Part shown: positions 1 to 64,000 of the stretch, one piece after another | Layout: every line of letters begins with the position of its first letter | How positions within the stretch are numbered: position 1 is the stretch's first letter | Assembly (NCBI GenBank): GCA_963767165.1 | Contig: CAVYCV010000008.1 | Coordinates: 118,182-182,181, forward strand | Length of the DNA stretch: 64,000 nt | DNA from: an uncultured Chloroflexia bacterium | GTDB taxonomy: Bacteria > Chloroflexota > Limnocylindria > Limnocylindrales > CSP1-4 | Reading direction: 5' to 3' | Notes under the pieces: generated by a model | Databases searched by the model: none | Told to the model about the DNA's origin: nothing | What the model saw: the letters and a program-made list of their open reading frames with translations, nothing else | Program-made: the position numbers and the translations under genes

Positions 1-97
1 CAGTCCCGGATCGATCGAGGCTCATCAGCCGAGGCTAGCAGTCCGATGCGGCGCCAAGGATGACCCAGACAGGGCAACCGCGGACGCTCGAATGTAC

Positions 98-844
98 CTA
101 CCTTGCGCGGACGATCCAGCGGCAGCCGAGCAGGTCGGCCTCGCCCGACGCGCCAGTCATCGCGAGATGGACGGTGACCGCGGGCGCCCCCGGATCGCGT
201 CGTGGCCGGATCCGGAGGGACTGGGCACCGATCGCAGCCTCGCGCGCACCCTGGCCGGCGAGCGACGGGCGGAATCGGAGGCCGGTCGTTCGGAGGTACT
301 TCCCGATCGTGGCGCTGACGTCGCCGACGGCGATCTCCAGGGTGGTGAGGCGGGTGGGGCCGTCCTGGCGGGCGGCCTGGTCGGCTCGCGTCCACTCCGC
401 GCTCGAGGCATCGTGCTCGATCAGGAAGGGCGGCAGCTCCACGTCGAGCTCCGGTGCGGCCGCGAGCCGCCATCGGACGACCCGGCCGTCGGGCCGGATC
501 CGTTCGCCCGGGATGGGGCCCGCCAGGTCGGATCCGCGCTCGCGCAACGCATCGACATCGTCTCGGAGATCGTCGCTGGCGACGGCCCAGGTCGCGAGGC
601 CGCCACCGGCAGCGATCGCCCGGCTCGCAGGGGAGCCGAGCCACGAGGCCGCGGCACGCCCGTCGTCGAAGATGCCGATGAGCTCGAGGTACGTGTCGCC
701 GAGCCAGACCAGCCGGTTGAACGTGCCGAGCGCCTCGTGGCGACCGCCCCCGCCGGCCGTCAGACCGAGACTCGATTCGAGCGTCGACGCGGCCTCATCC
801 GGGTCGGCGACCGCGATGACGAGGTGGTCGATGCCGATCAGCAC
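98..844 (-). CDS. VOC/glyoxalase-like family protein
   Basis: IDHLVIAV...GGGRH...GTFNRLV...YLELI motifs; GTG start at 844 with a TACGCT -10 box 6 nt upstream. Confidence 0.8.
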   Translation of the reverse strand: MLIGIDHLVIAVADPDEAASTLESSLGLTAGGGGRHEALGTFNRLVWLGDTYLELIGIFDDGRAAASWLGSPASRAIAAGGGLATWAVASDDLRDDVDALRERGSDLAGPIPGERIRPDGRVVRWRLAAAPELDVELPPFLIEHDASSAEWTRADQAARQDGPTRLTTLEIAVGDVSATIGKYLRTTGLRFRPSLAGQGAREAAIGAQSLRIRPRRDPGAPAVTVHLAMTGASGEADLLGCRWIVRAR

Positions 845-886
845 GACGCGAGCGTAGCGCGTCGGCGTGGTCGTTACGATGGGCCG

Positions 887-1699
887 ATGAGCCCATCGGT
901 CCGCACCGAACGCCGCGGCCCCGACGACACGATCGCGTGGGTCATGCTGTCTCGGCCGGAGGTCCACAACGCCTTCGATGCCAACCTGATCGCCGAGTTG
1001 CGCTCGACGTTCGCGGCCCTGGCTCGTGAGTCGCCGACCGCTCTGCGAGGCGTCGTCCTCGCCGGCGACGGGGCATCGTTCTGCGCCGGCGCGGATCTCG
1101 ACTGGATGCGGGCGGCCAGCACGCTCGACGTCGAGGGCAACGAGCAGGACGCGATGGGTATGGCCGACATGCTCGAGGCGATCGACACGTGTCCGGTGCC
1201 GGTGATCGCCCGGGTGCACGGCGCCGCGCTCGGTGGCGGGATGGGCCTGTGTGCGGTCGCGGACCTCGTCGTCGCGGAGAGCGGCACGCGCTTCGGGTTC
1301 TCGGAGACGCGTCTCGGGATCCTGCCGGCGGTCATCTCGCCCTTCGTCATCGCCAAGATCGGCGAGAGCCACGCCCGGGCGCTGTTCCCCGGCGGCCGTC
1401 GGATCGATGCGATCCGGGCCCAGCGGATCGGCCTGGTCCACGAGGTCGTCGAGGGCGAGGAGGCGCTGGATCGCGCGGTCGAAGTGGCGGTCGCGGACCT
1501 GTTGTTGGCCGGACCGACCGCGGCGCGCGCGGCCAAGGCCATCGTCCGGGAGGTCCGGGGGCTGGGCCACGGCTCGGCCAAATGGCACACCGCGCGGGTC
1601 ATCGCCCGCCAGCGCGTGACCGAGGAAGCCCGCGAGGGTTTCGCCGCCTTCGACGAGAAGCGCCGCCCGAGCTGGGCGCCCGAGGCGGACTCCGACTGA
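887..1699 (+). CDS. Enoyl-CoA hydratase/isomerase (likely methylglutaconyl-CoA hydratase)
   Basis: RPEVHNAF, FCAGADL, GAALGGGMGL, FSETRLGILP; next to biotin carboxylase and HMG-CoA lyase. Confidence 0.9.
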   Translation: MSPSVRTERRGPDDTIAWVMLSRPEVHNAFDANLIAELRSTFAALARESPTALRGVVLAGDGASFCAGADLDWMRAASTLDVEGNEQDAMGMADMLEAIDTCPVPVIARVHGAALGGGMGLCAVADLVVAESGTRFGFSETRLGILPAVISPFVIAKIGESHARALFPGGRRIDAIRAQRIGLVHEVVEGEEALDRAVEVAVADLLLAGPTAARAAKAIVREVRGLGHGSAKWHTARVIARQRVTEEAREGFAAFDEKRRPSWAPEADSD

Positions 1700-1729
1700 T
1701 CTACGGGCGGGCCGTCCTGCCCGCGCGAG

Positions 1730-1764
1730 ATCGTACGATTTCGTACTACGGATTCGTACGAATC
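1730..1764. promoter_or_regulatory. Paired palindromes ATCGTACGAT (1730-1739) and GATTCGTACGAATC (1751-1764); putative operator
   Basis: Two perfect inverted repeats with a third TCGTAC at 1741, upstream of the HTH-fused carboxylase. Confidence 0.5.
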
Positions 1765-1827
1765 TTCGGCAACGCGTCCTGGGCCAAGCTGGTCATGACG
1801 GGTGCGAACTGCGACAATCGCGACAAG

Positions 1828-3837
<2,010 letters not shown>

Positions 3838-3886
3838 CCCAGCGGGTTCGGGTACGCTCACGACCGCCGAAGATCGGAGGACCACG

Positions 3887-4069
3887 ATGGCCAAGACCGC
3901 GCTGCCCACCACCCGCGAAGGACTGCTCGAGCTGCATGCGAAGACTCGCCTGGAGCGGAATGCGGCAGCGCACAAGTCGCACGAACAGGCGGCCGCCATC
4001 GACCTGCTCGGTCGAATCGAGGTCGAGATCGCCCGGCTTGAACGGGCGATGGATCCCCCGAAGGTCTGA
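3887..4069 (+). CDS. Small hypothetical protein (60 aa)
   Basis: GGAGG RBS, typical codon usage, fills the gap between carboxylase and lyase. Confidence 0.65.
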   Translation: MAKTALPTTREGLLELHAKTRLERNAAAHKSHEQAAAIDLLGRIEVEIARLERAMDPPKV

Positions 4070-4089
4070 GCCGGGCCCGGCGCCGACCC

Positions 4090-5016
4090 GTGGCCGAACA
4101 CGTCCGGATCTACGAAGTCGGGCCGCGCGACGGCCTCCAGAACGAGGCGACCGCCGTCCCGACCGCGACCAAGGCCCAATTCATCGAGCTCCTCGCCGAC
4201 GCGGGCCTGCGCGAGATCGAAGCGACCTCCTTTGTCGCGCCCCGGGCGATCCCGCAACTGGCGGACGCCGGCGAGCTCATGACGAGCCTTCCTCGCCGCG
4301 AAGGCGTTCGCTACCCCGTGCTGGTGCCGAACGAGCGCGGCATGGCGCGCGCCGAGGCCGCGAGCGCGGACGCCCTCGCCGTGTTCACCGCCGCGACCGA
4401 CGCGTTCACGGAGGCCAACATCGGGATGACCGTCGCGGAGTCGCTGACGGCGTTCGCGCCGGTCCTCGCGCGCGCCGCGGACCTCGGCTGGTGGCGACGG
4501 GCCTACGTCTCGACCGCGTTCGGGTGTCCGTACACCGGGCGCGTGGAGCCGGCCGCGGCAGTCGAGGTGGCCCTGCGTCTCCAGGACCTCGGCGTCGACG
4601 AGGTCTGTTTCGGCGACACGATCGGGGTGGGCGTCCCTGGTCAGGTGGCGGCACTGACCGGCGCGGCCGCCGAGGCCGGGCTCGCACTCGATCGGATCGC
4701 TCTCCACTTCCACGACACGCGTGGCACGGCCCTCGCCAACGTGGCGGCCGGGCTGGCCGCCGGCGTCCGCTGCTTCGACTCGGCCGCCGGCGGGACCGGC
4801 GGTTGCCCCTACGCCCCCGGCGCCGCCGGCAACCTCGCCACCGAGGATCTCGTGTACTTCCTCGACGCGTCCGGCTGGGAGACGGGCGTCGACCTCGAGG
4901 GGGTCCTCACGGCCGCACGGTTCATCGCCGGCGCGCTCGGCAAGCCGGTCTCGACGAAGGTCGGCCAGGCGGGCGGCTGGGACCCGACGACGGGCGCATC
5001 GGTCGGTCGCGCCTGA
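4090..5016 (+). CDS. hmgL: Hydroxymethylglutaryl-CoA lyase
   Basis: EVGPRDGLQNE, STAFGCPY, LHFHDTRG, GGCPYAPGAAGNLATED. Confidence 0.95.
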   Translation: MAEHVRIYEVGPRDGLQNEATAVPTATKAQFIELLADAGLREIEATSFVAPRAIPQLADAGELMTSLPRREGVRYPVLVPNERGMARAEAASADALAVFTAATDAFTEANIGMTVAESLTAFAPVLARAADLGWWRRAYVSTAFGCPYTGRVEPAAAVEVALRLQDLGVDEVCFGDTIGVGVPGQVAALTGAAAEAGLALDRIALHFHDTRGTALANVAAGLAAGVRCFDSAAGGTGGCPYAPGAAGNLATEDLVYFLDASGWETGVDLEGVLTAARFIAGALGKPVSTKVGQAGGWDPTTGASVGRA

Positions 5017-5082
5017 GCCGAGACCGACGCCGGTGTCCACGCGTCGCGAGCACGAACCGATGTGTCTGCTATCGTCCGCGCG

Positions 5083-5598
5083 ATGGACGGCGTCGTACTC
5101 GTTCTGAACCAGAACTACGAGCCGCTGAACGTCTGTAACCTGCCTCGCGCCTTCCGCCTCCTGTTCGGCGAGAAGGCCGAAGTGATCGAGTACGACCACC
5201 AGGTGATCCGGACGCCGCGGACGGAGTTCCGTGCGCCCAGCGTCATCCGCCTGCAGCACCTGATCCGGCGACCGCGACCACGGGTCAAGCTGTCTCGCCG
5301 CGAGATCTTCGCGCGGGACCGCCACGTCTGCCAGTACTGCGGTCGCCAGGCCCACGACATGACGCTCGACCACGTCGTCCCCCGCCATCGCGGCGGCGGC
5401 CACACGTGGGAGAACCTCGTCACGGCCTGCAAGTCGTGCAATCACCGCAAGGGTGGCAAGACGCTCGAGGAGGCCCGGCTTCGGCTCCTTCGGCCGCCGT
5501 TCGAGCCGCGGAACGACATCTATTCGCTCTTCACGCCGTACCTGGCTGACGAGAACAACGAGGCGTGGCGGACATACCTGTTCCTGGGACGGAACTGA
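5083..5598 (+). CDS. HNH endonuclease (McrA-like)
   Basis: LVLNQNYEPL, RDRHVCQYCG, TLDHVVPRHRGG, WENLVTACKSCNHRKG. Confidence 0.9.
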   Translation: MDGVVLVLNQNYEPLNVCNLPRAFRLLFGEKAEVIEYDHQVIRTPRTEFRAPSVIRLQHLIRRPRPRVKLSRREIFARDRHVCQYCGRQAHDMTLDHVVPRHRGGGHTWENLVTACKSCNHRKGGKTLEEARLRLLRPPFEPRNDIYSLFTPYLADENNEAWRTYLFLGRN

Positions 5599-6980
5599 CG
5601 CCCGCCACTCTCGAGGCGACGATCCGGGCGGGCATCCCGGAGCCCGTGCGCGATCTCCTCTCGACGATGTGGGTGGACGGTCATGCCGCCTACGTGGTCG
5701 GTGGCTCCCTTCGGGACATCGTGCTCGGCCGGCCGGCCGCGGACTGGGACCTCGCGTCGAGCGCCCTGCCCGAGCGTGTCCTGGCGCTCCTGCCGGACGC
5801 CGTGTACGAGAACCAGTTCGGGACCGTCGCCGTCCGTCGCGGCGGCGAGGTCTTCGAGGTCACGACGTTCCGCTCTGACCACGAATACGCCGACTTCCGC
5901 CGCCCGCATCGAGTGGAGTTCGGCGACACCATCGAGCTCGACTTGGCGCGCCGCGACTTCACCTGCAACGCGATGGCCTGGGGAGCGCGCGCCGAGGCCG
6001 CCGCGTCGCCGAGACTCGTGGACCCGTATGGGGGCCTCGCCGACATCGAGGACCGCGTCCTGCGGGCCGTCGGCGACCCGCTGCTCCGGTTCGAGGAGGA
6101 TGCGCTCCGGATGATCCGGGCGATCCGGCTCGCCTCGACGCTCGACTTCGAGGTGGAGCCTGCGACGCTGGCAGGGATCCGGGCGCGGGCCGATCTCGTC
6201 AGCCACTTGTCGGGAGAGCGGATCGCGACCGAGCTCGAGAAGCTGCTGGCCGCGGAACGCCCGTCGATCGGGCTGCGCCTGCTGGGCGCCACCGGGCTGC
6301 TGGCCGGGATCTCGCCGGAGCTCGCATCGCAGCGGGGCATCCCCCAGAACAAGGTCCCGGGCGAGGACCTGTGGGACCACACCCTGCGATCCGTCGATGC
6401 CGCGCCGGTCCCCCGGCCGGTCGTCCGGCTCGCCGCGCTCGTCCACGACATCGGCAAGCCGGCGACCTTCGCCGACGGCCATTTCATCGGGCACGACACG
6501 GTCGGCGCCGACCTCGCCGGGGCATTCCTCGAGCGGTTGCGGTCGCCGCGGGTCGTTCGCGAGCGCGTCGTGCACCTCGTGCGCAACCACATGTTCAGTT
6601 ACGAACCGAACTGGTCCGATGGCGCCGTCCGCCGGTTCATCGCGAAGATGACCCTCGACGGGACTGCGTCCGAGGCGCTCGAGGAGCTGTTCGACCTTCG
6701 TGCGGCCGACAACGTCGGATCCGGTCTGCCGGCCGAGGCCGGCAGACTCGATGAGCTGCGAGCCCGCGTCGCCCAGGCCCTGCTCGAGGGAGTCGCGCTG
6801 GATCGGAGCGATCTGGCGGTCGACGGTCGCGACCTCATGAGCGAGCTTGGCCTCGGACCGGGGCCCCGGCTCGGCCGCATCCTCGACGCGTTGCTGGACC
6901 GGGTGCAGTCGGACCCGGCCCTCAACGACGGCCCGACGCTCCTGCTGCTCGCGCAGGGCATGCTGGGCGACGACACGTGA
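5565..6980 (+). CDS. cca: CCA tRNA nucleotidyltransferase with HD domain
   Basis: [46 protein letters not shown]. Confidence 0.9.
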
Positions 6981-7384
6981 TCGAGCTCCTGCTCGAGGCG
7001 GAGCGGGCGATGGAGATGGGCCGGACCGACGCGGCCGAGGTCCTCTACCGCCAGGTCGCGGACGCGGATCCACGCAACGGGATCGCTGTCGTCGGGCTGG
7101 CACGGGTCGCCCTCGAACGTGGCGATGAGCCCGGCGCGTACCGGATCGCCCAGCGGGCGCTGGCCATCGACCCGGAGAACTCGGCAGCACAACGGATGGT
7201 GGCTCGCCTGGCCGAGGTGCTCCGCTACAAGGGCGAGCCTGTGCCCGAGCCGGAGGCAGAGCCGGTGCCCGACGTGCCGGTGCCCGACGCGCCATCGGAG
7301 CGGTCGCCCGAGGCGTCATCGGCGACGTCGCCACCCGACACGGCGCGTCGCTCGCTCCTCGACCGCGCCTTGCGTCGCCGCTGA
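6977..7384 (+). CDS. Tetratricopeptide-repeat protein
   Basis: TPR-like helices ([26 protein letters not shown]); GTGA overlap with cca. Confidence 0.75.
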
Positions 7385-7480
7385 CAGTAGGCCGTTCGCC
7401 CTACTTCGCTTGCCTGGGGGATCCGACTACGATCCCCTCGCCGAGGGCACCCGTGCGGCGGTCGCACCAGGAGTCGCATC

Positions 7481-8407
7481 GTGCCCGATCGGCGATCCGC
7501 CGCCGTCGTCGTGCCGGTCGCCATGGCCGCGCTCGTCATCGCCATCGCACTCGAGCCGGGGCTGGGCCGCCAGCCCGTCGGACTCGCAGACTACCTGGGT
7601 TGGCGCGACACGCGGACGCCCGAACTCGACGCACGCGAGGCCCTGGTCGTCCAGCGCCGGATCGCGGCGTGCATGAGCGCGCTCGGCCTGTCCTATCGCG
7701 AGTTCGTCGAGCCGCCGCCGGCGATCCCCGACGCGGAACTCGGCCCGCGCGAGTGGGCCGAGAAGTGGGGCTTCGGCGTGTCGACATCGGTCGGGATCGC
7801 CGGTGCGATGCCGCCGGCGACCGACCCCAACCTCGCCTACGTCGAGTCCCTCGCGCCCGACGCGCGGGACGCCTATCGCGTCGCCCTCTACGGCTCAGGC
7901 GCCACGCCCGGTTGCAACGGCCAGGCGAACGACCTTGTCTACGGCCGCCATGATCGACTGCTTGCCGGGCTCGCCGCGGAGCTCGCCGGGCTCGAGGACG
8001 CCATCGCCCGAGATGCGCGCATGGTCCTGGCCGACGCCCGGTGGATGGCCTGCATCGCCGACGCCTCGTTTCGGCCGTCGAGTCGTCGGCGGTTCGGCCA
8101 GGACGCCGTCGAACTCCTGACCCGCCGTCTCGAGGCCGTCATGGGCCCGCCGCCGGGCGACCCTACCATCGACCGTTCGGCGCTCGCCGGCCTGCAGTCG
8201 TTCGAGATCGAGCTCGCCCTTCGCGGGTTCGACTGCGCCGAGGGGGTCCGTGCGATCAGCGACGCCGTGCGTCTCGAATACGAGTCGCGGTTCGTCGACG
8301 GCCACCGGGCCGCGCTCGACGAGATCAAGGCGCAGGCGGCCCGGCTCGACGCCGATCTCCGGCTCGCACCCGGCGAGCCGCTCGACCCCGTATCGTTTGG
8401 GCCATGA
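7481..8407 (+). CDS. Hypothetical exported protein
   Basis: N-terminal hydrophobic segment, CM..LG and W.AC cysteine pattern, AGGAG RBS. Confidence 0.65.
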   Translation: MPDRRSAAVVVPVAMAALVIAIALEPGLGRQPVGLADYLGWRDTRTPELDAREALVVQRRIAACMSALGLSYREFVEPPPAIPDAELGPREWAEKWGFGVSTSVGIAGAMPPATDPNLAYVESLAPDARDAYRVALYGSGATPGCNGQANDLVYGRHDRLLAGLAAELAGLEDAIARDARMVLADARWMACIADASFRPSSRRRFGQDAVELLTRRLEAVMGPPPGDPTIDRSALAGLQSFEIELALRGFDCAEGVRAISDAVRLEYESRFVDGHRAALDEIKAQAARLDADLRLAPGEPLDPVSFGP

Positions 8408-9399
8408 CGCGCATCCTGGTCACCGGCGGTGCCGGTTACGTCGGCTCGGTCTCGGCGGCGGCATTCCTTGCGGCGGGCCACGACGTCGTCGTCCTCGACG
8501 ACCTCACGACCGGCCACCGCGCTGCGGTGCCCTCGGGCGCCCGGCTGCATGTCGGCACGTACGGGGACATGGACGCGATGGCCCGCCTCCTGGCCGACGA
8601 GCGGATCGAGGCGATCCTCCATTGCGCGGCGCGCTCACTGGTCGGCGAGTCGATCGCGGAGCCGGCCAAGTACTACCGGGATAACGTCGCGGGCGGGGTG
8701 GCCCTGCTCGAGGCGGCACGGACCGTCGGCGTCGGGCGGGTCGTGTTCTCGTCATCGGCCGCGGTCTACGGCACGCCGGACGACACCCCGATCCCCGAGG
8801 ACGCCCCGCTCCGGCCGATCAACCCGTACGGCGAGACGAAGCGGACGTTCGAGGCCGCACTGGACTGGTATGGCCGCGCGTATGGGCTGCGCGGCGTCAG
8901 CCTCCGCTACTTCAACGTCGCGGGCGCCACCGACGAGCTCGGCGAGGACCACGATCCCGAGACCCACCTCATCCCCAACGTCCTCGCGGCCGCGGAGGGC
9001 CGTCAGACCCTGACCGTCTTCGGCGACGACTACCCGACCCCCGACGGCACCTGCGTCCGCGACTACATCCACGTCGAGGACCTCGCGGACGCGCACCTGC
9101 GGGCCATCGAGGCGACGGCCCCGGGCGATCCGCGGACCGAGGGGTTCCTCGCCTGCAACCTCGGCGTGGGTGGCGGCTTCTCGATCCGCGAGGTGATCGC
9201 CGCAGCCGAGACGGCCGTCGGCCGGCCGATCCCGTTCACGGTCGGACCGCGTCGCGAGGGCGATCCGCCGGTCCTCGTCGCATCGGCCGAGCGCGCCGCC
9301 GCCGTGCTCGGCTGGCGCGGGGCGCACCCATCGCTCGATGCGATGGTCGGCAGCGCCTGGGCATGGCGCCAGCGCCACCCGGACGGCTACCCGGACTGA
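8404..9399 (+). CDS. galE: UDP-glucose 4-epimerase
   Basis: LVTGGAGYVGS, YGETK, LRYFNVAGA, FGDDYPTPDGTCVRDYIHV. Confidence 0.95.
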   Translation: MTRILVTGGAGYVGSVSAAAFLAAGHDVVVLDDLTTGHRAAVPSGARLHVGTYGDMDAMARLLADERIEAILHCAARSLVGESIAEPAKYYRDNVAGGVALLEAARTVGVGRVVFSSSAAVYGTPDDTPIPEDAPLRPINPYGETKRTFEAALDWYGRAYGLRGVSLRYFNVAGATDELGEDHDPETHLIPNVLAAAEGRQTLTVFGDDYPTPDGTCVRDYIHVEDLADAHLRAIEATAPGDPRTEGFLACNLGVGGGFSIREVIAAAETAVGRPIPFTVGPRREGDPPVLVASAERAAAVLGWRGAHPSLDAMVGSAWAWRQRHPDGYPD

Positions 9400-9639
9400 A
9401 TCGGCAGCGCGGGGTCCTGGCGTGGTCAGCGCCGTCTCTCGCGTATTCCCAGAAGGACTGTCCGGTCGCGCTCGACGCCGCTGGTCGGTTCAGGGGGAGG
9501 TCACGGGCCCATGAACGCGCCGGGATATGCCTCCTGGCACTACCGGGAGGGTCTGACCGGCCGATCGAACGGCGCGGCCAGCCGCCGGAGTCGGCTCTCC
9601 GCCTCCATCTGGTCGTCGTAGTCCTCCTCGGAGTACGGG

Positions 9640-9780
9640 TGCCCGAGATGGCCGCCTGACGCGGTTCGATCGGGCGTTCGCGGCTGCCCGAGATGGCCGC
9701 CTGACGCGGTTCGATCGGGGCGTCGGCGTCGTGCCCGCGATGCCCCGTGCCTAGCGCGGTTCGATCGGGGCGTTCGCGGG
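9640..9780. repeat. 35-bp direct repeat (45-bp period) plus a partial third copy formed by the MFS gene 3' end
   Basis: TGCCCGAGATGGCCGCCTGACGCGGTTCGATCGGG at 9640 and 9685; CGCGGTTCGATCGGGGCGTTCGCGG at 9756. Confidence 0.85.
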
Positions 9781-11178
9781 CGCCAGGCGCTCCGGCGGGG
9801 CGACCGGCGCGACGTGCGGTCCGGCGTCCGGCAGCTCGTCGCCGCCCGACCAGCGGTCGCTGACCGGCCAGACCAGCCACAGCCCGATGAGCATCGTCAC
9901 CAACAGGCTTGCGATCGCGATCTGGTACGCGCCGTTGCCGAGCGAGTCGATGAACAGGAAGACGATCGCCCCGTACAGGAGCTGGCCGATGACCTGCGAG
10001 CCCTTGCCGACCAGCCCGTACAGCCCGAAGAACTCGCCGAGCCGCGCCGGCGGCGACAGCCGGATCATGAAGACGCGGTCCGCGACCTGGACCCCGCCCA
10101 GGCCGCTGCCGAGGATCGCCCCCGCGATGACGAAGATGGCGATTCCCGGGGTCGTGCCGCTCATCGCCAGCGAGGCGACGCCCAGGAGCAGGCCGACGAC
10201 CCACGACGCCAGCACCGCGATGAGCGTCCGCTTCGGGCCGAACCGGTCGACGAGATACCCCCAGCCGAAACTCGCGACGATGGCGACGACCGTCAGCACG
10301 ACCGAGGTGATCAGCCACTGGCCCTGGGTCAGCCCGACCGCCCTCACCGCCACGACGCTCATGACGACGATGAGCGTGTTGACCGCATCGCTGTAGAAGA
10401 ACCGACCGGCAAGGAAGCGCAGCAGGCCCGGCACCGTCCGGGCGTGGTCGATCGTCACGCGGATCTGCGCGAGCGACGAGGTGATGTCGCTGACGCTGAC
10501 GTGGGTCGCGGTCGAGCCGGCCGGGTCGCGGACGACGAGGAAGATCGGGACCGCGAAGATCGCGAACAGGATGCCGGCGATCAGGAAGATCGGATCGGGC
10601 GTCTCGGTGATGCCGAGCAGGATCAGCGTGAGCGCCGCGAAGATCGTGCCCATGTAGCCGACGCCGACGCCGATCCCGGACAGCTTGCCGCGCGTCGCCG
10701 GGTAGCTGACCGATGACAGCGTCGCGTCGTAGTAGATGAGCGCGGCCTGGTAGGCGAAGTTCGCCAGCGTGAACAGGGCCGCACCGACGAGCGCCGGTGA
10801 CGGCCCGATGAGCACGGTCGGCGCGATCGTCAGGATCGTGAAGAAGAGCAGGAACGGGAGCCGCCGGCCGCCGCGGTCGCTCAGCGCGCCGAGGATCGGC
10901 GAGACCAGCGCGTTGAGCCCGACGCTGACCGCGATCGCGAGGCCCTGGACGAGCTGGCCCGGTCCCTGCCCGAACCTGCTCTCGTCGGTGAGCCACAGCC
11001 CGATGGCCGTCGACACGATCGCGTAGCTGAAGATCGTGTTGGCGAAGTCGTAGAGCGACCACGCGACCGGGACGAGCGCCCGTCCGCTCGGTGTCAGGCC
11101 CGCCAGCCCTCCGGGCCGACCGAGGCTCGCCGCGGCCTCGTCGGACCCTGGACCGCCGGCCTGGGCGTCGCTCGTCAC
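9751..11178 (-). CDS. MFS transporter (UMF1/BtlA-like)
   Basis: WSLYDFANT, LGALSDRGGRR, LVDRFGPKR; about 12 hydrophobic segments. Confidence 0.9.
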   Translation of the reverse strand: MTSDAQAGGPGSDEAAASLGRPGGLAGLTPSGRALVPVAWSLYDFANTIFSYAIVSTAIGLWLTDESRFGQGPGQLVQGLAIAVSVGLNALVSPILGALSDRGGRRLPFLLFFTILTIAPTVLIGPSPALVGAALFTLANFAYQAALIYYDATLSSVSYPATRGKLSGIGVGVGYMGTIFAALTLILLGITETPDPIFLIAGILFAIFAVPIFLVVRDPAGSTATHVSVSDITSSLAQIRVTIDHARTVPGLLRFLAGRFFYSDAVNTLIVVMSVVAVRAVGLTQGQWLITSVVLTVVAIVASFGWGYLVDRFGPKRTLIAVLASWVVGLLLGVASLAMSGTTPGIAIFVIAGAILGSGLGGVQVADRVFMIRLSPPARLGEFFGLYGLVGKGSQVIGQLLYGAIVFLFIDSLGNGAYQIAIASLLVTMLIGLWLVWPVSDRWSGGDELPDAGPHVAPVAPPERLAPANAPIEPR

Positions 11179-11247
11179 GGCGCCGATGATAGTCGGGCCG
11201 ATGACGCGCATTTCGCACCGGTCGCGACCCGCCGCTACGATGCGCCG

Positions 11248-11952
11248 ATGAGCGCGATGGCCATGATCCAGGACCTGCGCCCGCAGGGATTCCGGTCGGG
11301 CTCGGCGAAGCAGATGCAGGACCCCATCGTCGAACCCCTGTGGCCGGGCGTGCGCGTGCTGGCCGCGATCGACCGCTCGGGCGACGAGCGCGCCCAGACG
11401 GCCATCGTCGACCAGGCCGGCACCCGGGTCGAGGACCACGAGGCCATCGAGACCGCATTCAGCGCCGCGGCCAGGGCGGACTCGCTGATCGTCGATGGCT
11501 ATCTCACCAAGCAGGTCGCCCACGACCAGACCGGGGTCTTCCCGATCATCGTGCCCGCCCTCCCGACCGGCACGGACCTGGCCAAGTCGATGGTCATGGG
11601 CGTGCGGCGCAGCCGCTCGGCCGAGCTGATCCAGGAACGCGAACGTGAGCGCCAGGCGGTGACCTTCGAGCCGAGCGACGTCGTGGCGCTCGTCGCCATC
11701 GACCTGCTCTGGCTCGACGGGCAGCCCCTGTTCGACGTGCCACTCCTCGAACGCAAGCGGCTCCTCGAGTCCGCCCTCGAGGAGTCCGACGTCATCCGGC
11801 AAGGGCAATTCGTCCGGCCGCCGATCGACACGTGGATCGGCTCGTGGCGCGCTCTTGGCTTCTCCGGGATCACCTTCAAGTCGGCCAACGGCCGCTACCA
11901 CCCAGGCACGACCGTCGACGACTGGATGATCTCCTCGATGCCGCCCCGCTGA
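11248..11952 (+). CDS. ATP-dependent DNA ligase adenylation-domain homologue with degenerate catalytic motifs
   Basis: IDLLWLDGQPL..PLLERKRLLE and Y.PG motifs; motif I reads EPLWPGVR instead of ExKxDGxR. Confidence 0.7.
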   Translation: MSAMAMIQDLRPQGFRSGSAKQMQDPIVEPLWPGVRVLAAIDRSGDERAQTAIVDQAGTRVEDHEAIETAFSAAARADSLIVDGYLTKQVAHDQTGVFPIIVPALPTGTDLAKSMVMGVRRSRSAELIQERERERQAVTFEPSDVVALVAIDLLWLDGQPLFDVPLLERKRLLESALEESDVIRQGQFVRPPIDTWIGSWRALGFSGITFKSANGRYHPGTTVDDWMISSMPPR

Positions 11953-12003
11953 TCGCGGGCGACCGGCGCGGCAGACCGGGGAGCGGGATGGTACGGTGGG
12001 CTC

Positions 12004-13395
12004 GTGCCCCAGACAGCCCTGACGCCCGCGATCCGCGATGTCATCGCGCGACTCGGCCGGGCCGACATCATGGTCGGGATCCCGAGCTTCAAGAACGCGG
12101 CCACCATCGGCTACGTGGTTCGCGCCGCGCAGGCCGGCCTGGTCCAGTACTTCCCGGACCTCCGCCCGGTCGTCGTCAACTCGGACGCAGGCTCGCCCGA
12201 CGGCACCGGTCGCGTCGTCGTCGAGACCGAGCCGCCCGATTACGTCGAGCAGATCCTCCTCGTCCGGCCGAACCACAAGCTCGAGCGGGTCACCCTGACC
12301 TACCCCGAGATCGATGGCATCGGCGGCAAGGGCGCGGCGCTAAGGACCATCTTCGAGATCGCGGCGGCGCTCGAGGTCCAGGCACTGGTCGTCGTCGACA
12401 GCGACCTCCGCTCCATCGTGCCCGAATGGATCGAGTTGCTGTCCGGGCCGATCCTCAAGGGCGGCTACGACTTCGTGGCGCCGCTCTACGCGCGCTACAA
12501 GTACGACGGCACGATCACCAACACCGTCACCTACCCGCTGACCCGGGCGCTGTACGGACATCGCATCCGCCAGCCGATCGGCGGCGACTTCGGCGTGTCG
12601 GGCGACCTGGTCCGGCACTATCTCGAACTCGATGACTGGACGCCCGAGATCAGCAAGTTCGGCATCGACATCTGGATGACGACGTCCGCCGTGACCGCCG
12701 GGTTCGCCGTCTGTCAGACGCGACTCGGCGCGAAGATCCACGACCCGAAGGACCCGGGCTCGGACCTCGGGCCGATGTTCCGGCAGGTCGTCGGGACGAT
12801 CCTGCGGCTGGCCGACCGGTACGCCGACCACTGGCTGCCCATCACCGGCAGCCACGACGTGCCCGCGTACGGGTTCGAGCGGATCATCGAGCCGCCGCCG
12901 CTCGAGGTGAACACGCTCCGCCTCCTGTCCGAGTTCCATGCCGGCTCGCTGACGCTCGCGGACACGTGGCGGGCGATGCTCGCCCCGGCGACCGCGTCGA
13001 CGGTGATGGAGCTCGCGGCCGAGGCCGGGAACCTGGCCGATGTCGCGCGGACGAAGCTCGGGATCGGCGGTGACGTGTCGTCGACCACGGCGACCACCCT
13101 CGAGATGGCCGAGGCGGCCAGCTCGTTCCACTTTCCTGACGACCTGTGGGCCCGCGTCATCTACGACCTGGTGCTCTCGGCCCGCGGCGCCATCGCGGCC
13201 ACGGGCACCGGCCCGTCGCTCGAGACGCTCGTCGCGGCGCTGGTGCCGATCTACTTCGGGCGCGTCGGCAGCTTCGTCATCGAGAACCGGAACATCCCGA
13301 CCGACGCCGCCGAGGAACGGGTCGAGCGGCAGGCGCGCGAGTTCGAGCTGCTGAAGCCGTATCTCGTCGAGCGCTGGACGGCCGCAGCCGGATGA
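12004..13395 (+). CDS. GT2-type glycosyltransferase, glucosylglycerate/mannosylglycerate synthase-like
   Basis: VGIPSFKN, GKG.AL, VDSDLRSI.PEW, KYDGTITN, RQPIGGDFG, FGIDIWMT, HDPKDP. Confidence 0.8.
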   Translation: MPQTALTPAIRDVIARLGRADIMVGIPSFKNAATIGYVVRAAQAGLVQYFPDLRPVVVNSDAGSPDGTGRVVVETEPPDYVEQILLVRPNHKLERVTLTYPEIDGIGGKGAALRTIFEIAAALEVQALVVVDSDLRSIVPEWIELLSGPILKGGYDFVAPLYARYKYDGTITNTVTYPLTRALYGHRIRQPIGGDFGVSGDLVRHYLELDDWTPEISKFGIDIWMTTSAVTAGFAVCQTRLGAKIHDPKDPGSDLGPMFRQVVGTILRLADRYADHWLPITGSHDVPAYGFERIIEPPPLEVNTLRLLSEFHAGSLTLADTWRAMLAPATASTVMELAAEAGNLADVARTKLGIGGDVSSTTATTLEMAEAASSFHFPDDLWARVIYDLVLSARGAIAATGTGPSLETLVAALVPIYFGRVGSFVIENRNIPTDAAEERVERQAREFELLKPYLVERWTAAAG

Positions 13396-15332
13396 CGAGC
13401 CGGTCGCCGCTCCCTGTGCGCATCCTGATCCCCGTCGCCAACCCGATGACGGCCGAGGAGCTGATCCGTCTTGGCGCGGCGATGCTCGACCGCAAGCACG
13501 GCGAGATCTCCGCGCTCGGCATCGTGGAGGTGCCCGAGGGGATGCCCCTGTCCGAGGGCGCCACGCGGGCGCGCCACGCGCGCCGGCTGCTCCAGCGCGT
13601 GCTCGACTACGCGCCGGACGGCACGACCATCCACCCGATCGTGCGCATCGGACGCCACGCCGCCGAGGGCATCGTCGAGGCATCGGCCGAGCAGGAGGCG
13701 GATCTCATCATCTTCGGCTGGGGCGGCCGGACGGCGACCGCGCGCGAGGGCAACGGCACGACGGTCTTCTCGCCGACCATCGACGAGGTCGTCCGCGACG
13801 CTCCATGCGACATCGCCGTGGTCAAGCAACGTGGCGCAAAGGAGATCCGCCGGGTCCTGGTCCCGGTCCGCGGCGGACCGCATGCGGAGCTCGCGATCCG
13901 GTACGCCGACGCGATCGCGCGCTATCACGAGGCCACGGTCGTCGTCCTCCACCTCGTCCCGCCGGGCATCACGCTCGCGGTGCGGGCCCAGGCGGAACGG
14001 GCGCTCGCCTCGTTCGTCAAGCAGCACCTCCACGGTCGCGGCGAGGCCGTCCTGCGTGAGGCGCCCAACGTCCGCAACGCCATCTTGCGCGAGGCCGAGA
14101 AGGCCGACCTGGTCGTCATGGGCGCGTCGGCCGCGCCGGGCGGCTCGGACGGGGAGAGCCACCTGTTCGGGGCACTCCCCGAGGCCATCGCCGCGCGCGC
14201 GAAGCCATCGGTGGTCGTCGTCCGCACGCGCGAGACGATCGCCCGCAACACCTTCGACCAGCTCGCCGCGCGCGCGGAGACCCTCGCCGCCGCCGACCGC
14301 GCCGCCGAGGAGGCCCGGGCGGTCCCGGTCCGGGTCGAGCGCTGGTTCGGCGAGTCGAACTTCCACCACGCCGAGTTCGCCGACCTGCGCCGCCTCGTGA
14401 CCCTCAAGGAGAAGCAGAAGCTGACGATCAGCCTCGTCCTGCCGACGCTCGACGAGGAGGAGACGATCGGGCCGATCGTCCGCCGCGCGATGCGCGAGCT
14501 GGTCGGCCGCGTGCCGCTGCTCGACGAGATCCTCGTCGTCGACTCGGTGTCGACCGACCGGACCCGCGAGATCGCCGAGTCCGAGGGCGCGCGGGTCGTC
14601 CAGCACCCCGACATCCTCACCCGGTACGGCTCGTTCAAGGGCAAGGGCGAGGCCCTCTGGAAGTCGCTGTACGAGACGAGCGGCGACATCGTCATCTGGG
14701 CCGACACGGACGTCCGCCACTGGCATCCGCGGATGGTCTACGGGACCCTGGGCCCGCTTCTCCACGAGCCTCGATTGCAGTACGTGAAGGCCTACTACCA
14801 GCGCCCGATCGTCGAGGGCGGCGTGCTCAAGGAGGGCGGCGGCGGGCGGGTGACCGAGCTCGTCGCACGCCCGCTCATCAACCTGTTCTACCCGGAGCTC
14901 TCGGGGATGATCCAGCCGCTCGCCGGGGAGTACGCGGGGCGTCGGTCGCTGCTCGAGTCGATCCCGTTCTTCACCGGCTATGCGGTCGAGATCGGGCACC
15001 TCATCGACGCGGCCGAGCGGGTCGGCATCGAGGGCCTCGGCCAGGTCGACCTCGAACGGCGGGTGCATCGCAACCAGGAGCTCGAAGGGCTCTCGCGCAT
15101 GTCGTTCGTGATCCTCCAGGCCGTCATGAAGCGGCTCGAGGAGCGGCGCAAGGCGCGGCTGTTCGCGGAGATGGGCTCGACGATGAAGCTGCCCCGCTCC
15201 GGCCACGGCCGGCTGTCGCTCGAGGTCATCGAGCTCGCCGACCAGGAGCGCCCGCCGATGATCCGCATCCCCGAGTACCTCGAGCGGCGCCGCGCCGCGG
15301 GGGCGGCCGCGGTCGAGCCCCCCTCGAAGTAG
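13392..15332 (+). CDS. gpgS: Glucosyl-3-phosphoglycerate synthase fused to two N-terminal universal stress protein domains
   Basis: RILIPVAN/ADLIIFGW and RVLVPVRGG/ADLVVMGA USP domains; LPTLDEEETI, GKGEALW, GGGRVTELVARP, QPLAGEYA, GYAVEIG, HRNQ. Confidence 0.88.
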   Translation: MTSRSPLPVRILIPVANPMTAEELIRLGAAMLDRKHGEISALGIVEVPEGMPLSEGATRARHARRLLQRVLDYAPDGTTIHPIVRIGRHAAEGIVEASAEQEADLIIFGWGGRTATAREGNGTTVFSPTIDEVVRDAPCDIAVVKQRGAKEIRRVLVPVRGGPHAELAIRYADAIARYHEATVVVLHLVPPGITLAVRAQAERALASFVKQHLHGRGEAVLREAPNVRNAILREAEKADLVVMGASAAPGGSDGESHLFGALPEAIAARAKPSVVVVRTRETIARNTFDQLAARAETLAAADRAAEEARAVPVRVERWFGESNFHHAEFADLRRLVTLKEKQKLTISLVLPTLDEEETIGPIVRRAMRELVGRVPLLDEILVVDSVSTDRTREIAESEGARVVQHPDILTRYGSFKGKGEALWKSLYETSGDIVIWADTDVRHWHPRMVYGTLGPLLHEPRLQYVKAYYQRPIVEGGVLKEGGGGRVTELVARPLINLFYPELSGMIQPLAGEYAGRRSLLESIPFFTGYAVEIGHLIDAAERVGIEGLGQVDLERRVHRNQELEGLSRMSFVILQAVMKRLEERRKARLFAEMGSTMKLPRSGHGRLSLEVIELADQERPPMIRIPEYLERRRAAGAAAVEPPSK

Positions 15333-15356
15333 CGCCCGACCCGGCAGACTACGACG

Positions 15357-15908
15357 GTGAGTCGGACCGAACCCGAGACCGCACCCGCCGTGACCATCGA
15401 GCGCCTGGACCTCGACGGGTATGTCGCCGCCGTGCCGGGCCTCGCCGAGCTCCTGAAGGACTCCGTTGACGGCGGCGCGTCGGTCAACTTCGTGGCCGGC
15501 CTGACGATCGAGGACGCCACGACCTGGTGGCGCGAGCGGACGTCGCAGATCGCCGCAGGCACCACGACCGCGTTGGTCGCCGTCGCCCCGGACGGCCGCA
15601 TCGTCGGCTCGACGCTGCTCTTCCGGATGACCCAGCCGAACGCTCCCCACCGCGCCGAGATCGGCAAGGTCCTCGTCCATCGCGACGCCCGGCGACGGGG
15701 CATCGGCCGGGCGCTGATGGAGGCGGCCGAAACGCTCGCGCGCGAGGAGGGCCGCTGGCTGCTCATCCTCGACACCCAGTCGGGCACCGACGCGGAGCTC
15801 ATGTACGTGGCGCTCGGCTGGCAGCCGTTCGGGGTCGTCCCGAACCACTCCCTGACCGCCGATGGCGTGCTCTCGCCGACGACCTTCTTCTGGAAGGACC
15901 TGCGGTGA
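15357..15908 (+). CDS. GNAT acetyltransferase
   Basis: HRAEIGKVLVH, RRRGIGRALM, LILDT. Confidence 0.9.
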   Translation: MSRTEPETAPAVTIERLDLDGYVAAVPGLAELLKDSVDGGASVNFVAGLTIEDATTWWRERTSQIAAGTTTALVAVAPDGRIVGSTLLFRMTQPNAPHRAEIGKVLVHRDARRRGIGRALMEAAETLAREEGRWLLILDTQSGTDAELMYVALGWQPFGVVPNHSLTADGVLSPTTFFWKDLR

Positions 15909-17002
15909 CCGACGACGGGGCACGAACGATCCTGATCGCGCCCGATTCCTTCAAGGGCTCGCTCACCTCGGTCGAGGTGGCGAAGGCGCTGGCGGACGGC
16001 TGGGCCCGGGCCCGCCCGCAGGACGAGATCGTCCTCTCGCCGCTGGCCGACGGCGGCGAAGGGACATTGGAGGCCGTTGCCGCGGCAGGCGGCTGGACGT
16101 GGCGGAGCGACGTGGTCCACGACCCGCTCGGCCGGCCGGTCGAGGCGCGCTGGCTCTGGCGCGACGTCGATGGGACGGGCCATGCGGTCATCGAGATGGC
16201 GACGGCCTCCGGACTGTCGCTGGTCCGACCGGAGGAGCGGGATCCGATCGCGGCCACGAGCATCGGCACAGGCGAGCTCCTCGCGACCGCGATCGATCAG
16301 GGTGTCGCTCGGATCGTCCTGGGGATCGGCGGCAGCGCGACCACGGACGGCGGGCGTGGCCTCCTCGACGGACTCATCGGGCTGGGTCCGGACGACCGTC
16401 GCCTGGACGACGTCGATCTTGAGGTGGCCTGCGACGTCTCGAACCCGCTGCTTGGGTCGACGGGCGCGGCGTCGATCTTCGGCCCGCAGAAGGGCGCCAC
16501 GCCCGAGCAGGTCCGCGAGCTCGACGAGCGAAACGCGCGCTGGGCCGACGAACTCGAGGCGCGCGAAGGGCGCCGCGAACGCGACACGCCGGGCGCCGGC
16601 GCCGCGGGCGGCGTCGGGTTCGCCCTGCTGGCGATCCAGGATCAATTCGAGGTGTTCGCCCTCCGACCGGGCGTGGACCTCGTCATGGAGGCGACCGACT
16701 TCGACGAGAAGCTCGCGCGCGCGGACCTCGTCATCACCGGCGAGGGCCGGATCGATGCCCAGACCGCGTTCGGCAAGACCGCGCTCGGTGTCGCGAAACG
16801 GGCCCGGGCCGCAGGCGTCGCCTGCATCGCCGTCGGCGGCGGCGTGGAGCCCGAGGGCGCCGAGGCGCTCGCGGCCATCGGAGCCATCGCCGTGCCGGTG
16901 ACCGAGAAGCCGCAGACCGTCGAGGCGGCGATGGCCGCCGGGACCGCCCCGCTCGAACGCTGCGGCGAACGTCTTGCCCGGCTCGCGCTCGTACTTGACT
17001 AA
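15905..17002 (+). CDS. glxK: Glycerate kinase
   Basis: IAPDSFKGSL, ADGGEGT, GIGGSATTDGG, FGPQKGA, GAGAAGG, TGEGRID. Confidence 0.93.
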   Translation: MTDDGARTILIAPDSFKGSLTSVEVAKALADGWARARPQDEIVLSPLADGGEGTLEAVAAAGGWTWRSDVVHDPLGRPVEARWLWRDVDGTGHAVIEMATASGLSLVRPEERDPIAATSIGTGELLATAIDQGVARIVLGIGGSATTDGGRGLLDGLIGLGPDDRRLDDVDLEVACDVSNPLLGSTGAASIFGPQKGATPEQVRELDERNARWADELEAREGRRERDTPGAGAAGGVGFALLAIQDQFEVFALRPGVDLVMEATDFDEKLARADLVITGEGRIDAQTAFGKTALGVAKRARAAGVACIAVGGGVEPEGAEALAAIGAIAVPVTEKPQTVEAAMAAGTAPLERCGERLARLALVLD

Positions 17003-17023
17003 GTCATGGACTAAGTCCACTAT
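16995..17023 (+). promoter_or_regulatory. Sigma70-type promoter of the TA operon overlapped by tandem operator palindromes
   Basis: TTGACT-N17-CACTAT; TGACT-A-AGTCA (16996-17006) and TGGACT-A-AGTCCA (17007-17019); ATG 6 nt after the -10. Confidence 0.8.
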
Positions 17024-17029
17024 CGGCCG

Positions 17030-17296
17030 ATGGCGACGACCGTCAACATCCACGAGGCGAAGACCCACCTCTCGCGCCTGCTCGAGCGCGTCAAGAACGG
17101 CGAAGAGATCACGATCGCGAAGGCCGGCAAGCCGGTCGCGCGCCTGACGGCGATCCGGGAGCGGCCGGCGCGACGTGTCCCCGGGATGGACAAAGGGAAG
17201 GTCATCATCCAGCCGGATTTCGACGACCCGCTCCCCGAGTTCGACCCCGACTACATGCATCCCGAGGATCCGATGCGTGAGCTCCTGAAGGAATGA
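17030..17296 (+). CDS. Phd/YefM family antitoxin
   Basis: VNIHEAKTHLSRLL...GEEITIAKAGKPVARL. Confidence 0.93.
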   Translation: MATTVNIHEAKTHLSRLLERVKNGEEITIAKAGKPVARLTAIRERPARRVPGMDKGKVIIQPDFDDPLPEFDPDYMHPEDPMRELLKE

Positions 17297-17679
17297 AGGC
17301 GCTCCTCGATACGCACGTCTTCCTGTGGTGGGTCCTCGACACCGCGGAGCTGTCGCAGGAATGCCGGCGGATCCTCGGCGAGACGGGCAACACCGTGTAC
17401 TTCAGCGCCGTGAGTGCGTACGAACTCGCGTACAAGGCAGAACGGGGTCGGCTGGTCCTGCCAGAGTCGCCGTCGTCGTATGTCATGAGCCGCCTCGACG
17501 CGAATGGATTCGATCCGCTCGACCTCGAGATGTCGCATGCGGTTCGCGCCGCGAGCCTGCCGCCCATCCATCGCGATCCGTTCGACCGGATGCTCATCGC
17601 CCAGGCGCAAGTCGAGGGAATCCCGCTCCTCACGGCCGACCCAGCCATCAGTCGCTACGACGTCGAGACGATCTGGTAA
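17293..17679 (+). CDS. vapC: PIN-domain toxin VapC
   Basis: LLDTHVFLW, SAVSAYE, HRDPFDRMLIAQA, LLTAD. Confidence 0.93.
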   Translation: MKALLDTHVFLWWVLDTAELSQECRRILGETGNTVYFSAVSAYELAYKAERGRLVLPESPSSYVMSRLDANGFDPLDLEMSHAVRAASLPPIHRDPFDRMLIAQAQVEGIPLLTADPAISRYDVETIW

Positions 17680-17681
17680 CG

Positions 17682-18494
17682 GTGTCGCCGAAGCCGCGCC
17701 CGAAGAAGCGCAAATTCTCCGATCCGGCCAGGACCTACGCGAAGCGCCTCGAGCGCTACCGGCCCGGCCTCGTCCCGTACGTGCTGGATCGGCTGGCAAG
17801 CCTCTACGGCCGCGAGCCGTGGGAGCGCCGCCTGGACCCGACCAGCGAGCTGATCCTGACGATCCTCACCCAGAACAGCGCCGACACCAATGCCGAGGTC
17901 GCCTTCGAGCGACTGCGCGAGGCCTATCCATCCGGCCTCCCCACCCAGGTCCACAAGCCCGGCATCGGCTGGGGCGGCGTGGGCCTGCCCGAGGGCGCAC
18001 CGCCGGACTGGGCCGCGATCGAGTTCGCGCCACTCCCCGAGCTGGTCGAGGTGATCCGGCCGGGCGGCCTCGCCAACCAGAAGTCGCCCCGGCTCCAGGC
18101 CACGCTGCGGTTCATCCGGGAGGAACGCGGCGACTACTCACTCGAGTTCCTCGGCGACATGACGGCCATCGACGCCCGCGACTGGCTGACGCGGATCGAC
18201 GGGATCGGCAAGAAGACCGCATCGGTGCTGCTGCTCTTCTGCTTCGGCCTGCCGCTGATGCCGGTCGACCGGCACGTCGAGCGTGTCTCGAAGCGGATCG
18301 GCCTCATCCCGGCGAAGGCCAGCGCCGACGCGGCCCACGACCTGTATCTCGCAATGCTCGAGCCCGACCAGATGTACGAGGCGCACGTCAACCTCATCCA
18401 TCACGGTCGCGTCATCTGCCATGCGCGCCGGCCGGAATGCGAGATCTGCCCGGTCAGGCCGCGCTGTCAATTCGTCGATCCGAAGACGATCTGA
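17682..18494 (+). CDS. nth: Endonuclease III (HhH-GPD)
   Basis: TILTQNSAD, GIGKKTA, PVDRHVERV, C-HARRP-C-EI-C-PVRPR-C FeS motif. Confidence 0.88.
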   Translation: MSPKPRPKKRKFSDPARTYAKRLERYRPGLVPYVLDRLASLYGREPWERRLDPTSELILTILTQNSADTNAEVAFERLREAYPSGLPTQVHKPGIGWGGVGLPEGAPPDWAAIEFAPLPELVEVIRPGGLANQKSPRLQATLRFIREERGDYSLEFLGDMTAIDARDWLTRIDGIGKKTASVLLLFCFGLPLMPVDRHVERVSKRIGLIPAKASADAAHDLYLAMLEPDQMYEAHVNLIHHGRVICHARRPECEICPVRPRCQFVDPKTI

Positions 18495-18601
18495 GGGTCG
18501 GTCCGGGGTCGTCCGGTGCGGAACGGTGCGCTGCGGTGCGGTGCATCCAGCCACCACCCCGGACTGACCCCGTACCGACACGGTACCAACGCCGGTACCT
18601 A

Positions 18602-18636
18602 TGCAAGGTGGCGAGCAAGCTGGCGATGCGGTACTC
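18602..18636 (+). promoter_or_regulatory. Tad-cassette promoter motif, copy 1
   Basis: TGCAAGGT-N4-AGCAAGCT-N7-CGGTACT. Confidence 0.6.
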
Positions 18637-18645
18637 ATTGGACAC

Positions 18646-19314
18646 ATGTCGAGAACGTCGGGGATCCCGTTCTTTCGACCGTCGTCCAGGCGTGCCTCCA
18701 CTCGGGGGGCCGCGGAGGCCGGTCAAGCCCACCGATCGCGACGATCGGGCGGGGGCCAGTCGCTGGTCGAGTTCAGCCTGGTGTTCCCCTTCTTCCTCAT
18801 CCTGCTGTTCTCCGTCCTCGAGTTCTCCTTCGCGCTGAACGCGCTCCTGTCGGTCGACTTCGCGACACGGGAGGCAGCGTTGGCGGCCGCCGAGGCAGGC
18901 ACGCAGACCTACGCTGACTGCTCGATCCTGCGAGCCATCGAACGCAGCATCGAACCGCCCACCGACGACCGTCGACTCACCCGGGTTCGGATCTTCAAGT
19001 CGACGGTGAACGGCACCCCCGCGTCGCCGCTGCACGAGATGGTCTATACCCGGACCGGCAGCCTGTCGTGCCCGCTGGACGACGGGACGGCCGCGACCTT
19101 GCCCTACACCCTGGTCTCCGGCGACTACACCTCGGACACCCGGTGCAACACGCTCGCCGGCTGCGGGCCGGGCTCCGTGAGTGTCGACACGATCGGCGTC
19201 GAAGCCACCTATGACTACCGCTGGGTCACACCGCTGCCGAAGCTGTGGCCGCAGTCGGGCGTCGGCTACATGATCACCAATGGCAACGCGATGCGCATGG
19301 AGCCGGTCCAGTGA
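18646..19314 (+). CDS. tadE: TadE-like minor pilin
   Basis: GQSLVEFSLVFP prepilin motif, ATREAA. Confidence 0.88.
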   Translation: MSRTSGIPFFRPSSRRASTRGAAEAGQAHRSRRSGGGQSLVEFSLVFPFFLILLFSVLEFSFALNALLSVDFATREAALAAAEAGTQTYADCSILRAIERSIEPPTDDRRLTRVRIFKSTVNGTPASPLHEMVYTRTGSLSCPLDDGTAATLPYTLVSGDYTSDTRCNTLAGCGPGSVSVDTIGVEATYDYRWVTPLPKLWPQSGVGYMITNGNAMRMEPVQ

Positions 19315-19928
19315 CGCCCCGGCTGTCGATGCGACGGGCCCCGCGGACGGGCGATCGATCCCGCCGCCGAGGCCAGAGCCTGGTCGAGTACGCGATGACC
19401 GTCCCGGTCTTCCTCCTGATCCTGCTCGGCATGCTCGAGTTCGGGTTCGCCTTCTCTCATCACCTGACGATGGAGTACTCGACCCGCGAGGGAGCCCGGA
19501 CCGGGGCATCGCTCGCCAACGGATCTCCCCAGGTCGGCTGCGCGACCGTCGACGACCACGTGATGGCCGCCGTGCAGCGCGTGCTGACGGGTGCCGGGTC
19601 GCAGGTGTCGATGAACCGGATCGGCGAGGTCCGCATCTACAAGTCCGACAGCTCCGGCCATGAGCTCGGCCCGGTGAATCGCTGGACGCTCGGCGCCGGC
19701 CCGACGGTCGAGGGCGTCCAACTGCAGTTCCACCAAGTGTCGTCGGGCTGGAGCGCCTGCGGCCGCAAGAACCTCGCGGTCGGCACGAGCGATCGCGTCG
19801 ACTCGATCGGGGTCTCCATCACCTACGACTACGACTTCGTCACCCCGCTCGGCAGCCTGATGGGCATCGCCGGCGACGCGCAGCTCCACATGTCCGACCG
19901 GACCGTCATGTCCCTGAATCCCGACTGA
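19311..19928 (+). CDS. tadE: TadE-like minor pilin
   Basis: GQSLVEYAMTVP, LEFG, STREGAR. Confidence 0.88.
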   Translation: MTPRLSMRRAPRTGDRSRRRGQSLVEYAMTVPVFLLILLGMLEFGFAFSHHLTMEYSTREGARTGASLANGSPQVGCATVDDHVMAAVQRVLTGAGSQVSMNRIGEVRIYKSDSSGHELGPVNRWTLGAGPTVEGVQLQFHQVSSGWSACGRKNLAVGTSDRVDSIGVSITYDYDFVTPLGSLMGIAGDAQLHMSDRTVMSLNPD

Positions 19929-19939
19929 TCGAGCGACCG

Positions 19940-22168
19940 ATGCACGTCCGCCCGACCTCCGCCGCCTCATCGAGGAACGTCATGACCGGAACGTCTGCCC
20001 AGACCCAGACTGGAACGTCCGCCGCGACCACGGACGCCGTCGACCCGCGCCGCGCGAGCCGCGGTCAGGTCCTCGTCATCTTCGCGGGCGCACTCCTGCT
20101 GCTGATGATGATGACGGCGCTCGTGGTCGACGTGTCCTGGTACTGGGTCAACTCCCTGCGCGTGCAGCGAGCGGCCGACGCGGCCGCCCTGGCGGGCGCC
20201 GTGATGCTCCCCAACAAGCAGTCGCAGGCCTACACCCTCGCATACGAGGAGGCCTCGAAGAACGGCTATCCGGTCGGGAGCGGGACCACCGTCACGCCCC
20301 GTCAGGATCCCGCCAACGACCGACGGCTCATCGTGACGATCCACGCCCCGATCGGCACGTTCTTCATGCGCGTCATCGGGATCGACTCGATCGGAGTCAC
20401 ACGAACCTCGAAGGCCGAGTTCACGCTGCCCGTCCCGATGGGCAGCCCGCAGAACTACTACGGCGTGGGCTTCTTCGAGGGCCGGGTCTCGACGACGACC
20501 CCGGTCCCGGCCAACACCGATTGGCAGAATCCGGCGCTCTCGGTGACGGGCGGGCAGTGGTCCAACCCGGATCGCGCCTTCACCGACAACAACTCCTACA
20601 CCACCGAAACCACGAACAACGATCTCCAGCAATGGACCACTTTCGACTTGCAGGGCCTCATCCCGGCCAGCGCCACGATCGACGGCCTCGAGGTGCGCCT
20701 CACGGACGTCAGCATCACCGGCGGTGACGACACCAACTGCCGCGTGACCGTCAATACCTCCTGGAACGGCGGCGCGACCTGGTCGTCCAACGCCCAGACG
20801 ACGCCCTTGTCGGCGCTGGTCAACGACGACAGGACGGTCGGTTCGAACGCGAACACCACGGTCTGGGGCGGCCACAGCTGGGACCGGGCCGACTTCTCGA
20901 ACGCCAACTTCCGTGTTCGCCTGACCTGGCGAGACGGGATCGCGAACTGCCCGTCGGCCCTCGGGGTCCAGCTCGACATGCTCGAAGTTCGCGTCCAGTT
21001 CCATACGACCACGACGACCTGGACGACACAGACCCTGAGCGTCCCGGATCCCAGCGGCGGCACGCTGGCGTCCCAGGGCTTCTGGGGCGCGATCTTCACC
21101 TCGGGTGGGTGGCGCGAGAACGGCGACCGGTACGCCCCGTCGTTCATCGGCAACGGCACCGGCGCCCCGTCGGGCAGCGCGAACCCCGACTACGACCCGA
21201 ACGGCTACGACTACCTCGTCGAGGTCGGCGGCAGCGGAGACATCCGCCTGTTCGATCCGATCTTCTGCGCCACCGGCTCGAACGGCCATGGCGGCCTGTT
21301 CGGCGCGGGCGACCACTGGACCAGCCCGACCGGCAACGCCGGAGCTGCCAACTTCACGGGTGGGCCGGTCGGCGTCACGTACACGCTGTATGACACCAAG
21401 GGCACCCCGGCGAACCCGACCGATGACGGCAGCCCGGTGATCTCACCCCTTGTCTACGACCCGGGGACCAAGACCCTGGGTGACTTCAGCGGGGCGTTCG
21501 GGACGCCGGACAACAACCAGGATCCCGACCGCCAGGATTGCGCGACGAACCCGGCGCACAACCAGTGGGTGAAGCTCAACAACACGCCGCTGAATGCCGG
21601 CGTCTACCGGCTCAACGTCAACACCAGCCTCGACCCCGCCAACATCCAGACCGGTGCGGAGAACCTCTTCTCCATCTGGGTCCAGGGCAGCGGCGGGAAC
21701 GCCCGCGTCTACGGCAGCGGCAGGATGGCGGCCTACACGAACCTCGACGCCGGCAACCAGACCTTCTACTTCTCCCAGATCGAGAAGGTCCACGCCGGCA
21801 AGCAGCTCGAGATCCAGCTGTTCGACCCCGGCGAGTCGTCGGGCAACGCGTTCCTGCGCTTCCTGAACCCCGACGGCAACAACTACAACTACGCCACGTT
21901 CGACTGGGTCTCGGACGACGGTCGCTCCGGGAACAACGTCACGTCCCTCCAGACGGCGATCAACGGCGCGGCCCAGTTCAACAACCGGCTCGTGACGATC
22001 ACCATCGATCTCCCGAACACCTACGGCTCGGTCGGCCTGAACCCGCCAGGCGACATCACGACCGAGGAGGGCTGGTGGCGGATCGAATACAACATCAACG
22101 CCGCCAACGACACCACGACCTGGCAGGTCACGATCCGGGGCAACCCCGTCCATCTCGTCCTGCCCTGA
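19940..22168 (+). CDS. tadG: TadG-like large pilin/adhesin (742 aa) with a beta-rich extracellular region
   Basis: GQVLVIFA, VVDVS..Y, QRAADAAALAGA; Thr/Asn/Gly-rich C-terminal region. Confidence 0.85.
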   Translation: MHVRPTSAASSRNVMTGTSAQTQTGTSAATTDAVDPRRASRGQVLVIFAGALLLLMMMTALVVDVSWYWVNSLRVQRAADAAALAGAVMLPNKQSQAYTLAYEEASKNGYPVGSGTTVTPRQDPANDRRLIVTIHAPIGTFFMRVIGIDSIGVTRTSKAEFTLPVPMGSPQNYYGVGFFEGRVSTTTPVPANTDWQNPALSVTGGQWSNPDRAFTDNNSYTTETTNNDLQQWTTFDLQGLIPASATIDGLEVRLTDVSITGGDDTNCRVTVNTSWNGGATWSSNAQTTPLSALVNDDRTVGSNANTTVWGGHSWDRADFSNANFRVRLTWRDGIANCPSALGVQLDMLEVRVQFHTTTTTWTTQTLSVPDPSGGTLASQGFWGAIFTSGGWRENGDRYAPSFIGNGTGAPSGSANPDYDPNGYDYLVEVGGSGDIRLFDPIFCATGSNGHGGLFGAGDHWTSPTGNAGAANFTGGPVGVTYTLYDTKGTPANPTDDGSPVISPLVYDPGTKTLGDFSGAFGTPDNNQDPDRQDCATNPAHNQWVKLNNTPLNAGVYRLNVNTSLDPANIQTGAENLFSIWVQGSGGNARVYGSGRMAAYTNLDAGNQTFYFSQIEKVHAGKQLEIQLFDPGESSGNAFLRFLNPDGNNYNYATFDWVSDDGRSGNNVTSLQTAINGAAQFNNRLVTITIDLPNTYGSVGLNPPGDITTEEGWWRIEYNINAANDTTTWQVTIRGNPVHLVLP

Positions 22169-22310
22169 CCTGGAACCTGTCCGGGGGATCGCGCCCGGTC
22201 GAGGCTCGGCTCTGACGACCGGCCCCGACCGGGCGCTTTCCTGTCCGGGGCCCTGATGGGTCTCGTCGCCATGGTGCGCGACGCCAACGCTATCGGCTTC
22301 CGGGTGTGGA

Positions 22311-22349
22311 CTTGTAAGGTCCCCGGCAAGGTGCCTCGCGGTACTTTTG
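22311..22349 (+). promoter_or_regulatory. Tad-cassette promoter motif, copy 2
   Basis: CTTGTAAGGT-N4-GGCAAGGTGCC-N3-CGGTACTTTTG. Confidence 0.75.
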
Positions 22350-22436
22350 CCTTCCTATCGAACCGGTACTTTCGTCCAACAGTCATCCATCGAGAGGCGA
22401 AGCCGGCCGACAGGATCAAAAGGGGCCTTGTCGACC

Positions 22437-22886
22437 ATGATCCGCAATGAACGCTCGAAGCCAGCCACTGGTGCCCGATCGACCGTGCGCCACCGAGGCC
22501 GTGTCGGCCAGGCGATCGTCGAATTCGCGCTCGTCCTCCCGATCTTCCTTCTGATCCTCTGCGCGATCCTCGATTTCGGCGTGCTCTTGTACTCACGAAT
22601 GACGGTGATCAATGCCGCACGCGAAGGGGCGAGGGCGGCCACGCTCATGGCTGGCGAGCCCCCGAGCGCCATCCAGGCTCGGGCCGGCGATCGGGCGAAT
22701 GACGCTGCCGGCGGCCTCGATGTCGCCACGGTCACCACCTGCGGCGCGTGCAAGTCGGGTGATTTCGTGACCGTCACCGTCACGTATGACCATCACGCGT
22801 TCTTTCCCCTGCTGTTCGGCACCACGATCCCGATGAGCTCCACCGTCCAGATGGTCCTCGAAGAGACCGGGACGGGAGGCTCGTGA
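22437..22886 (+). CDS. tadE: TadE-like minor pilin
   Basis: GQAIVEFALVLP, ILDFG, AAREGAR. Confidence 0.9.
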   Translation: MIRNERSKPATGARSTVRHRGRVGQAIVEFALVLPIFLLILCAILDFGVLLYSRMTVINAAREGARAATLMAGEPPSAIQARAGDRANDAAGGLDVATVTTCGACKSGDFVTVTVTYDHHAFFPLLFGTTIPMSSTVQMVLEETGTGGS

Positions 22887-24415
22887 TGCGGCCCGGGGCC
22901 CGCGGCGTGCGGCAAGGCCCGCGCAAGGAACGCGGCCAGATCCTCGTCCTGTTCACGATGGTCCTCGTGGTCATCATGGGCATCACCGCCCTCGTGGTCG
23001 ATCTGGGTGTTCTCCGAAACAATCGACAGAGCCTCGCGAACGCCATGGACGCCGGGGCGCAGGCCGGCGGGACGATGATGCCCGTCGACGGTTCGCCGGG
23101 TCGGCCGGTGGGCGCCCCGACACCAGCGGATGTCAACGCCCTCATCACCGCCGCCGTCGAACGGACCTATCCGGGCCTCCAGAACCCCGGGAACTACACG
23201 ATCGGCTACAAGTGCCTGATCGGGGTCATGGCCGGCAATCCGGCGACGTTCGACAGCGGCGACATCGATGCCTTCATCCCGCTCGACTGCGACCCGAGCA
23301 GCTCGCACGGCGCGATGCCGACCGTTGCCGACTTCACGGGGGCCGGGCCGACTCGCAGCATCGACTGCGATCCAGATCGCGGAGACCGATGCAATGTGGT
23401 TGTGCTGACTGGCAACGTCACGACCGAATACTCCTTTGCGCGCGTCCTCGGCGTCGACCGCGGCGATACAGGCCTGGTGACGTCTGCCGCGTGTCAGGGG
23501 CTGTGCGGCGAGCTGCCAGATGACTCATTCGACGTCGTGATCGTGATCGACAATTCCTCGAGCATGGGCTCGCTGTCGCCCACCAGCGGCACACCGCCGA
23601 AGACCCGGATCGAGTGGGCCAAGCTGGCCGCGAATGAGCTCCTGGACTCGCTGTCCGCCGCTCGTGGCGACCACCAGGTGGGTGTCGTCAAGTACGCCGG
23701 GAACGCGACGGATCCGAACGCCGCGGTCGAACTCGTGCCCCTGAGCCCGGACTTCGCGGCCGTCAGGGCCGCGATCGCCCCGCTCGCCGGGAACGGCGGC
23801 AACACGCCGCTTCGGCAGGGCATGGCCTTGGGAGCGTCGGTCCTGACCGCTGGCTCGCGGGCCGGCGTGACCCCAGTCCTGATCATCCTCTCGGATGGTC
23901 GGCCCGTCCCGGACGATACGTCCGCCACAGGCGGGCGCCCCACAGCGGCCGAGGTCGCGGCGTTCCGGAACGCGGGGGCCCAGGTGTATGCGATCGCCAT
24001 CGGCGCGGGCGGGACCGGCTCGAGCAATCCTGACGTCCCGCTCATGCGGTCGCTGTCGAAGCCCAACGACGACTCACACTTCTTCCAGGTCATCAACGCC
24101 TCGTCGTTGCCGGACGTGTTCGGGCAGATCGCGGTGGAGCTCCTGAATCCACACTCCCATCTGATCCAGGTCTATCCGGCCCCGATCGTCACGGCTGTCT
24201 CGGGGGGCTCCAGCGTCACCATCACCGGCAAGTACTTCACCGGCGCGGAGCGCGTGACGTTCGGTGGCGACCCTGCCTCGTTCACCGTCAACAGCGATAC
24301 GTCCATCACCGCGACGGCACCAGCTGGACCGTCGGGCGACACCGTCCACGTTCGTGTGACCACCCAAGGAGGGAGCTCACCGGCCGTGGACGCCGACCGC
24401 TACACCTTCCCGTGA
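22883..24415 (+). CDS. tadG: TadG-like pilin with vWA and C-terminal IPT/TIG domains
   Basis: GQILVLFT; vWA DVVIVIDNSSSM, GNTP, ILSDG; IPT VTITG..F...VTFG, SDTSITATAP. Confidence 0.88.
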   Translation: MMRPGARGVRQGPRKERGQILVLFTMVLVVIMGITALVVDLGVLRNNRQSLANAMDAGAQAGGTMMPVDGSPGRPVGAPTPADVNALITAAVERTYPGLQNPGNYTIGYKCLIGVMAGNPATFDSGDIDAFIPLDCDPSSSHGAMPTVADFTGAGPTRSIDCDPDRGDRCNVVVLTGNVTTEYSFARVLGVDRGDTGLVTSAACQGLCGELPDDSFDVVIVIDNSSSMGSLSPTSGTPPKTRIEWAKLAANELLDSLSAARGDHQVGVVKYAGNATDPNAAVELVPLSPDFAAVRAAIAPLAGNGGNTPLRQGMALGASVLTAGSRAGVTPVLIILSDGRPVPDDTSATGGRPTAAEVAAFRNAGAQVYAIAIGAGGTGSSNPDVPLMRSLSKPNDDSHFFQVINASSLPDVFGQIAVELLNPHSHLIQVYPAPIVTAVSGGSSVTITGKYFTGAERVTFGGDPASFTVNSDTSITATAPAGPSGDTVHVRVTTQGGSSPAVDADRYTFP

Positions 24416-24444
24416 TCACCACGAGCCCACCCTGGCGGATCCCC

Positions 24445-24504
24445 TTCAAGCAGGCCGTGAACCAGTCGATCGGCGGCACGAAGCTCGTCAAGCTGCCGAC
24501 CTGA
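24445..24504 (+). pseudogene. Orphan 3' end of a TadG-vWA paralogue
   Basis: Reads FKQAVNQSIGGTKLVKLPT*, resembling the post-vWA segments FGQIAVELLNPHSHLIQV and FQAAAAELAGLHTHLVQP. Confidence 0.45.
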
Positions 24505-24525
24505 GTCCTCGACTCACCGAGGGCG

Positions 24526-24559
24526 CGAAAGCCCACCACGTTCGCGTGGTGGGCTTTCG
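24526..24559. terminator. Intrinsic (probably bidirectional) terminator
   Basis: Perfect 15-bp stem CGAAAGCCCACCACG / TTCG loop / CGTGGTGGGCTTTCG. Confidence 0.8.
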
Positions 24560-24606
24560 ACTGCCCGACTGGTGCGCGCCGCCAACGAAATCCGCAAAGG
24601 TGGGGT

Positions 24607-24645
24607 CTTGTAAGGTGCCGGGCAAGGTGCCATACGGTACTTTTG
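24607..24645 (+). promoter_or_regulatory. Tad-cassette promoter motif, copy 3
   Basis: CTTGTAAGGT-N4-GGCAAGGTGCC-N3-CGGTACTTTTG; the conserved blocks are identical to copy 2. Confidence 0.75.
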
Positions 24646-24652
24646 GCATCCG

Positions 24653-25126
24653 ATGCAACCAGGACCTTCGTACTACTCCGCCCACCGCACTCGACGCCGC
24701 TCGCGAACCCGCGGGCAGGCGCTCGTCGAATTCGCGGTCGTCCTCCCCGTCTTCCTCCTCATCCTCTCGGGGATCCTCGACTTCGGCTTCCTCCTGTACT
24801 CCCGGATGACGGTCATCAGCGCAGCCCGCGAAGGAGCCCGGGTGGCGATCGACGCGCCGAAGAGCACGCCGGCCCAGCAGGCCCAGATCCCGAACCTGGT
24901 CCAGACCAGGGTGAGCGATGCGGCGAGCGGCCTGAACCTCGCGGACCTGAGCGTCCAGATGCCGCCGCCCTGTGTCCCAAAGACCACCGCCTGCGCCTTC
25001 AACGGGACCGCCAAAGCCGGTGACTCCATCAAGGTCACCGTTACCTACCACTACCACTCGATCTTCCCGCTGCTGTTCGGGCAGACCATCGACATGAGTT
25101 CCACCGTCCAGATGGTCCTCGAGTAG
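24653..25126 (+). CDS. tadE: TadE-like minor pilin (paralogue of 22437..22886)
   Basis: GQALVEFAVVLP; shared LLYSRMTVI.AAREGAR and FPLLFG.TI.MSSTVQMVLE. Confidence 0.9.
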   Translation: MQPGPSYYSAHRTRRRSRTRGQALVEFAVVLPVFLLILSGILDFGFLLYSRMTVISAAREGARVAIDAPKSTPAQQAQIPNLVQTRVSDAASGLNLADLSVQMPPPCVPKTTACAFNGTAKAGDSIKVTVTYHYHSIFPLLFGQTIDMSSTVQMVLE

Positions 25127-25175
25127 CGACCTGGCGGGACATCCACCACGACGAGGGGTCCACACCTTGCTTCAC

Positions 25176-27556
25176 ATGAGGCGACACAAGCGCGGGCGTA
25201 AGCGCGGACAGATCCTTGTCCTGTTCGCCCTGGTCCTCGTCGTCATCCTGGCCTTCTCGGCCCTGGTCATCGACATCGGGCTCCTGCGCAACAACCGCAA
25301 CTCGCTGGCCAATGCGATGGATGCCGGAGCGCTCGCCGGGGGCACGCTGCTCCCGGTCGACGGCTCATCGGCGAGCGGCCCGCAGAACGCCGCAGATATC
25401 ACGGCCCTGATCAAGAAGACCGTGGCCGCGACGTATCCCGGCCTTCAGACCCCCGCCGACTACAAGATCGAGTTCCGGTGCCTGATCGGCGCGGACCCGG
25501 CGACCGGGGCCCCCTTGATCTCGCGGGACATCCCCATCGTCTGCAACCCGAGCCATGCGGTCGGCCACAACCCGCCGCGCACCAGCGACTTCATCGGCGC
25601 GGGATCGACGCGCAACTCCGCCTGCAATCCTTCAGCCGGCGACAAATGCAATGTCGTCCAGCTCAGGGGTGCGATCACCACGCAGTTCTCGTTCGGCCGC
25701 GCCGTCGGCGTCAACGGCGGATCCACTGGCACCATCACGTCGGCCGCGTGCAACGGCCCCTGCGGCGAACCTCCGTTCAAGCCGCTCGACGTCGTGGTCA
25801 TCATCGACCGGACCGGGAGCATGAGCGGCGACGAGAGGAACCTCCGCGACGCCGCGTCGGCCGTCCTCAAGGTGTACAACCCCGCGTTCCAGCATGTCGC
25901 GCTCGCCATGCTCGGCCCGAGCACGCTCACCAGGCAGTGCAACGGGACGAACTCGATCCCCCTCGACATCCTGCCGCAGCCGCAGACGCAGCCACCCAGC
26001 CTGCAGCAGGACGCATCTGCGGCCAACTCGACCAGCGGCGCCGGGACGCTGGCCATCGGTCGGCCGTCCAACAGCGGAACCAACATTGGTGGCCAGTTGT
26101 TGGTCGCGGGAATCACCGTCGACGGCGCAGGCAGCAATACGACACTGAGCGTCACCCCGCCGAGCGGCTGGACGCAGATACGGCGCACGAACAACGGCAA
26201 CAACATCTCCTCCTCAGCTACTACAAGTTCGCGGGCGCCAATGAACCGGTCCAGCTACACGTGGACGATCTCGCCGAACCGCCGGGCCGCCGGCGGGATC
26301 ATGCGGTATTCCGGTGTCAGCGCCTCGAATCCGATCGACGCGTCGAGTGGGCAGACACGGCAACGCCGCGAGTCAGAGGACCGCCGGGCGTCGATACGAT
26401 CCGTGGACGGACCGCGCTGATCGGCTTCTTTGCGATCCGACACGGGCACGACGCTTGCCGCGGCAAACGCCATGAACGAGGAGTTCGAAGTCAGCCAACG
26501 GGAACAACAACGGTTCTGGACCCGACCATCATCCGGCACCAGCGACACGAAGAGCAATCACGGATCGGCACAGGCGACCGCGACGCCGACGGCGCTGGCA
26601 CGAGCGACCGCTGGGCCGCTCAACTAGATCGCGCTCCGACCGAGTTCCGGTCGCGCCCGTCGTCCAGGAGTACGGCACCAACACCACGACGGACATGACG
26701 AAGTGGGTCGTGGTCCGCCTGACGGGGACCGGGCCTGCCGGGGATTTCATCAATGAGTCGTACCTCAATGGCGCCAACCTCAACACCAGCAGCTCGCTCG
26801 TCAAGGCGATCAACTGCGTCACGAGTTCGAACCTGTCCAGCACCGGCACGAACCTGGCCACGCCGCTGGAGATGGCCCGCGTCTACCTCCGCGACCACGG
26901 CCGGCCGGGGGTCAAGAAGGGCATCATCTTCGAGACCGACGGCGCCCCGAACTACGAGAACACCGGGGATCCGGCGAACTACACGTGTGCCGCCACACGC
27001 ACCGCTGCCGATGCGGCCAAGGCCGCGCCGAACGACATCGAGATCTTCACCGATCGGCTTCGACGTCGGGAACGAGAATTGCCCGGACGGCGGCGGTTCG
27101 GCGGTCAATCTCCTCGGTGGCATCGCCACGGGCCCGATCATCAACGGGTCGAACTGCAACAGCAATGGCAACGAGAACCGCGACGGCGACCACTTCTTCT
27201 GCGAGCCCGGGGGTTCGGACCTGACGCCAGTCTTCCAGGCGGCGGCCGCCGAGCTCGCCGGTCTGCATACCCACCTCGTTCAGCCGTATCCCGCCCCGAT
27301 CGTCAGCGCGATCAGCCCGTCGAGTGGTTCGCACAACGGCGGCAGGACGGTCACCATCACGGGCACCAACTTCACCGGCGCGGTCGCGGTCAAGTTCGGT
27401 GGCACGATACGCCAGCTCCTTCACGGTCCTGAGTGACACCTCGATCCGCGCGACGGCCCCTGCCGGAGCCAGACCGGCACGACCGTGGACATCCGGGTCA
27501 CGACCCCAGGTGGTTCGTCGCCGATCACCGGCGCCGACAAGTTCACCTACACCTGA
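25176..27556 (+). pseudogene. tadG: TadG-like vWA/IPT pilin broken by several frameshifts (pseudogene or assembly indels)
   Basis: GQILVLFA; DVVVIIDRTGSM; GTNLATP and IIFETDG in a later frame; IPT domain ending KFTYT* at 27556; frames switch repeatedly between about 26210 and 27480. Confidence 0.75.
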
Positions 27557-27680
27557 CGCGGCACGCTCGGGCCGATGCGGGCAGGCACCACCAAATCGCG
27601 GTCGCTGACCAACGGATCGCTGTCATATCCCGGGGCCGCCGACTAGAGTAGCGAGCACCACTCCGTAGGAACGGGATCAC

Positions 27681-28722
27681 GTGACCGACGTCGAAAAGCG
27701 CGTTCGCAGCCTCGGGCCTCTGAAGCTCGCCATCGTCGTGCTCGCGCTCGTCGCGATGGTCGTGCCGGTCGTGGCCGTGATGGCCGCCTCACCCGACCCC
27801 TCGACCGACGCTTCGGCCAGCGCGGCGGCCGCCAGCGCGTCGCCTGAGAGCTCGGCGACGTCGAGTCCGGCTCCCGCCAGCTCGGCCCCGGCCGCCGCTC
27901 CCGAAGCGTCCGCCCCGAACGGGCTCAAGCCCGACGCCTCCAAGCCGTCCGTCAAGAACGATGGCCAGCCCGGGAACCTCCGTGGCTTCGGCGGTGGGCG
28001 TGGCTTCGGCGGCGTCACGATCGCGGCCATCGATGGTTCGAAGCTCTCGCTCAAGACCGTGGACGGCTGGACGCGCACGATCGTCGTCACAGCCGACACG
28101 ACCATCACCAAGGGCGGCCAGGCGATCAAGGTGGGCGACCTCGACGTCGGCGACACCATCGTGTTCCGCCAGAAGCGCAACGACGACGGCACCTACAGCA
28201 TCGTCGCCATCGTCGTCCCGACGCCGAAGGCCGCGGGCGAGGTGACCGCGCTGACGTCGTCGACCATGACCCTCAAGGGCCGCGGCGACAAGACGCGGAC
28301 GATCACGCTCACCGGCTCCACGATCTACACCCTGGGCAAGACCAAGGGCGCCAAGTCGGACCTCGCGGTCGGCTCGCGTGTCGTCGTCGAAGGCACCATC
28401 AGCGGCGACACCTTCACGGCCCTGAGCGTGCACATCGCACTGTCGAATGCGGCGGGCGAGGTCACAGCGAAGACCGCGAACACGATCACGGTCAAGGGCC
28501 GCGGCGGCAAGACCACGGTGATCCACGTCTCCTCGGACACGATGTTCAAGGTCCGGGGCAAGGACGCGGCGACAGCTCGCCGACATCGCCGTCGGCGATC
28601 GTGTCGAGGCGCAGGGCACGCGCCGCGCCGATGGGTCGCTCGACGCACTGACCGTCCACGGGCGAGCGCCGCACGTCAAGGACTCGACGAAGGCTCCCGC
28701 CGCCTCGGCCACGCCCGGCTGA
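27681..28722 (+). CDS. DUF5666-like repeat exported protein (frameshift near 28575)
   Basis: Signal anchor, three beta-barrel repeats (DLDVGDTI, DLAVGSRVVVEG, DIAVGDRVEAQG in another frame); stop at 28720-28722. Confidence 0.65.
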
Positions 28723-28757
28723 TCGCCCCCGTCGAGGGCGCGACTACAATCGAGCCG

Positions 28758-29378
28758 ATGGCCTGGAACCCGTCCACAGACCCGTTCGCGTCCGACGCCC
28801 TTGCGACCACCGGGCGCCAGGAGGAGATCGAGCTCGTCGGTACCCACCTGCGGGTGATCGGGACGATCGCCCTCGGGCGGTTCGGTCGCCTGTCCGACCT
28901 GATCAACGCCTCGAGCGGCTACGTGCGCGTGCGGAACGCGCGCCTGCTGCTGAGAAACGGCGACCCCACGGACCTCGTCCTGCCCGAGATGATGTTCGAC
29001 AAGGACGAGATCTCGTTCATCGCCCAGCGCGCGCCGGAGAACCCGGGCCAGGCCTGGGGCATCGCGGGCGCTGGCGCGGCGACGGACTTCGGCGGGAACC
29101 CCGAGCTCGACCGCGCCCCGCGCCAATTCGTGATGTTCACGCCCGGCCACACCGTGACGGGGTTCGTCCATGTCTATGGCGAAACGGATCTCGCCGGCTT
29201 CGTCGAGTCCTCGGACCAGCGCTTCGTCTCGGTCGTCGACGTGACCACCCGCTCGCTCGCGGATCGCCGGGTCATCAACCACTTCAAGTTCGTGCTGATC
29301 AACCGGACGCAGATGATCGCCGCCTCCGAGGTCGGGCGAACGGGCGACGTCTCGCCCGAGGACGTCCCGGAGCTGTAG
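28758..29378 (+). CDS. Hypothetical protein with two internal repeats (DUF6812-like)
   Basis: Own TACAAT -10 box 7 nt upstream; RLSDLIN..GYV and DLAGFVE..RFV repeats. Confidence 0.65.
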   Translation: MAWNPSTDPFASDALATTGRQEEIELVGTHLRVIGTIALGRFGRLSDLINASSGYVRVRNARLLLRNGDPTDLVLPEMMFDKDEISFIAQRAPENPGQAWGIAGAGAATDFGGNPELDRAPRQFVMFTPGHTVTGFVHVYGETDLAGFVESSDQRFVSVVDVTTRSLADRRVINHFKFVLINRTQMIAASEVGRTGDVSPEDVPEL

Positions 29379-29425
29379 CCGGTCGGTCGGCCTTCGGGCC
29401 ACCGGGTCGCTGCTATCCTCCAGCC

Positions 29426-30190
29426 ATGCTCACAGGCGGATCGCCGGGCGGCTATGGCGCGGCGGCGCCGCGGATCCTCATCGTCGACGACGACCCCGAC
29501 CTCCTCGTCCTGCTCGCCGACCAGTTGCGCGCGGACGGCTACGAGATCACGACCGCCCGGGACGGCGTCGAGGCATCGCGGCGGCTCGAGACCGCCTGGC
29601 CGGACCTGCTGATCATCGACATGATGATGCCGCGCCGCGACGGCTTGTCCCTGGCACGGGAGATCAAGGCGATCGCGGACCTGCCGATCATCGTTCTCTC
29701 GGCGATCGATGCCGCCGACTCGAAGGCCGACCTCCTCGACGAGGTCGCCGAGGACTACGTCACCAAGCCCTACCACTATCCGGAGCTGCGAGCCCGGATC
29801 AACCGGGTCCTGCGCCGTCTCGGGGACAAGGTCCCGCGCCGGAGCCTGATCATGGGCCCGAGCCTGACCCTCGACCTGCATCGCCGGGAGGCGACCGTCG
29901 CGGGCACGGTGGTCAAGCTGACGCCCACCGAGTCGAGGCTGCTCTACGCGCTCGCGGCCAATCTCGGCAAGACCGTCTCCACGGACACGCTGCTGGTCCG
30001 CGGCTGGGCCGAGACCGAGGACGCCGACCCCTCGTACGTCTGGGTGACCATGCGCCGGCTCCGCCAGAAGCTCGAGGTCGACCCGAACCGACCGATCCAC
30101 CTGCTGACGGTCCGCGGCGTCGGTTACCGGCTCGTGGCGGCATCGGCGCCCTCGCGGCCGGGGGCATCGCTCGCCAGTGGCGGTGGTTGA
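29426..30190 (+). CDS. OmpR-family response regulator
   Basis: ILIVDDD, DLLIIDMMMP, DYVTKPY, LTPTE, TVRGVGYRL. Confidence 0.93.
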   Translation: MLTGGSPGGYGAAAPRILIVDDDPDLLVLLADQLRADGYEITTARDGVEASRRLETAWPDLLIIDMMMPRRDGLSLAREIKAIADLPIIVLSAIDAADSKADLLDEVAEDYVTKPYHYPELRARINRVLRRLGDKVPRRSLIMGPSLTLDLHRREATVAGTVVKLTPTESRLLYALAANLGKTVSTDTLLVRGWAETEDADPSYVWVTMRRLRQKLEVDPNRPIHLLTVRGVGYRLVAASAPSRPGASLASGGG

Positions 30191-31656
30191 CGACGGTGCT
30201 CGACGACGCGGCTGACGAGACGCGGGGGCCAGCCTCGGGGTCGTCCGCGGCGGACCGGGCGGAAGGCTCGCGCTTCGGCTTCCGCTCGAGGCTGACGATC
30301 GCGCTGATCGCGGCGGCGATCCTGCCGCTGGCCGGCTTCGGGATCCTTCTGCTGCTCATCGGCGGCGGCGCCGGCGCGGCTGACCCGAACGTCGGGCGCC
30401 TTCTGCTGTTCTCGCTCGCGATCGTGGTCACGCTCGCGATCATCACGTCCTACGCGCTCGTGGCCGACCTGACCGCGCCGCTTCGCTCGATCGCCGCGGC
30501 GGTCGATCGCGTCTCGGCTGGTGACCTCTCGACCCCGATCCGGGTGGCGGGCGATGACGAGCTCGCGCAGCTGGCCGAGAGCCACAACCGCCTCGCATCC
30601 GACCTCGAGCGCCGGAACCAGGAGCTGGGGCGCATCCTCGCCGCCATCGAAGTCGTCTCGCCACGCGACGGTGTCGACGTCGTCGCGAGCCGCGCCGCCG
30701 ACGACGCCCGGGTCGCGTTCGGCATGATCGACGCGGCCATCTACATCGGCGATCCCTCGGCCATCCCGATCCAGGACCGCGTCCCCGGTGAGTCGCGCCC
30801 GTTGCGCGCGATCCTGCGCGCCGGCAGCGACGTGCTCGGCGTGCTCTTCGGCCGGCTGCCGGCCACGCGCCGTTGGGAGCGCGCCGACCAGGACCTCCTG
30901 GACCTGTTCGCCCACCACGTCGCCGTCGCGGTGCGCAACGCCCAGTTGTTCGCCCAGGTCGAGGCGCAGAACGCCCAGCTCCGGGAGCTCGACGCGACGA
31001 AAGACGAGTTCCTCCGCGGCGTCAGCCACAACCTCCAGACGCCACTCACCAGCATCCGGGCCCATGCCGATCAGCTCGGGCACGATCGCCCGGATCGACG
31101 CCTCGGGATCATCACGGAGCAATCCGAGCGGCTGTCACGCATGGTCCGGCAGCTGCTCACGGTGACGCGACTGGAGTCGGGGACCTTCCATCCGCGGACG
31201 GAGGTCGTGGCGCTCGGATCGCGGATCCGCAAGGCCTGGGAGGCGCTCGGGGTGGACGACGTCGGGTTCACGATCGACGACCAGACCGACGGCTGGCTGG
31301 CGATCGCCGACACGGACCAGCTCGATCAGGTCCTGTGGGCGCTCCTGGACAACGCGCTCAAGTACGGTGGGCGCCGACCGATCAAGGTCGTCGTGTCGGT
31401 AGAAGGGGAGGCCGACCGCCTCCGGGCGACGATCACCGACGGCGGGCCTGGCGTGCTCGACGAGGACCGGGATCGGCTGTTCGGTCGATTCGAGCGGGGC
31501 AGCCACTCGAACGAGCAGGGCAGCGGGCTCGGCCTCTACGTGTCGCGCGCGCTGTGTCGGGCGATGGACGGCGATCTCGTGCTGGAGCCGCGGGTGCCGG
31601 GGCGTGGGGCGGCGTTCAGCATCTACCTGCCAGGCGAGCCAGCGACGGAAGGCTGA
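30187..31656 (+). CDS. Sensor histidine kinase (HAMP, GAF-like, HisKA, HATPase)
   Basis: Two TM segments, DELAQLAES.N, SHNLQTPLTSI, LLDNALKY, GSGLGL. Confidence 0.92.
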   Translation: MTTVLDDAADETRGPASGSSAADRAEGSRFGFRSRLTIALIAAAILPLAGFGILLLLIGGGAGAADPNVGRLLLFSLAIVVTLAIITSYALVADLTAPLRSIAAAVDRVSAGDLSTPIRVAGDDELAQLAESHNRLASDLERRNQELGRILAAIEVVSPRDGVDVVASRAADDARVAFGMIDAAIYIGDPSAIPIQDRVPGESRPLRAILRAGSDVLGVLFGRLPATRRWERADQDLLDLFAHHVAVAVRNAQLFAQVEAQNAQLRELDATKDEFLRGVSHNLQTPLTSIRAHADQLGHDRPDRRLGIITEQSERLSRMVRQLLTVTRLESGTFHPRTEVVALGSRIRKAWEALGVDDVGFTIDDQTDGWLAIADTDQLDQVLWALLDNALKYGGRRPIKVVVSVEGEADRLRATITDGGPGVLDEDRDRLFGRFERGSHSNEQGSGLGLYVSRALCRAMDGDLVLEPRVPGRGAAFSIYLPGEPATEG

Positions 31657-31683
31657 CGGCGTGGGCGCGACGCCCAGCCCGGA

Positions 31684-31932
31684 TCAGTCGGTCGTCGACC
31701 CGGATGCGAGGACGGGGGTTCCCGCGACGGGCGAGGATGAGCGCCTCGTCCAGAGGACACGGAACGGGTCGCCACCGATGAGGGCGGCAGCGCTGATCCC
31801 GACGATCGGCCCGAGCATGGCGTTCGCGCCGAACAGGACCACCGCGAAGTTCGCGATGTACCAGCCGGCGAAGAACCACAGCACGGTCGAGAGGACGCGG
31901 AGCTTCCTGGTGGAGAGCGAGCGAAGCTTCAT
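31684..31932 (-). CDS. Small membrane protein
   Basis: Two hydrophobic helices (LWFFAGWY, GPIVGISAAALIGGDP). Confidence 0.6.
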   Translation of the reverse strand: MKLRSLSTRKLRVLSTVLWFFAGWYIANFAVVLFGANAMLGPIVGISAAALIGGDPFRVLWTRRSSSPVAGTPVLASGSTTD

Positions 31933-32003
31933 GCACGTAGCGTGGACCCGATCGCCGAGGTGGCATAGGGGCACTTAGGTCCCGTTCCGCGACGCCGGCG
32001 GTC

Positions 32004-32825
32004 CTAGTCGTCGAGCCCGTACGTGTCCGGTCGACGGTTCGCGAGCGACGGGATCTGGCGCCGCACCGCCGCGACACGGTCGATGTCGAGCTCGGCGCGG
32101 ACGATCGAGACCGCATCGGGTGCCTGAGCGACGATCGTGCCCCACGGGTCGATGACCATCGAGCGTCCGTACGCCGGGTAGCCGGGCGGCCCACCGATCT
32201 GCGAGGGCGCGACGACCCAGGCTCCGTTCTCGATGGCGCGGGCACGCAGCAGGACCTCCCAGTGGTCGCGGCCGGTCCGCTCGGTGAAGTTGGCCGGGAC
32301 CGTCAGGACCTGCGCCCCGGCCAGCGCGAGGGTCCGGTACAGCTCCGGGAACCGGATGTCGTAGCAGATCGACAGACCGAACGCGATCCCGTCCACGTCC
32401 GCGACGACAGTGCGATCGCCCGCGGTGACGCGGGCCGATTCGGTGTCGACCGGGCCCGCCTCGACCGCCACATCGAACAGGTGGATCTTGCGGTAGGTGG
32501 CCGCGATCGACCCGTCGGGTCCGATCAGGACGCTGGTGTTGTACGGCCTCGCCGGATCGTCGGACGTCTCGGCCAGGCTGCCGACCAGGACCCACGCCCC
32601 GTGCTTCCTCGCCACCGTCACGAACGCGTCGGCGTGCTCGCCCGGGACGGGTCGCGCCGAGGCGCGATAGCCGTCGTCGCCGCCGCGGTACTGGAGATAC
32701 TCCGGCAGCGCGACCAATCGGGCCCCGCCGGCGGCCGCCTCGGACGCAAGGTCCGCGGCACGGGCGATGTTCGCCTCGACGTCACCTGTGGCATCGAGCT
32801 GGATGAGGGCGACCGGCAGTCTCAC
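32004..32825 (-). CDS. Carbon-nitrogen hydrolase (Nit1/deaminated glutathione amidase-like)
   Basis: LPEY, YRKIHLFD, SICYDIRFPE, RARAIEN. Confidence 0.92.
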   Translation of the reverse strand: MRLPVALIQLDATGDVEANIARAADLASEAAAGGARLVALPEYLQYRGGDDGYRASARPVPGEHADAFVTVARKHGAWVLVGSLAETSDDPARPYNTSVLIGPDGSIAATYRKIHLFDVAVEAGPVDTESARVTAGDRTVVADVDGIAFGLSICYDIRFPELYRTLALAGAQVLTVPANFTERTGRDHWEVLLRARAIENGAWVVAPSQIGGPPGYPAYGRSMVIDPWGTIVAQAPDAVSIVRAELDIDRVAAVRRQIPSLANRRPDTYGLDD

Positions 32826-32839
32826 GCCGCCATGCTAAG

Positions 32840-33578
32840 TCAGCGGATGCCGGTGTCGTAGGCGAGCTCGACGGTCGTGAGCGAACCCGGCTCGATCGTG
32901 ACCGACATGGGCTCCGGCGTCCCGATCAGCCCCTCGACCGGCCGGCCCTGGACGACGTATGCGCCGGCCGGCAGGTCGAAGGCGAACGAACCATTCGGAA
33001 GGGTCGTCATCGTGCCGACCTCGGCGCCCGATGCATCACTGACCACGACCGTCGCGTTCGCAACGGGGCGCGGGACGCAGTTCGCGTCACCGGGCTGCTG
33101 GACGGGGCAGACCGGGCCCGCGGTCGCACGCCCGACGATGCCCGTCTCGCCGGTGGACGGCTTGGGAAAGGCATCGGGCGGCACGGCGTCGCCCCCTTCG
33201 GACAGCAGCTTCACGGTCCCGTCCGGGGCGACCGCGTATGTCCAGGTGTGCCGATCGATACAGCCGGCCGGGCAGTCTCCCCACCCGACCTGGATCGTGA
33301 CGACGAACGCCCCGACACCGGAGGCGGGCTTCGCGTCGTACCAGGCGGCCTGGCCGATCAGGTCCGGGTTCACCGGGCCGATCCCGGCAAAACGCGGTTC
33401 GGCGACGACGATGGCCGCCATCGCCGCCTCCGGCGTCGTGATCGGCAGCTGCGGGCCGCTGGACGGCGCCGTCGAAGGCGCGATCGATGGCGACGGCGAG
33501 GCCGCGCCGCCGCTGCAGGCGACAAGGACCGCCGCCAGGACAAGAGCCGATCAGGAGCGCGGGACGGAAGTTCGACAT
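32840..33578 (-). CDS. Lipoprotein with carboxypeptidase-regulatory-like domain (frameshift near 33545)
   Basis: MSNFRPALLIG then LVLAAVLVAC lipobox in the adjacent frame; GWGDCPAGCI, AGPVCPV. Confidence 0.65.
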
Positions 33579-33586
33579 GACCCAGC

Positions 33587-33612
33587 GACGATGATGCACC
33601 CCATCCGGTTCC
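33587..33612 (-). promoter_or_regulatory. ECF-type promoter
   Basis: GGAACC-N16-CGTC on the minus strand, 8 nt before the ATG at 33578. Confidence 0.5.
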
Positions 33613-33662
33613 CCTGGGAGGAGCAGCGGGTCGAGCGGCGAGGCCACTCGACCCGGTAGACA

Positions 33663-34127
33663 TCAGGGTTCGATCTTGATCGAGTCCACGATCGCCTGGA
33701 GCTCGGCGCGATGCGTCGCCGACGTCTCTGCGTAGTCGCGGCGCCTGGACGACGAGGCGCAGGTCATCGACGTCGACCCGCTCCATCGATGGCTGGCCCT
33801 CGGCGTAGATGCCGGGTTCCCATGGACGCTAGATCGGGCCGCTCGATGGATCACCTGGCTCGGTCCCGCACGTCGATATGTCCGCCGGAACCTGATGCTC
33901 GATGTACTGGCGCCGACGGCTCGGCGTACGCTGCTCTGGACGACGACGCGAATGCCATCGACGTCGAGGACCCACAGGTGCCAGCGCTGGCTTGGGCCCT
34001 GGGCGTAGATGCCGGGTTCCCATGGACGGTAGATCGGGCCGCTCGATGGATTACCTGGCTCGGTCTCGCACGTCGATATGTCCGCCGGAACCTGAAGGTC
34101 GAAGTACTTCCCGGAGTACCCGACCCG
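33663..34127 (-). pseudogene. 5'-truncated paralogue of the anti-sigma-like protein with an internal tandem duplication
   Basis: LWVLDVDGIRVVV and AELQAIVDSIKIEP; imperfect repeat 33745-33906 vs 33936-34107. Confidence 0.55.
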
Positions 34128-34431
34128 GAAGTCGTTCGTGGCGCTCGGGGCCGGGACCTTCAGCATGAGCGCCCAGCTCGCCTATAAGAGCGGCGTCCTC
34201 GGCGTCATCTTCAAGTACGGGAAGCCCGGGACATCGCCGATCTGGTACAAGGAGAGCACGGACTTCGGGGCGACATGGTCAGCCCGCACCCAGGTCAGCC
34301 TGCCCCACGGGACCATCACGGACGTCGAGCCCGGCGGCGTGGCCATCCTCAGGGGGATCCGGCTCGCGGGCTACAACCAGAACCGCCTCGAGGGCGACGA
34401 CGGGGTGTGGGTCCGCCGCGGGACGCCCTAG
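34128..34431 (+). pseudogene. 3' fragment of a BNR/sialidase-like beta-propeller gene
   Basis: Asp-box STDFGATWS; no N-terminus or RBS. Confidence 0.5.
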
Positions 34432-34481
34432 TCGAATGGCACCGGCGCTCCAGATCGGCTCGGGGACGCCGGTGCGGCGGC

Positions 34482-35382
34482 TCAGGGCAGGGTCAGGGGG
34501 CGGGCGATGCCGACACCGACGGGCCGGCGGTCGTCGATCCGGATGGACGCCATCACGGCATCGAGTTCGGCGAGGTCCGCTGCCGACGCGCCGGGAAGTG
34601 CCGGGCGACGACCATGAACGGCCGGCGACTCGAGGATGTAGATACGTCGATCGTACCTGCATTGACGCAGCAAGAGCCCCGACGCCGGGCTGCGGCGGGC
34701 AAAAACTGACGAACGCCCCGTCACAGGCGGAGATGCCGGGTCGCCGGCCCGGTCAGCCAGATCCGTTTGCCGGGTCCCGCCGAGGGTCCATCGGTCGACG
34801 GTGACGTGACAGTCCCTTTTGTGCCAGAAGGGCGTTGAGTCGGCGACCGTGTTCCAACTTCGACAGCGGACCGTCGGAGTGACACAGTCGGCCTCGAGCG
34901 GTGACGGTCCCGAAGGTCACCAGCACCATAGCCGGTTCCGCGACGGGCTTGTAGATGAAGTTCTGGCTAGATGTCCACCCGGCAGGGACGGAGAAGGTGA
35001 CCGGACGATCGTTGATGCTGATGACATACGTCCCCGCCTCTCGTCTCTGTTGGCGCGCCACCCTCCGGGATGGCGTCGGGGAGGGCGTCGAGGTCGGCGT
35101 CGGCGACGGTGACAGGCCCGGACCGGGCCCTCCGTTCAGTCCGCCGCCGCGTGGGAGCAGATAGAAGCTCGCCAGCGCGACGACCAGCACAGCGGCGGCC
35201 GCGATCGCGAGCTTGGCGCTCGTGTTCATGTCAAGGAACCTCCGCGCCGGTCCCCAGGAGCGGCGCTGTGGGGTCGCGGGGAGCTGGTCGAGAACGGCGT
35301 CGAGGACGCGGTCCGGGAGCGCCGTCGCGCCCACCTCCAGCCACGACCGGACGATGCGCGTGGTGTCGCGATCGGTACTCAT
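34482..35382 (-). pseudogene. Membrane-anchored anti-sigma-like protein, frameshifted
   Basis: Coupled to the sigma stop; MSTDRDTTRIVRSWL..PDRVLDAVL, TM helix, PT linker, ends DLAELDAVMASIRID in another frame. Confidence 0.6.
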
Positions 35383-35927
35383 CGAGTCGCCTCCCGCTGC
35401 ACCGGTCGCGCGTCGGCGTCGAGCGCCGCGCGCAGGCCGCGCATCGCGTGATGGAGTCGGGAACGAACCGTTCCGGGAGGCACGCCAAGGGTCTCGGCGA
35501 CCTCCTCGAGCGGCATGTCGAGGTAGTGGTGGAGCACGACCACTGCTCGGTGGTCGATGGAGAGTCGACGGAAGCCGCGTTCGAGCTGGTCGCGATCGAC
35601 GACCATGCTCGTGCCATCCGCCACCGCCGGCTCGACGGCCGGCATGAGGTGAACGTTCGGCTGCCACTGGCGGGTCCGGCGTCCCTCGCTGTAGCAGGCG
35701 CGGACGAGGAGCCGGTACGACCAGGCGTCAAAGCGCGCCGGGTCGCGAAGCTGCGGGAGGTCTCGCCAGATGGTCAGCAGCGCCTGCTGCGTCGCGTCCT
35801 CGGCGAGGTCGGTGTCGCGCAGGATCCTGTGCGCCACCGCGTGGAGCCGGTCGCCCACGCCGACGGCGAGGCTCGCGAAGGCCTCCTCGTCGCCATGTTG
35901 CGCCCGAATCACGAGACTCTCGTCCAC
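35379..35927 (-). CDS. ECF RNA polymerase sigma factor
   Basis: GDEEAF, AEDATQ, RFDAW, EEVAETLGVPPGTVRSRLH. Confidence 0.93.
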   Translation of the reverse strand: MDESLVIRAQHGDEEAFASLAVGVGDRLHAVAHRILRDTDLAEDATQQALLTIWRDLPQLRDPARFDAWSYRLLVRACYSEGRRTRQWQPNVHLMPAVEPAVADGTSMVVDRDQLERGFRRLSIDHRAVVVLHHYLDMPLEEVAETLGVPPGTVRSRLHHAMRGLRAALDADARPVQREATR

Positions 35928-36010
35928 TGCCCTTCCGCCGTGGCGCCCGGCGGATCCGGGCGCTCATACCGTACGGGCGTCGTCGAGCCTGCGGCGACTC
36001 AATCTGAAAG

Positions 36011-36043
36011 GAGGGCCCGCCACGCGATGCGTGGCGGGCCCTC
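36011..36043 (-). terminator. Intrinsic terminator hairpin
   Basis: 15-bp perfect stem GAGGGCCCGCCACGC / GCGTGGCGGGCCCTC. Confidence 0.7.
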
Positions 36044-36071
36044 TCCCCAGGGTTACTGCAGGGCTACTCGT

Positions 36072-36371
36072 TCACACATATCCGAAGGGCTCCTCGGACA
36101 GCCGGTGGACGAGGGCGTCACCCGACACGGAGACGCCGAGATACGCGCCACCCGGCCGCTCGGGCAGGGGCACGACGGTCGACACGTGTCGGCTCGGGAG
36201 GGTGATCTCGAGGTCCGCAGGGCCGTCGAAGTCGACATCGAAGGCGTCAGCGAGGCTGATCTGGGTCAGGGTCGTGACGCCATCGCGCTCGTAGACCGTC
36301 TGACCGTTGACCCGGACTTCGACCGAGTCGTTGTCGAAGCCGTCCTGCAGGGCGACATGGAGGTTCCCCAC
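36072..36371 (-). CDS. Hypothetical protein (99 aa)
   Basis: GAGGAG RBS before the GTG, protein-like composition, followed by a terminator. Confidence 0.6.
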   Translation of the reverse strand: MGNLHVALQDGFDNDSVEVRVNGQTVYERDGVTTLTQISLADAFDVDFDGPADLEITLPSRHVSTVVPLPERPGGAYLGVSVSGDALVHRLSEEPFGYV

Positions 36372-36618
36372 CGCTCGTTCCTCCTCGAAGCCGGCGATCG
36401 CGCTCGACGGCCTCAGCCGCCTCATGGTCCGCAGCCGATCGTGAACCCGCAGGTTCGCGCACTGTTCCGCTGAGGGTACGCCTATTAGCAATAGTTGACC
36501 AGCGGCCAGTCGTGCAGGCGTGTTGGTCGCGCGGAGGTCCGGCCTGACCGGCCGAGGCTTGGTCTCTCGAGGGCACCGGGGCCGGCAGGGTTGTATCGAC
36601 GCGTACGATGTCCGGGCC

Positions 36619-37740
36619 ATGACAGCAACCCTGCGGTCAGCGCCACCGGGCCCGGTCGCGACGGATCCCGAACAGGAGATCCGCTTCTGTCGCGCCGAGG
36701 ACGGGGTGCGCCTGGCCTACGCGATCCACGGCAGCGGGCCGCCGCTGCTCGTCGTGTCGTGCTGGCTCGGGCATCTGCAGTACGACTGGCAGAGCCCGGT
36801 CTGGCGCCACTTCCTCGACCAGCTCGGCGAGCTCGCGACCGTCATCCGCTACGACGAGCGGGGCTTCGGCCTGTCCGATTGGAACGTGACCGACTTCTCG
36901 ATCGAGGCCCGACTGGGCGATCTCGAGGCCATCGTGGCCGCGGCCGGGCAGGAGCAGTTCGCGCTGCTCGGGATGTCGGGCGGCTCGTCGGTCGCGATGG
37001 CGTACGCGATGGCGCACCCCGAGCGCGTCAGCCGACTGATCCTCTACGGCACGGTCTGCGGTGAGCCAGTCATCTGGTCCGAGGACGAATGGCCGGAGGA
37101 GGAGACCTACCGGAGCATGATCCGGATCGGCTGGGCGAAGGAGGACCCGGAGTTCCGACGGGTCTTCACGCGACGCTTCATCCCGGACGCGACCGAGGAG
37201 CAGATGCGCTGGTTCGACGACCTGCAGCGCATGTCGACCTCGCCCGCCAACGCCGTGGCGAGCCGGATCGCGCGCCAGGAGGTCGACATCGTCGACGGCC
37301 TCTCGTCGATCACCGCCCCCACGATCGTCCTCCAGGCTGTCGGCGACCGATCGACCAGCTTCGACAACGCCGTGACCGTGTCCTCGCGGATCCGCGACGC
37401 CCGTCTCGTCCCGCTCCAGAGCCGCAACCACATCCTGCTCGCCGACGAGCCAGCCTGGGGCGTCTTCATCGACGAGGTGGCGGCGTTCATGGAGCCGGAC
37501 CGGCGGGCACACGCCGAGCACACGCCCGAACGATCCGCCGAGACCCTGTCGGCTCGCGAGCGCGACGTGCTTCGACTGGCCGCGGAAGGCCGAACGAACG
37601 ACGACATCGCCGCCGCCCTCGGCCTGAGCGCCCGCACCGTCGAGCGGCACCTCTCGAACACCTACGCGAAGCTCGGACTTGGCGGCCGGGCTGCCCGTGC
37701 CGCCGCGGTGGCGGAGTACCTCAGACACCAGCTGCGCTGA
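36619..37740 (+). CDS. Alpha/beta hydrolase fused to a LuxR HTH
   Basis: RYDERGFGLSD, GMSGG, SRNHILL; LSARERDVL..AEGRTN.DIA. Confidence 0.9.
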   Translation: MTATLRSAPPGPVATDPEQEIRFCRAEDGVRLAYAIHGSGPPLLVVSCWLGHLQYDWQSPVWRHFLDQLGELATVIRYDERGFGLSDWNVTDFSIEARLGDLEAIVAAAGQEQFALLGMSGGSSVAMAYAMAHPERVSRLILYGTVCGEPVIWSEDEWPEEETYRSMIRIGWAKEDPEFRRVFTRRFIPDATEEQMRWFDDLQRMSTSPANAVASRIARQEVDIVDGLSSITAPTIVLQAVGDRSTSFDNAVTVSSRIRDARLVPLQSRNHILLADEPAWGVFIDEVAAFMEPDRRAHAEHTPERSAETLSARERDVLRLAAEGRTNDDIAAALGLSARTVERHLSNTYAKLGLGGRAARAAAVAEYLRHQLR

Positions 37741-37882
37741 CCGTCGGCCTGCGTGTCGGCCGCCACCCGGACTGCGGACCGCCCGCACGATTGGGTGGTG
37801 GCGCGGTTTCGCGGAGGAACCCGCCGCGCCTACGGTCGCCTCGATCGCCGAACACGTCGGCGTGCGAACAGAGGTGACTGAA

Positions 37883-38386
37883 ATGGCAGCAGCGGTCTTC
37901 ACCGAAACAGAGGCCCGTTTCCGGGCCGATCCATCGTCAGCCCGGTCCACGCCGACCGTGACGGCGACCCTGGTCAATGGCCGGGCGCGCCTGTCGGCCG
38001 GTCCGTTCAACTGGGACGCGGACCTGCCTCCCACACTGGGCGGCGAGAACCTCGCCCCGAGTCCGACGGCCTACCTGTTGGGTGCGCTCGGTGGGTGCGC
38101 GGTCGCGTTCCTCCACGACACGCTGGCGCCCCTGTTCGAGGTGCAGCTCGACGACGTGTCGGCGGTCGCCCGATGCGCCACCGACCAGCGCGGCCTGCTC
38201 GGCCTCGACGGCGTCGTTCCGGACCTGTCTGACCTCCAGCTCGAGATCAGCGTCTCGTCGGCGTCTCCGGCCGATCGCGTGGAGGCGATGCTCGCCGCGT
38301 GGCGCGAGCGATGCCCGATCTACCTGGCATTGCTCAAGCCGCAGTCGATCGCGCTCAGTACCGCGGTCAACCCGGCAGCGAACTGA
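37883..38386 (+). CDS. OsmC family protein
   Basis: DLPPTLGG..APSP..LLGALGGC, RCPI. Confidence 0.85.
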   Translation: MAAAVFTETEARFRADPSSARSTPTVTATLVNGRARLSAGPFNWDADLPPTLGGENLAPSPTAYLLGALGGCAVAFLHDTLAPLFEVQLDDVSAVARCATDQRGLLGLDGVVPDLSDLQLEISVSSASPADRVEAMLAAWRERCPIYLALLKPQSIALSTAVNPAAN

Positions 38387-38405
38387 GCGCGGCGCCTGAT
38401 AGCCC

Positions 38406-38963
38406 TCACTCCTCGATCGGGGCTCGGCTCCGCTCGTGTCGTGGCTTCTCGATGACACGCCGCGGCGCGCGCTGGGCCTTCCCCGATGGGAGGTGGGACG
38501 GCGGTTCGCCCCATCGATACACCCCGACGGTGTGCCGACGAGATTCCACTCCGGCGAACGAGCGTAGCCGGGCGAGGAGCTGACGTTCGGTCATTGGCCG
38601 AGAGGCCTCGCAAACGATTGCGCGGTGGCGTCCGTGACGTGCGTCGCTCTCGAGCATGTGCCGATCGAGACGTTCACGAACGGTCCCGGGACCGATGATG
38701 AGCAGGTCGTCGTCCGGAGCCAGGCGGTCGGCGATGTCCACGACGAACCGCTCGAGGTGCTCCAGCCGGCGAGGCTCGCCTGCGTCCTGGGGGCTGGCAC
38801 CGCCTCCGTGGCGAATACCCGGATCGTGCCGGACGTGGCCGGTGGCCCGGCGGTGAGCCGGGACATCCGACTCGACCCGCTCGAGCCGAGCCCAGTCGTC
38901 CTTCCAGCCCACGATGACGGCTTCTCGTGCATCGATCCAAACCAGAGTGCAGGGTCGTGTCAT
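38406..38963 (-). CDS. eRF1 domain-2-like / host-attachment-type protein
   Basis: VWIDAREA, LLIIGPG, MTERQLLA; GGAGG RBS. Confidence 0.6.
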   Translation of the reverse strand: MTRPCTLVWIDAREAVIVGWKDDWARLERVESDVPAHRRATGHVRHDPGIRHGGGASPQDAGEPRRLEHLERFVVDIADRLAPDDDLLIIGPGTVRERLDRHMLESDARHGRHRAIVCEASRPMTERQLLARLRSFAGVESRRHTVGVYRWGEPPSHLPSGKAQRAPRRVIEKPRHERSRAPIEE

Positions 38964-39227
38964 GTTCGCCTCCCACGTGCTCGTGTTCCATCCAGAGCTT
39001 CGCGCGGGCATGCCGACGAAGCCACCGCCATCGGGCGCCGTGACGCGTGCCGAACGGCCCGAACGAACGAGGAGCGGTCGCGGGACAGGCCGCCATTCAG
39101 TCCGAGAGACTCGGCCCAATCGGGCCTGCCGGCTCTCGTGTGTGCACGAGGGAGCCTCGATAGTCGAGCTTGGTTGACGGGTGTGGTGGGTGCCCGGACC
39201 GCCGGCGGACCGTACGAGGAGAGCCAG

Positions 39228-39713
39228 ATGGACTACATCGTCACCACCGAACACCTCGAACCTCGATCGATCGTCTCGATCCGTGACCGAAACCTGCGGG
39301 GCGACCTTCCCGGATTCCTCGCGGCCGCATTCCCAGAGCTCTTCGAGAGACTCCGCGTCCTCGGCGTGAGCCCGGTGGGTGCGCCCTTCGTCATCTACCA
39401 CGAGTTCGGCGTGGACGGCATCGACGCCGAGGTGTGTTTGCCCGTCCCCCACACGGTCGCCGCAGAAGGCCGGGTCCAGAGTCGCTCGCTACCGGCGATG
39501 ACCGTCGCCCGGACCTTGCACGTCGGCCCCTACGAGGACCTCGGCGCTGCCTACGGTGCTGTGTCGGCGTGGGTCGCGCGTCACGGCTTCGAGGGCGCAG
39601 GGCCGATCCAGGAGCGCTATCTCAACGGTCCGGGCGACGGCGTCGCTCCCGGTGGCTATCGGACCGAGATCGAGATGCCGATCATCCCGCTCCACGTGAC
39701 CGCGCCTGCGTGA
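39228..39713 (+). CDS. GyrI-like effector-binding domain protein
   Basis: HVGPYEDLGAAY, ERYLNGP, TEIEMP; AGGAG RBS. Confidence 0.85.
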   Translation: MDYIVTTEHLEPRSIVSIRDRNLRGDLPGFLAAAFPELFERLRVLGVSPVGAPFVIYHEFGVDGIDAEVCLPVPHTVAAEGRVQSRSLPAMTVARTLHVGPYEDLGAAYGAVSAWVARHGFEGAGPIQERYLNGPGDGVAPGGYRTEIEMPIIPLHVTAPA

Positions 39714-39760
39714 GCCACCGAGTTCCCGCAAGACGGCCGGTGACATATCGGCTTTCGCTC

Positions 39761-40673
39761 GTGAAGCCTCCCGTGTGGCTGATCCTCGGCATCGTGCTCG
39801 TCGTGGCCGGCTGTGGACTCGCCACCATGGGGCACCTCGCCGTCGGCTGCCGAGCCAAGCCCGTCCGCCGTGATCACCCCGACGCCGCTTCCCACGGCGA
39901 CAACGTCAGCCAAGCCGACAGCTGGTCCGACGGTGAGCCCGACCCGCCGCCCCACGGCTCGGCCGACCGCTCGCCCCACGCCTCGGCCGACCCCGACGGC
40001 CACCCCGCTTCCTGCGAGCAAGCTGATCCGGCACGGCACCCGGACGACCGACGCGGTCGCATTGACCTTCGACATGGGCGGCCGGGTCGGCGACGCGCTG
40101 GCGATCGTCGACTGGCTGGTCGACCACGACGTCCACGCGACGATCTTCATGACCGGCGCGATGGCCGACAACCAGAACACCGATGCGGGACGACAGGTCC
40201 TCGCGATCATCGACGCGCATCCAGGCCTGTTCACGCTCGGCAATCACTCGTACACGCACCGGGACTTCAGGACACTGACCGCATCCGAGGTCCGGGACGA
40301 GTTGCGTCGCACCGAGGTCGCGATCGCCCCGCACTGCTCGCAGAACCTGCGGCCATTCTACCGACCGCCCAACGGCGGCTATGACGCCGACGTCATGGCT
40401 GCGGTCGGTGCAGCCGGCTATGGCTACACCGTCACCTGGGAGATCGATACGATCGACTGGCGGCCGATCAAGAACGAACCACCGGGGCCGACGGCCGACG
40501 AGATCGTGGCCAAGGTCCTTGACGGCGCGCAGGGCGGTTCCATCGTCCTCATGCACCTGGGTGGCTACGAGACGTTCGAGGCGATCCCGAGGATCATCGA
40601 AGGACTACGGTCAGCCGGCTTCGATCTCGTGACGCTCGACAGGATGATCCTCGACAGGATGATCGAAGGCTGA
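39761..40673 (+). CDS. Polysaccharide deacetylase lipoprotein (frameshift near 39815)
   Basis: LVVAGC lipobox; ALTFD, GNHSYTH, YRPPNG, DW, IVLMH. Confidence 0.8.
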
Positions 40674-40719
40674 GTTCCTCCCGTCGGTCCAGAAATGGGC
40701 TCCGGGAGCGCGAGGACCG

Positions 40720-41241
40720 TCATGAGCGTGCCCAGGCAGGACCCGCGTCGGCGGCCACCGCGAGGTCAGCGAAGATGACGCTGGACGCGCGCTCCCAGCG
40801 CGCTCGCTCGACACGGGCGCTGAAGCGATGGCTGCCTGCGTTGAAGCTGATCTCCGGGTCATCGCGTACCGCGTAGTCGGCGTACGTCTTCAGGCCGAAC
40901 AATGCACCGACGGCCGGGATCGCCCCGACTTCGCAGCCGGGAGCCAACGCGCTCAGCTCGGGCTCGCTCAGAAGTCGGACGTCGCTCGCGCCCAGGAGGT
41001 CGCGAACCTTGTGCAGGTCGAGCTGGTCCGTCGCGTCGAGGACGATAAGGGCATCGGATCCGTCGTCAGCGGCGACGACAACGACCTTCGCGAATGTCCA
41101 CGGATCGACCCCCTCGGCCGTGGCTGTCGCGCGAGCCGTGAAGGCGGGATCGTGGGGATGGATCTCGTACTCGATGTCCTGGTCGGCGAGCCAGTCGAGG
41201 AGGGGTTGGTAGGGTCGGTCGAGCGTCGTCTCCGAGTTCAT
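40720..41241 (-). CDS. YbaK/EbsC aminoacyl-tRNA deacylase family
   Basis: AFTA, AKVVVV, GCEVGAIP, FNAGSH; AGGAGG RBS. Confidence 0.85.
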   Translation of the reverse strand: MNSETTLDRPYQPLLDWLADQDIEYEIHPHDPAFTARATATAEGVDPWTFAKVVVVAADDGSDALIVLDATDQLDLHKVRDLLGASDVRLLSEPELSALAPGCEVGAIPAVGALFGLKTYADYAVRDDPEISFNAGSHRFSARVERARWERASSVIFADLAVAADAGPAWARS

Positions 41242-41518
41242 CGGTCGTGACCTCCTGCGCCGTGTCCGGTCGCTCGAGGATGACTTGGATCCTGGCGCGA
41301 TGGCATCGGCCATTGGGCGCGGTCGAGGGTGCCAACTGGCCCCAACCGAGGCCCCGCGGCAGCGACAAGGTTCTTCGGTCCGAGTGACTCGACGCCTTCG
41401 GGTCGTATGGCCCTCGTCGGCGGCGACCAGACGGCCGACATTTACCGTCCGGACGGCTCCATCTGACGCCGTGTTCACCGGGTGCCATCGATCCGCCCGC
41501 AAGCATGGAGGTGTCCCG

Positions 41519-41965
41519 ATGACACTCATCCGACGTCCGACACCACTCTCGGACCTCGTCTCGTTCCAGGACGTCATGGATCGACTCTTCGACGAGCAAT
41601 TCTTCAGGCCGATGTGGACCGCGGACCGGGAGCGACAGGTCGCCCCCGCACTCGACCTGTACACGACGCCTGAGGCGGTGATCGCCAAAGTGGCCCTGCC
41701 CGGCGTCAAGCCAGAAGACGTTGACGTCACCATCGGCGACGACGTCGTCACGATCAGCGGCACGTTCAAGGAGGAGAAGGAAACCACCGACGCTGGCTAC
41801 GTCCACAAGGAGCTCAGCCAGGGAACGTTCAGTCGGAGCTTCTCATTGCCGACCGCCATCAAGGCCGACGCAGCCAAGGCAGAGTTCAAGGATGGCCTGC
41901 TGACGCTGACCATCCCCAAGACCGAGGAAGTCAAGCCGACGCACGTCAAGGTCAAGGCTACATAA
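41519..41965 (+). CDS. Hsp20/alpha-crystallin small heat-shock protein
   Basis: LPGVKPEDVDV, GTFSRSFSLP, FKDGLLTLTIPK. Confidence 0.95.
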   Translation: MTLIRRPTPLSDLVSFQDVMDRLFDEQFFRPMWTADRERQVAPALDLYTTPEAVIAKVALPGVKPEDVDVTIGDDVVTISGTFKEEKETTDAGYVHKELSQGTFSRSFSLPTAIKADAAKAEFKDGLLTLTIPKTEEVKPTHVKVKAT

Positions 41966-42122
41966 GCCTCATCGACGTCGAACGATGTGACGACCACCAG
42001 GCGGAGGTCCTGCTCGGGGAGCGAGACCTCCGCCGCTCACGGGCAGGCTGACCCAACCCCACGGTGCCGGTCGGCGAGCGTGATCCCTGAAGGAGTCCGT
42101 CAGGCCCGGTTGGCGCGGCTCC

Positions 42123-42290
42123 TCATGCCACCGAGGCGAGTCGCATCGGGTTCAGGCGATCGAGCCACTGCCGAGTCGAGGATCGCCTGCTGGCTGCGTT
42201 CGCATGTCGGGCAAGACGCTCCCGCTGGGCCAGTCGATGCAGCTGTGCGATCCGGAGGCTGATGGACTCGATATCCGGCTGAGGGTGCAT
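42123..42290 (-). CDS. Small hypothetical protein (55 aa)
   Basis: GGAG RBS; MHPQ..LHRLAQRERLAR helix; lies downstream of a RGGG-N4-CCCY box. Confidence 0.45.
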   Translation of the reverse strand: MHPQPDIESISLRIAQLHRLAQRERLARHANAASRRSSTRQWLDRLNPMRLASVA

Positions 42291-42586
42291 CGGACGCTCC
42301 ATTTCGAACTTCACTCGCCGGGTGGCTGGCTTGCCAACCGTAGCCGTGAGCATCGGGTCGCCGGTGGCGCAGGCCATCGGCGGCCGACCCGCGGATCCGC
42401 CCTAGGGTTGTCCCCATCGACACGTGCGAACGGAGGGCCGTGACCCTGATCCGGCGCGCCGACTCGGCCCCGACGAGCCGGACGGCAGGTGACCGGTGCC
42501 GGAACAGACGCCACGACCCCCTCCCTTTGGTGCGGGAGGGGGTCGGGCGACCGACGACGACGACCGGCAGCGGCACTGGGCAAGGA

Positions 42587-43309
<723 letters not shown>

Positions 43310-43322
43310 GTCGTGATGCCTC

Positions 43323-44489
43323 CTATTCGTAGCGAAGCGCGGCGACCGGGTCGAGCCGGGCGGCGCTCCAGGCGGGGAAGAGTCCGGCGACGACGCCCAG
43401 AACGGTCGAGAAGGCGACCGCGAATGCGAGGTTCGCCGTGGAAAGCTCGAAGAGGATCGTTCCCGATGGCCGCATCGCCTCGTTGAGGAGCAGGACAATG
43501 AGCGCGCCCAGGCTCGCGCCGACCAGGCCGCCGATCGCACCGATGACGCCGGATTCGGTCATGAGCTCGCGGACGACGCGCCGCCGACTGGCACCGATCG
43601 CTCGGCGAATGCCGATCTCGCGGGTCCGCTCGGCGACCGACATCGCCATCGTGTTGATGATCGACATGCCACCGACGATCAGGCTGATCACGGCGATGCC
43701 GATGATGATCGCGTTGAAGGCACTGGCACTGGCGCCGTAGATCGCGTCGTAGCCGGCGCCGGTGAGGGCCGTCACATCAGAGATCCGGGCCTCGATCGCG
43801 GCCGCCACGACTTCGACGTCGGCGCCCGGCGTCGGGTAGACGACGAACTGGCTGACGATGTCCTGGGCGGCAACGCCGCCACGAACGACTGGCGGGAGGG
43901 TGTCATGCAGGAGCTGCTGAGCGACCGTGAACGGCACCACGAAGCTCCGGTCGGGGATCGTCCGTGTCGGCTCGAGAACACCGACGACCTCGAACGTTCG
44001 GTCGTGCAGGGTGACGGTGTCGCCGACCCGGACGTCGCGCTTCATCGCGACGTCGGAGCCGAGTACCACCACGTCGTGACCTTCGTCACTGGCCGTCAGG
44101 GCCCGCCCGGAGGCCAGGACCTGGCGGGCGATGGTCTCGCGACCCTCGTCGGCGCCGACCGGCGAGCCGAGAATCTGGTCTGGCGGGCCGAGCCGGATCG
44201 TCGCCTGGTCGCCCGCGAGCAGCGTCACCGTCGGTGCGACGACGTCGACGCCGTCGATCGCCCGCAGGGCATCCGCGAGGTCGACGCTCATCGGGGTGTC
44301 GCCGAGGGCGAGCGCGTCGCCGCTGACCGCGATCTTGTCCGCGTAGTAGCGGCTATCGCCGGCGACCATGGTGTTGATCTTGTTGGCCATCGAGCTGAAG
44401 AGGACGAGGGCCCAGATGCCGATCGTGATCCCGGCGATCGTGAGGCCCGTTCGAAGCCGACGGCGCGCGAGATTGCGCAGGAGCCGCAT
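43323..44489 (-). CDS. ABC transporter permease (MacB/FtsX type)
   Basis: SVAERTREIGIRRAIGA, AARLDPVAALRYE. Confidence 0.93.
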   Translation of the reverse strand: MRLLRNLARRRLRTGLTIAGITIGIWALVLFSSMANKINTMVAGDSRYYADKIAVSGDALALGDTPMSVDLADALRAIDGVDVVAPTVTLLAGDQATIRLGPPDQILGSPVGADEGRETIARQVLASGRALTASDEGHDVVVLGSDVAMKRDVRVGDTVTLHDRTFEVVGVLEPTRTIPDRSFVVPFTVAQQLLHDTLPPVVRGGVAAQDIVSQFVVYPTPGADVEVVAAAIEARISDVTALTGAGYDAIYGASASAFNAIIIGIAVISLIVGGMSIINTMAMSVAERTREIGIRRAIGASRRRVVRELMTESGVIGAIGGLVGASLGALIVLLLNEAMRPSGTILFELSTANLAFAVAFSTVLGVVAGLFPAWSAARLDPVAALRYE

Positions 44490-44671
44490 TGATCTGTCTC
44501 CTTCCATCCGATCCCATCGCGGGATGCCTGGAAGGAGACTGGTGGTTGCCTCCAGCCGCGCCATCGGAGGATTCCCCACATCGGAGGGAGGGTCAACCCT
44601 AGTGAGCCGATCCTGTCGCGAGTCGGGCCGAGCCGGACGGCCCGCCACGCCGTTGACGCGGATCCTGCCGG

Positions 44672-45331
44672 TCAGGCTGCGTCGAGGAAGGCGAGGACGG
44701 CCAGGACGCGCCGATGGTCCTCGGCCGCCGGCAGGAGCTCGAGCTTCGAGAAGATGCTGGCGATGTGGGCCTCGACGGTCTTGACGGTCACGAAGAGGCT
44801 GTCGCCGATCGCCTGATTCGAGCGACCTTCAGCCATCAGCGCGAGGACGTCGCGCTCCCGCTCGGTCAGCTCGCGGAGTGGATCGCGACCGGCCGGCCTC
44901 GCACCGACCAGCTGGCCGACGACCGCCGGATCGACGACGGTCCCGCCGCGGGCGACCCGGCGAACGGCGTCGGCGAGGTCCTGGAGGTCGACGACTCGGT
45001 CCTTCAGCAGGTAGCCGGTCCCCTGGGCGCCGTCGGTCAGGAGGCGCATGGCGAAGGCGGCCTCGGTGTGGTGCGAGAGGACGAGGATCCCGATCTCACT
45101 GCCATGTCGTTCCCGGATGGTCCCGACTGCGCGGAGCCCCTCGTCGGTGAACGTCGGCGGCATCCGGATGTCGACGATCGCGACATCGGGGGCCCCGCGG
45201 TCGATCAGCTGGAGCAGGCCGGCGACGTCGTCCGCCTGGCCTGCCACCTCGAAGCCCGCCTCCTCGAGCACCCGAGCGATGCCCTCCCTCACGAGCAGGG
45301 AGTCATCGGCGATCACCACCCGGAGGGTCAT
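44672..45331 (-). CDS. NarL/LuxR-family response regulator
   Basis: IADD, VDIRMPP, GYLLKD, LTERERDVLALMAEGRSN. Confidence 0.95.
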   Translation of the reverse strand: MTLRVVIADDSLLVREGIARVLEEAGFEVAGQADDVAGLLQLIDRGAPDVAIVDIRMPPTFTDEGLRAVGTIRERHGSEIGILVLSHHTEAAFAMRLLTDGAQGTGYLLKDRVVDLQDLADAVRRVARGGTVVDPAVVGQLVGARPAGRDPLRELTERERDVLALMAEGRSNQAIGDSLFVTVKTVEAHIASIFSKLELLPAAEDHRRVLAVLAFLDAA

Positions 45332-45552
45332 CGACGCCCCCCGTGTCGGCGTGGGGACGCGCGGTCGGATCGGCACGGGGTCTGGCTGGGCACGCGCGGC
45401 TCCTGTCGTCGATGGACCTCGCGATCCTGCCACGTCGAGGGGTCGCTGGCCATAGGGCCAACCCCAAGTCCGATCGCGGGAGTGCCCGGATGTCCCGCGG
45501 GCCGAACCCCTCGAGGATCTGGTCACCGAACCCAAACACGAGGAGCGTTCCC

Positions 45553-46080
45553 ATGCCCCAGTCGACCAACCGGACCACGGCCGTCGTCCTCGCCACGCTG
45601 TTGGTCGGGCTCGTCGCGTCCTGCGCCGGGACCACCCCGTCGCCAGCCGCCGGCCCGACCGGATCGAGTGGCTCCGGACCGTCGGCGACACCGACCACGG
45701 GCCCGTCTGGTGCCCCGGGCGTGATCCGTGTCGTGCTCGAGAGCGCCACGGACAACGTGGTCACCCTCGACGTCAGCGACGCCTCCGCGACCGTCGTCGA
45801 GGCGCGCAGCGGCGTCCCCGGCGACGGCGCCTCCGTCGAGCCGTACACGGTCCGGGTGACGAACGACGACCCGACCACGCTGCGTCTCACCTGGGTGGGC
45901 GGGCCGTGCGATGCCAGCGACTCCCTCGCGATCGATGCGACCGCGGGCCGGTTCCTCCTGGTGCAGCCGGAGTGCAGCGGCGATGCGGTGGCCTTCGACC
46001 GGATCCTCATCCTGCGGTTCTCGGCGCCGATCGACGCCGGCGACGTCGATGCCGTCATCCAGGACGGCACCGACACCTGA
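45553..46080 (+). CDS. Hypothetical lipoprotein
   Basis: AGGAG RBS, LVASC lipobox, WVGGPCD. Confidence 0.7.
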   Translation: MPQSTNRTTAVVLATLLVGLVASCAGTTPSPAAGPTGSSGSGPSATPTTGPSGAPGVIRVVLESATDNVVTLDVSDASATVVEARSGVPGDGASVEPYTVRVTNDDPTTLRLTWVGGPCDASDSLAIDATAGRFLLVQPECSGDAVAFDRILILRFSAPIDAGDVDAVIQDGTDT

Positions 46081-46083
46081 TGC

Positions 46084-47775
46084 TCAGGTCCCCGTGTCGG
46101 CTGGCGGTTGGAGCGGGATGCGGGCCCGAAGCCGAGTCCCCTGGCCGGGTCGACTGTCGACATCGAGGTCGCCGCCGATCGCGGCCAGCCGATCGTCAAG
46201 ACCCTGGAGGCCCGATCCTGCCCTCGGCGCCGCCCCGCCCGGCCCGTCGTCGTCCACCTCCACGAGCAGTTCATCGCCCGTGATCCCGGTCCGGACGGTC
46301 GCGGTGGCGCCGGCGGCGTGCTTGGCGACGTTGGCCAGCGCCTCGGAGACGAAGAAGTACACCGCTCCCTCGACCTCTGCCGGAAAGCGCCGCGGCGTGA
46401 TCGCATCAAGCTTCACGGTCACCGGCGCGTCGCGGGCGAGCGAGGCGAACGCACCGGCGAGGCCCGATTCGGTGAGGACCGCCGGGTGGATGCCCCGGGC
46501 CAGCTCACGGAGCTCGGTCAGTGCTTCCCGGGCCAGCTGGGCCGCCTCATCCAGGCTCGCCTGCGTCTCCTCGGCCGTCGACGTCTCGAGTTGACTGCGC
46601 GCACGACGCAGGGCGAGCGAGAGTGCGACGAGACGCTGCTGAGCACCATCGTGGAGGTTGCGTTCGAGCCGACGGCGCTCGGCATCGCCGGCCGTCACGA
46701 TGCGTGCGCGCGATGCACGGACGTCGGCCTCGGCCTTGTGCTGGTCCGTGAAGTCACGAACGATCGCGGTGACTTCGTCGGGCCCGCTGGGGGCCAGGCG
46801 CACCTCGAGCTCGCGCCGACCCTCGGGGTCGGCGACCTCGACATCGAGCGACTGGAGCCTGCCCTCATCGATGGCCCGCGCGGTGGCCGCCAGGATCGTA
46901 TCGCCCCTGGTCTCCAGCAGGATGTCGGGTAGCCGAGGACTCGACCCGCAAATCGGTCGCAGACCATCCCTCGTGGCCGCGGTCGATCCGGAGTCGACCA
47001 GGCGTCCGTCCCGTCCGATCCGAAACAGCGGGTCCGGGATCGCGTCGACCAGCGCCTTCAGGCGGCGCTCGCTCTGGCCGTAGAAGCCGATCAGCAGCGC
47101 GACCGGGATGGCGGCCGGTGCCAGGTTCAGGATCGCGACCAGCAGCTCTGCGGTCGTGTCGGGCACTTCCGCGATCCGCCGGACGAGGTTGATGAGCAAG
47201 GTTGCGATGAACACCCCCCCGGCGACCAGCACGGGCGCCAGGTCGCGACGCATCGCGCGCGGCGCGATCAGCCAGCGGCGGATGACCAGGGCACTCGCCA
47301 GAACGCCCAGGGTCAGGCCGCCGTAGAGCCCGTTGCTGCCCTCGTTGATCAGTAGCGGCGTCGGGAGCATGTTGAGCGCGCTGATGAGGGTGGTCCCGAC
47401 CAGCATGATCCCGATGCCGATCCGATCCACGGTCGTCTCAAGCTTCCCCCCCGGATACGCGAGCACGAGCGTCAGGAGGAACACCGTATACAGGTCATAG
47501 AGCGCGAGACCCAGATCCCCGACGTACGGGATCGGTGCCCCGGCAACGGCCGGGATGAACCAGGTCAGGCCCACCGCCGTCATCTTCGCGCCGGTCCGGT
47601 TGGCCGGCGCGTGATCCCAGATCGCCAGGCCACCGTACAGATACGTGAGCCCGATGGCCAGGTTGAGCAGCACGTCGCTCGGTCGTCCGCCGGCTTCGAG
47701 CGCGATCCGTTCCGCGGTCAGCGCACCGATCGTGCCGACCACGCCGATCGCGAGACGAAGCCTCCGGCCGCGCAT
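46084..47775 (-). CDS. HisKA_3 sensor histidine kinase (multi-TM, PAS-like)
   Basis: ERRRLERNLHDGAQQRL, EALANVAKHA, DDGPGG, GSGL. Confidence 0.92.
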   Translation of the reverse strand: MRGRRLRLAIGVVGTIGALTAERIALEAGGRPSDVLLNLAIGLTYLYGGLAIWDHAPANRTGAKMTAVGLTWFIPAVAGAPIPYVGDLGLALYDLYTVFLLTLVLAYPGGKLETTVDRIGIGIMLVGTTLISALNMLPTPLLINEGSNGLYGGLTLGVLASALVIRRWLIAPRAMRRDLAPVLVAGGVFIATLLINLVRRIAEVPDTTAELLVAILNLAPAAIPVALLIGFYGQSERRLKALVDAIPDPLFRIGRDGRLVDSGSTAATRDGLRPICGSSPRLPDILLETRGDTILAATARAIDEGRLQSLDVEVADPEGRRELEVRLAPSGPDEVTAIVRDFTDQHKAEADVRASRARIVTAGDAERRRLERNLHDGAQQRLVALSLALRRARSQLETSTAEETQASLDEAAQLAREALTELRELARGIHPAVLTESGLAGAFASLARDAPVTVKLDAITPRRFPAEVEGAVYFFVSEALANVAKHAAGATATVRTGITGDELLVEVDDDGPGGAAPRAGSGLQGLDDRLAAIGGDLDVDSRPGQGTRLRARIPLQPPADTGT

Positions 47776-47978
47776 CGCCCGAATCTGCCACACCCGGCAC
47801 CTGCCGTGGCGTCGAAACTGGACCGGGGATCGTCTCCGGGGCCGCGTTCCGCCGGGTATGAGGAACGAGATCTGCCATCGCCCTCTGCGCCGGCCGCGGG
47901 CGAGCACAGAACCCGGGTGGGTCGATTCTCGGGATAACCCTGTTGGGGCAACCGCTCCATGGTGAGAAGATCTCGGCC

Positions 47979-48326
47979 ATGACCACATTTCTGATCGTCG
48001 ACGACCATGCCTCCTTCCGGCAGCAGGCGCGCGCCCTGCTCGAGGCCGAAGGGCTCCAGGTGGTCGGTGAGGCCGCCGACGGCATCGCCGCCATCGATGC
48101 CGTACGGGAGTTTCGACCCGACGTCGTCCTCCTCGATGTCGGATTGCCTGACATCGACGGGTTCACGGTCGCGGGCCGGCTGGCCGAGGAGACCCCGCGA
48201 CCGCGCGTGATCCTGATCTCGAGCCGGGAGGGATGGACGTTCGGTTCGCGCCTGTCGACCAGCGGCGCGATCGGGTTCATCCAGAAGGACGACCTGTCCG
48301 CCGCCGCGCTCGAGGCACTGCTCTAG
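47979..48326 (+). CDS. Single-domain response regulator
   Basis: IVDDH, DVVLLDVGLPD, ISS, FIQK; no output domain. Confidence 0.88.
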   Translation: MTTFLIVDDHASFRQQARALLEAEGLQVVGEAADGIAAIDAVREFRPDVVLLDVGLPDIDGFTVAGRLAEETPRPRVILISSREGWTFGSRLSTSGAIGFIQKDDLSAAALEALL

Positions 48327-48462
48327 CCGGGTCGCCCTAGGGCAAACCCCAAGCCCGGTCTCGGGAGCACCCCGATGCCGCGACGACCGCTAGACGAGAA
48401 AGTGCTCCCCGAGGGGCCGCCTTTCCAGTCTGGGCAAGGAGCCCTCCGAGGGAGGACTGCGC

Positions 48463-49404
48463 GTGACTGCAGCGATCGTCATCGACAACCTCACCAAGCG
48501 ATATCGCGGCACGACCGCCGTCGATGACCTCTCGCTCGAGGTGCCCGCGGGGTCGATCGTCGGCTTCCTCGGGCCCAACGGCGCGGGCAAGACGACCACG
48601 CTCAAGATCCTGGCCGGGCTGGCCCGCGCCACCTCGGGCGCGGCCACGGTCAACGGCATTTCGGTCAGTGCCGAGGGGGCTCACCGGACCCAGGTCGGCT
48701 ATCTCGCCCAGGAGCCGCGCTTCTACGGCTGGATGTCCGGGCGTCAGACCCTGCGCTACGTGGCGAGTTTCTTCGAGGCGCCGCAGGCGACCCGCATCGA
48801 CTCGTGGCTCGAGCTCGTCGGCCTGACCGACGCAGCCGATCGTCCAACGAGCACTTACTCCGGCGGCATGCGACAGCGGCTGGGCATCGCTCAGGCCCTC
48901 GCCGGCGACCCCTCGGTCCTCCTGCTCGACGAGCCGGCGGCGGCGCTCGACCCCCTGGGGCGGCACGACGTCCTCGAGATCATGCAGCGCCTGCGGGGCG
49001 ACAAGACCATCTTCTACTCCACCCACATCCTCGACGACGTCCAGCGGGTCAGCGATCACGTCGCGATCGTCGACCATGGCCGGCTCGTCACGAGCGCGGC
49101 GACGAGTGACCTGATGCGGGCCTCGAGCGCGGGGACGCTTCGCGTGTCCCTCCTCGACGCCGACGAATCCACGGCCGCGGCCCTTGCGGCCCTGCCCGGC
49201 GTCGGCGACGTGTCCCTCCCCGAGCGCCGGGACGGCGAATGGTCCTACGAGCTCACGATCCTCGACGGCCAGGTCGCCGCCGTCCAGCGGGCCGTCACCC
49301 GGCTCGCGGGCGAGACCGGGCTGACCGTTACCACCAACCGCCAGGCGACGCTCGACCTCGAGGACGTCTTCCTGCGTATCGTCGAAAAGGAGCGTGCAGC
49401 ATGA
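48463..49404 (+). CDS. ABC-2 type transporter ATP-binding protein
   Basis: GPNGAGKTT, YSGGMRQR, LLDEP, STH. Confidence 0.95.
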   Translation: MTAAIVIDNLTKRYRGTTAVDDLSLEVPAGSIVGFLGPNGAGKTTTLKILAGLARATSGAATVNGISVSAEGAHRTQVGYLAQEPRFYGWMSGRQTLRYVASFFEAPQATRIDSWLELVGLTDAADRPTSTYSGGMRQRLGIAQALAGDPSVLLLDEPAAALDPLGRHDVLEIMQRLRGDKTIFYSTHILDDVQRVSDHVAIVDHGRLVTSAATSDLMRASSAGTLRVSLLDADESTAAALAALPGVGDVSLPERRDGEWSYELTILDGQVAAVQRAVTRLAGETGLTVTTNRQATLDLEDVFLRIVEKERAA

Positions 49405-50153
49405 CCGCGACCCGGCTTCTGGGTTTCCAGCCGTTCTTCCGCAAGGAACTCACCTCGTGGTGGCAGAGTCGCGCCGCCCTGATCACATTCGGGGCGGTCG
49501 GCGCCCTCGCGACCGTGGGCACCCTCGCCACCCGAATCGATCAGTGGCTCGGCGGCGTGCCGTCGCCCGACATGCTCGACCCGACCGCCAACATCCTCAA
49601 CGGGCGCTTGGAGCAGTGGGTCACCGTGGCCGCGATCCTCACAAGCATCGGGATCCTGACGCAGGAGCGGGCCACCGGCACGCTGGCCTGGACGCTCTCG
49701 AAGCCCGTGTCCCGGACCTCGGTCCTGCTCGCGAAGTGGGCCGCCGGCCTAGTGATGCTGTCGATCTTCTCGGTGATCCTGCCACTGGTGCTTGCGACCG
49801 TCGTCGCGACCCTGGCCTACGGGTCGGTCCCGGAGCTCGACGTCGTCGCCAGGTATGGCTTCGTGCTGATGGGTGTCCCGGCCCTCTTCGTCGCCCTCAA
49901 CCTGGCCCTTGCCACGCGGATCAACAGCCAGGCGGGGATCGCGGCGATCGCCCTCGCGGTCTTCGCGGCCCCGTACTTCCTCGGCGGTTTCCTGCCGCTC
50001 GTCTCGGAACTCTGGCCGACCTCGATCGGGGCGATGGCCGGGCTGGTCGCGACTGGATCCGCTCCGAATCTGCCGACCGTCGCCAGCTGGGCGATCTGCA
50101 TCCTCTCGGTCGGCCTGGCCGCGATCATCATCTTCGACCTGGAGGACATCTGA
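49401..50153 (+). CDS. ABC-2 type transporter permease
   Basis: ERATGTLAWTLSKPVSR..LLAK, six TM segments. Confidence 0.88.
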   Translation: MTATRLLGFQPFFRKELTSWWQSRAALITFGAVGALATVGTLATRIDQWLGGVPSPDMLDPTANILNGRLEQWVTVAAILTSIGILTQERATGTLAWTLSKPVSRTSVLLAKWAAGLVMLSIFSVILPLVLATVVATLAYGSVPELDVVARYGFVLMGVPALFVALNLALATRINSQAGIAAIALAVFAAPYFLGGFLPLVSELWPTSIGAMAGLVATGSAPNLPTVASWAICILSVGLAAIIIFDLEDI

Positions 50154-50155
50154 TC

Positions 50156-50824
50156 ATGACGACGCTTCGCAAGCCCACACCCGGCTTCCGGCCCGGCCCG
50201 ATCCTCGTCGGGACCTTCCTGCTCCTGTCCACGGTCCTTCTCGGCTGCGTGACCGGGGAGGGGCCGGTCACGAGCGAGACTCGCGAGATCCGGCCGTTCA
50301 GCGAACTCGAGGTGGGCGCTGGGATCCACGTCGTCATGACGATCGGTCCCGTCGAGCGTCTCGAGGTCAGCGCCCAGGCCAACGTCCTCGACGCCGTGGC
50401 CACCAACGTCTCGGGCCGCGTCCTCAAGATCGATGCCGAGAGGGACTTCACCTCGACCGATCCGGTGACCGTCATCGTGACCGGGCCCAGCCTCGACCGG
50501 ATCACGATCAGCGGCGGCGCCCAGACCGTCGTGACCGGGCTCGATGTCGATGCGCTCGAGCTCAGTGCCAAGGGCGGCTCGATCGCGACCCTCAGCGGGA
50601 TGGCGACCGCCGTCAAGCTGACCGCAGATGGCGGGGCGACGGCGAACCTCGCCGAACTCATTGCGCAGACCGTCGACGTCGGCATCGACGGCGGGGCCAC
50701 GGCCACGCTCACTGCGGGTGATGTCGTCACCGGCCGGGCCTCCGGCGGGGCACAGGTCTCGGTGGGCGGTCAAGCCGTCGTCACGGTGGACGCCGACGGC
50801 GACGCCCACGTGGTCCGCAGGTAG
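50156..50824 (+). CDS. DUF2807/GIN-domain lipoprotein
   Basis: LLGC lipobox, GEG.VTSETR, repeated SGG/DGG beta-helix units. Confidence 0.8.
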   Translation: MTTLRKPTPGFRPGPILVGTFLLLSTVLLGCVTGEGPVTSETREIRPFSELEVGAGIHVVMTIGPVERLEVSAQANVLDAVATNVSGRVLKIDAERDFTSTDPVTVIVTGPSLDRITISGGAQTVVTGLDVDALELSAKGGSIATLSGMATAVKLTADGGATANLAELIAQTVDVGIDGGATATLTAGDVVTGRASGGAQVSVGGQAVVTVDADGDAHVVRR

Positions 50825-50877
50825 GCTCCGGCACCCCAGACCGACGCCGACGCCGTGTCGGGATCTGGCAGCGGTCG

Positions 50878-51080
50878 GATACAAACGGGCACATGTATCG
50901 GCTATCTCGAGGGGTGCCCGCCCGAGATCGCCCCGCGACGGTACACTCTCGCTCCGGCCGACATAGCTCAGTGGTAGAGCAGCTGTTTCGTAAGTCTCTG
51001 GCGCTTTGCGCAGTGCCACAAGCGTGGAAGCCCGACACAAACGGGCACACTTATCAGCTATTCGTTTCGAGGGGTGCCCG
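50878..51080. repeat. Imperfect ~45-bp direct repeats flanking the first tRNA half
   Basis: ACAAACGGGCACA..TATCRGCTAT..TCGAGGGGTGCCCG at 50881-50920 and 51037-51080. Confidence 0.85.
50957..50993 (+). tRNA. 5' half of tRNA-Thr(CGT), truncated after the anticodon loop (att site)
   Basis: GCCGACA-TA-GCTC-AGTGGTA-GAGC-A-GCTGT-TTCGTAA followed by unrelated sequence; TACACT -10 at 50942. Confidence 0.85.
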
Positions 51081-51400
51081 GCCTAGGACCACCCTATGGG
51101 TCGTTTCCACCGCGAGCCGACTCCAGCACTCGAGATCGTCTCACCTTCGGCCGTCAGGTCCATCATCCCCGACGCGAATCGCTCCCGACGAGCCGCGACG
51201 CGAGGGCGGTCAAGAGCGCGACCCGCGCTTATGAGCATCCATCAAGCTCGTGCAGTTTGGGCCGCGTTGTTAGGCTGTGATGCGATGCTGAGGCGTCGCG
51301 ATACCGCCGTCGTTGGGTCGACCCAGTGGTGGTATGACATTGCAGTTGCTAGCCATCTGGACCACTACTGGCGATGCTGGGGAAACAGGAGGAGGGTGTC

Positions 51401-51792
51401 ATGGGCAGACTGGCGTTGATCGCCGTGACGCTGCTCCTGGCTGCCTGCAGACAACCGCCACCACGCCGCCGGCCACAGTTGAATCCGAGCTGATCGGCAG
51501 CTGGCTCGCGACAACCGGTGATCCGACGGGCGTGATCGCTGCCTTCAACGACGATGGCACATTCACATGGAGCAATGGCAGTCTCAAGGGCACATATTCA
51601 GTCGATGGTGCGACCTTGAGCCTGTCCTTTCCCGACGACAGCGGCTATTGTCCAGGGGGAACATTGAATTGGGATTTCGATCTCAGCGGCGATACCCTGA
51701 CGTCTGACATCGTTGGAGCCTCTTGTCCCGGCGAGGCGCCGTTCGAGGGGGGCCCTCCGTCGTCGCCGGACTGGGTGTTCGAGAGGCAGTAA
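51401..51792 (+). CDS. Small lipoprotein (lipocalin-like beta fold), frameshift near 51460
   Basis: GGAGG RBS, MGRLALIAVTLLLAAC lipobox, LIGSW...FNDDGTF...GTYSVDG in the next frame. Confidence 0.6.
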
Positions 51793-52200
51793 CGCGCACG
51801 CTCGGCGAGCAGCGCGACAGGATCACCGAACGAACGACGGCTGGCTACGTGGGCACCGCCGCCGCGAGGCTGAGCACCTGCGCGCCGAGTCCATCCGCGT
51901 CGCACGGCCTGGGGCTGGCGTTTCCGGAAGGAGCCATCGTAGGGCGCCCGACGGGACTCGACCACTCAGATGCGTGGTCACTGTCACAGCAGGCCCGACA
52001 GGATCAAACTGCGAGATGCAATACTCATTCGAACGCCGATTTCGGAGCGGCGAATGCTTCACGACAATCGGGAGTGCCCGAACATCGCGGCGGCCAGATC
52101 GCAGGCGGCCGGCCGGCCGGAGTGCCGATCAAGTAGTCAACAGGTAGGAGCCGGAGGTCGGTCCGGTTCCTCGACGACTCGGCGATCGGGACGAACCGCG

Positions 52201-53646
52201 GTGCGACCCTCCGTGCCCTGTTTGTCTTGGCTGGTCGCCACGGTTCTCATGGGATGTGTCCCGATCGAGTCGTCGACACCACTGGCGTCGCCTACTGGGA
52301 GCAGCACAGCCATCGCCCCGGCAGACCGGTCGGCTGAGCCGTCGATCGATCCGGCGGTGGTCGGCGCAGAGGCCGGACACGATCCCTTGTTCCCGGCGCT
52401 GGGCAATGGAGGCTATGACGTCCGGACCTACGACATCGACGTCGAAACGAACCCAGTCGACGACCAAACGACGCTTCGAGTCATCATCGAGGCAGTCGCG
52501 ACCCAGCGTCTCGGCCGGTTCAGTCTCGATTACTCCGGGATCGAACCGGTGACCGTCAGTGTCGACGACGTCGCGGCGCCGTTCACCGAATCGGGCGGCA
52601 AGTTGGTAGTCACAATCCCACGACTCGTCGCGCCCGGTCACGTATTCCGGACCGTCATCGACATCGCTGGCCGTCCAGGCCCGGTTCGTGGCGACGGCTG
52701 GGCGTGGCGCGGCGCAGAGCAGCTGTCGGCGTTCGGAATCTACGACGCGGTTGGGACGTGGCTTCCGACGAATGCCGATCCGGCCGACAGGGCGCTCATC
52801 GAGACCCGCGTCACGGTGCCGCGTCCATACACGGCTATCGGCCCAGGGGTCCTCATCTCCGAGACCGATGTGGCGGGCGGCCGCGAGTTCGAGTGGCGTG
52901 CCGGACCGTCCAACCAGTTCTCGATCGTCGTCAGGGACTACGAGATCGTCGACCTCGGGGAGGTGGCCGGAGTCCGCTTGACGAGCTATGAGCCGAAGGA
53001 TCTACCGCCGCGACAGCGCGAGGCGCTCAACCGCGTTCCAACGATCTTCGAGTACCTGAGCGAGGTCTACGGGCCCTTTCCATTCGAATCGCTGAACATC
53101 GTCTGGATCGACGGGCTGTCCGACAGGGAGGGCCCGGACGAGGGCCTCCTCAAATGGGGCCCGCAGCGCCTCGACCCGAAGGCGCTCGCGCACCATCTGA
53201 CTCACATCTGGTTCACGGTGAACGTCACGCCGTCGACCGCGCGTGAGAGTTACCTGCGGGCTGCCTTCGCCAACTACGCCAACCTGCTGTGGACCGAGCA
53301 CAGTGATGGTGTCGCTGCCCGCGACGAAGTGATCGCCACGATGCACGCACAACTCGGGGCACGGACGGATGCTCCAGCCGACCCGTCGAGGGTCATCGAC
53401 AACAAGGCCCTGTACATTCGGGGCCCCCTGTCACTCCACGCGCTCCGTGTCATCGTCGGCGACGACACGTTCTTCGAGGTCCTCCGCACATGGGTCGTTC
53501 GCTACCATCGGCAGGCCGCGAGCGTCGATGACTTCGTTGATCTCGCAGAACAGGTGTCCGGGCGCTCGCTGGAATCCTGGCGACAGCGCTGGATCCTCGA
53601 CGAGGTCGTTCCCCCGCTGAGCGACCTGGGCCTCGGCGCCGGCTGA
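52201..53646 (+). CDS. M1 aminopeptidase-like lipoprotein with altered zinc motifs
   Basis: LMGC lipobox, DPLFPALGNGGYDV..Y, Y.RGPL.LHALR..VGDD.FF; HHLTH in place of HExxH. Confidence 0.75.
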   Translation: MRPSVPCLSWLVATVLMGCVPIESSTPLASPTGSSTAIAPADRSAEPSIDPAVVGAEAGHDPLFPALGNGGYDVRTYDIDVETNPVDDQTTLRVIIEAVATQRLGRFSLDYSGIEPVTVSVDDVAAPFTESGGKLVVTIPRLVAPGHVFRTVIDIAGRPGPVRGDGWAWRGAEQLSAFGIYDAVGTWLPTNADPADRALIETRVTVPRPYTAIGPGVLISETDVAGGREFEWRAGPSNQFSIVVRDYEIVDLGEVAGVRLTSYEPKDLPPRQREALNRVPTIFEYLSEVYGPFPFESLNIVWIDGLSDREGPDEGLLKWGPQRLDPKALAHHLTHIWFTVNVTPSTARESYLRAAFANYANLLWTEHSDGVAARDEVIATMHAQLGARTDAPADPSRVIDNKALYIRGPLSLHALRVIVGDDTFFEVLRTWVVRYHRQAASVDDFVDLAEQVSGRSLESWRQRWILDEVVPPLSDLGLGAG

Positions 53647-53963
53647 TCTAGCAGGGCATTGCGATCGGGCCGACGGGGTCGCCTGCCCGGATTTCGACGC
53701 CGCTGCCTCTTGAGCATGAGATGTCCGAGTGTCAACTATCGGGGATCGCCGGCGAGCGATGCGAGCCCGTTGTCAGAGCGGGCGTTCCAATGAGCGATGG
53801 GCGACGCGCGTCCCGGCCATGCTCCGATTCGTCCAGCATGACGCGTCGTATGCAGGACGCCGGCTGACCGATCCGGAAGCGCTCGCGATGGTCAGCGCGC
53901 CGGATCCCGGGTAGCGATCGCGTTCCCGGGCGCCTACGATCCCGACAACAAGGAGGTGCGCCG

Positions 53964-55610
53964 ATGGCGATCGAGCAGCAGCGGACGTCGGCCCCTATCG
54001 CCGGCAACGCAGGATCGGGTCTCCTCGAGTCTCACGACCCCGCCACTGGTCAGCTCATCGGCACGGTGGCCGTCACGCCGCCGGACGAGGTCCAGCGGAT
54101 CGCCGAGGAGGTCGCGATGGTCCAGCGCGAGTGGGGGGAGCGACCGCTGGCCGAGCGGGCGGCGGTCATCCGGCGAGCGGCGAACATCCTCCTCGAGCGC
54201 AGCGACGAGATCGCCCGGGCTGTCACGCGCGAGACCGGCAAGACGCTCACCGAGGCGACCGTCGTCGATGTCGGAGCGCCGGCGATGGTCCTGGAATGGA
54301 TCGGCGGGCACGGCTATCGGGACCTCGCGCCGGAGCGCCTCCGGACGCCGCAGCTCCTGCTCAAGCACAAGCGGGAATGGCTCCTCTTCGAGCCACTCGG
54401 GGTGATCGGCGTCCTCTCGTCCTGGAACTACCCGGTCCTTGTCCCGGCCGGTCCGCTCGGGATGGCCCTCGTCGCTGGCAATGGCGTCGTGTTCAAGCCG
54501 TCGGAATACAGCCCGTTCGTCGGTGAGCTCCTCGCCGAGGTGTTCCGCGAGGCCGGCGTGCCCTCCGGCGTCCTGCGCGTCGTCCACGGTGGTGCGGCCA
54601 CAGGCGCGGCCATATGCACGGCGTCGTCGGTGGCGAAGATCTGCTTCACCGGTAGTGTCGAGGTCGGGATGGAGGTCATGCGCCTCGCCGCCGAGCATCG
54701 GAAGCCCGTCATCCTCGAGCTGGGCGGTAAGGACGCGGCGATCGTGTGCGCCGATGCCGACCTCGACCGGGCGGTCGGCATCACGGTCTGGGCGGCGATG
54801 GCTGGCGCCGGCCAGACGTGCGCCGGCGTCGAGCGCGTCTACGTCGACCGCCGCATCTACAACGAGTATCTCCGTCGAGCGGTCGCGTTGGCCGTCAAGC
54901 TGCGGCCTGGCGACCCCAACGACCCGACGACGCAGATCGGCTCGCTTAGCACGGAGGCCCAGTTCCAGCGCGTCGTCGCCCACCTCGACGACGCCGTCGC
55001 GAAGGGCGCCCGGATAGAGTGCGGCGGTCCGGTGCGCGTCGACGACTTGACCGGCTGGTTCATCGCGCCGGTCGTCCTCACTGGCGTGAACCACTCGATG
55101 GCGGTCATGCGCGAGGAAACGTTCGGGCCCGTCCTGCCGGTCATGTCCTTCGACTCCGAAGATGACGCGATACGGCTCGCCAACGACTCGAGCTACGGCC
55201 TTGGCGCGAGCGTCTGGTCGCGCGACATCGGCCGCGCCCGCCGTCTCGCCCGGCGCGTGGAAGCGGGCATGGTCTGGATCAACGACCACGCGTATTCCGC
55301 GGCGGCCGGCCAGGCGCCCTGGGCGGGGATGAAGAATTCGGGACGGGGCGTCATCCACTCTCGGTTCGGGCTCTTCGAGATGGTGCACAAGCGGCTCATC
55401 TCCGAGGATCGAGGCTGGCTTCCGCTGCCCTGGTCATACCCCTACGACGAGGCACGGCGGCGCGGATTCATTGCCCTCCTGCGGGCCGTCTACGCGCCCG
55501 GGATCGTCGCCAAAGCGCGCCGGGCCTGGACCGATCGGATTGCGCTGATGGCGTTCGCTCGGGGCCTGATCGCCTCGCGCACCCGGCTACGGGGCCGCCG
55601 TCAGCGATAG
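53964..55610 (+). CDS. Aldehyde dehydrogenase family protein
   Basis: WNYP, KPSE, FTGS, LELGGK, GQTCAG, EETFGP; AGGAGG RBS. Confidence 0.95.
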   Translation: MAIEQQRTSAPIAGNAGSGLLESHDPATGQLIGTVAVTPPDEVQRIAEEVAMVQREWGERPLAERAAVIRRAANILLERSDEIARAVTRETGKTLTEATVVDVGAPAMVLEWIGGHGYRDLAPERLRTPQLLLKHKREWLLFEPLGVIGVLSSWNYPVLVPAGPLGMALVAGNGVVFKPSEYSPFVGELLAEVFREAGVPSGVLRVVHGGAATGAAICTASSVAKICFTGSVEVGMEVMRLAAEHRKPVILELGGKDAAIVCADADLDRAVGITVWAAMAGAGQTCAGVERVYVDRRIYNEYLRRAVALAVKLRPGDPNDPTTQIGSLSTEAQFQRVVAHLDDAVAKGARIECGGPVRVDDLTGWFIAPVVLTGVNHSMAVMREETFGPVLPVMSFDSEDDAIRLANDSSYGLGASVWSRDIGRARRLARRVEAGMVWINDHAYSAAAGQAPWAGMKNSGRGVIHSRFGLFEMVHKRLISEDRGWLPLPWSYPYDEARRRGFIALLRAVYAPGIVAKARRAWTDRIALMAFARGLIASRTRLRGRRQR

Positions 55611-56096
55611 CCCGGCGTGCTCCTCCACGGGTTCCAGCGACTAGGGACCAACGGCCGTCGAGCTCCGCGGCGGTCGTCCGAGCCGCGCCGTGGGCGGCAG
55701 CGGTGAGCTCATCGAGGGGAGTAGCCTGCTCGCTGCCGCACGGCCGGGAGACCCTCGGCCTCTGGCGGTTCGGCGATCGATGGTTGGAGCGGTCCGAGAG
55801 GCCAGACCGAGGCTACCTTTGCCTCCGCGTCAGCGCCACCTCTCCGCGATCGCTCGCTGGACCTGGACCACCTCCAGCGGTCAGCCCGGACCTTCGATGC
55901 GCTCGCCGACGAGATTGGCGGTGCCAGGTACCCGACGGCTACCTTCGTGCAATGGTGTGTCCCCGCAGATCTCGTACTCCCAGATGAGCCTCCCTTTCCG
56001 GACAAGAGGTGTTGTCATCCGGGTAGGAGAACGTCAGCGTCGCCCGTCGGCTTCGTAGGTGCCATGGGTCGGCGTCGCATCTGAGGTCCCTGACGG

Positions 56097-56879
56097 TCAT
56101 CGGGACACGGCAGACGGCCAGTCGAGGGCAACCTGGTTGATGGCGCGATCCACCTCGCCAAGCTCCAGTGCACGTCCGGCCCGCACGGCAGCCCCCGCCC
56201 GGTCGTAGAGGTCCTTCAAGAGCTCCCGTCCACCGCTCTGCCAGATCCCAATGGCTGCGGCGTGCAGACGCAGCTCGAACCAGCCGTAGTTCACGCCGCG
56301 AGCCTCGGCCATCTCGTCGATCGCCGCGTGCGACATGCGCTCCGGGCGAATGTGGCTCGCCGCGAGAGGGAACGTCTGGAGAGCGGGCCGGGTCGCCGGC
56401 TCGACCTCGGCGATATAGCCCTCAAGGGCGATGTTGCAATACAGCTCGTTCAGCCACCACCAACCGAAATCGAACCCTGCCTGGGCGTGGTACAGGTGTG
56501 CCAGCTCATGCAGCGACAGCAGATCGACGAACGGGCGGACCAGTGGTGGGTTCCCGTACACCGCGTGGAAGGTCGCCCGCAGTTCGTCGGGCATGTCCTC
56601 GACCGTGAGGTCGACGAGGTCGCCGAACAGGTCCGCGTACGTTGCGGCCACCTAGATCGTGCCGTCATCCCCGAAGTGGGGCATGCCATATATCGGCTGT
56701 CGGGTACGTTCAGCCCAGTCGCCAGGCGCCAGCACATCGAGGGTCAGGCGCGGGGTGAAGCCCAGCAGATCGGTCATCCAGCTCCGGGCCCCGTCGGTCC
56801 GTGCGGCAATGTCACGGGCCGTTTGGTCGGCACCGTCCGAGTAGTTGACCACGAATGGAACGTGGCGCAGCGTATGCAT
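56097..56879 (-). pseudogene. Gluzincin-like metallopeptidase interrupted by an in-frame TAG at 56652-56654
   Basis: Two collinear same-frame ORFs; GGAGG RBS; LHELAH...WLNE. Confidence 0.65.
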
Positions 56880-57498
56880 TTGGTCCTCCCGTCGCCGAGC
56901 GTTTGCTGGCGGACTGGCTGGCGGAAGCCGAACGGCTGGTGACGTCCTCCCGATTCGATGACGGGAGCGAGCGTCACTGCGCGGCCCGGATGCGCGATTC
57001 CCGCCGACCTCAGTGCGAGACCGGCGCCCCGCTAGCCGGCAGATGACGTTGCCCGAGCGCGTTCGGCTCCTTGCGTGGGTTCGTCCGGACAGTCTAGAAG
57101 TTGCCGTCCCAGCTATCGGCGCATGTCCAGCCCGTTATCCGTCGACCGCGTCCGCGACGATCCCTTCGCCTGGTGCGATCCACGGGCTCGGTTACCAGGG
57201 TGCTCATCAGGGTTGCTCATGGGGCCGTCTGCAGGCGACGCTGGCATCCGGTCGGGACGCTGCTCGCATAGCGTACGGGACAGCAGCCCGACTGCCGCAA
57301 GTCGGTCGCTACCCGTGGAAAGGTGGCTGCTGTACATCGGGACCGCGTCACCGGCCATCGGCGGTGTCGCGCTGGGCATCGGCCTCCTGACGGCCGCCAG
57401 ACGCTGATCGCCGCCCTGCCGGCAGCGTGTTCGACGTGGTCGCGAGCCTTGAAGCACCGATCATCGGGGTGGGATCGCATCGCTCGTACACTTCACTG

Positions 57499-58899
57499 AT
57501 GGACCGGAGACGTCGTCCGAACATCCTGTTCATCATGTCCGACGATCACGCGACACAGGCGGTGAGTGCCTACGGCTCGCGCCTCAACGAAACCCCGCAG
57601 ATCGATCGCATCGCCTCCGGCGGCATGCGCTTCGATGCGTGCTACTGCACGAACTCGCTCTGTACCCCGTCTCGGGCGACGATCCTGACCGGCACCTACA
57701 GCCATGTCAACGGCGTCACGACGCTGGACACGCCGTGGGACGCTCGCCAACCAACGTTCATAACGGCCCTGGGATCGGCCGGCTACCGATCGGCGGTGAT
57801 CGGCAAGTGGCATCTCGGCCATGGCGGGATCCATGATCCGCACGGCTTCGATGACTGGATCGTTCTGCCGGATCAGGGGGAGTACTCCGATCCGCAGTTC
57901 CTGACGGCGCGCGGCCCGCGACGCATCAGCGGGTATGTGACCGATGTCATCACCGATCTCGCGATCGACTGGCTCGGGCGCCGAGACCCGGAGCGACCGT
58001 TCTGCCTCCTCGTGCACCACAAGGCGCCCCATCGATCGTGGGAGCCGGACGAGCGCCACGATGGGATGTATGGCGAGGCGATACTGGAGGTGCCGGCCAG
58101 CTTCGGCGATGACCATGCTGGCCAGGCGCTCGCCGCATCCGAGGCACGGATGACGATGGCAGAGCTCGGCCCGACGGATCTGAAGGCTCCGATCCCGCCC
58201 GGTCTCGACCGCGTCGCCGAGGATCGCTGGCGCTGGCGACGGTTCATCGAGGACTACCTCGCCAGCGTCGCGAGCATCGACGACAACGTCGGCCGTCTGC
58301 TCGACTGGCTCGACACGGCGGGGATCGCGAACGACACGATCGTCGTGTACACGAGCGATCAGGGGTTCTTTCTCGGCGAACACGGCTGGTTCGACAAGCG
58401 GTTCATGTACGAGGAATCGATCCGCATGCCGCTGCTCATCAGGTACCCGCCCGAGATCCCGGCCGGCAGCGGCACGGATGCGATGGTCCTCAACCTCGAT
58501 TTCGCCCCGACGTTCTGCGACCTGGCGCGCGTTCCGATCCCGACATCCATGCAGGGCCGTTCGATCCGACCCCTTCTTCAGGGAGAACAACCGGACGATT
58601 GGCGCACGAGCATGTACTACCGATATTGGATGCATCTCGACTCGGTGCACCGTGTCCAGGCGCACTACGGCGTGCGGACGACCCGCTTCAAGCTGGTGCG
58701 CTACCCGGGCACCGGAGCAGGTGTCCCCGGCGCATCGCCGGAAACGCGGACCCCGGAGTGGGAGCTCTTCGACCTCCAAGCGGACCCCTTCGAGCTCAAG
58801 AGCGTTTACGAGGATCCCGCCTATGCCCGCAAGGTCGACGACCTGACAGCGGAGCTGGCGCGACTTCGGGCCGAATATCTGGACGATCCGCCGGGCTGA
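57499..58899 (+). CDS. Sulfatase (formylglycine-dependent)
   Basis: PNILFIMSDDH, CTPSRATILTG, GKWHLG, YTSDQG, DKRFMYEES. Confidence 0.95.
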   Translation: MDRRRRPNILFIMSDDHATQAVSAYGSRLNETPQIDRIASGGMRFDACYCTNSLCTPSRATILTGTYSHVNGVTTLDTPWDARQPTFITALGSAGYRSAVIGKWHLGHGGIHDPHGFDDWIVLPDQGEYSDPQFLTARGPRRISGYVTDVITDLAIDWLGRRDPERPFCLLVHHKAPHRSWEPDERHDGMYGEAILEVPASFGDDHAGQALAASEARMTMAELGPTDLKAPIPPGLDRVAEDRWRWRRFIEDYLASVASIDDNVGRLLDWLDTAGIANDTIVVYTSDQGFFLGEHGWFDKRFMYEESIRMPLLIRYPPEIPAGSGTDAMVLNLDFAPTFCDLARVPIPTSMQGRSIRPLLQGEQPDDWRTSMYYRYWMHLDSVHRVQAHYGVRTTRFKLVRYPGTGAGVPGASPETRTPEWELFDLQADPFELKSVYEDPAYARKVDDLTAELARLRAEYLDDPPG

Positions 58900-59079
58900 C
58901 AGGCCAAGCGCATCGCCGCGCCGCACCGCGCCGCGCGGCGCCAGAGAGCGCGCGGATTCGCCGAATGAGTCGAACGCGACCAGCGACCAACGTGCTCGAC
59001 CTCGACAGGGGTCGACCGGCCGCCGTACTGCTGCCGACAAGAGGATCGAAGTCGGGACGGCAGGCGAGTACAACCGGAC

Positions 59080-59330
59080 CTTCGCCGCAAGCTGGGCGAA
59101 GGCGAAGGCGCCGACGGGGGGCGACGATGATCCAGTCGGTCTACGAGGAGATCGTCGTTCGCGGAGAGGAGTCGTCAGCGTCCGCCTCACGCCGGAAACG
59201 TATGCCAATGGCCTCGCGCTCGCTCTGCTGCCGAGGTTGTGGTTCCAGCCCTTCCGACCTGGGGCGGGGCGCGGCGGGGATCAAATATGGCATTGGCGCG
59301 CCCGACAGGAGTCGGACGTGCAACGCAGGG
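59080..59330 (+). pseudogene. Probable C-terminal remnant of a site-specific recombinase, running over a tRNA 3'-end-like sequence
   Basis: With indels reads IQSVYEEIVV..VSVRLTPETYANGLALALP..ALARPTGVGRA; the minus strand at 59294-59317 is GTCCGACTCCTGTCGGGCGCGCCA. Confidence 0.4.
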
Positions 59331-59528
59331 CCCAGAAGCGCGCGAGTCGTCGAGCGCGAAACGGCGCCAGGTATCGAACGAGCGTTCTGAAGTCCGTGAG
59401 GAGGTCCGCGTCGCGCCCTTACAGTTATCAGCTATTCAGGCGCTATGCAGCGAGTCGGGCTCGGTACCGAACGTCCCCGCATGCGCCCGAAAGCTGATGC
59501 TCTTGAGCATCGGCTATTCTTGATCGGC

Positions 59529-59565
59529 GCCGACATAGCTCAGCGGTAGAGCAGCTGTTTCGTAA
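59529..59565 (+). tRNA. Second 5' half of tRNA-Thr(CGT) (attL of the integrase element)
   Basis: Identical to 50957-50993 except one D-loop base; ends at TTCGTAA; TATTCT -10 at 59515. Confidence 0.85.
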
Positions 59566-59637
59566 TGAGCTTCCGTGCTTGAGCTCCCGCAGTCTCGTGC
59601 GCAGAAACAGCAGTCCTAGGCCAGGCAGGACTATCAG

Positions 59638-59659
59638 ACCCCCCACATAAACCCCCCAC
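59638..59659. repeat. ACCCCCCAC direct repeat (13-bp period); putative integrase arm-type sites
   Basis: Lies between the att core and the integrase start. Confidence 0.55.
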
Positions 59660-59677
59660 CGTGGTAGCGTCCCGTGC

Positions 59678-60919
59678 ATGGCTCGACGAGGGCAGCGCAA
59701 TCCTAGAGGGGCCGGGACCGTCTACGAACGCGTGGATCGGCCCGGGACCTGGGTGACCGAGATCACGGTCGGCGGCAAGCGAAGACGCGAGCACTATTCG
59801 AGCAAGGAACTTGCCCGAGCTGCCCTTGAGAGGCTGGCGAGGGGCGCGGCGGATCAGCCTAGACCGGAGTCCTTGGGCGCCTGGTTGACGCGGTGGGCCG
59901 AGACGATCGCCCCTGGGCGTGTGGAACCAAAGACAGCGCAGACCTACGCCTCCATCATCCGCAATCAATGGCTGCGACACGAGATCTGTAAGGCCCCGAT
60001 CGCTGCGGTCGAGCCGGAGCAGATCGAGGATGCGCTAGTCGACTTGATGGCCACGGGGCTCAGTCGCACGACCGTTGGGCACGCTCGCGCCGTTCTGTCG
60101 GCGGCCTACACAGCGGCGATCCGGGCCAAGCTAGTGATTGCCAACCCGGTGCCGGGGGCTCGGCTGCCTGGCCGCCCGACCACACCGCGTGTGCGCCAAA
60201 TGCGTTTCTCAGAGGACGTCTATCGGCAAATCAGCGACGCGGTGGCGGACCACCCGATCCGACCTTTCGTCGAGCTGATTGCCAGGATGGGTCTGCGGCC
60301 TGGTGAGGTCCTCGCCCTGCAGTGGCGCGATGTCGATCTCGCCGGTCTGTTGATCTACGTTCGCCAGGCGGTGAAACAAGTGGGCACGGGTTGGGTTGTC
60401 GGCCCGCCTAAGACCGCCCTCAGCGCGCGCGACGTGCCGATGCCCGTTGAGCTGCGCCCGATCCTGTTTCAGCTCCGCGACCGTCAACACAAGCCGCCGG
60501 AAGATGCTTGGGTGTTCCCTTCGCCGTTCTCTCCCGGTCAGCCGGACAATCCGGTTCGGATGGCGAAGGCTTGCAGGCCGATCTTCGACGCTGCCGGCCT
60601 ATCGGGCTGGACGCCGCGGGACCTGCGTAGCCTGCACGCCTCCATCTTGCTAGGACAGAACGTGGATGTCGTCACCGTGTCGCGTCGGCTCGGGCACTCA
60701 GATCCAACGACCACATTCAGACGCTATGCCGGAGTGGTTACCGGTACCGACCGTCGAGCCGCTGATGGAATGCGGATGTGGGGGCATCCGCGAAGGCCGA
60801 AGGCTGGGGACTCGGAACACGATCACGTCGACGACGCTCCTGTGAAGAGCCCGACCAAGAAGCGAGCCCCGGGCGCATCGCACGCGGCAGGCGAGCGAGA
60901 GGCGAGTGCGATTTGGTAG
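59678..60919 (+). CDS. Tyrosine recombinase/integrase
   Basis: RGAGTVY N-terminal arm domain, GLRPGE.LAL.W.DVD, PKT, RDLR, LGHS, Y in FRRYA. Confidence 0.93.
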   Translation: MARRGQRNPRGAGTVYERVDRPGTWVTEITVGGKRRREHYSSKELARAALERLARGAADQPRPESLGAWLTRWAETIAPGRVEPKTAQTYASIIRNQWLRHEICKAPIAAVEPEQIEDALVDLMATGLSRTTVGHARAVLSAAYTAAIRAKLVIANPVPGARLPGRPTTPRVRQMRFSEDVYRQISDAVADHPIRPFVELIARMGLRPGEVLALQWRDVDLAGLLIYVRQAVKQVGTGWVVGPPKTALSARDVPMPVELRPILFQLRDRQHKPPEDAWVFPSPFSPGQPDNPVRMAKACRPIFDAAGLSGWTPRDLRSLHASILLGQNVDVVTVSRRLGHSDPTTTFRRYAGVVTGTDRRAADGMRMWGHPRRPKAGDSEHDHVDDAPVKSPTKKRAPGASHAAGEREASAIW

Positions 60920-61013
60920 CTGGCCGGCAAGGCGGACCAACCATCCAATCGGATGACGGGCGGGATGACCCCTTCATGGCAGCGTCGCCGGCACGGCGGG
61001 CGAGGCTGGAGGC

Positions 61014-61088
61014 TGGAGCCGCCTCAGGGATTCGAACCCTGGACCTGCGGTTTACGAAACCGCTGCTCTACCACTGAGCTAAGGCGGC
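61014..61088 (-). tRNA. tRNA-Thr(CGT), intact, CCA encoded
   Basis: GCCGCCT/AGGCGGC acceptor, GCTC/GAGC D-arm, GCGGT-TTCGTAA-ACCGC, CAGGG-TTCGAAT-CCCTG, TCCA; 75 nt. Confidence 0.95.
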
Positions 61089-61097
61089 GGGGTGCTG

Positions 61098-61147
61098 GAG
61101 GGCCGTTTACGAAACGGCTCTCGCTCTGCCGTCTAAGCTAAGGCATC
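61098..61147 (-). ncRNA. tRNA-Thr-like 5' half with a complete anticodon stem-loop, directly upstream of the intact tRNA
   Basis: GATGCCT-TA-GCTT-AGACGGCA-GAGC-GAGA-GCCGT-TTCGTAA-ACGGC-CCTC; no T-arm. Confidence 0.6.
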
Positions 61148-61232
61148 GCAGGCCGAAGTCTACCGAAGGACCGTGCGTATCCTCGATCGCTGAATTCGAG
61201 GACGAGCTCACAAGCAATGAGGCCGTGCTGGG

Positions 61233-61737
61233 TCACGCAGCCAGCATCCCGAGCCCCTCGAACAGGTGCTCTGTCAACTCCTCGCAGTAGACGTCTTCCG
61301 CCATCTGTCGCCCATTGATGCGGATGACGTAGGTGTCGTCCGACCGCAGCCAGATTTCGACACGGCGCCCGCCCTTGGCGACGAAGGCCAGACCGGCTCC
61401 GCCCGGGTCTCCGCAATCGCAGGGGAGGACCTCGTAGTCCCCAGCCCCCATGAGGTCGAACGCGCTCCCGCCGCGCATTCCGGCCTCGATCTGGCTCGCG
61501 ATGATTTTGAGCGTCGGCACAGCGAGTGGGGAAGCCGGGCAGGGCTGCGGTAGGCGGCTTCTCGAGCCACCCCTCTGCTACCTCGGGAGTCCCATCGGTG
61601 TCCGGGCGCGGGAACGAAGAACGCCCTAGTTCGGTGAGGTTCACCATGCCCTGCGGCCCGAAGGCCATCACGGGCTTCCCCTCGCGGATCGCCTTCACCA
61701 CGAAGTCGGGCAGGTCGTCCTCTCGGTTGTCCGGCAT
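61233..61737 (-). CDS. Hypothetical protein (probably one gene with a frameshift near 61530)
   Basis: Protein-like N-terminal part in ORF 61138..61737 and C-terminal part in ORF 61233..61520. Confidence 0.4.
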
Positions 61738-61762
61738 TGCCGACTCGATGGCGATGCGGAGA

Positions 61763-62098
61763 TCACCGCGCTTGGCCGCCTGGCGGACCCTGAACTGAAC
61801 CTGCCAGTCGCCGATGAATGATCTCGAAGAGACCCGTCGACCGGGCTCTTTGCCCAGCCAGGCGTGGCCCGCAGCTCGTTGGCGGCACGTGCGGCGAGAT
61901 GTGCGAGGTCGAACGCGACCGTTTCGACGGTGTAGCCCTTGCCCTCAGGGTCCTGATCGCGCCATTGAGGCGTTGGCCTCTGGAGAGGCCGTTGCGATCC
62001 ACTCGTTCGATTTGCGCCCAATCGGCTGTCTTGACGACCAGCCGGGCGTTGCCGAGAACTTGAGCGGTGAGCTTCCGATTGATTGCATAGGCGAGCAT
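61763..62098 (-). CDS. Hypothetical protein (possible frameshift near 61950)
   Basis: AGGAGG RBS; protein-like reading continues in ORF 61695..62021. Confidence 0.45.
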   Translation of the reverse strand: MLAYAINRKLTAQVLGNARLVVKTADWAQIERVDRNGLSRGQRLNGAIRTLRARATPSKRSRSTSHISPHVPPTSCGPRLAGQRARSTGLFEIIHRRLAGSVQGPPGGQAR

Positions 62099-62509
62099 CA
62101 GGGGTGACCTCCTGTGGCCGCTGATTTGGCGGCTCTAAACGTCTCTACACACCCCGGTGCCCAGTTGTCTGAACGACCGGTTGGCCATCTAGCTGGGGCG
62201 TGCTTGACCGGTCGGGCGGAATGCGCTTTGGACCCTTTCGGGCGCGTGCTTGTAGGGACCTGGCAATGTGGCCACCTCACGGGTGGATCCGGGTCCCGCG
62301 GGGTCTCCCGCGTCGCTCCCGATGAACTTCATGTTCAAACCACGGGGTCAGTGGCGCAACCGACAGCGGCCCATCTGATGGTCCTGCCGGCCAGCCCAGA
62401 CGAATGGCGAGACCCAAGGTCGACCCGCAGGCGAGCCCGTGCCGATCGCCTCTGACTCGACAGAAGTCCGGTTCACGCCTCCGGACGCCATCGGGGACCT
62501 TGGGCTGCC

Positions 62510-63151
62510 ATGGCGGCTTTCGGGAGTCGCCTTGAGCGTGACCGACGTTGCGCGCCGAGCGTCGCGCAACGTGGCGAACGCTTGACCTATCGCTTCACGG
62601 ATGGCGAGTGTTGGCCATGCTTCAAAGACTCGCAGCCGCCCGCTCTGCCGCCCGACATGCCCCTAGCCGTCGCCGATCGGGACGGCTTCACCGTCTTTTC
62701 GCTGGGCGCGACTGTGGGTGATGCTGCAGCCGCGAGCGGCGCGAACGAGGTGACCTCCCGCCGTTGGGTGGCCAGCGAACGGGCGTTCCAGCGGCGGCTC
62801 TGGACGTCGCCACCTGTACCCGCTTGGGCCGCGGTCCTCCTACCGCCTGAGCCCGCTCCTCACCCGGCGGCGTCGCCCTCCGACGGCGAGGCACAGAACC
62901 TGCGCCGCCTGTTGATTGCCCTCGACGCGTCGCGATTTGAGCGGACTCCCCTCTCGATCCGTGCGCGCGACTGGGCGGCCGGGCGGCCAGGATTGGGTAA
63001 GCGATGGGCGGATAGCGCTTTGGTTCGCCTCGGCGACCTAGGGGTGTTGACCAAGGTGCCTGGGATCAGACGCTTGCCCACCTGGCATCTTCCGACGCGG
63101 GACGAGGCCCTTCGGCGGCTCGATGACGCGTTCAACAAGCGGGAGGACTGA
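62510..63151 (+). CDS. Hypothetical protein
   Basis: Longest ORF in the interval; start uncertain. Confidence 0.35.
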   Translation: MAAFGSRLERDRRCAPSVAQRGERLTYRFTDGECWPCFKDSQPPALPPDMPLAVADRDGFTVFSLGATVGDAAAASGANEVTSRRWVASERAFQRRLWTSPPVPAWAAVLLPPEPAPHPAASPSDGEAQNLRRLLIALDASRFERTPLSIRARDWAAGRPGLGKRWADSALVRLGDLGVLTKVPGIRRLPTWHLPTRDEALRRLDDAFNKRED

Positions 63152-63290
63152 CCGCAACCTTGGCTCCTGCTCGCCCAACGCGGCTCCGCAGGTCATTGCC
63201 ACTTGACATCGGTTTGAAGAAACCGAAGCTCCGCCGTCGCCCGCTGGTGAGCGACCGAGAACCTGGTCGTAACACCGGCGGAGCCAGCCG

Positions 63291-63680
63291 ATGGCCACAG
63301 TCATTTTGGAGCGACCAACCCCGGCGGGCAATGAGGCTGACCCAACGCCCGCATTCAACCGACCGGCCTACTGGTACGTGCGCGGGACCGACAATCTCCC
63401 ATCGGCGGATCGGGCGGCGGCGGATCCGGACCCCATAGTCCGGGTCAAGCTGTTTGACCCCCAGGGAAGCTGGTCGTGGTACCTGGCCGGATACGACCCT
63501 AACCGGCGGCTTGCCTTCGGCGCAGTCGACGGGTGGGAGTTCGAGGTCGGCGATTTCTGGATGCCGGAGCTCACGGTTCTGCGCGGCAAGCTCCTGGCGG
63601 CTTGCCCCTCGAACGCGAACTCGACTTTGAGCCCCGCCGCCTCTCGCTACTCCTGCCGGCAGGCTCGAAACGACCGGTAG
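63291..63680 (+). CDS. DUF2958-like protein (probable frameshift near the 3' end)
   Basis: DPIVRVKLFDP.GSWSWY...LAFGAVDG.EFEVG.F...EL; LPLERELDFEP continues in another frame. Confidence 0.7.
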   Translation: MATVILERPTPAGNEADPTPAFNRPAYWYVRGTDNLPSADRAAADPDPIVRVKLFDPQGSWSWYLAGYDPNRRLAFGAVDGWEFEVGDFWMPELTVLRGKLLAACPSNANSTLSPAASRYSCRQARNDR

Positions 63681-63730
63681 GACAGTGGGCCTCGGGCCCG
63701 ACGAGGATGCTCATTGCATTAGTTGGGAAA

Positions 63731-63988
63731 TCAACCTCCGAGCCCGCCGGCGGCGGGCTGGGCGAACCGAGCCTCGGCGGTGTTCAGGTCAATGATCCCG
63801 AAGCCTGCCTTGCCGTCGAGGTCGAGCGGCGAGACGGCCAAGAAGTGGCCTCGCAGGTCGCGAGCCAAGACCGCGACCATCACCGTTTCACCTGGCCTCA
63901 CGAGCAACTTGAGCTCGTGTCCGACGACCACCCATCGCTGCTCTGCGCAGTAGCGAAGGGCGTCGTACGGAGTGAGCGTCGCGGTCAT
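63731..63988 (-). CDS. Hypothetical protein (85 aa)
   Basis: GAGG RBS, protein-like composition. Confidence 0.45.
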   Translation of the reverse strand: MTATLTPYDALRYCAEQRWVVVGHELKLLVRPGETVMVAVLARDLRGHFLAVSPLDLDGKAGFGIIDLNTAEARFAQPAAGGLGG

Positions 63989-64000
63989 GAGACCTCGAAG

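What the first reader, a model, noticed from the sequence alone, without database searches (positions are those of the whole stretch)
59529..61147. Integrase element that splits tRNA-Thr(CGT) at the anticodon and carries its own divergent replacement tRNA-Thr(CGT)
Seen: the tRNA at the left junction stops after TTCGTAA and is not restored. A tyrosine integrase starts 112 nt later. 94 nt past its stop, on the opposite strand, lies a complete tRNA with the same anticodon but different acceptor (GCCGCCT vs GCCGACA) and anticodon (GCGGT vs GCTGT) stems. Known: most tRNA-targeting integrases restore the target with an attP-borne 3' fragment; 5'-half duplications are rarer (described for example in tycheposons). 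Inference: a break-and-replace strategy, in which the element supplies an isoacceptor for the frequent ACG codon whose altered stem may escape the integrase and may make the element costly to lose.
Basis: partly seen in the sequence, partly recalled or inferred. Interest (0 to 1): 0.8.

Follow-up and report, generated by a model that had tools for sequence, protein, structure and literature searches.

The report
Integrase element carrying a spare tRNA-Thr
A mobile element has cut into a threonine tRNA gene at its anticodon loop and carries its own working copy of that tRNA; in related bacteria this copy has replaced the host gene, though here the host gene survives elsewhere.

Summary
A host-type ('H') 5' half of tRNA-Thr(CGT) ends at TTCGTAA (59529-59565). 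A tyrosine integrase starts 112 nt later. A complete tRNA-Thr(CGT) of a second allele ('S', GCCGCCT acceptor) lies 94 nt past its stop on the minus strand.

This module (5' half, arm with two ACCCCCCA repeats, int, S tRNA) recurs in all 7 loci found with an integrase at least 47% identical. The S gene is absent from 70 congeners, so it came with the element.

'Not restored' holds only inside the window. An intact H gene lies at C6:14061-14135, at the end of an array of displaced 5' halves built by other, integrase-less cassettes. The far end of this element is not assembled.

In relatives, break-and-replace is visible. In G119, G154 and G245 a severed H 5' half sits 18-19 nt before a complete S gene (G096 keeps a partial piece). 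The right junctions of G119, G154 and G010 carry three ACCCCCC repeats and a defective 5' part. Ten of 13 S-carrying genomes show no intact H gene.

The mechanism has a precedent, tRNA-dependent lysogeny of actinobacteriophages (mBio 2024). This is a new variant: Chloroflexota, no phage genes seen, 5' half retained. Dependence on the S tRNA in this genome is not shown.

The parts
50957..50993 (+). First displaced host-type 5' half of tRNA-Thr(CGT), positions 1-37 with one mismatch; left edge of the island array
50994..59293 (.). Integrase-less cassette E1 ('family X'): M1-peptidase-like, aldehyde dehydrogenase and sulfatase genes. Its left end is 87% like the sequence after the C6:9397 half and like two places in G005
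59294..59528 (+). Right arm of the family X cassette. Together with the next part it is 100% identical over 272 bp to C6:9162-9433. It holds the last 76 codons of a serine-recombinase-like ORF and ATC(A/G)GCTATTC motifs
59529..59565 (+). Host-type 5' half (1-37) ending in the anticodon loop TTCGTAA: the left junction (attL) of the integrase element
59566..59677 (+). Element arm (P' arm), conserved in 6 loci. It has two direct ACCCCCCA repeats at 59638-59645 and 59651-59658, a pair found nowhere else in the 3.5-Mb assembly
59678..60919 (+). Tyrosine integrase, 413 aa, catalytic residues intact
61014..61088 (-). Complete element-borne tRNA-Thr(CGT), S allele, convergent with int
61089..61147 (-). 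18 nt (61089-61106), loop TTCGTAA (61107-61113) and a degenerate tRNA 5' part (61114-61147). The spacing from loop to tRNA is the same as at the severed-half junctions of G119, G154 and G245. With 59529-59565 it brackets int as an inverted repeat
61157..61162 (-). TAGACT, a -10-like hexamer about 10 nt before the degenerate 5' part. It matches the TAGACT motif that precedes the S tRNA in 4 other module loci
   Evidence: reading of the sequence; promoter function inferred
61148..64000 (.). Cargo of the element, running on to the contig end (window-equivalent 65775): small ORFs without family, DUF2958, and a frame-broken GmrSD_C-like gene at the contig end. No match in 40 congeners

Best explanation
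Window 59529-61147 is the left end of an integrated mobile element. Its lambda-type tyrosine integrase recombines inside the 7-nt anticodon loop (TTCGTAA) of tRNA-Thr(CGT). At this junction the 5' half of the target is left in place. It is followed by the element's arm (two ACCCCCCA arm-type repeats), then int, and just past int on the other strand a complete, functional tRNA-Thr(CGT) of a second allele (S). S is also the allele found at the native position in some genomes of the same family. This element lineage works by break-and-replace. Neither junction rebuilds the target, because the arm at the far junction carries only a defective 5' part. The element's own tRNA takes over ACG decoding. 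This is the principle of tRNA-dependent lysogeny. In this genome, however, the element landed in one of several displaced 5' halves of an island array built by other, target-restoring cassettes. The host allele is therefore still intact on contig C6, and the S tRNA is at present a second copy. Shown: the anatomy, its conservation, the foreign origin of S, its cloverleaf covariation, the intact host gene, and the replaced state in relatives. Inferred: that the module's integrase made these junctions, that the far end here resembles those of G119, G154 and G010, that S is expressed, and that the target here was a non-functional half.
For: Anatomy. Conservation: a host-type 5' part (1-37 to 1-45) lies about 115-130 nt before int in 6 of 6 close loci with upstream sequence; the S tRNA lies 60-100 nt after int in 6 of 6 with downstream sequence. 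There are 7 distinct loci with integrase 47-65% identical, from 3 genera plus metagenomes. Sequence left of the half is unrelated between loci, while the 112 nt to its right is conserved with the two repeats. In G150 the left flank is syntenic with the native upstream flank of the intact gene in three congeners. S is foreign here: 0 of 70 congeners carry it, and the 4.6 kb beyond it matches none of 40 congeners. S is a real tRNA: 100% of 231 cells pair in the cloverleaf, 10 pairs show compensatory change, and 0 of 500 shuffles reach this. Break-and-replace in relatives: G119, G154 and G245 have a native-looking -10, then the H 5' half, then 18-19 nt, then a complete S gene. Orphan H 3' halves lack a 5' part in G245, G096 and G119. 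No full-length H gene was found in G154, G245, G096, G152, G223, G280, G291, G316 or G119, nor in G179. Right junctions in G119, G154 and G010 have three ACCCCCC repeats 27-45 nt before a defective 5' part, and ARAGORN calls no tRNA there in G119 or G010. No such arm exists in the G000 or G150 assemblies. So the intact H genes there are not this element's far junction. The one in G000 is preceded by a family X arm. Precedent: PMC10865867.
Against: The far end of this element is not assembled: C8 ends 4.7 kb past the tRNA, and no contig overlap was found. Whether it rebuilds the target is therefore unseen for any module-bearing locus. Both well-assembled module genomes, G000 and G150, do hold an intact H gene with a non-native upstream flank. 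A restoring element would give exactly that, and G150 shows no orphan 3' half. The relatives with the severed-half-plus-S junction have no integrase nearby, and S there is on the same strand as the half, unlike here. Linking them to this module rests on the shared S allele, the shared ACCCCCC repeat and the shared 18-19 nt spacing. In G010 the left copy is H-type, so some elements with this arm type restore the target. In G223, G280 and G291, S sits directly behind the native-looking upstream motif with no scar, so S may simply be their native allele. Most genomes are MAGs 59-97% complete, so 'no intact H gene' may be a gap. No expression or recombination data exist.
Confidence: 0.55

Rival explanations
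1. Restoring element with a spare tRNA. The element carries a good 5' half and promoter at its unseen right end, so it rebuilds the host gene like the neighbouring family X cassettes and the G092 element. The S tRNA is then accessory cargo: extra ACG decoding, or a relic of a former attachment site kept by drift or mild benefit.
For: Intact H genes exist in G000 (C6:14061) and G150 (C25:10688). In G150 it is preceded by 10.7 kb of mobile-type genes (type I R-M, FtsK/SpoIIIE), while the native upstream flank sits at the int junction. G150 has one displaced 5' part, one intact gene and no orphan 3' half, which is the signature of one restoring event. 5'-side restoring elements clearly exist in this order: G092 has a 5' half, 7.8 kb and then an intact tRNA with a 38%-identical int beside it. 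Eleven of 30 relatives have orphan 5' halves ending at the loop, by my count of rows.
Against: No ACCCCCC arm lies before the intact genes of G000 or G150. The three arms of this type that were found all carry defective 5' parts. A strictly conserved, covarying same-anticodon tRNA beside int in 6 of 6 loci is hard to explain as neutral cargo. In 10 of 13 S-carrying genomes no intact H gene was found.
Confidence: 0.27
2. Invertible cassette. In this window int and the S tRNA are bracketed by two inverted half-tRNA sites (59529-59565 and 61102-61147), each with a TTCGTAA loop. Int could flip the 1.5-kb segment. That would place either int or, 18 nt behind the severed half, the S tRNA under the promoter that precedes the 5' half. 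This would be a switch between 'integrase on' and 'tRNA on'.
For: Inverted repeats I1 (38 nt, 89%) and I7 (13 nt, 92%, loop to loop) bracket the cassette. After such a flip the left junction would read 5' half, loop, 18 nt, S tRNA, which is exactly the geometry seen in G119, G154 and G245 (18-19 nt).
Against: Only 1 of 6 module loci (this one) has the second loop before the S tRNA; the others have a promoter-like TAGACT motif there. No locus shows the flipped state with int still present. No reads were available to look for both orientations.
Confidence: 0.08
3. The complete tRNA is simply the native host gene, and int a canonical neighbour that restored its 3' end.
For: More distant homologues (28-35% identity) lie convergent with a target tRNA (Leu, Pro, Gln, Ser, Glu; Thr in G115) at similar spacing. 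S occupies the native position in G223 (PspA-TPM flank).
Against: The S allele occurs in 0 of 70 congeners. The H allele is the one shared at 96-100% by congeners. There is no displaced S 3' half in the genome. The flank beyond S is strain-specific. The conserved junction is on the other side of int.
Confidence: 0.03

Closest known systems
tRNA-dependent lysogeny of actinobacteriophages (Guerrero-Bustamante and Hatfull, mBio 2024, PMC10865867; abstract and sections 5, 10, 11 read)
   Same: A tyrosine integrase recombines at an attB inside a host tRNA gene. [quoted passage not shown] In phage Gaia that tRNA lies downstream of int. The system has evolved more than once among relatives that do restore the target.
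   Different: There the elements are temperate phages of Actinobacteria, the crossover lies in the 3' half with an 8-17 bp core, and dependence was shown by genetics. Here the host is a Chloroflexota lineage (record titles of L043 and L044). No phage gene was seen and no close integrase occurs in IMG/VR (best 30%). The break is in the anticodon loop with the 5' half retained next to int. The incoming tRNA is a second allele of the same bacterial family. Dependence is not shown, and in this genome the host gene is intact.
Integration into the 5' part of a tRNA gene (Zhao and Williams 2002, J Bacteriol 184:859). I saw it only as a citation in PMC6563490; the paper itself is not held
   Same: The displaced fragment is the 5' part rather than the usual 3' part. 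[quoted passage not shown]
   Different: From recall, that class supplies promoter and 5' part and so restores the gene. That fits the neighbouring family X cassettes and the G092 element; for the int module here it is unproven and, by the arms seen in relatives, unlikely.
Tycheposon-type island growth at tRNA genes (Hackl et al. preprint 10.1101/2020.12.28.424599; passages read)
   Same: Successive elements and remnants are stacked at one tRNA and separated by partial tRNA copies. The cargo is niche and defence genes, and many units lack an integrase.
   Different: Different hosts and different tRNAs. No test was made of the tycheposon recombinase clade or its replication genes. That work describes no element-borne same-anticodon tRNA in the passages I read.

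Membership tests
Tyrosine recombinase / phage integrase (PF00589) | Catalytic domain with the R..K..(H/R)xxR..H..Y residues | tested here: met
   PF00589 at 2.9e-16 over residues 177-351; phrog_1 at 7e-64; R207, K245, R314, R317 and Y350 invariant and H340 in at least 90% of 17 sequences. Assigning these columns to the catalytic roles is my reading.
Lambda-type integrase with arm-type sites | Repeated arm sites flanking the core on both sides, and an N-terminal arm-binding domain | tested here: inconclusive
   Two ACCCCCCA repeats lie 72-93 nt right of the loop, conserved in 5 of 6 loci with a variant in L044. Three repeats lie left of the loop at the right junctions of G119, G154 and G010. 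Binding is not tested. The N-terminus gives only a weak PF14659 hit (0.03).
tRNA-dependent lysogeny / break-and-replace integration | attB overlaps a host tRNA gene | tested here: met
   The junction lies at the end of the anticodon loop of tRNA-Thr(CGT) in 6 of 6 loci.
tRNA-dependent lysogeny / break-and-replace integration | [quoted passage not shown] | tested here: met
   tRNA-Thr(cgt) beside int in 6 of 6 loci; cloverleaf fully paired.
tRNA-dependent lysogeny / break-and-replace integration | Short common core, so that no functional tRNA is rebuilt at either junction | tested here: inconclusive
   The left junction rebuilds nothing. The far junction of this and every other module-bearing locus is unassembled. 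Right junctions with the same repeat in G119, G154 and G010 have defective 5' parts.
tRNA-dependent lysogeny / break-and-replace integration | The disrupted host tRNA is otherwise single-copy, so the cell depends on the element's tRNA | tested here: not met
   In this genome an intact host-type gene stands at C6:14061-14135. In relatives G119, G154, G245 and G096 the S gene is the only full-length copy found.
tRNA-dependent lysogeny / break-and-replace integration | The element is a temperate phage | tested here: not met
   No PHROGs hit other than integrase among 12 ORFs of the element. The best IMG/VR integrase relative is 30% identical. Relatives carry R-M, PD-Lambda-5, FtsK/SpoIIIE, a D5-like fragment and a TnpB. 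Only 4.7 kb of the element is assembled here.
Target-restoring 5'-side tRNA integration | The element supplies the 5' part (and promoter) that regenerates the gene at its far end | tested here: inconclusive
   Met for the neighbouring family X cassettes: the intact gene at C6:14061 is preceded by their arm. Also met for G092. Not seen for the int module.
Tycheposons | Specific recombinase clade plus replication hallmark genes | not tested
   Only the array architecture was compared.

The most novel reading that the evidence does not exclude
The int-tRNA cassette is a self-flipping unit. It is bracketed by two inverted half-tRNA sites, so after integration the integrase can invert it. That parks the incoming S tRNA 18 nt behind the severed host 5' half, where it inherits the host's tRNA promoter, and turns int away from that promoter. 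Loss of int then fixes the state seen in G119, G154 and G245. Integrative elements would in this way drive replacement of a single-copy tRNA allele across a bacterial family.
Probability: 0.1. Interest if true: 0.85.

Novelty: new variant of a known kind. Interest (0 to 1): 0.6.

Why it matters
tRNA genes are the commonest landing sites of mobile DNA, and the textbook rule is that the element repairs what it cuts. The exception, cutting a tRNA and bringing your own, was shown by genetics only in 2024 and only for actinobacteriophages. Here the same logic appears in an uncultured Chloroflexota lineage, in elements with no phage genes seen, at a different place in the tRNA.

It also has an evolutionary consequence visible in genomes. 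Two alleles of tRNA-Thr(CGT) circulate in one bacterial family. In several genomes the incoming allele sits behind the stump of the old gene and is the only copy found. If this holds, mobile elements can turn over a single-copy translation gene and make themselves, or their remnants, indispensable.

The concentration of compensatory change in the anticodon stem of the mobile allele gives a testable hypothesis. The stem may be selected to avoid the integrase, or to avoid anticodon nucleases.

Tried and rejected
1. Joining contig C8 to C6. No k-mer overlap of the C8 end with any contig end. The frame-broken GmrSD_C-like gene at the C8 end is not continued at the C6 start, which holds a LuxR-like ORF. 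Adjacency stays open.

2. Reads. No public run holds more than 0.10 of the sampled words of window 59300-62300. No evidence on orientation, excision or population mixture.

3. Finding the element's far arm by its repeat. The CCCCCC pair occurs once in G000, and only at the int junction in G150. The triple repeat is absent from G000, G150 and G179.

4. Conserved cargo. tblastx of the 6.2 kb from the junction to the contig end against 8 loci gave nothing beyond the S tRNA.

5. The 385-aa ORF before the intact tRNA of G150 and the 450-aa ORF after S in G245 were tested as hidden integrases. No blastp match to either integrase and no Pfam hit.

6. The downstream flank of the tRNA in G150's congeners is not conserved next to G150's intact gene, so synteny could only fix the left side.

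7. A phage origin of S. The 26-mer occurs once in IMG/VR, as a 5' half with a TTTGTAA loop in an unrelated 50%-GC contig.

8. PADLOC and NCBIfam gave nothing for the cargo ORFs here.

9. The Zhao and Williams paper is not held. Supplementary tables of the papers were not seen; those of PMC10865867 (att site figures) might bear on how short a core still counts as non-restoring.

10. I searched the library with 'tycheposon', 'reverses the usual target / integrative genetic element', and 'attP, integrase, complete tRNA gene, anticodon loop'. I found no paper on this lineage, but these three searches do not show that none exists.
Full report
**What is in the window**

ARAGORN finds one tRNA-Thr(cgt) at 61014-61088 on the minus strand, and Rfam scores it 74.3 bits. 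The plus strand at 59529-59565 reads as positions 1-37 of another tRNA-Thr(CGT), ends with the loop TTCGTAA, and is followed by unrelated sequence. A 413-aa ORF (59678-60919) begins 112 nt later and ends 94 nt before the tRNA. It is a tyrosine recombinase: PF00589 at 2.9e-16 and phrog_1 at 7e-64, with the catalytic Arg, Lys, Arg, His and Tyr columns conserved in an alignment of 17 homologues.

On the minus strand this is a decayed tRNA 5' part with its own stem-loop (GCCGT-TTCGTAA-ACGGC). Its loop ends 18 nt before the complete tRNA.

**The host gene is not lost**

The window is C8:118182-182181 of a 9-contig, 3.53-Mb, 70%-GC assembly. Genome-wide ARAGORN finds a second tRNA-Thr(cgt) at C6:14061-14135. 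Its first 37 nt are identical to the fragment in the window. I call this host allele H and the one beside int S.

The H 5' half occurs four times, each copy ending at TTCGTAA: C8:169138 (window 50957), C8:177710 (window 59529), C6:9397, and within the intact gene. One orphan 3' half (positions 31-75) lies at C6:14592.

The segments between the halves carry ordinary cargo and no integrase. These are an M1-type peptidase, aldehyde dehydrogenase and sulfatase in one, and PIN/Phd, TetR and a PEP-utilising enzyme in another. They share left ends and right arms with each other and with arrays in congeners G005 and G017. I call them family X.

The arm before the window's half is a family X right end. 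Together with the half it is 100% identical over 272 bp to C6:9162-9433. It contains the last 76 codons of an ORF that weakly resembles the C-terminal part of a large serine recombinase (phrog_95 at 5.8e-12; PF07508 at 0.034).

So the tRNA-Thr(CGT) locus is an integration hot spot with stacked units, as described for tycheposon islands. By my count of the rows, 11 of 30 relatives have orphan 5' halves ending at the loop, and 3 more have shorter or ambiguous pieces.

**The module is conserved and mobile**

Protein searches found 14 relatives at 47-91% identity in metagenomes. In genomes of the order, only G150 (62%) and G179 (51%) were close among 201 sampled. Scans of species-representative genomes and of JGI metagenomes added L045, L123, L124 and L125. 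L043 and L044 are the same places as the G150 and G179 loci and are counted once.

- In 6 of 6 loci with upstream sequence, an H-type 5' part (1-37 to 1-45) lies about 115-130 nt before int.
- In 6 of 6 loci with downstream sequence, a complete S tRNA lies on the opposite strand just past int.
- Left of the half the loci are unrelated. Right of it the 112 nt up to int are alignable and contain two direct ACCCCCC(A/G) repeats. That pair occurs once in the whole G000 assembly.
- Beyond the S tRNA nothing is shared between loci.
- The 4.6 kb beyond it here matches none of 40 congeners.
- In G150 the flank left of the half is syntenic with the upstream flank of the intact gene in three congeners.

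The boundary of the element is thus the anticodon loop, and the element extends rightwards through int and S.

More distant homologues (28-35%) lie convergent with other tRNAs in the usual way. The int-to-tRNA arrangement therefore looks inherited from a canonical ancestor.

**S is a working tRNA and a family allele**

Twelve sequences (nine S, three H) form the cloverleaf in 100% of 231 cells, with 10 pairs changed on both sides. None of 500 shuffles reaches this, and slid controls pair at 35-52%.

The nine S sequences aligned are seven distinct ones: S_G000 differs from S_G316, and S_G150 from S_L123, only at loop column 58. They differ in the three middle pairs of the anticodon stem, with five alleles: GCGGT, GGGCT, GTTCT, GTGGT and GTTGT, each with its complement. 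They also differ at three pairs in the T stem, all in G096, and at two loop positions.

The exact S 26-mer occurs in 13 of 401 genomes of the order, in 7 genera, and in 0 of 70 congeners of G000.

**What the other S carriers show**

Int lies beside S only in G000, G150 and G179. The remaining carriers fall into these states:

- G119, G154 and G245: reading along one strand, there is a -10-like TAnnnT 11 nt before the H 5' half (positions 1-33 or 1-37), then 18-19 nt, then the complete S gene.
- G096 has a partial version and G224 a decayed one.
- G223, G280 and G291: S follows the same upstream motif directly, in the native PspA-TPM neighbourhood.

A full-length H gene was found in G224 but not in G154, G245, G096, G152, G223, G280, G291, G316 or G119, nor in G179. 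These assemblies are 82-92% complete. Orphan H 3' parts without a usable 5' part lie on other contigs in G245 and G096, and 1.4 kb downstream in G119.

The right junctions of G119 and G154, and one in congener G010, read as follows: three ACCCCCC repeats, 27-45 nt, a defective 5' part, the loop, and the 3' half. ARAGORN calls no tRNA there in G119 or G010. This is the repeat of the window's arm, so these junctions belong to the same recombination system. At least in G119 the system did not rebuild the H gene.

The unit in G119 (1.5 kb) carries a PemK-type toxin gene.

**How I read it**

The lineage practises what Guerrero-Bustamante and Hatfull named tRNA-dependent lysogeny: cut a tRNA gene, do not repair it, bring a cognate tRNA. 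The window shows the version in which int faces away from the severed half and S lies behind int.

In this genome the element sits behind a half that is the end of a family X cassette. The intact H gene is rebuilt by another family X arm, and no ACCCCCC arm exists anywhere in the assembly. So the far end is missing from the assembly, and nothing shows that a working gene was broken here.

The restoring alternative cannot be excluded. G000 and G150 both keep an intact H gene with a non-native upstream flank, and G150 has no orphan 3' half.

I put break-and-replace for the lineage at about 0.55 and a restoring element with a spare tRNA at about 0.27.

**An unexplained symmetry**

In this window alone, int and S are bracketed by inverted half-tRNA sites (I1 and I7). 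The distance from the second loop to S (18 nt) equals that at the severed-half junctions of G119, G154 and G245. A TAGACT lies about 10 nt before the decayed half, as before native genes.

Either the module once sat in that other geometry in a former host and took the stump along, or the cassette can be flipped by its own integrase. No flipped copy with int was found, and no reads were available.

**Limits**

- Nearly all genomes are incomplete MAGs.
- Absence of an H gene, of arms or of int is absence from assemblies.
- The link between the int module and the int-less junctions is by shared allele, repeat and spacing.
- Promoters are read by eye.
- No supplement was seen.

Noticed in passing
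window 50957-59528; L002 (G000:C6) 9397-14060: Integrase-less 'family X' cassettes are stacked at the tRNA. They share left ends (about 87% identity) and right arms that carry ATC(A/G)GCTATTC motifs. The same ends occur in congeners G005 and G017. What mobilises them is unknown.
   Followed up: partly
window 59294-59565 = L002 9162-9433: A 272-bp exact repeat lies on two contigs with different left flanks. It contains the 3' end of a 366-aa ORF (L002:8291-9391) resembling the C-terminal part of a large serine recombinase (phrog_95 5.8e-12; PF07508 0.034). The ORF ends 5 nt before the tRNA half.
   Followed up: partly
L002 14592-14636: An orphan 3' half (positions 31-75) of the host tRNA lies 456 nt downstream of the intact gene. 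It and the roughly 90 nt before it are conserved in G004 and G005, suggesting a third, 3'-side element family at the same loop.
   Followed up: partly
window 27900-27991 (-): ARAGORN calls a 92-nt tRNA-Lys(ctt), but Rfam gives no match at E up to 1 in 27700-28200. It is probably a false call. Several other over-long ARAGORN calls occur genome-wide.
   Followed up: partly
L001 19260-19955 (C8 end, beyond the window): A GmrSD_C-like gene is spread over three frames on the minus strand and runs off the contig end. It is either a pseudogene or carries assembly indels.
   Followed up: no
L245 (G119:C36) 2907-3601: The 1.5-kb int-less unit that brought the S tRNA into G119 carries a PemK/MazF-type toxin gene (5e-20) behind a small upstream ORF.
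   Followed up: partly
L123 2262-4825: In a metagenome copy of the module, the genes after the S tRNA are a PD-Lambda-5 defence pair (A 9.3e-93, B 6.8e-97). They are followed by a second tyrosine recombinase and a D5-like fragment.
   Followed up: no
L235 (G096), L229-L231 (G291, G280, G223): Mosaic alleles occur. G096 combines the S acceptor with the H-type T arm. G223, G280 and G291 combine the S acceptor and T arm with the H-type anticodon stem of their genus. This hints at recombination between the two alleles.
   Followed up: no
L304 5763-5799 (IMG/VR contig): An unrelated 50%-GC viral contig holds a tRNA 5' half identical to S over 26 nt but with loop TTTGTAA (Thr-UGU type). It stops at the loop, with a distant integrase just upstream. 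This looks like another 5'-half junction at an anticodon loop.
   Followed up: no
L205 (G092:C21) 65-8020: This is a complete 7.8-kb 5'-side element in a small-genome relative. It consists of a displaced 5' half, an MmeI-type restriction enzyme, an integrase (38% identical to the window's) divergent from the tRNA, and the rebuilt tRNA. It carries no second tRNA.
   Followed up: partly
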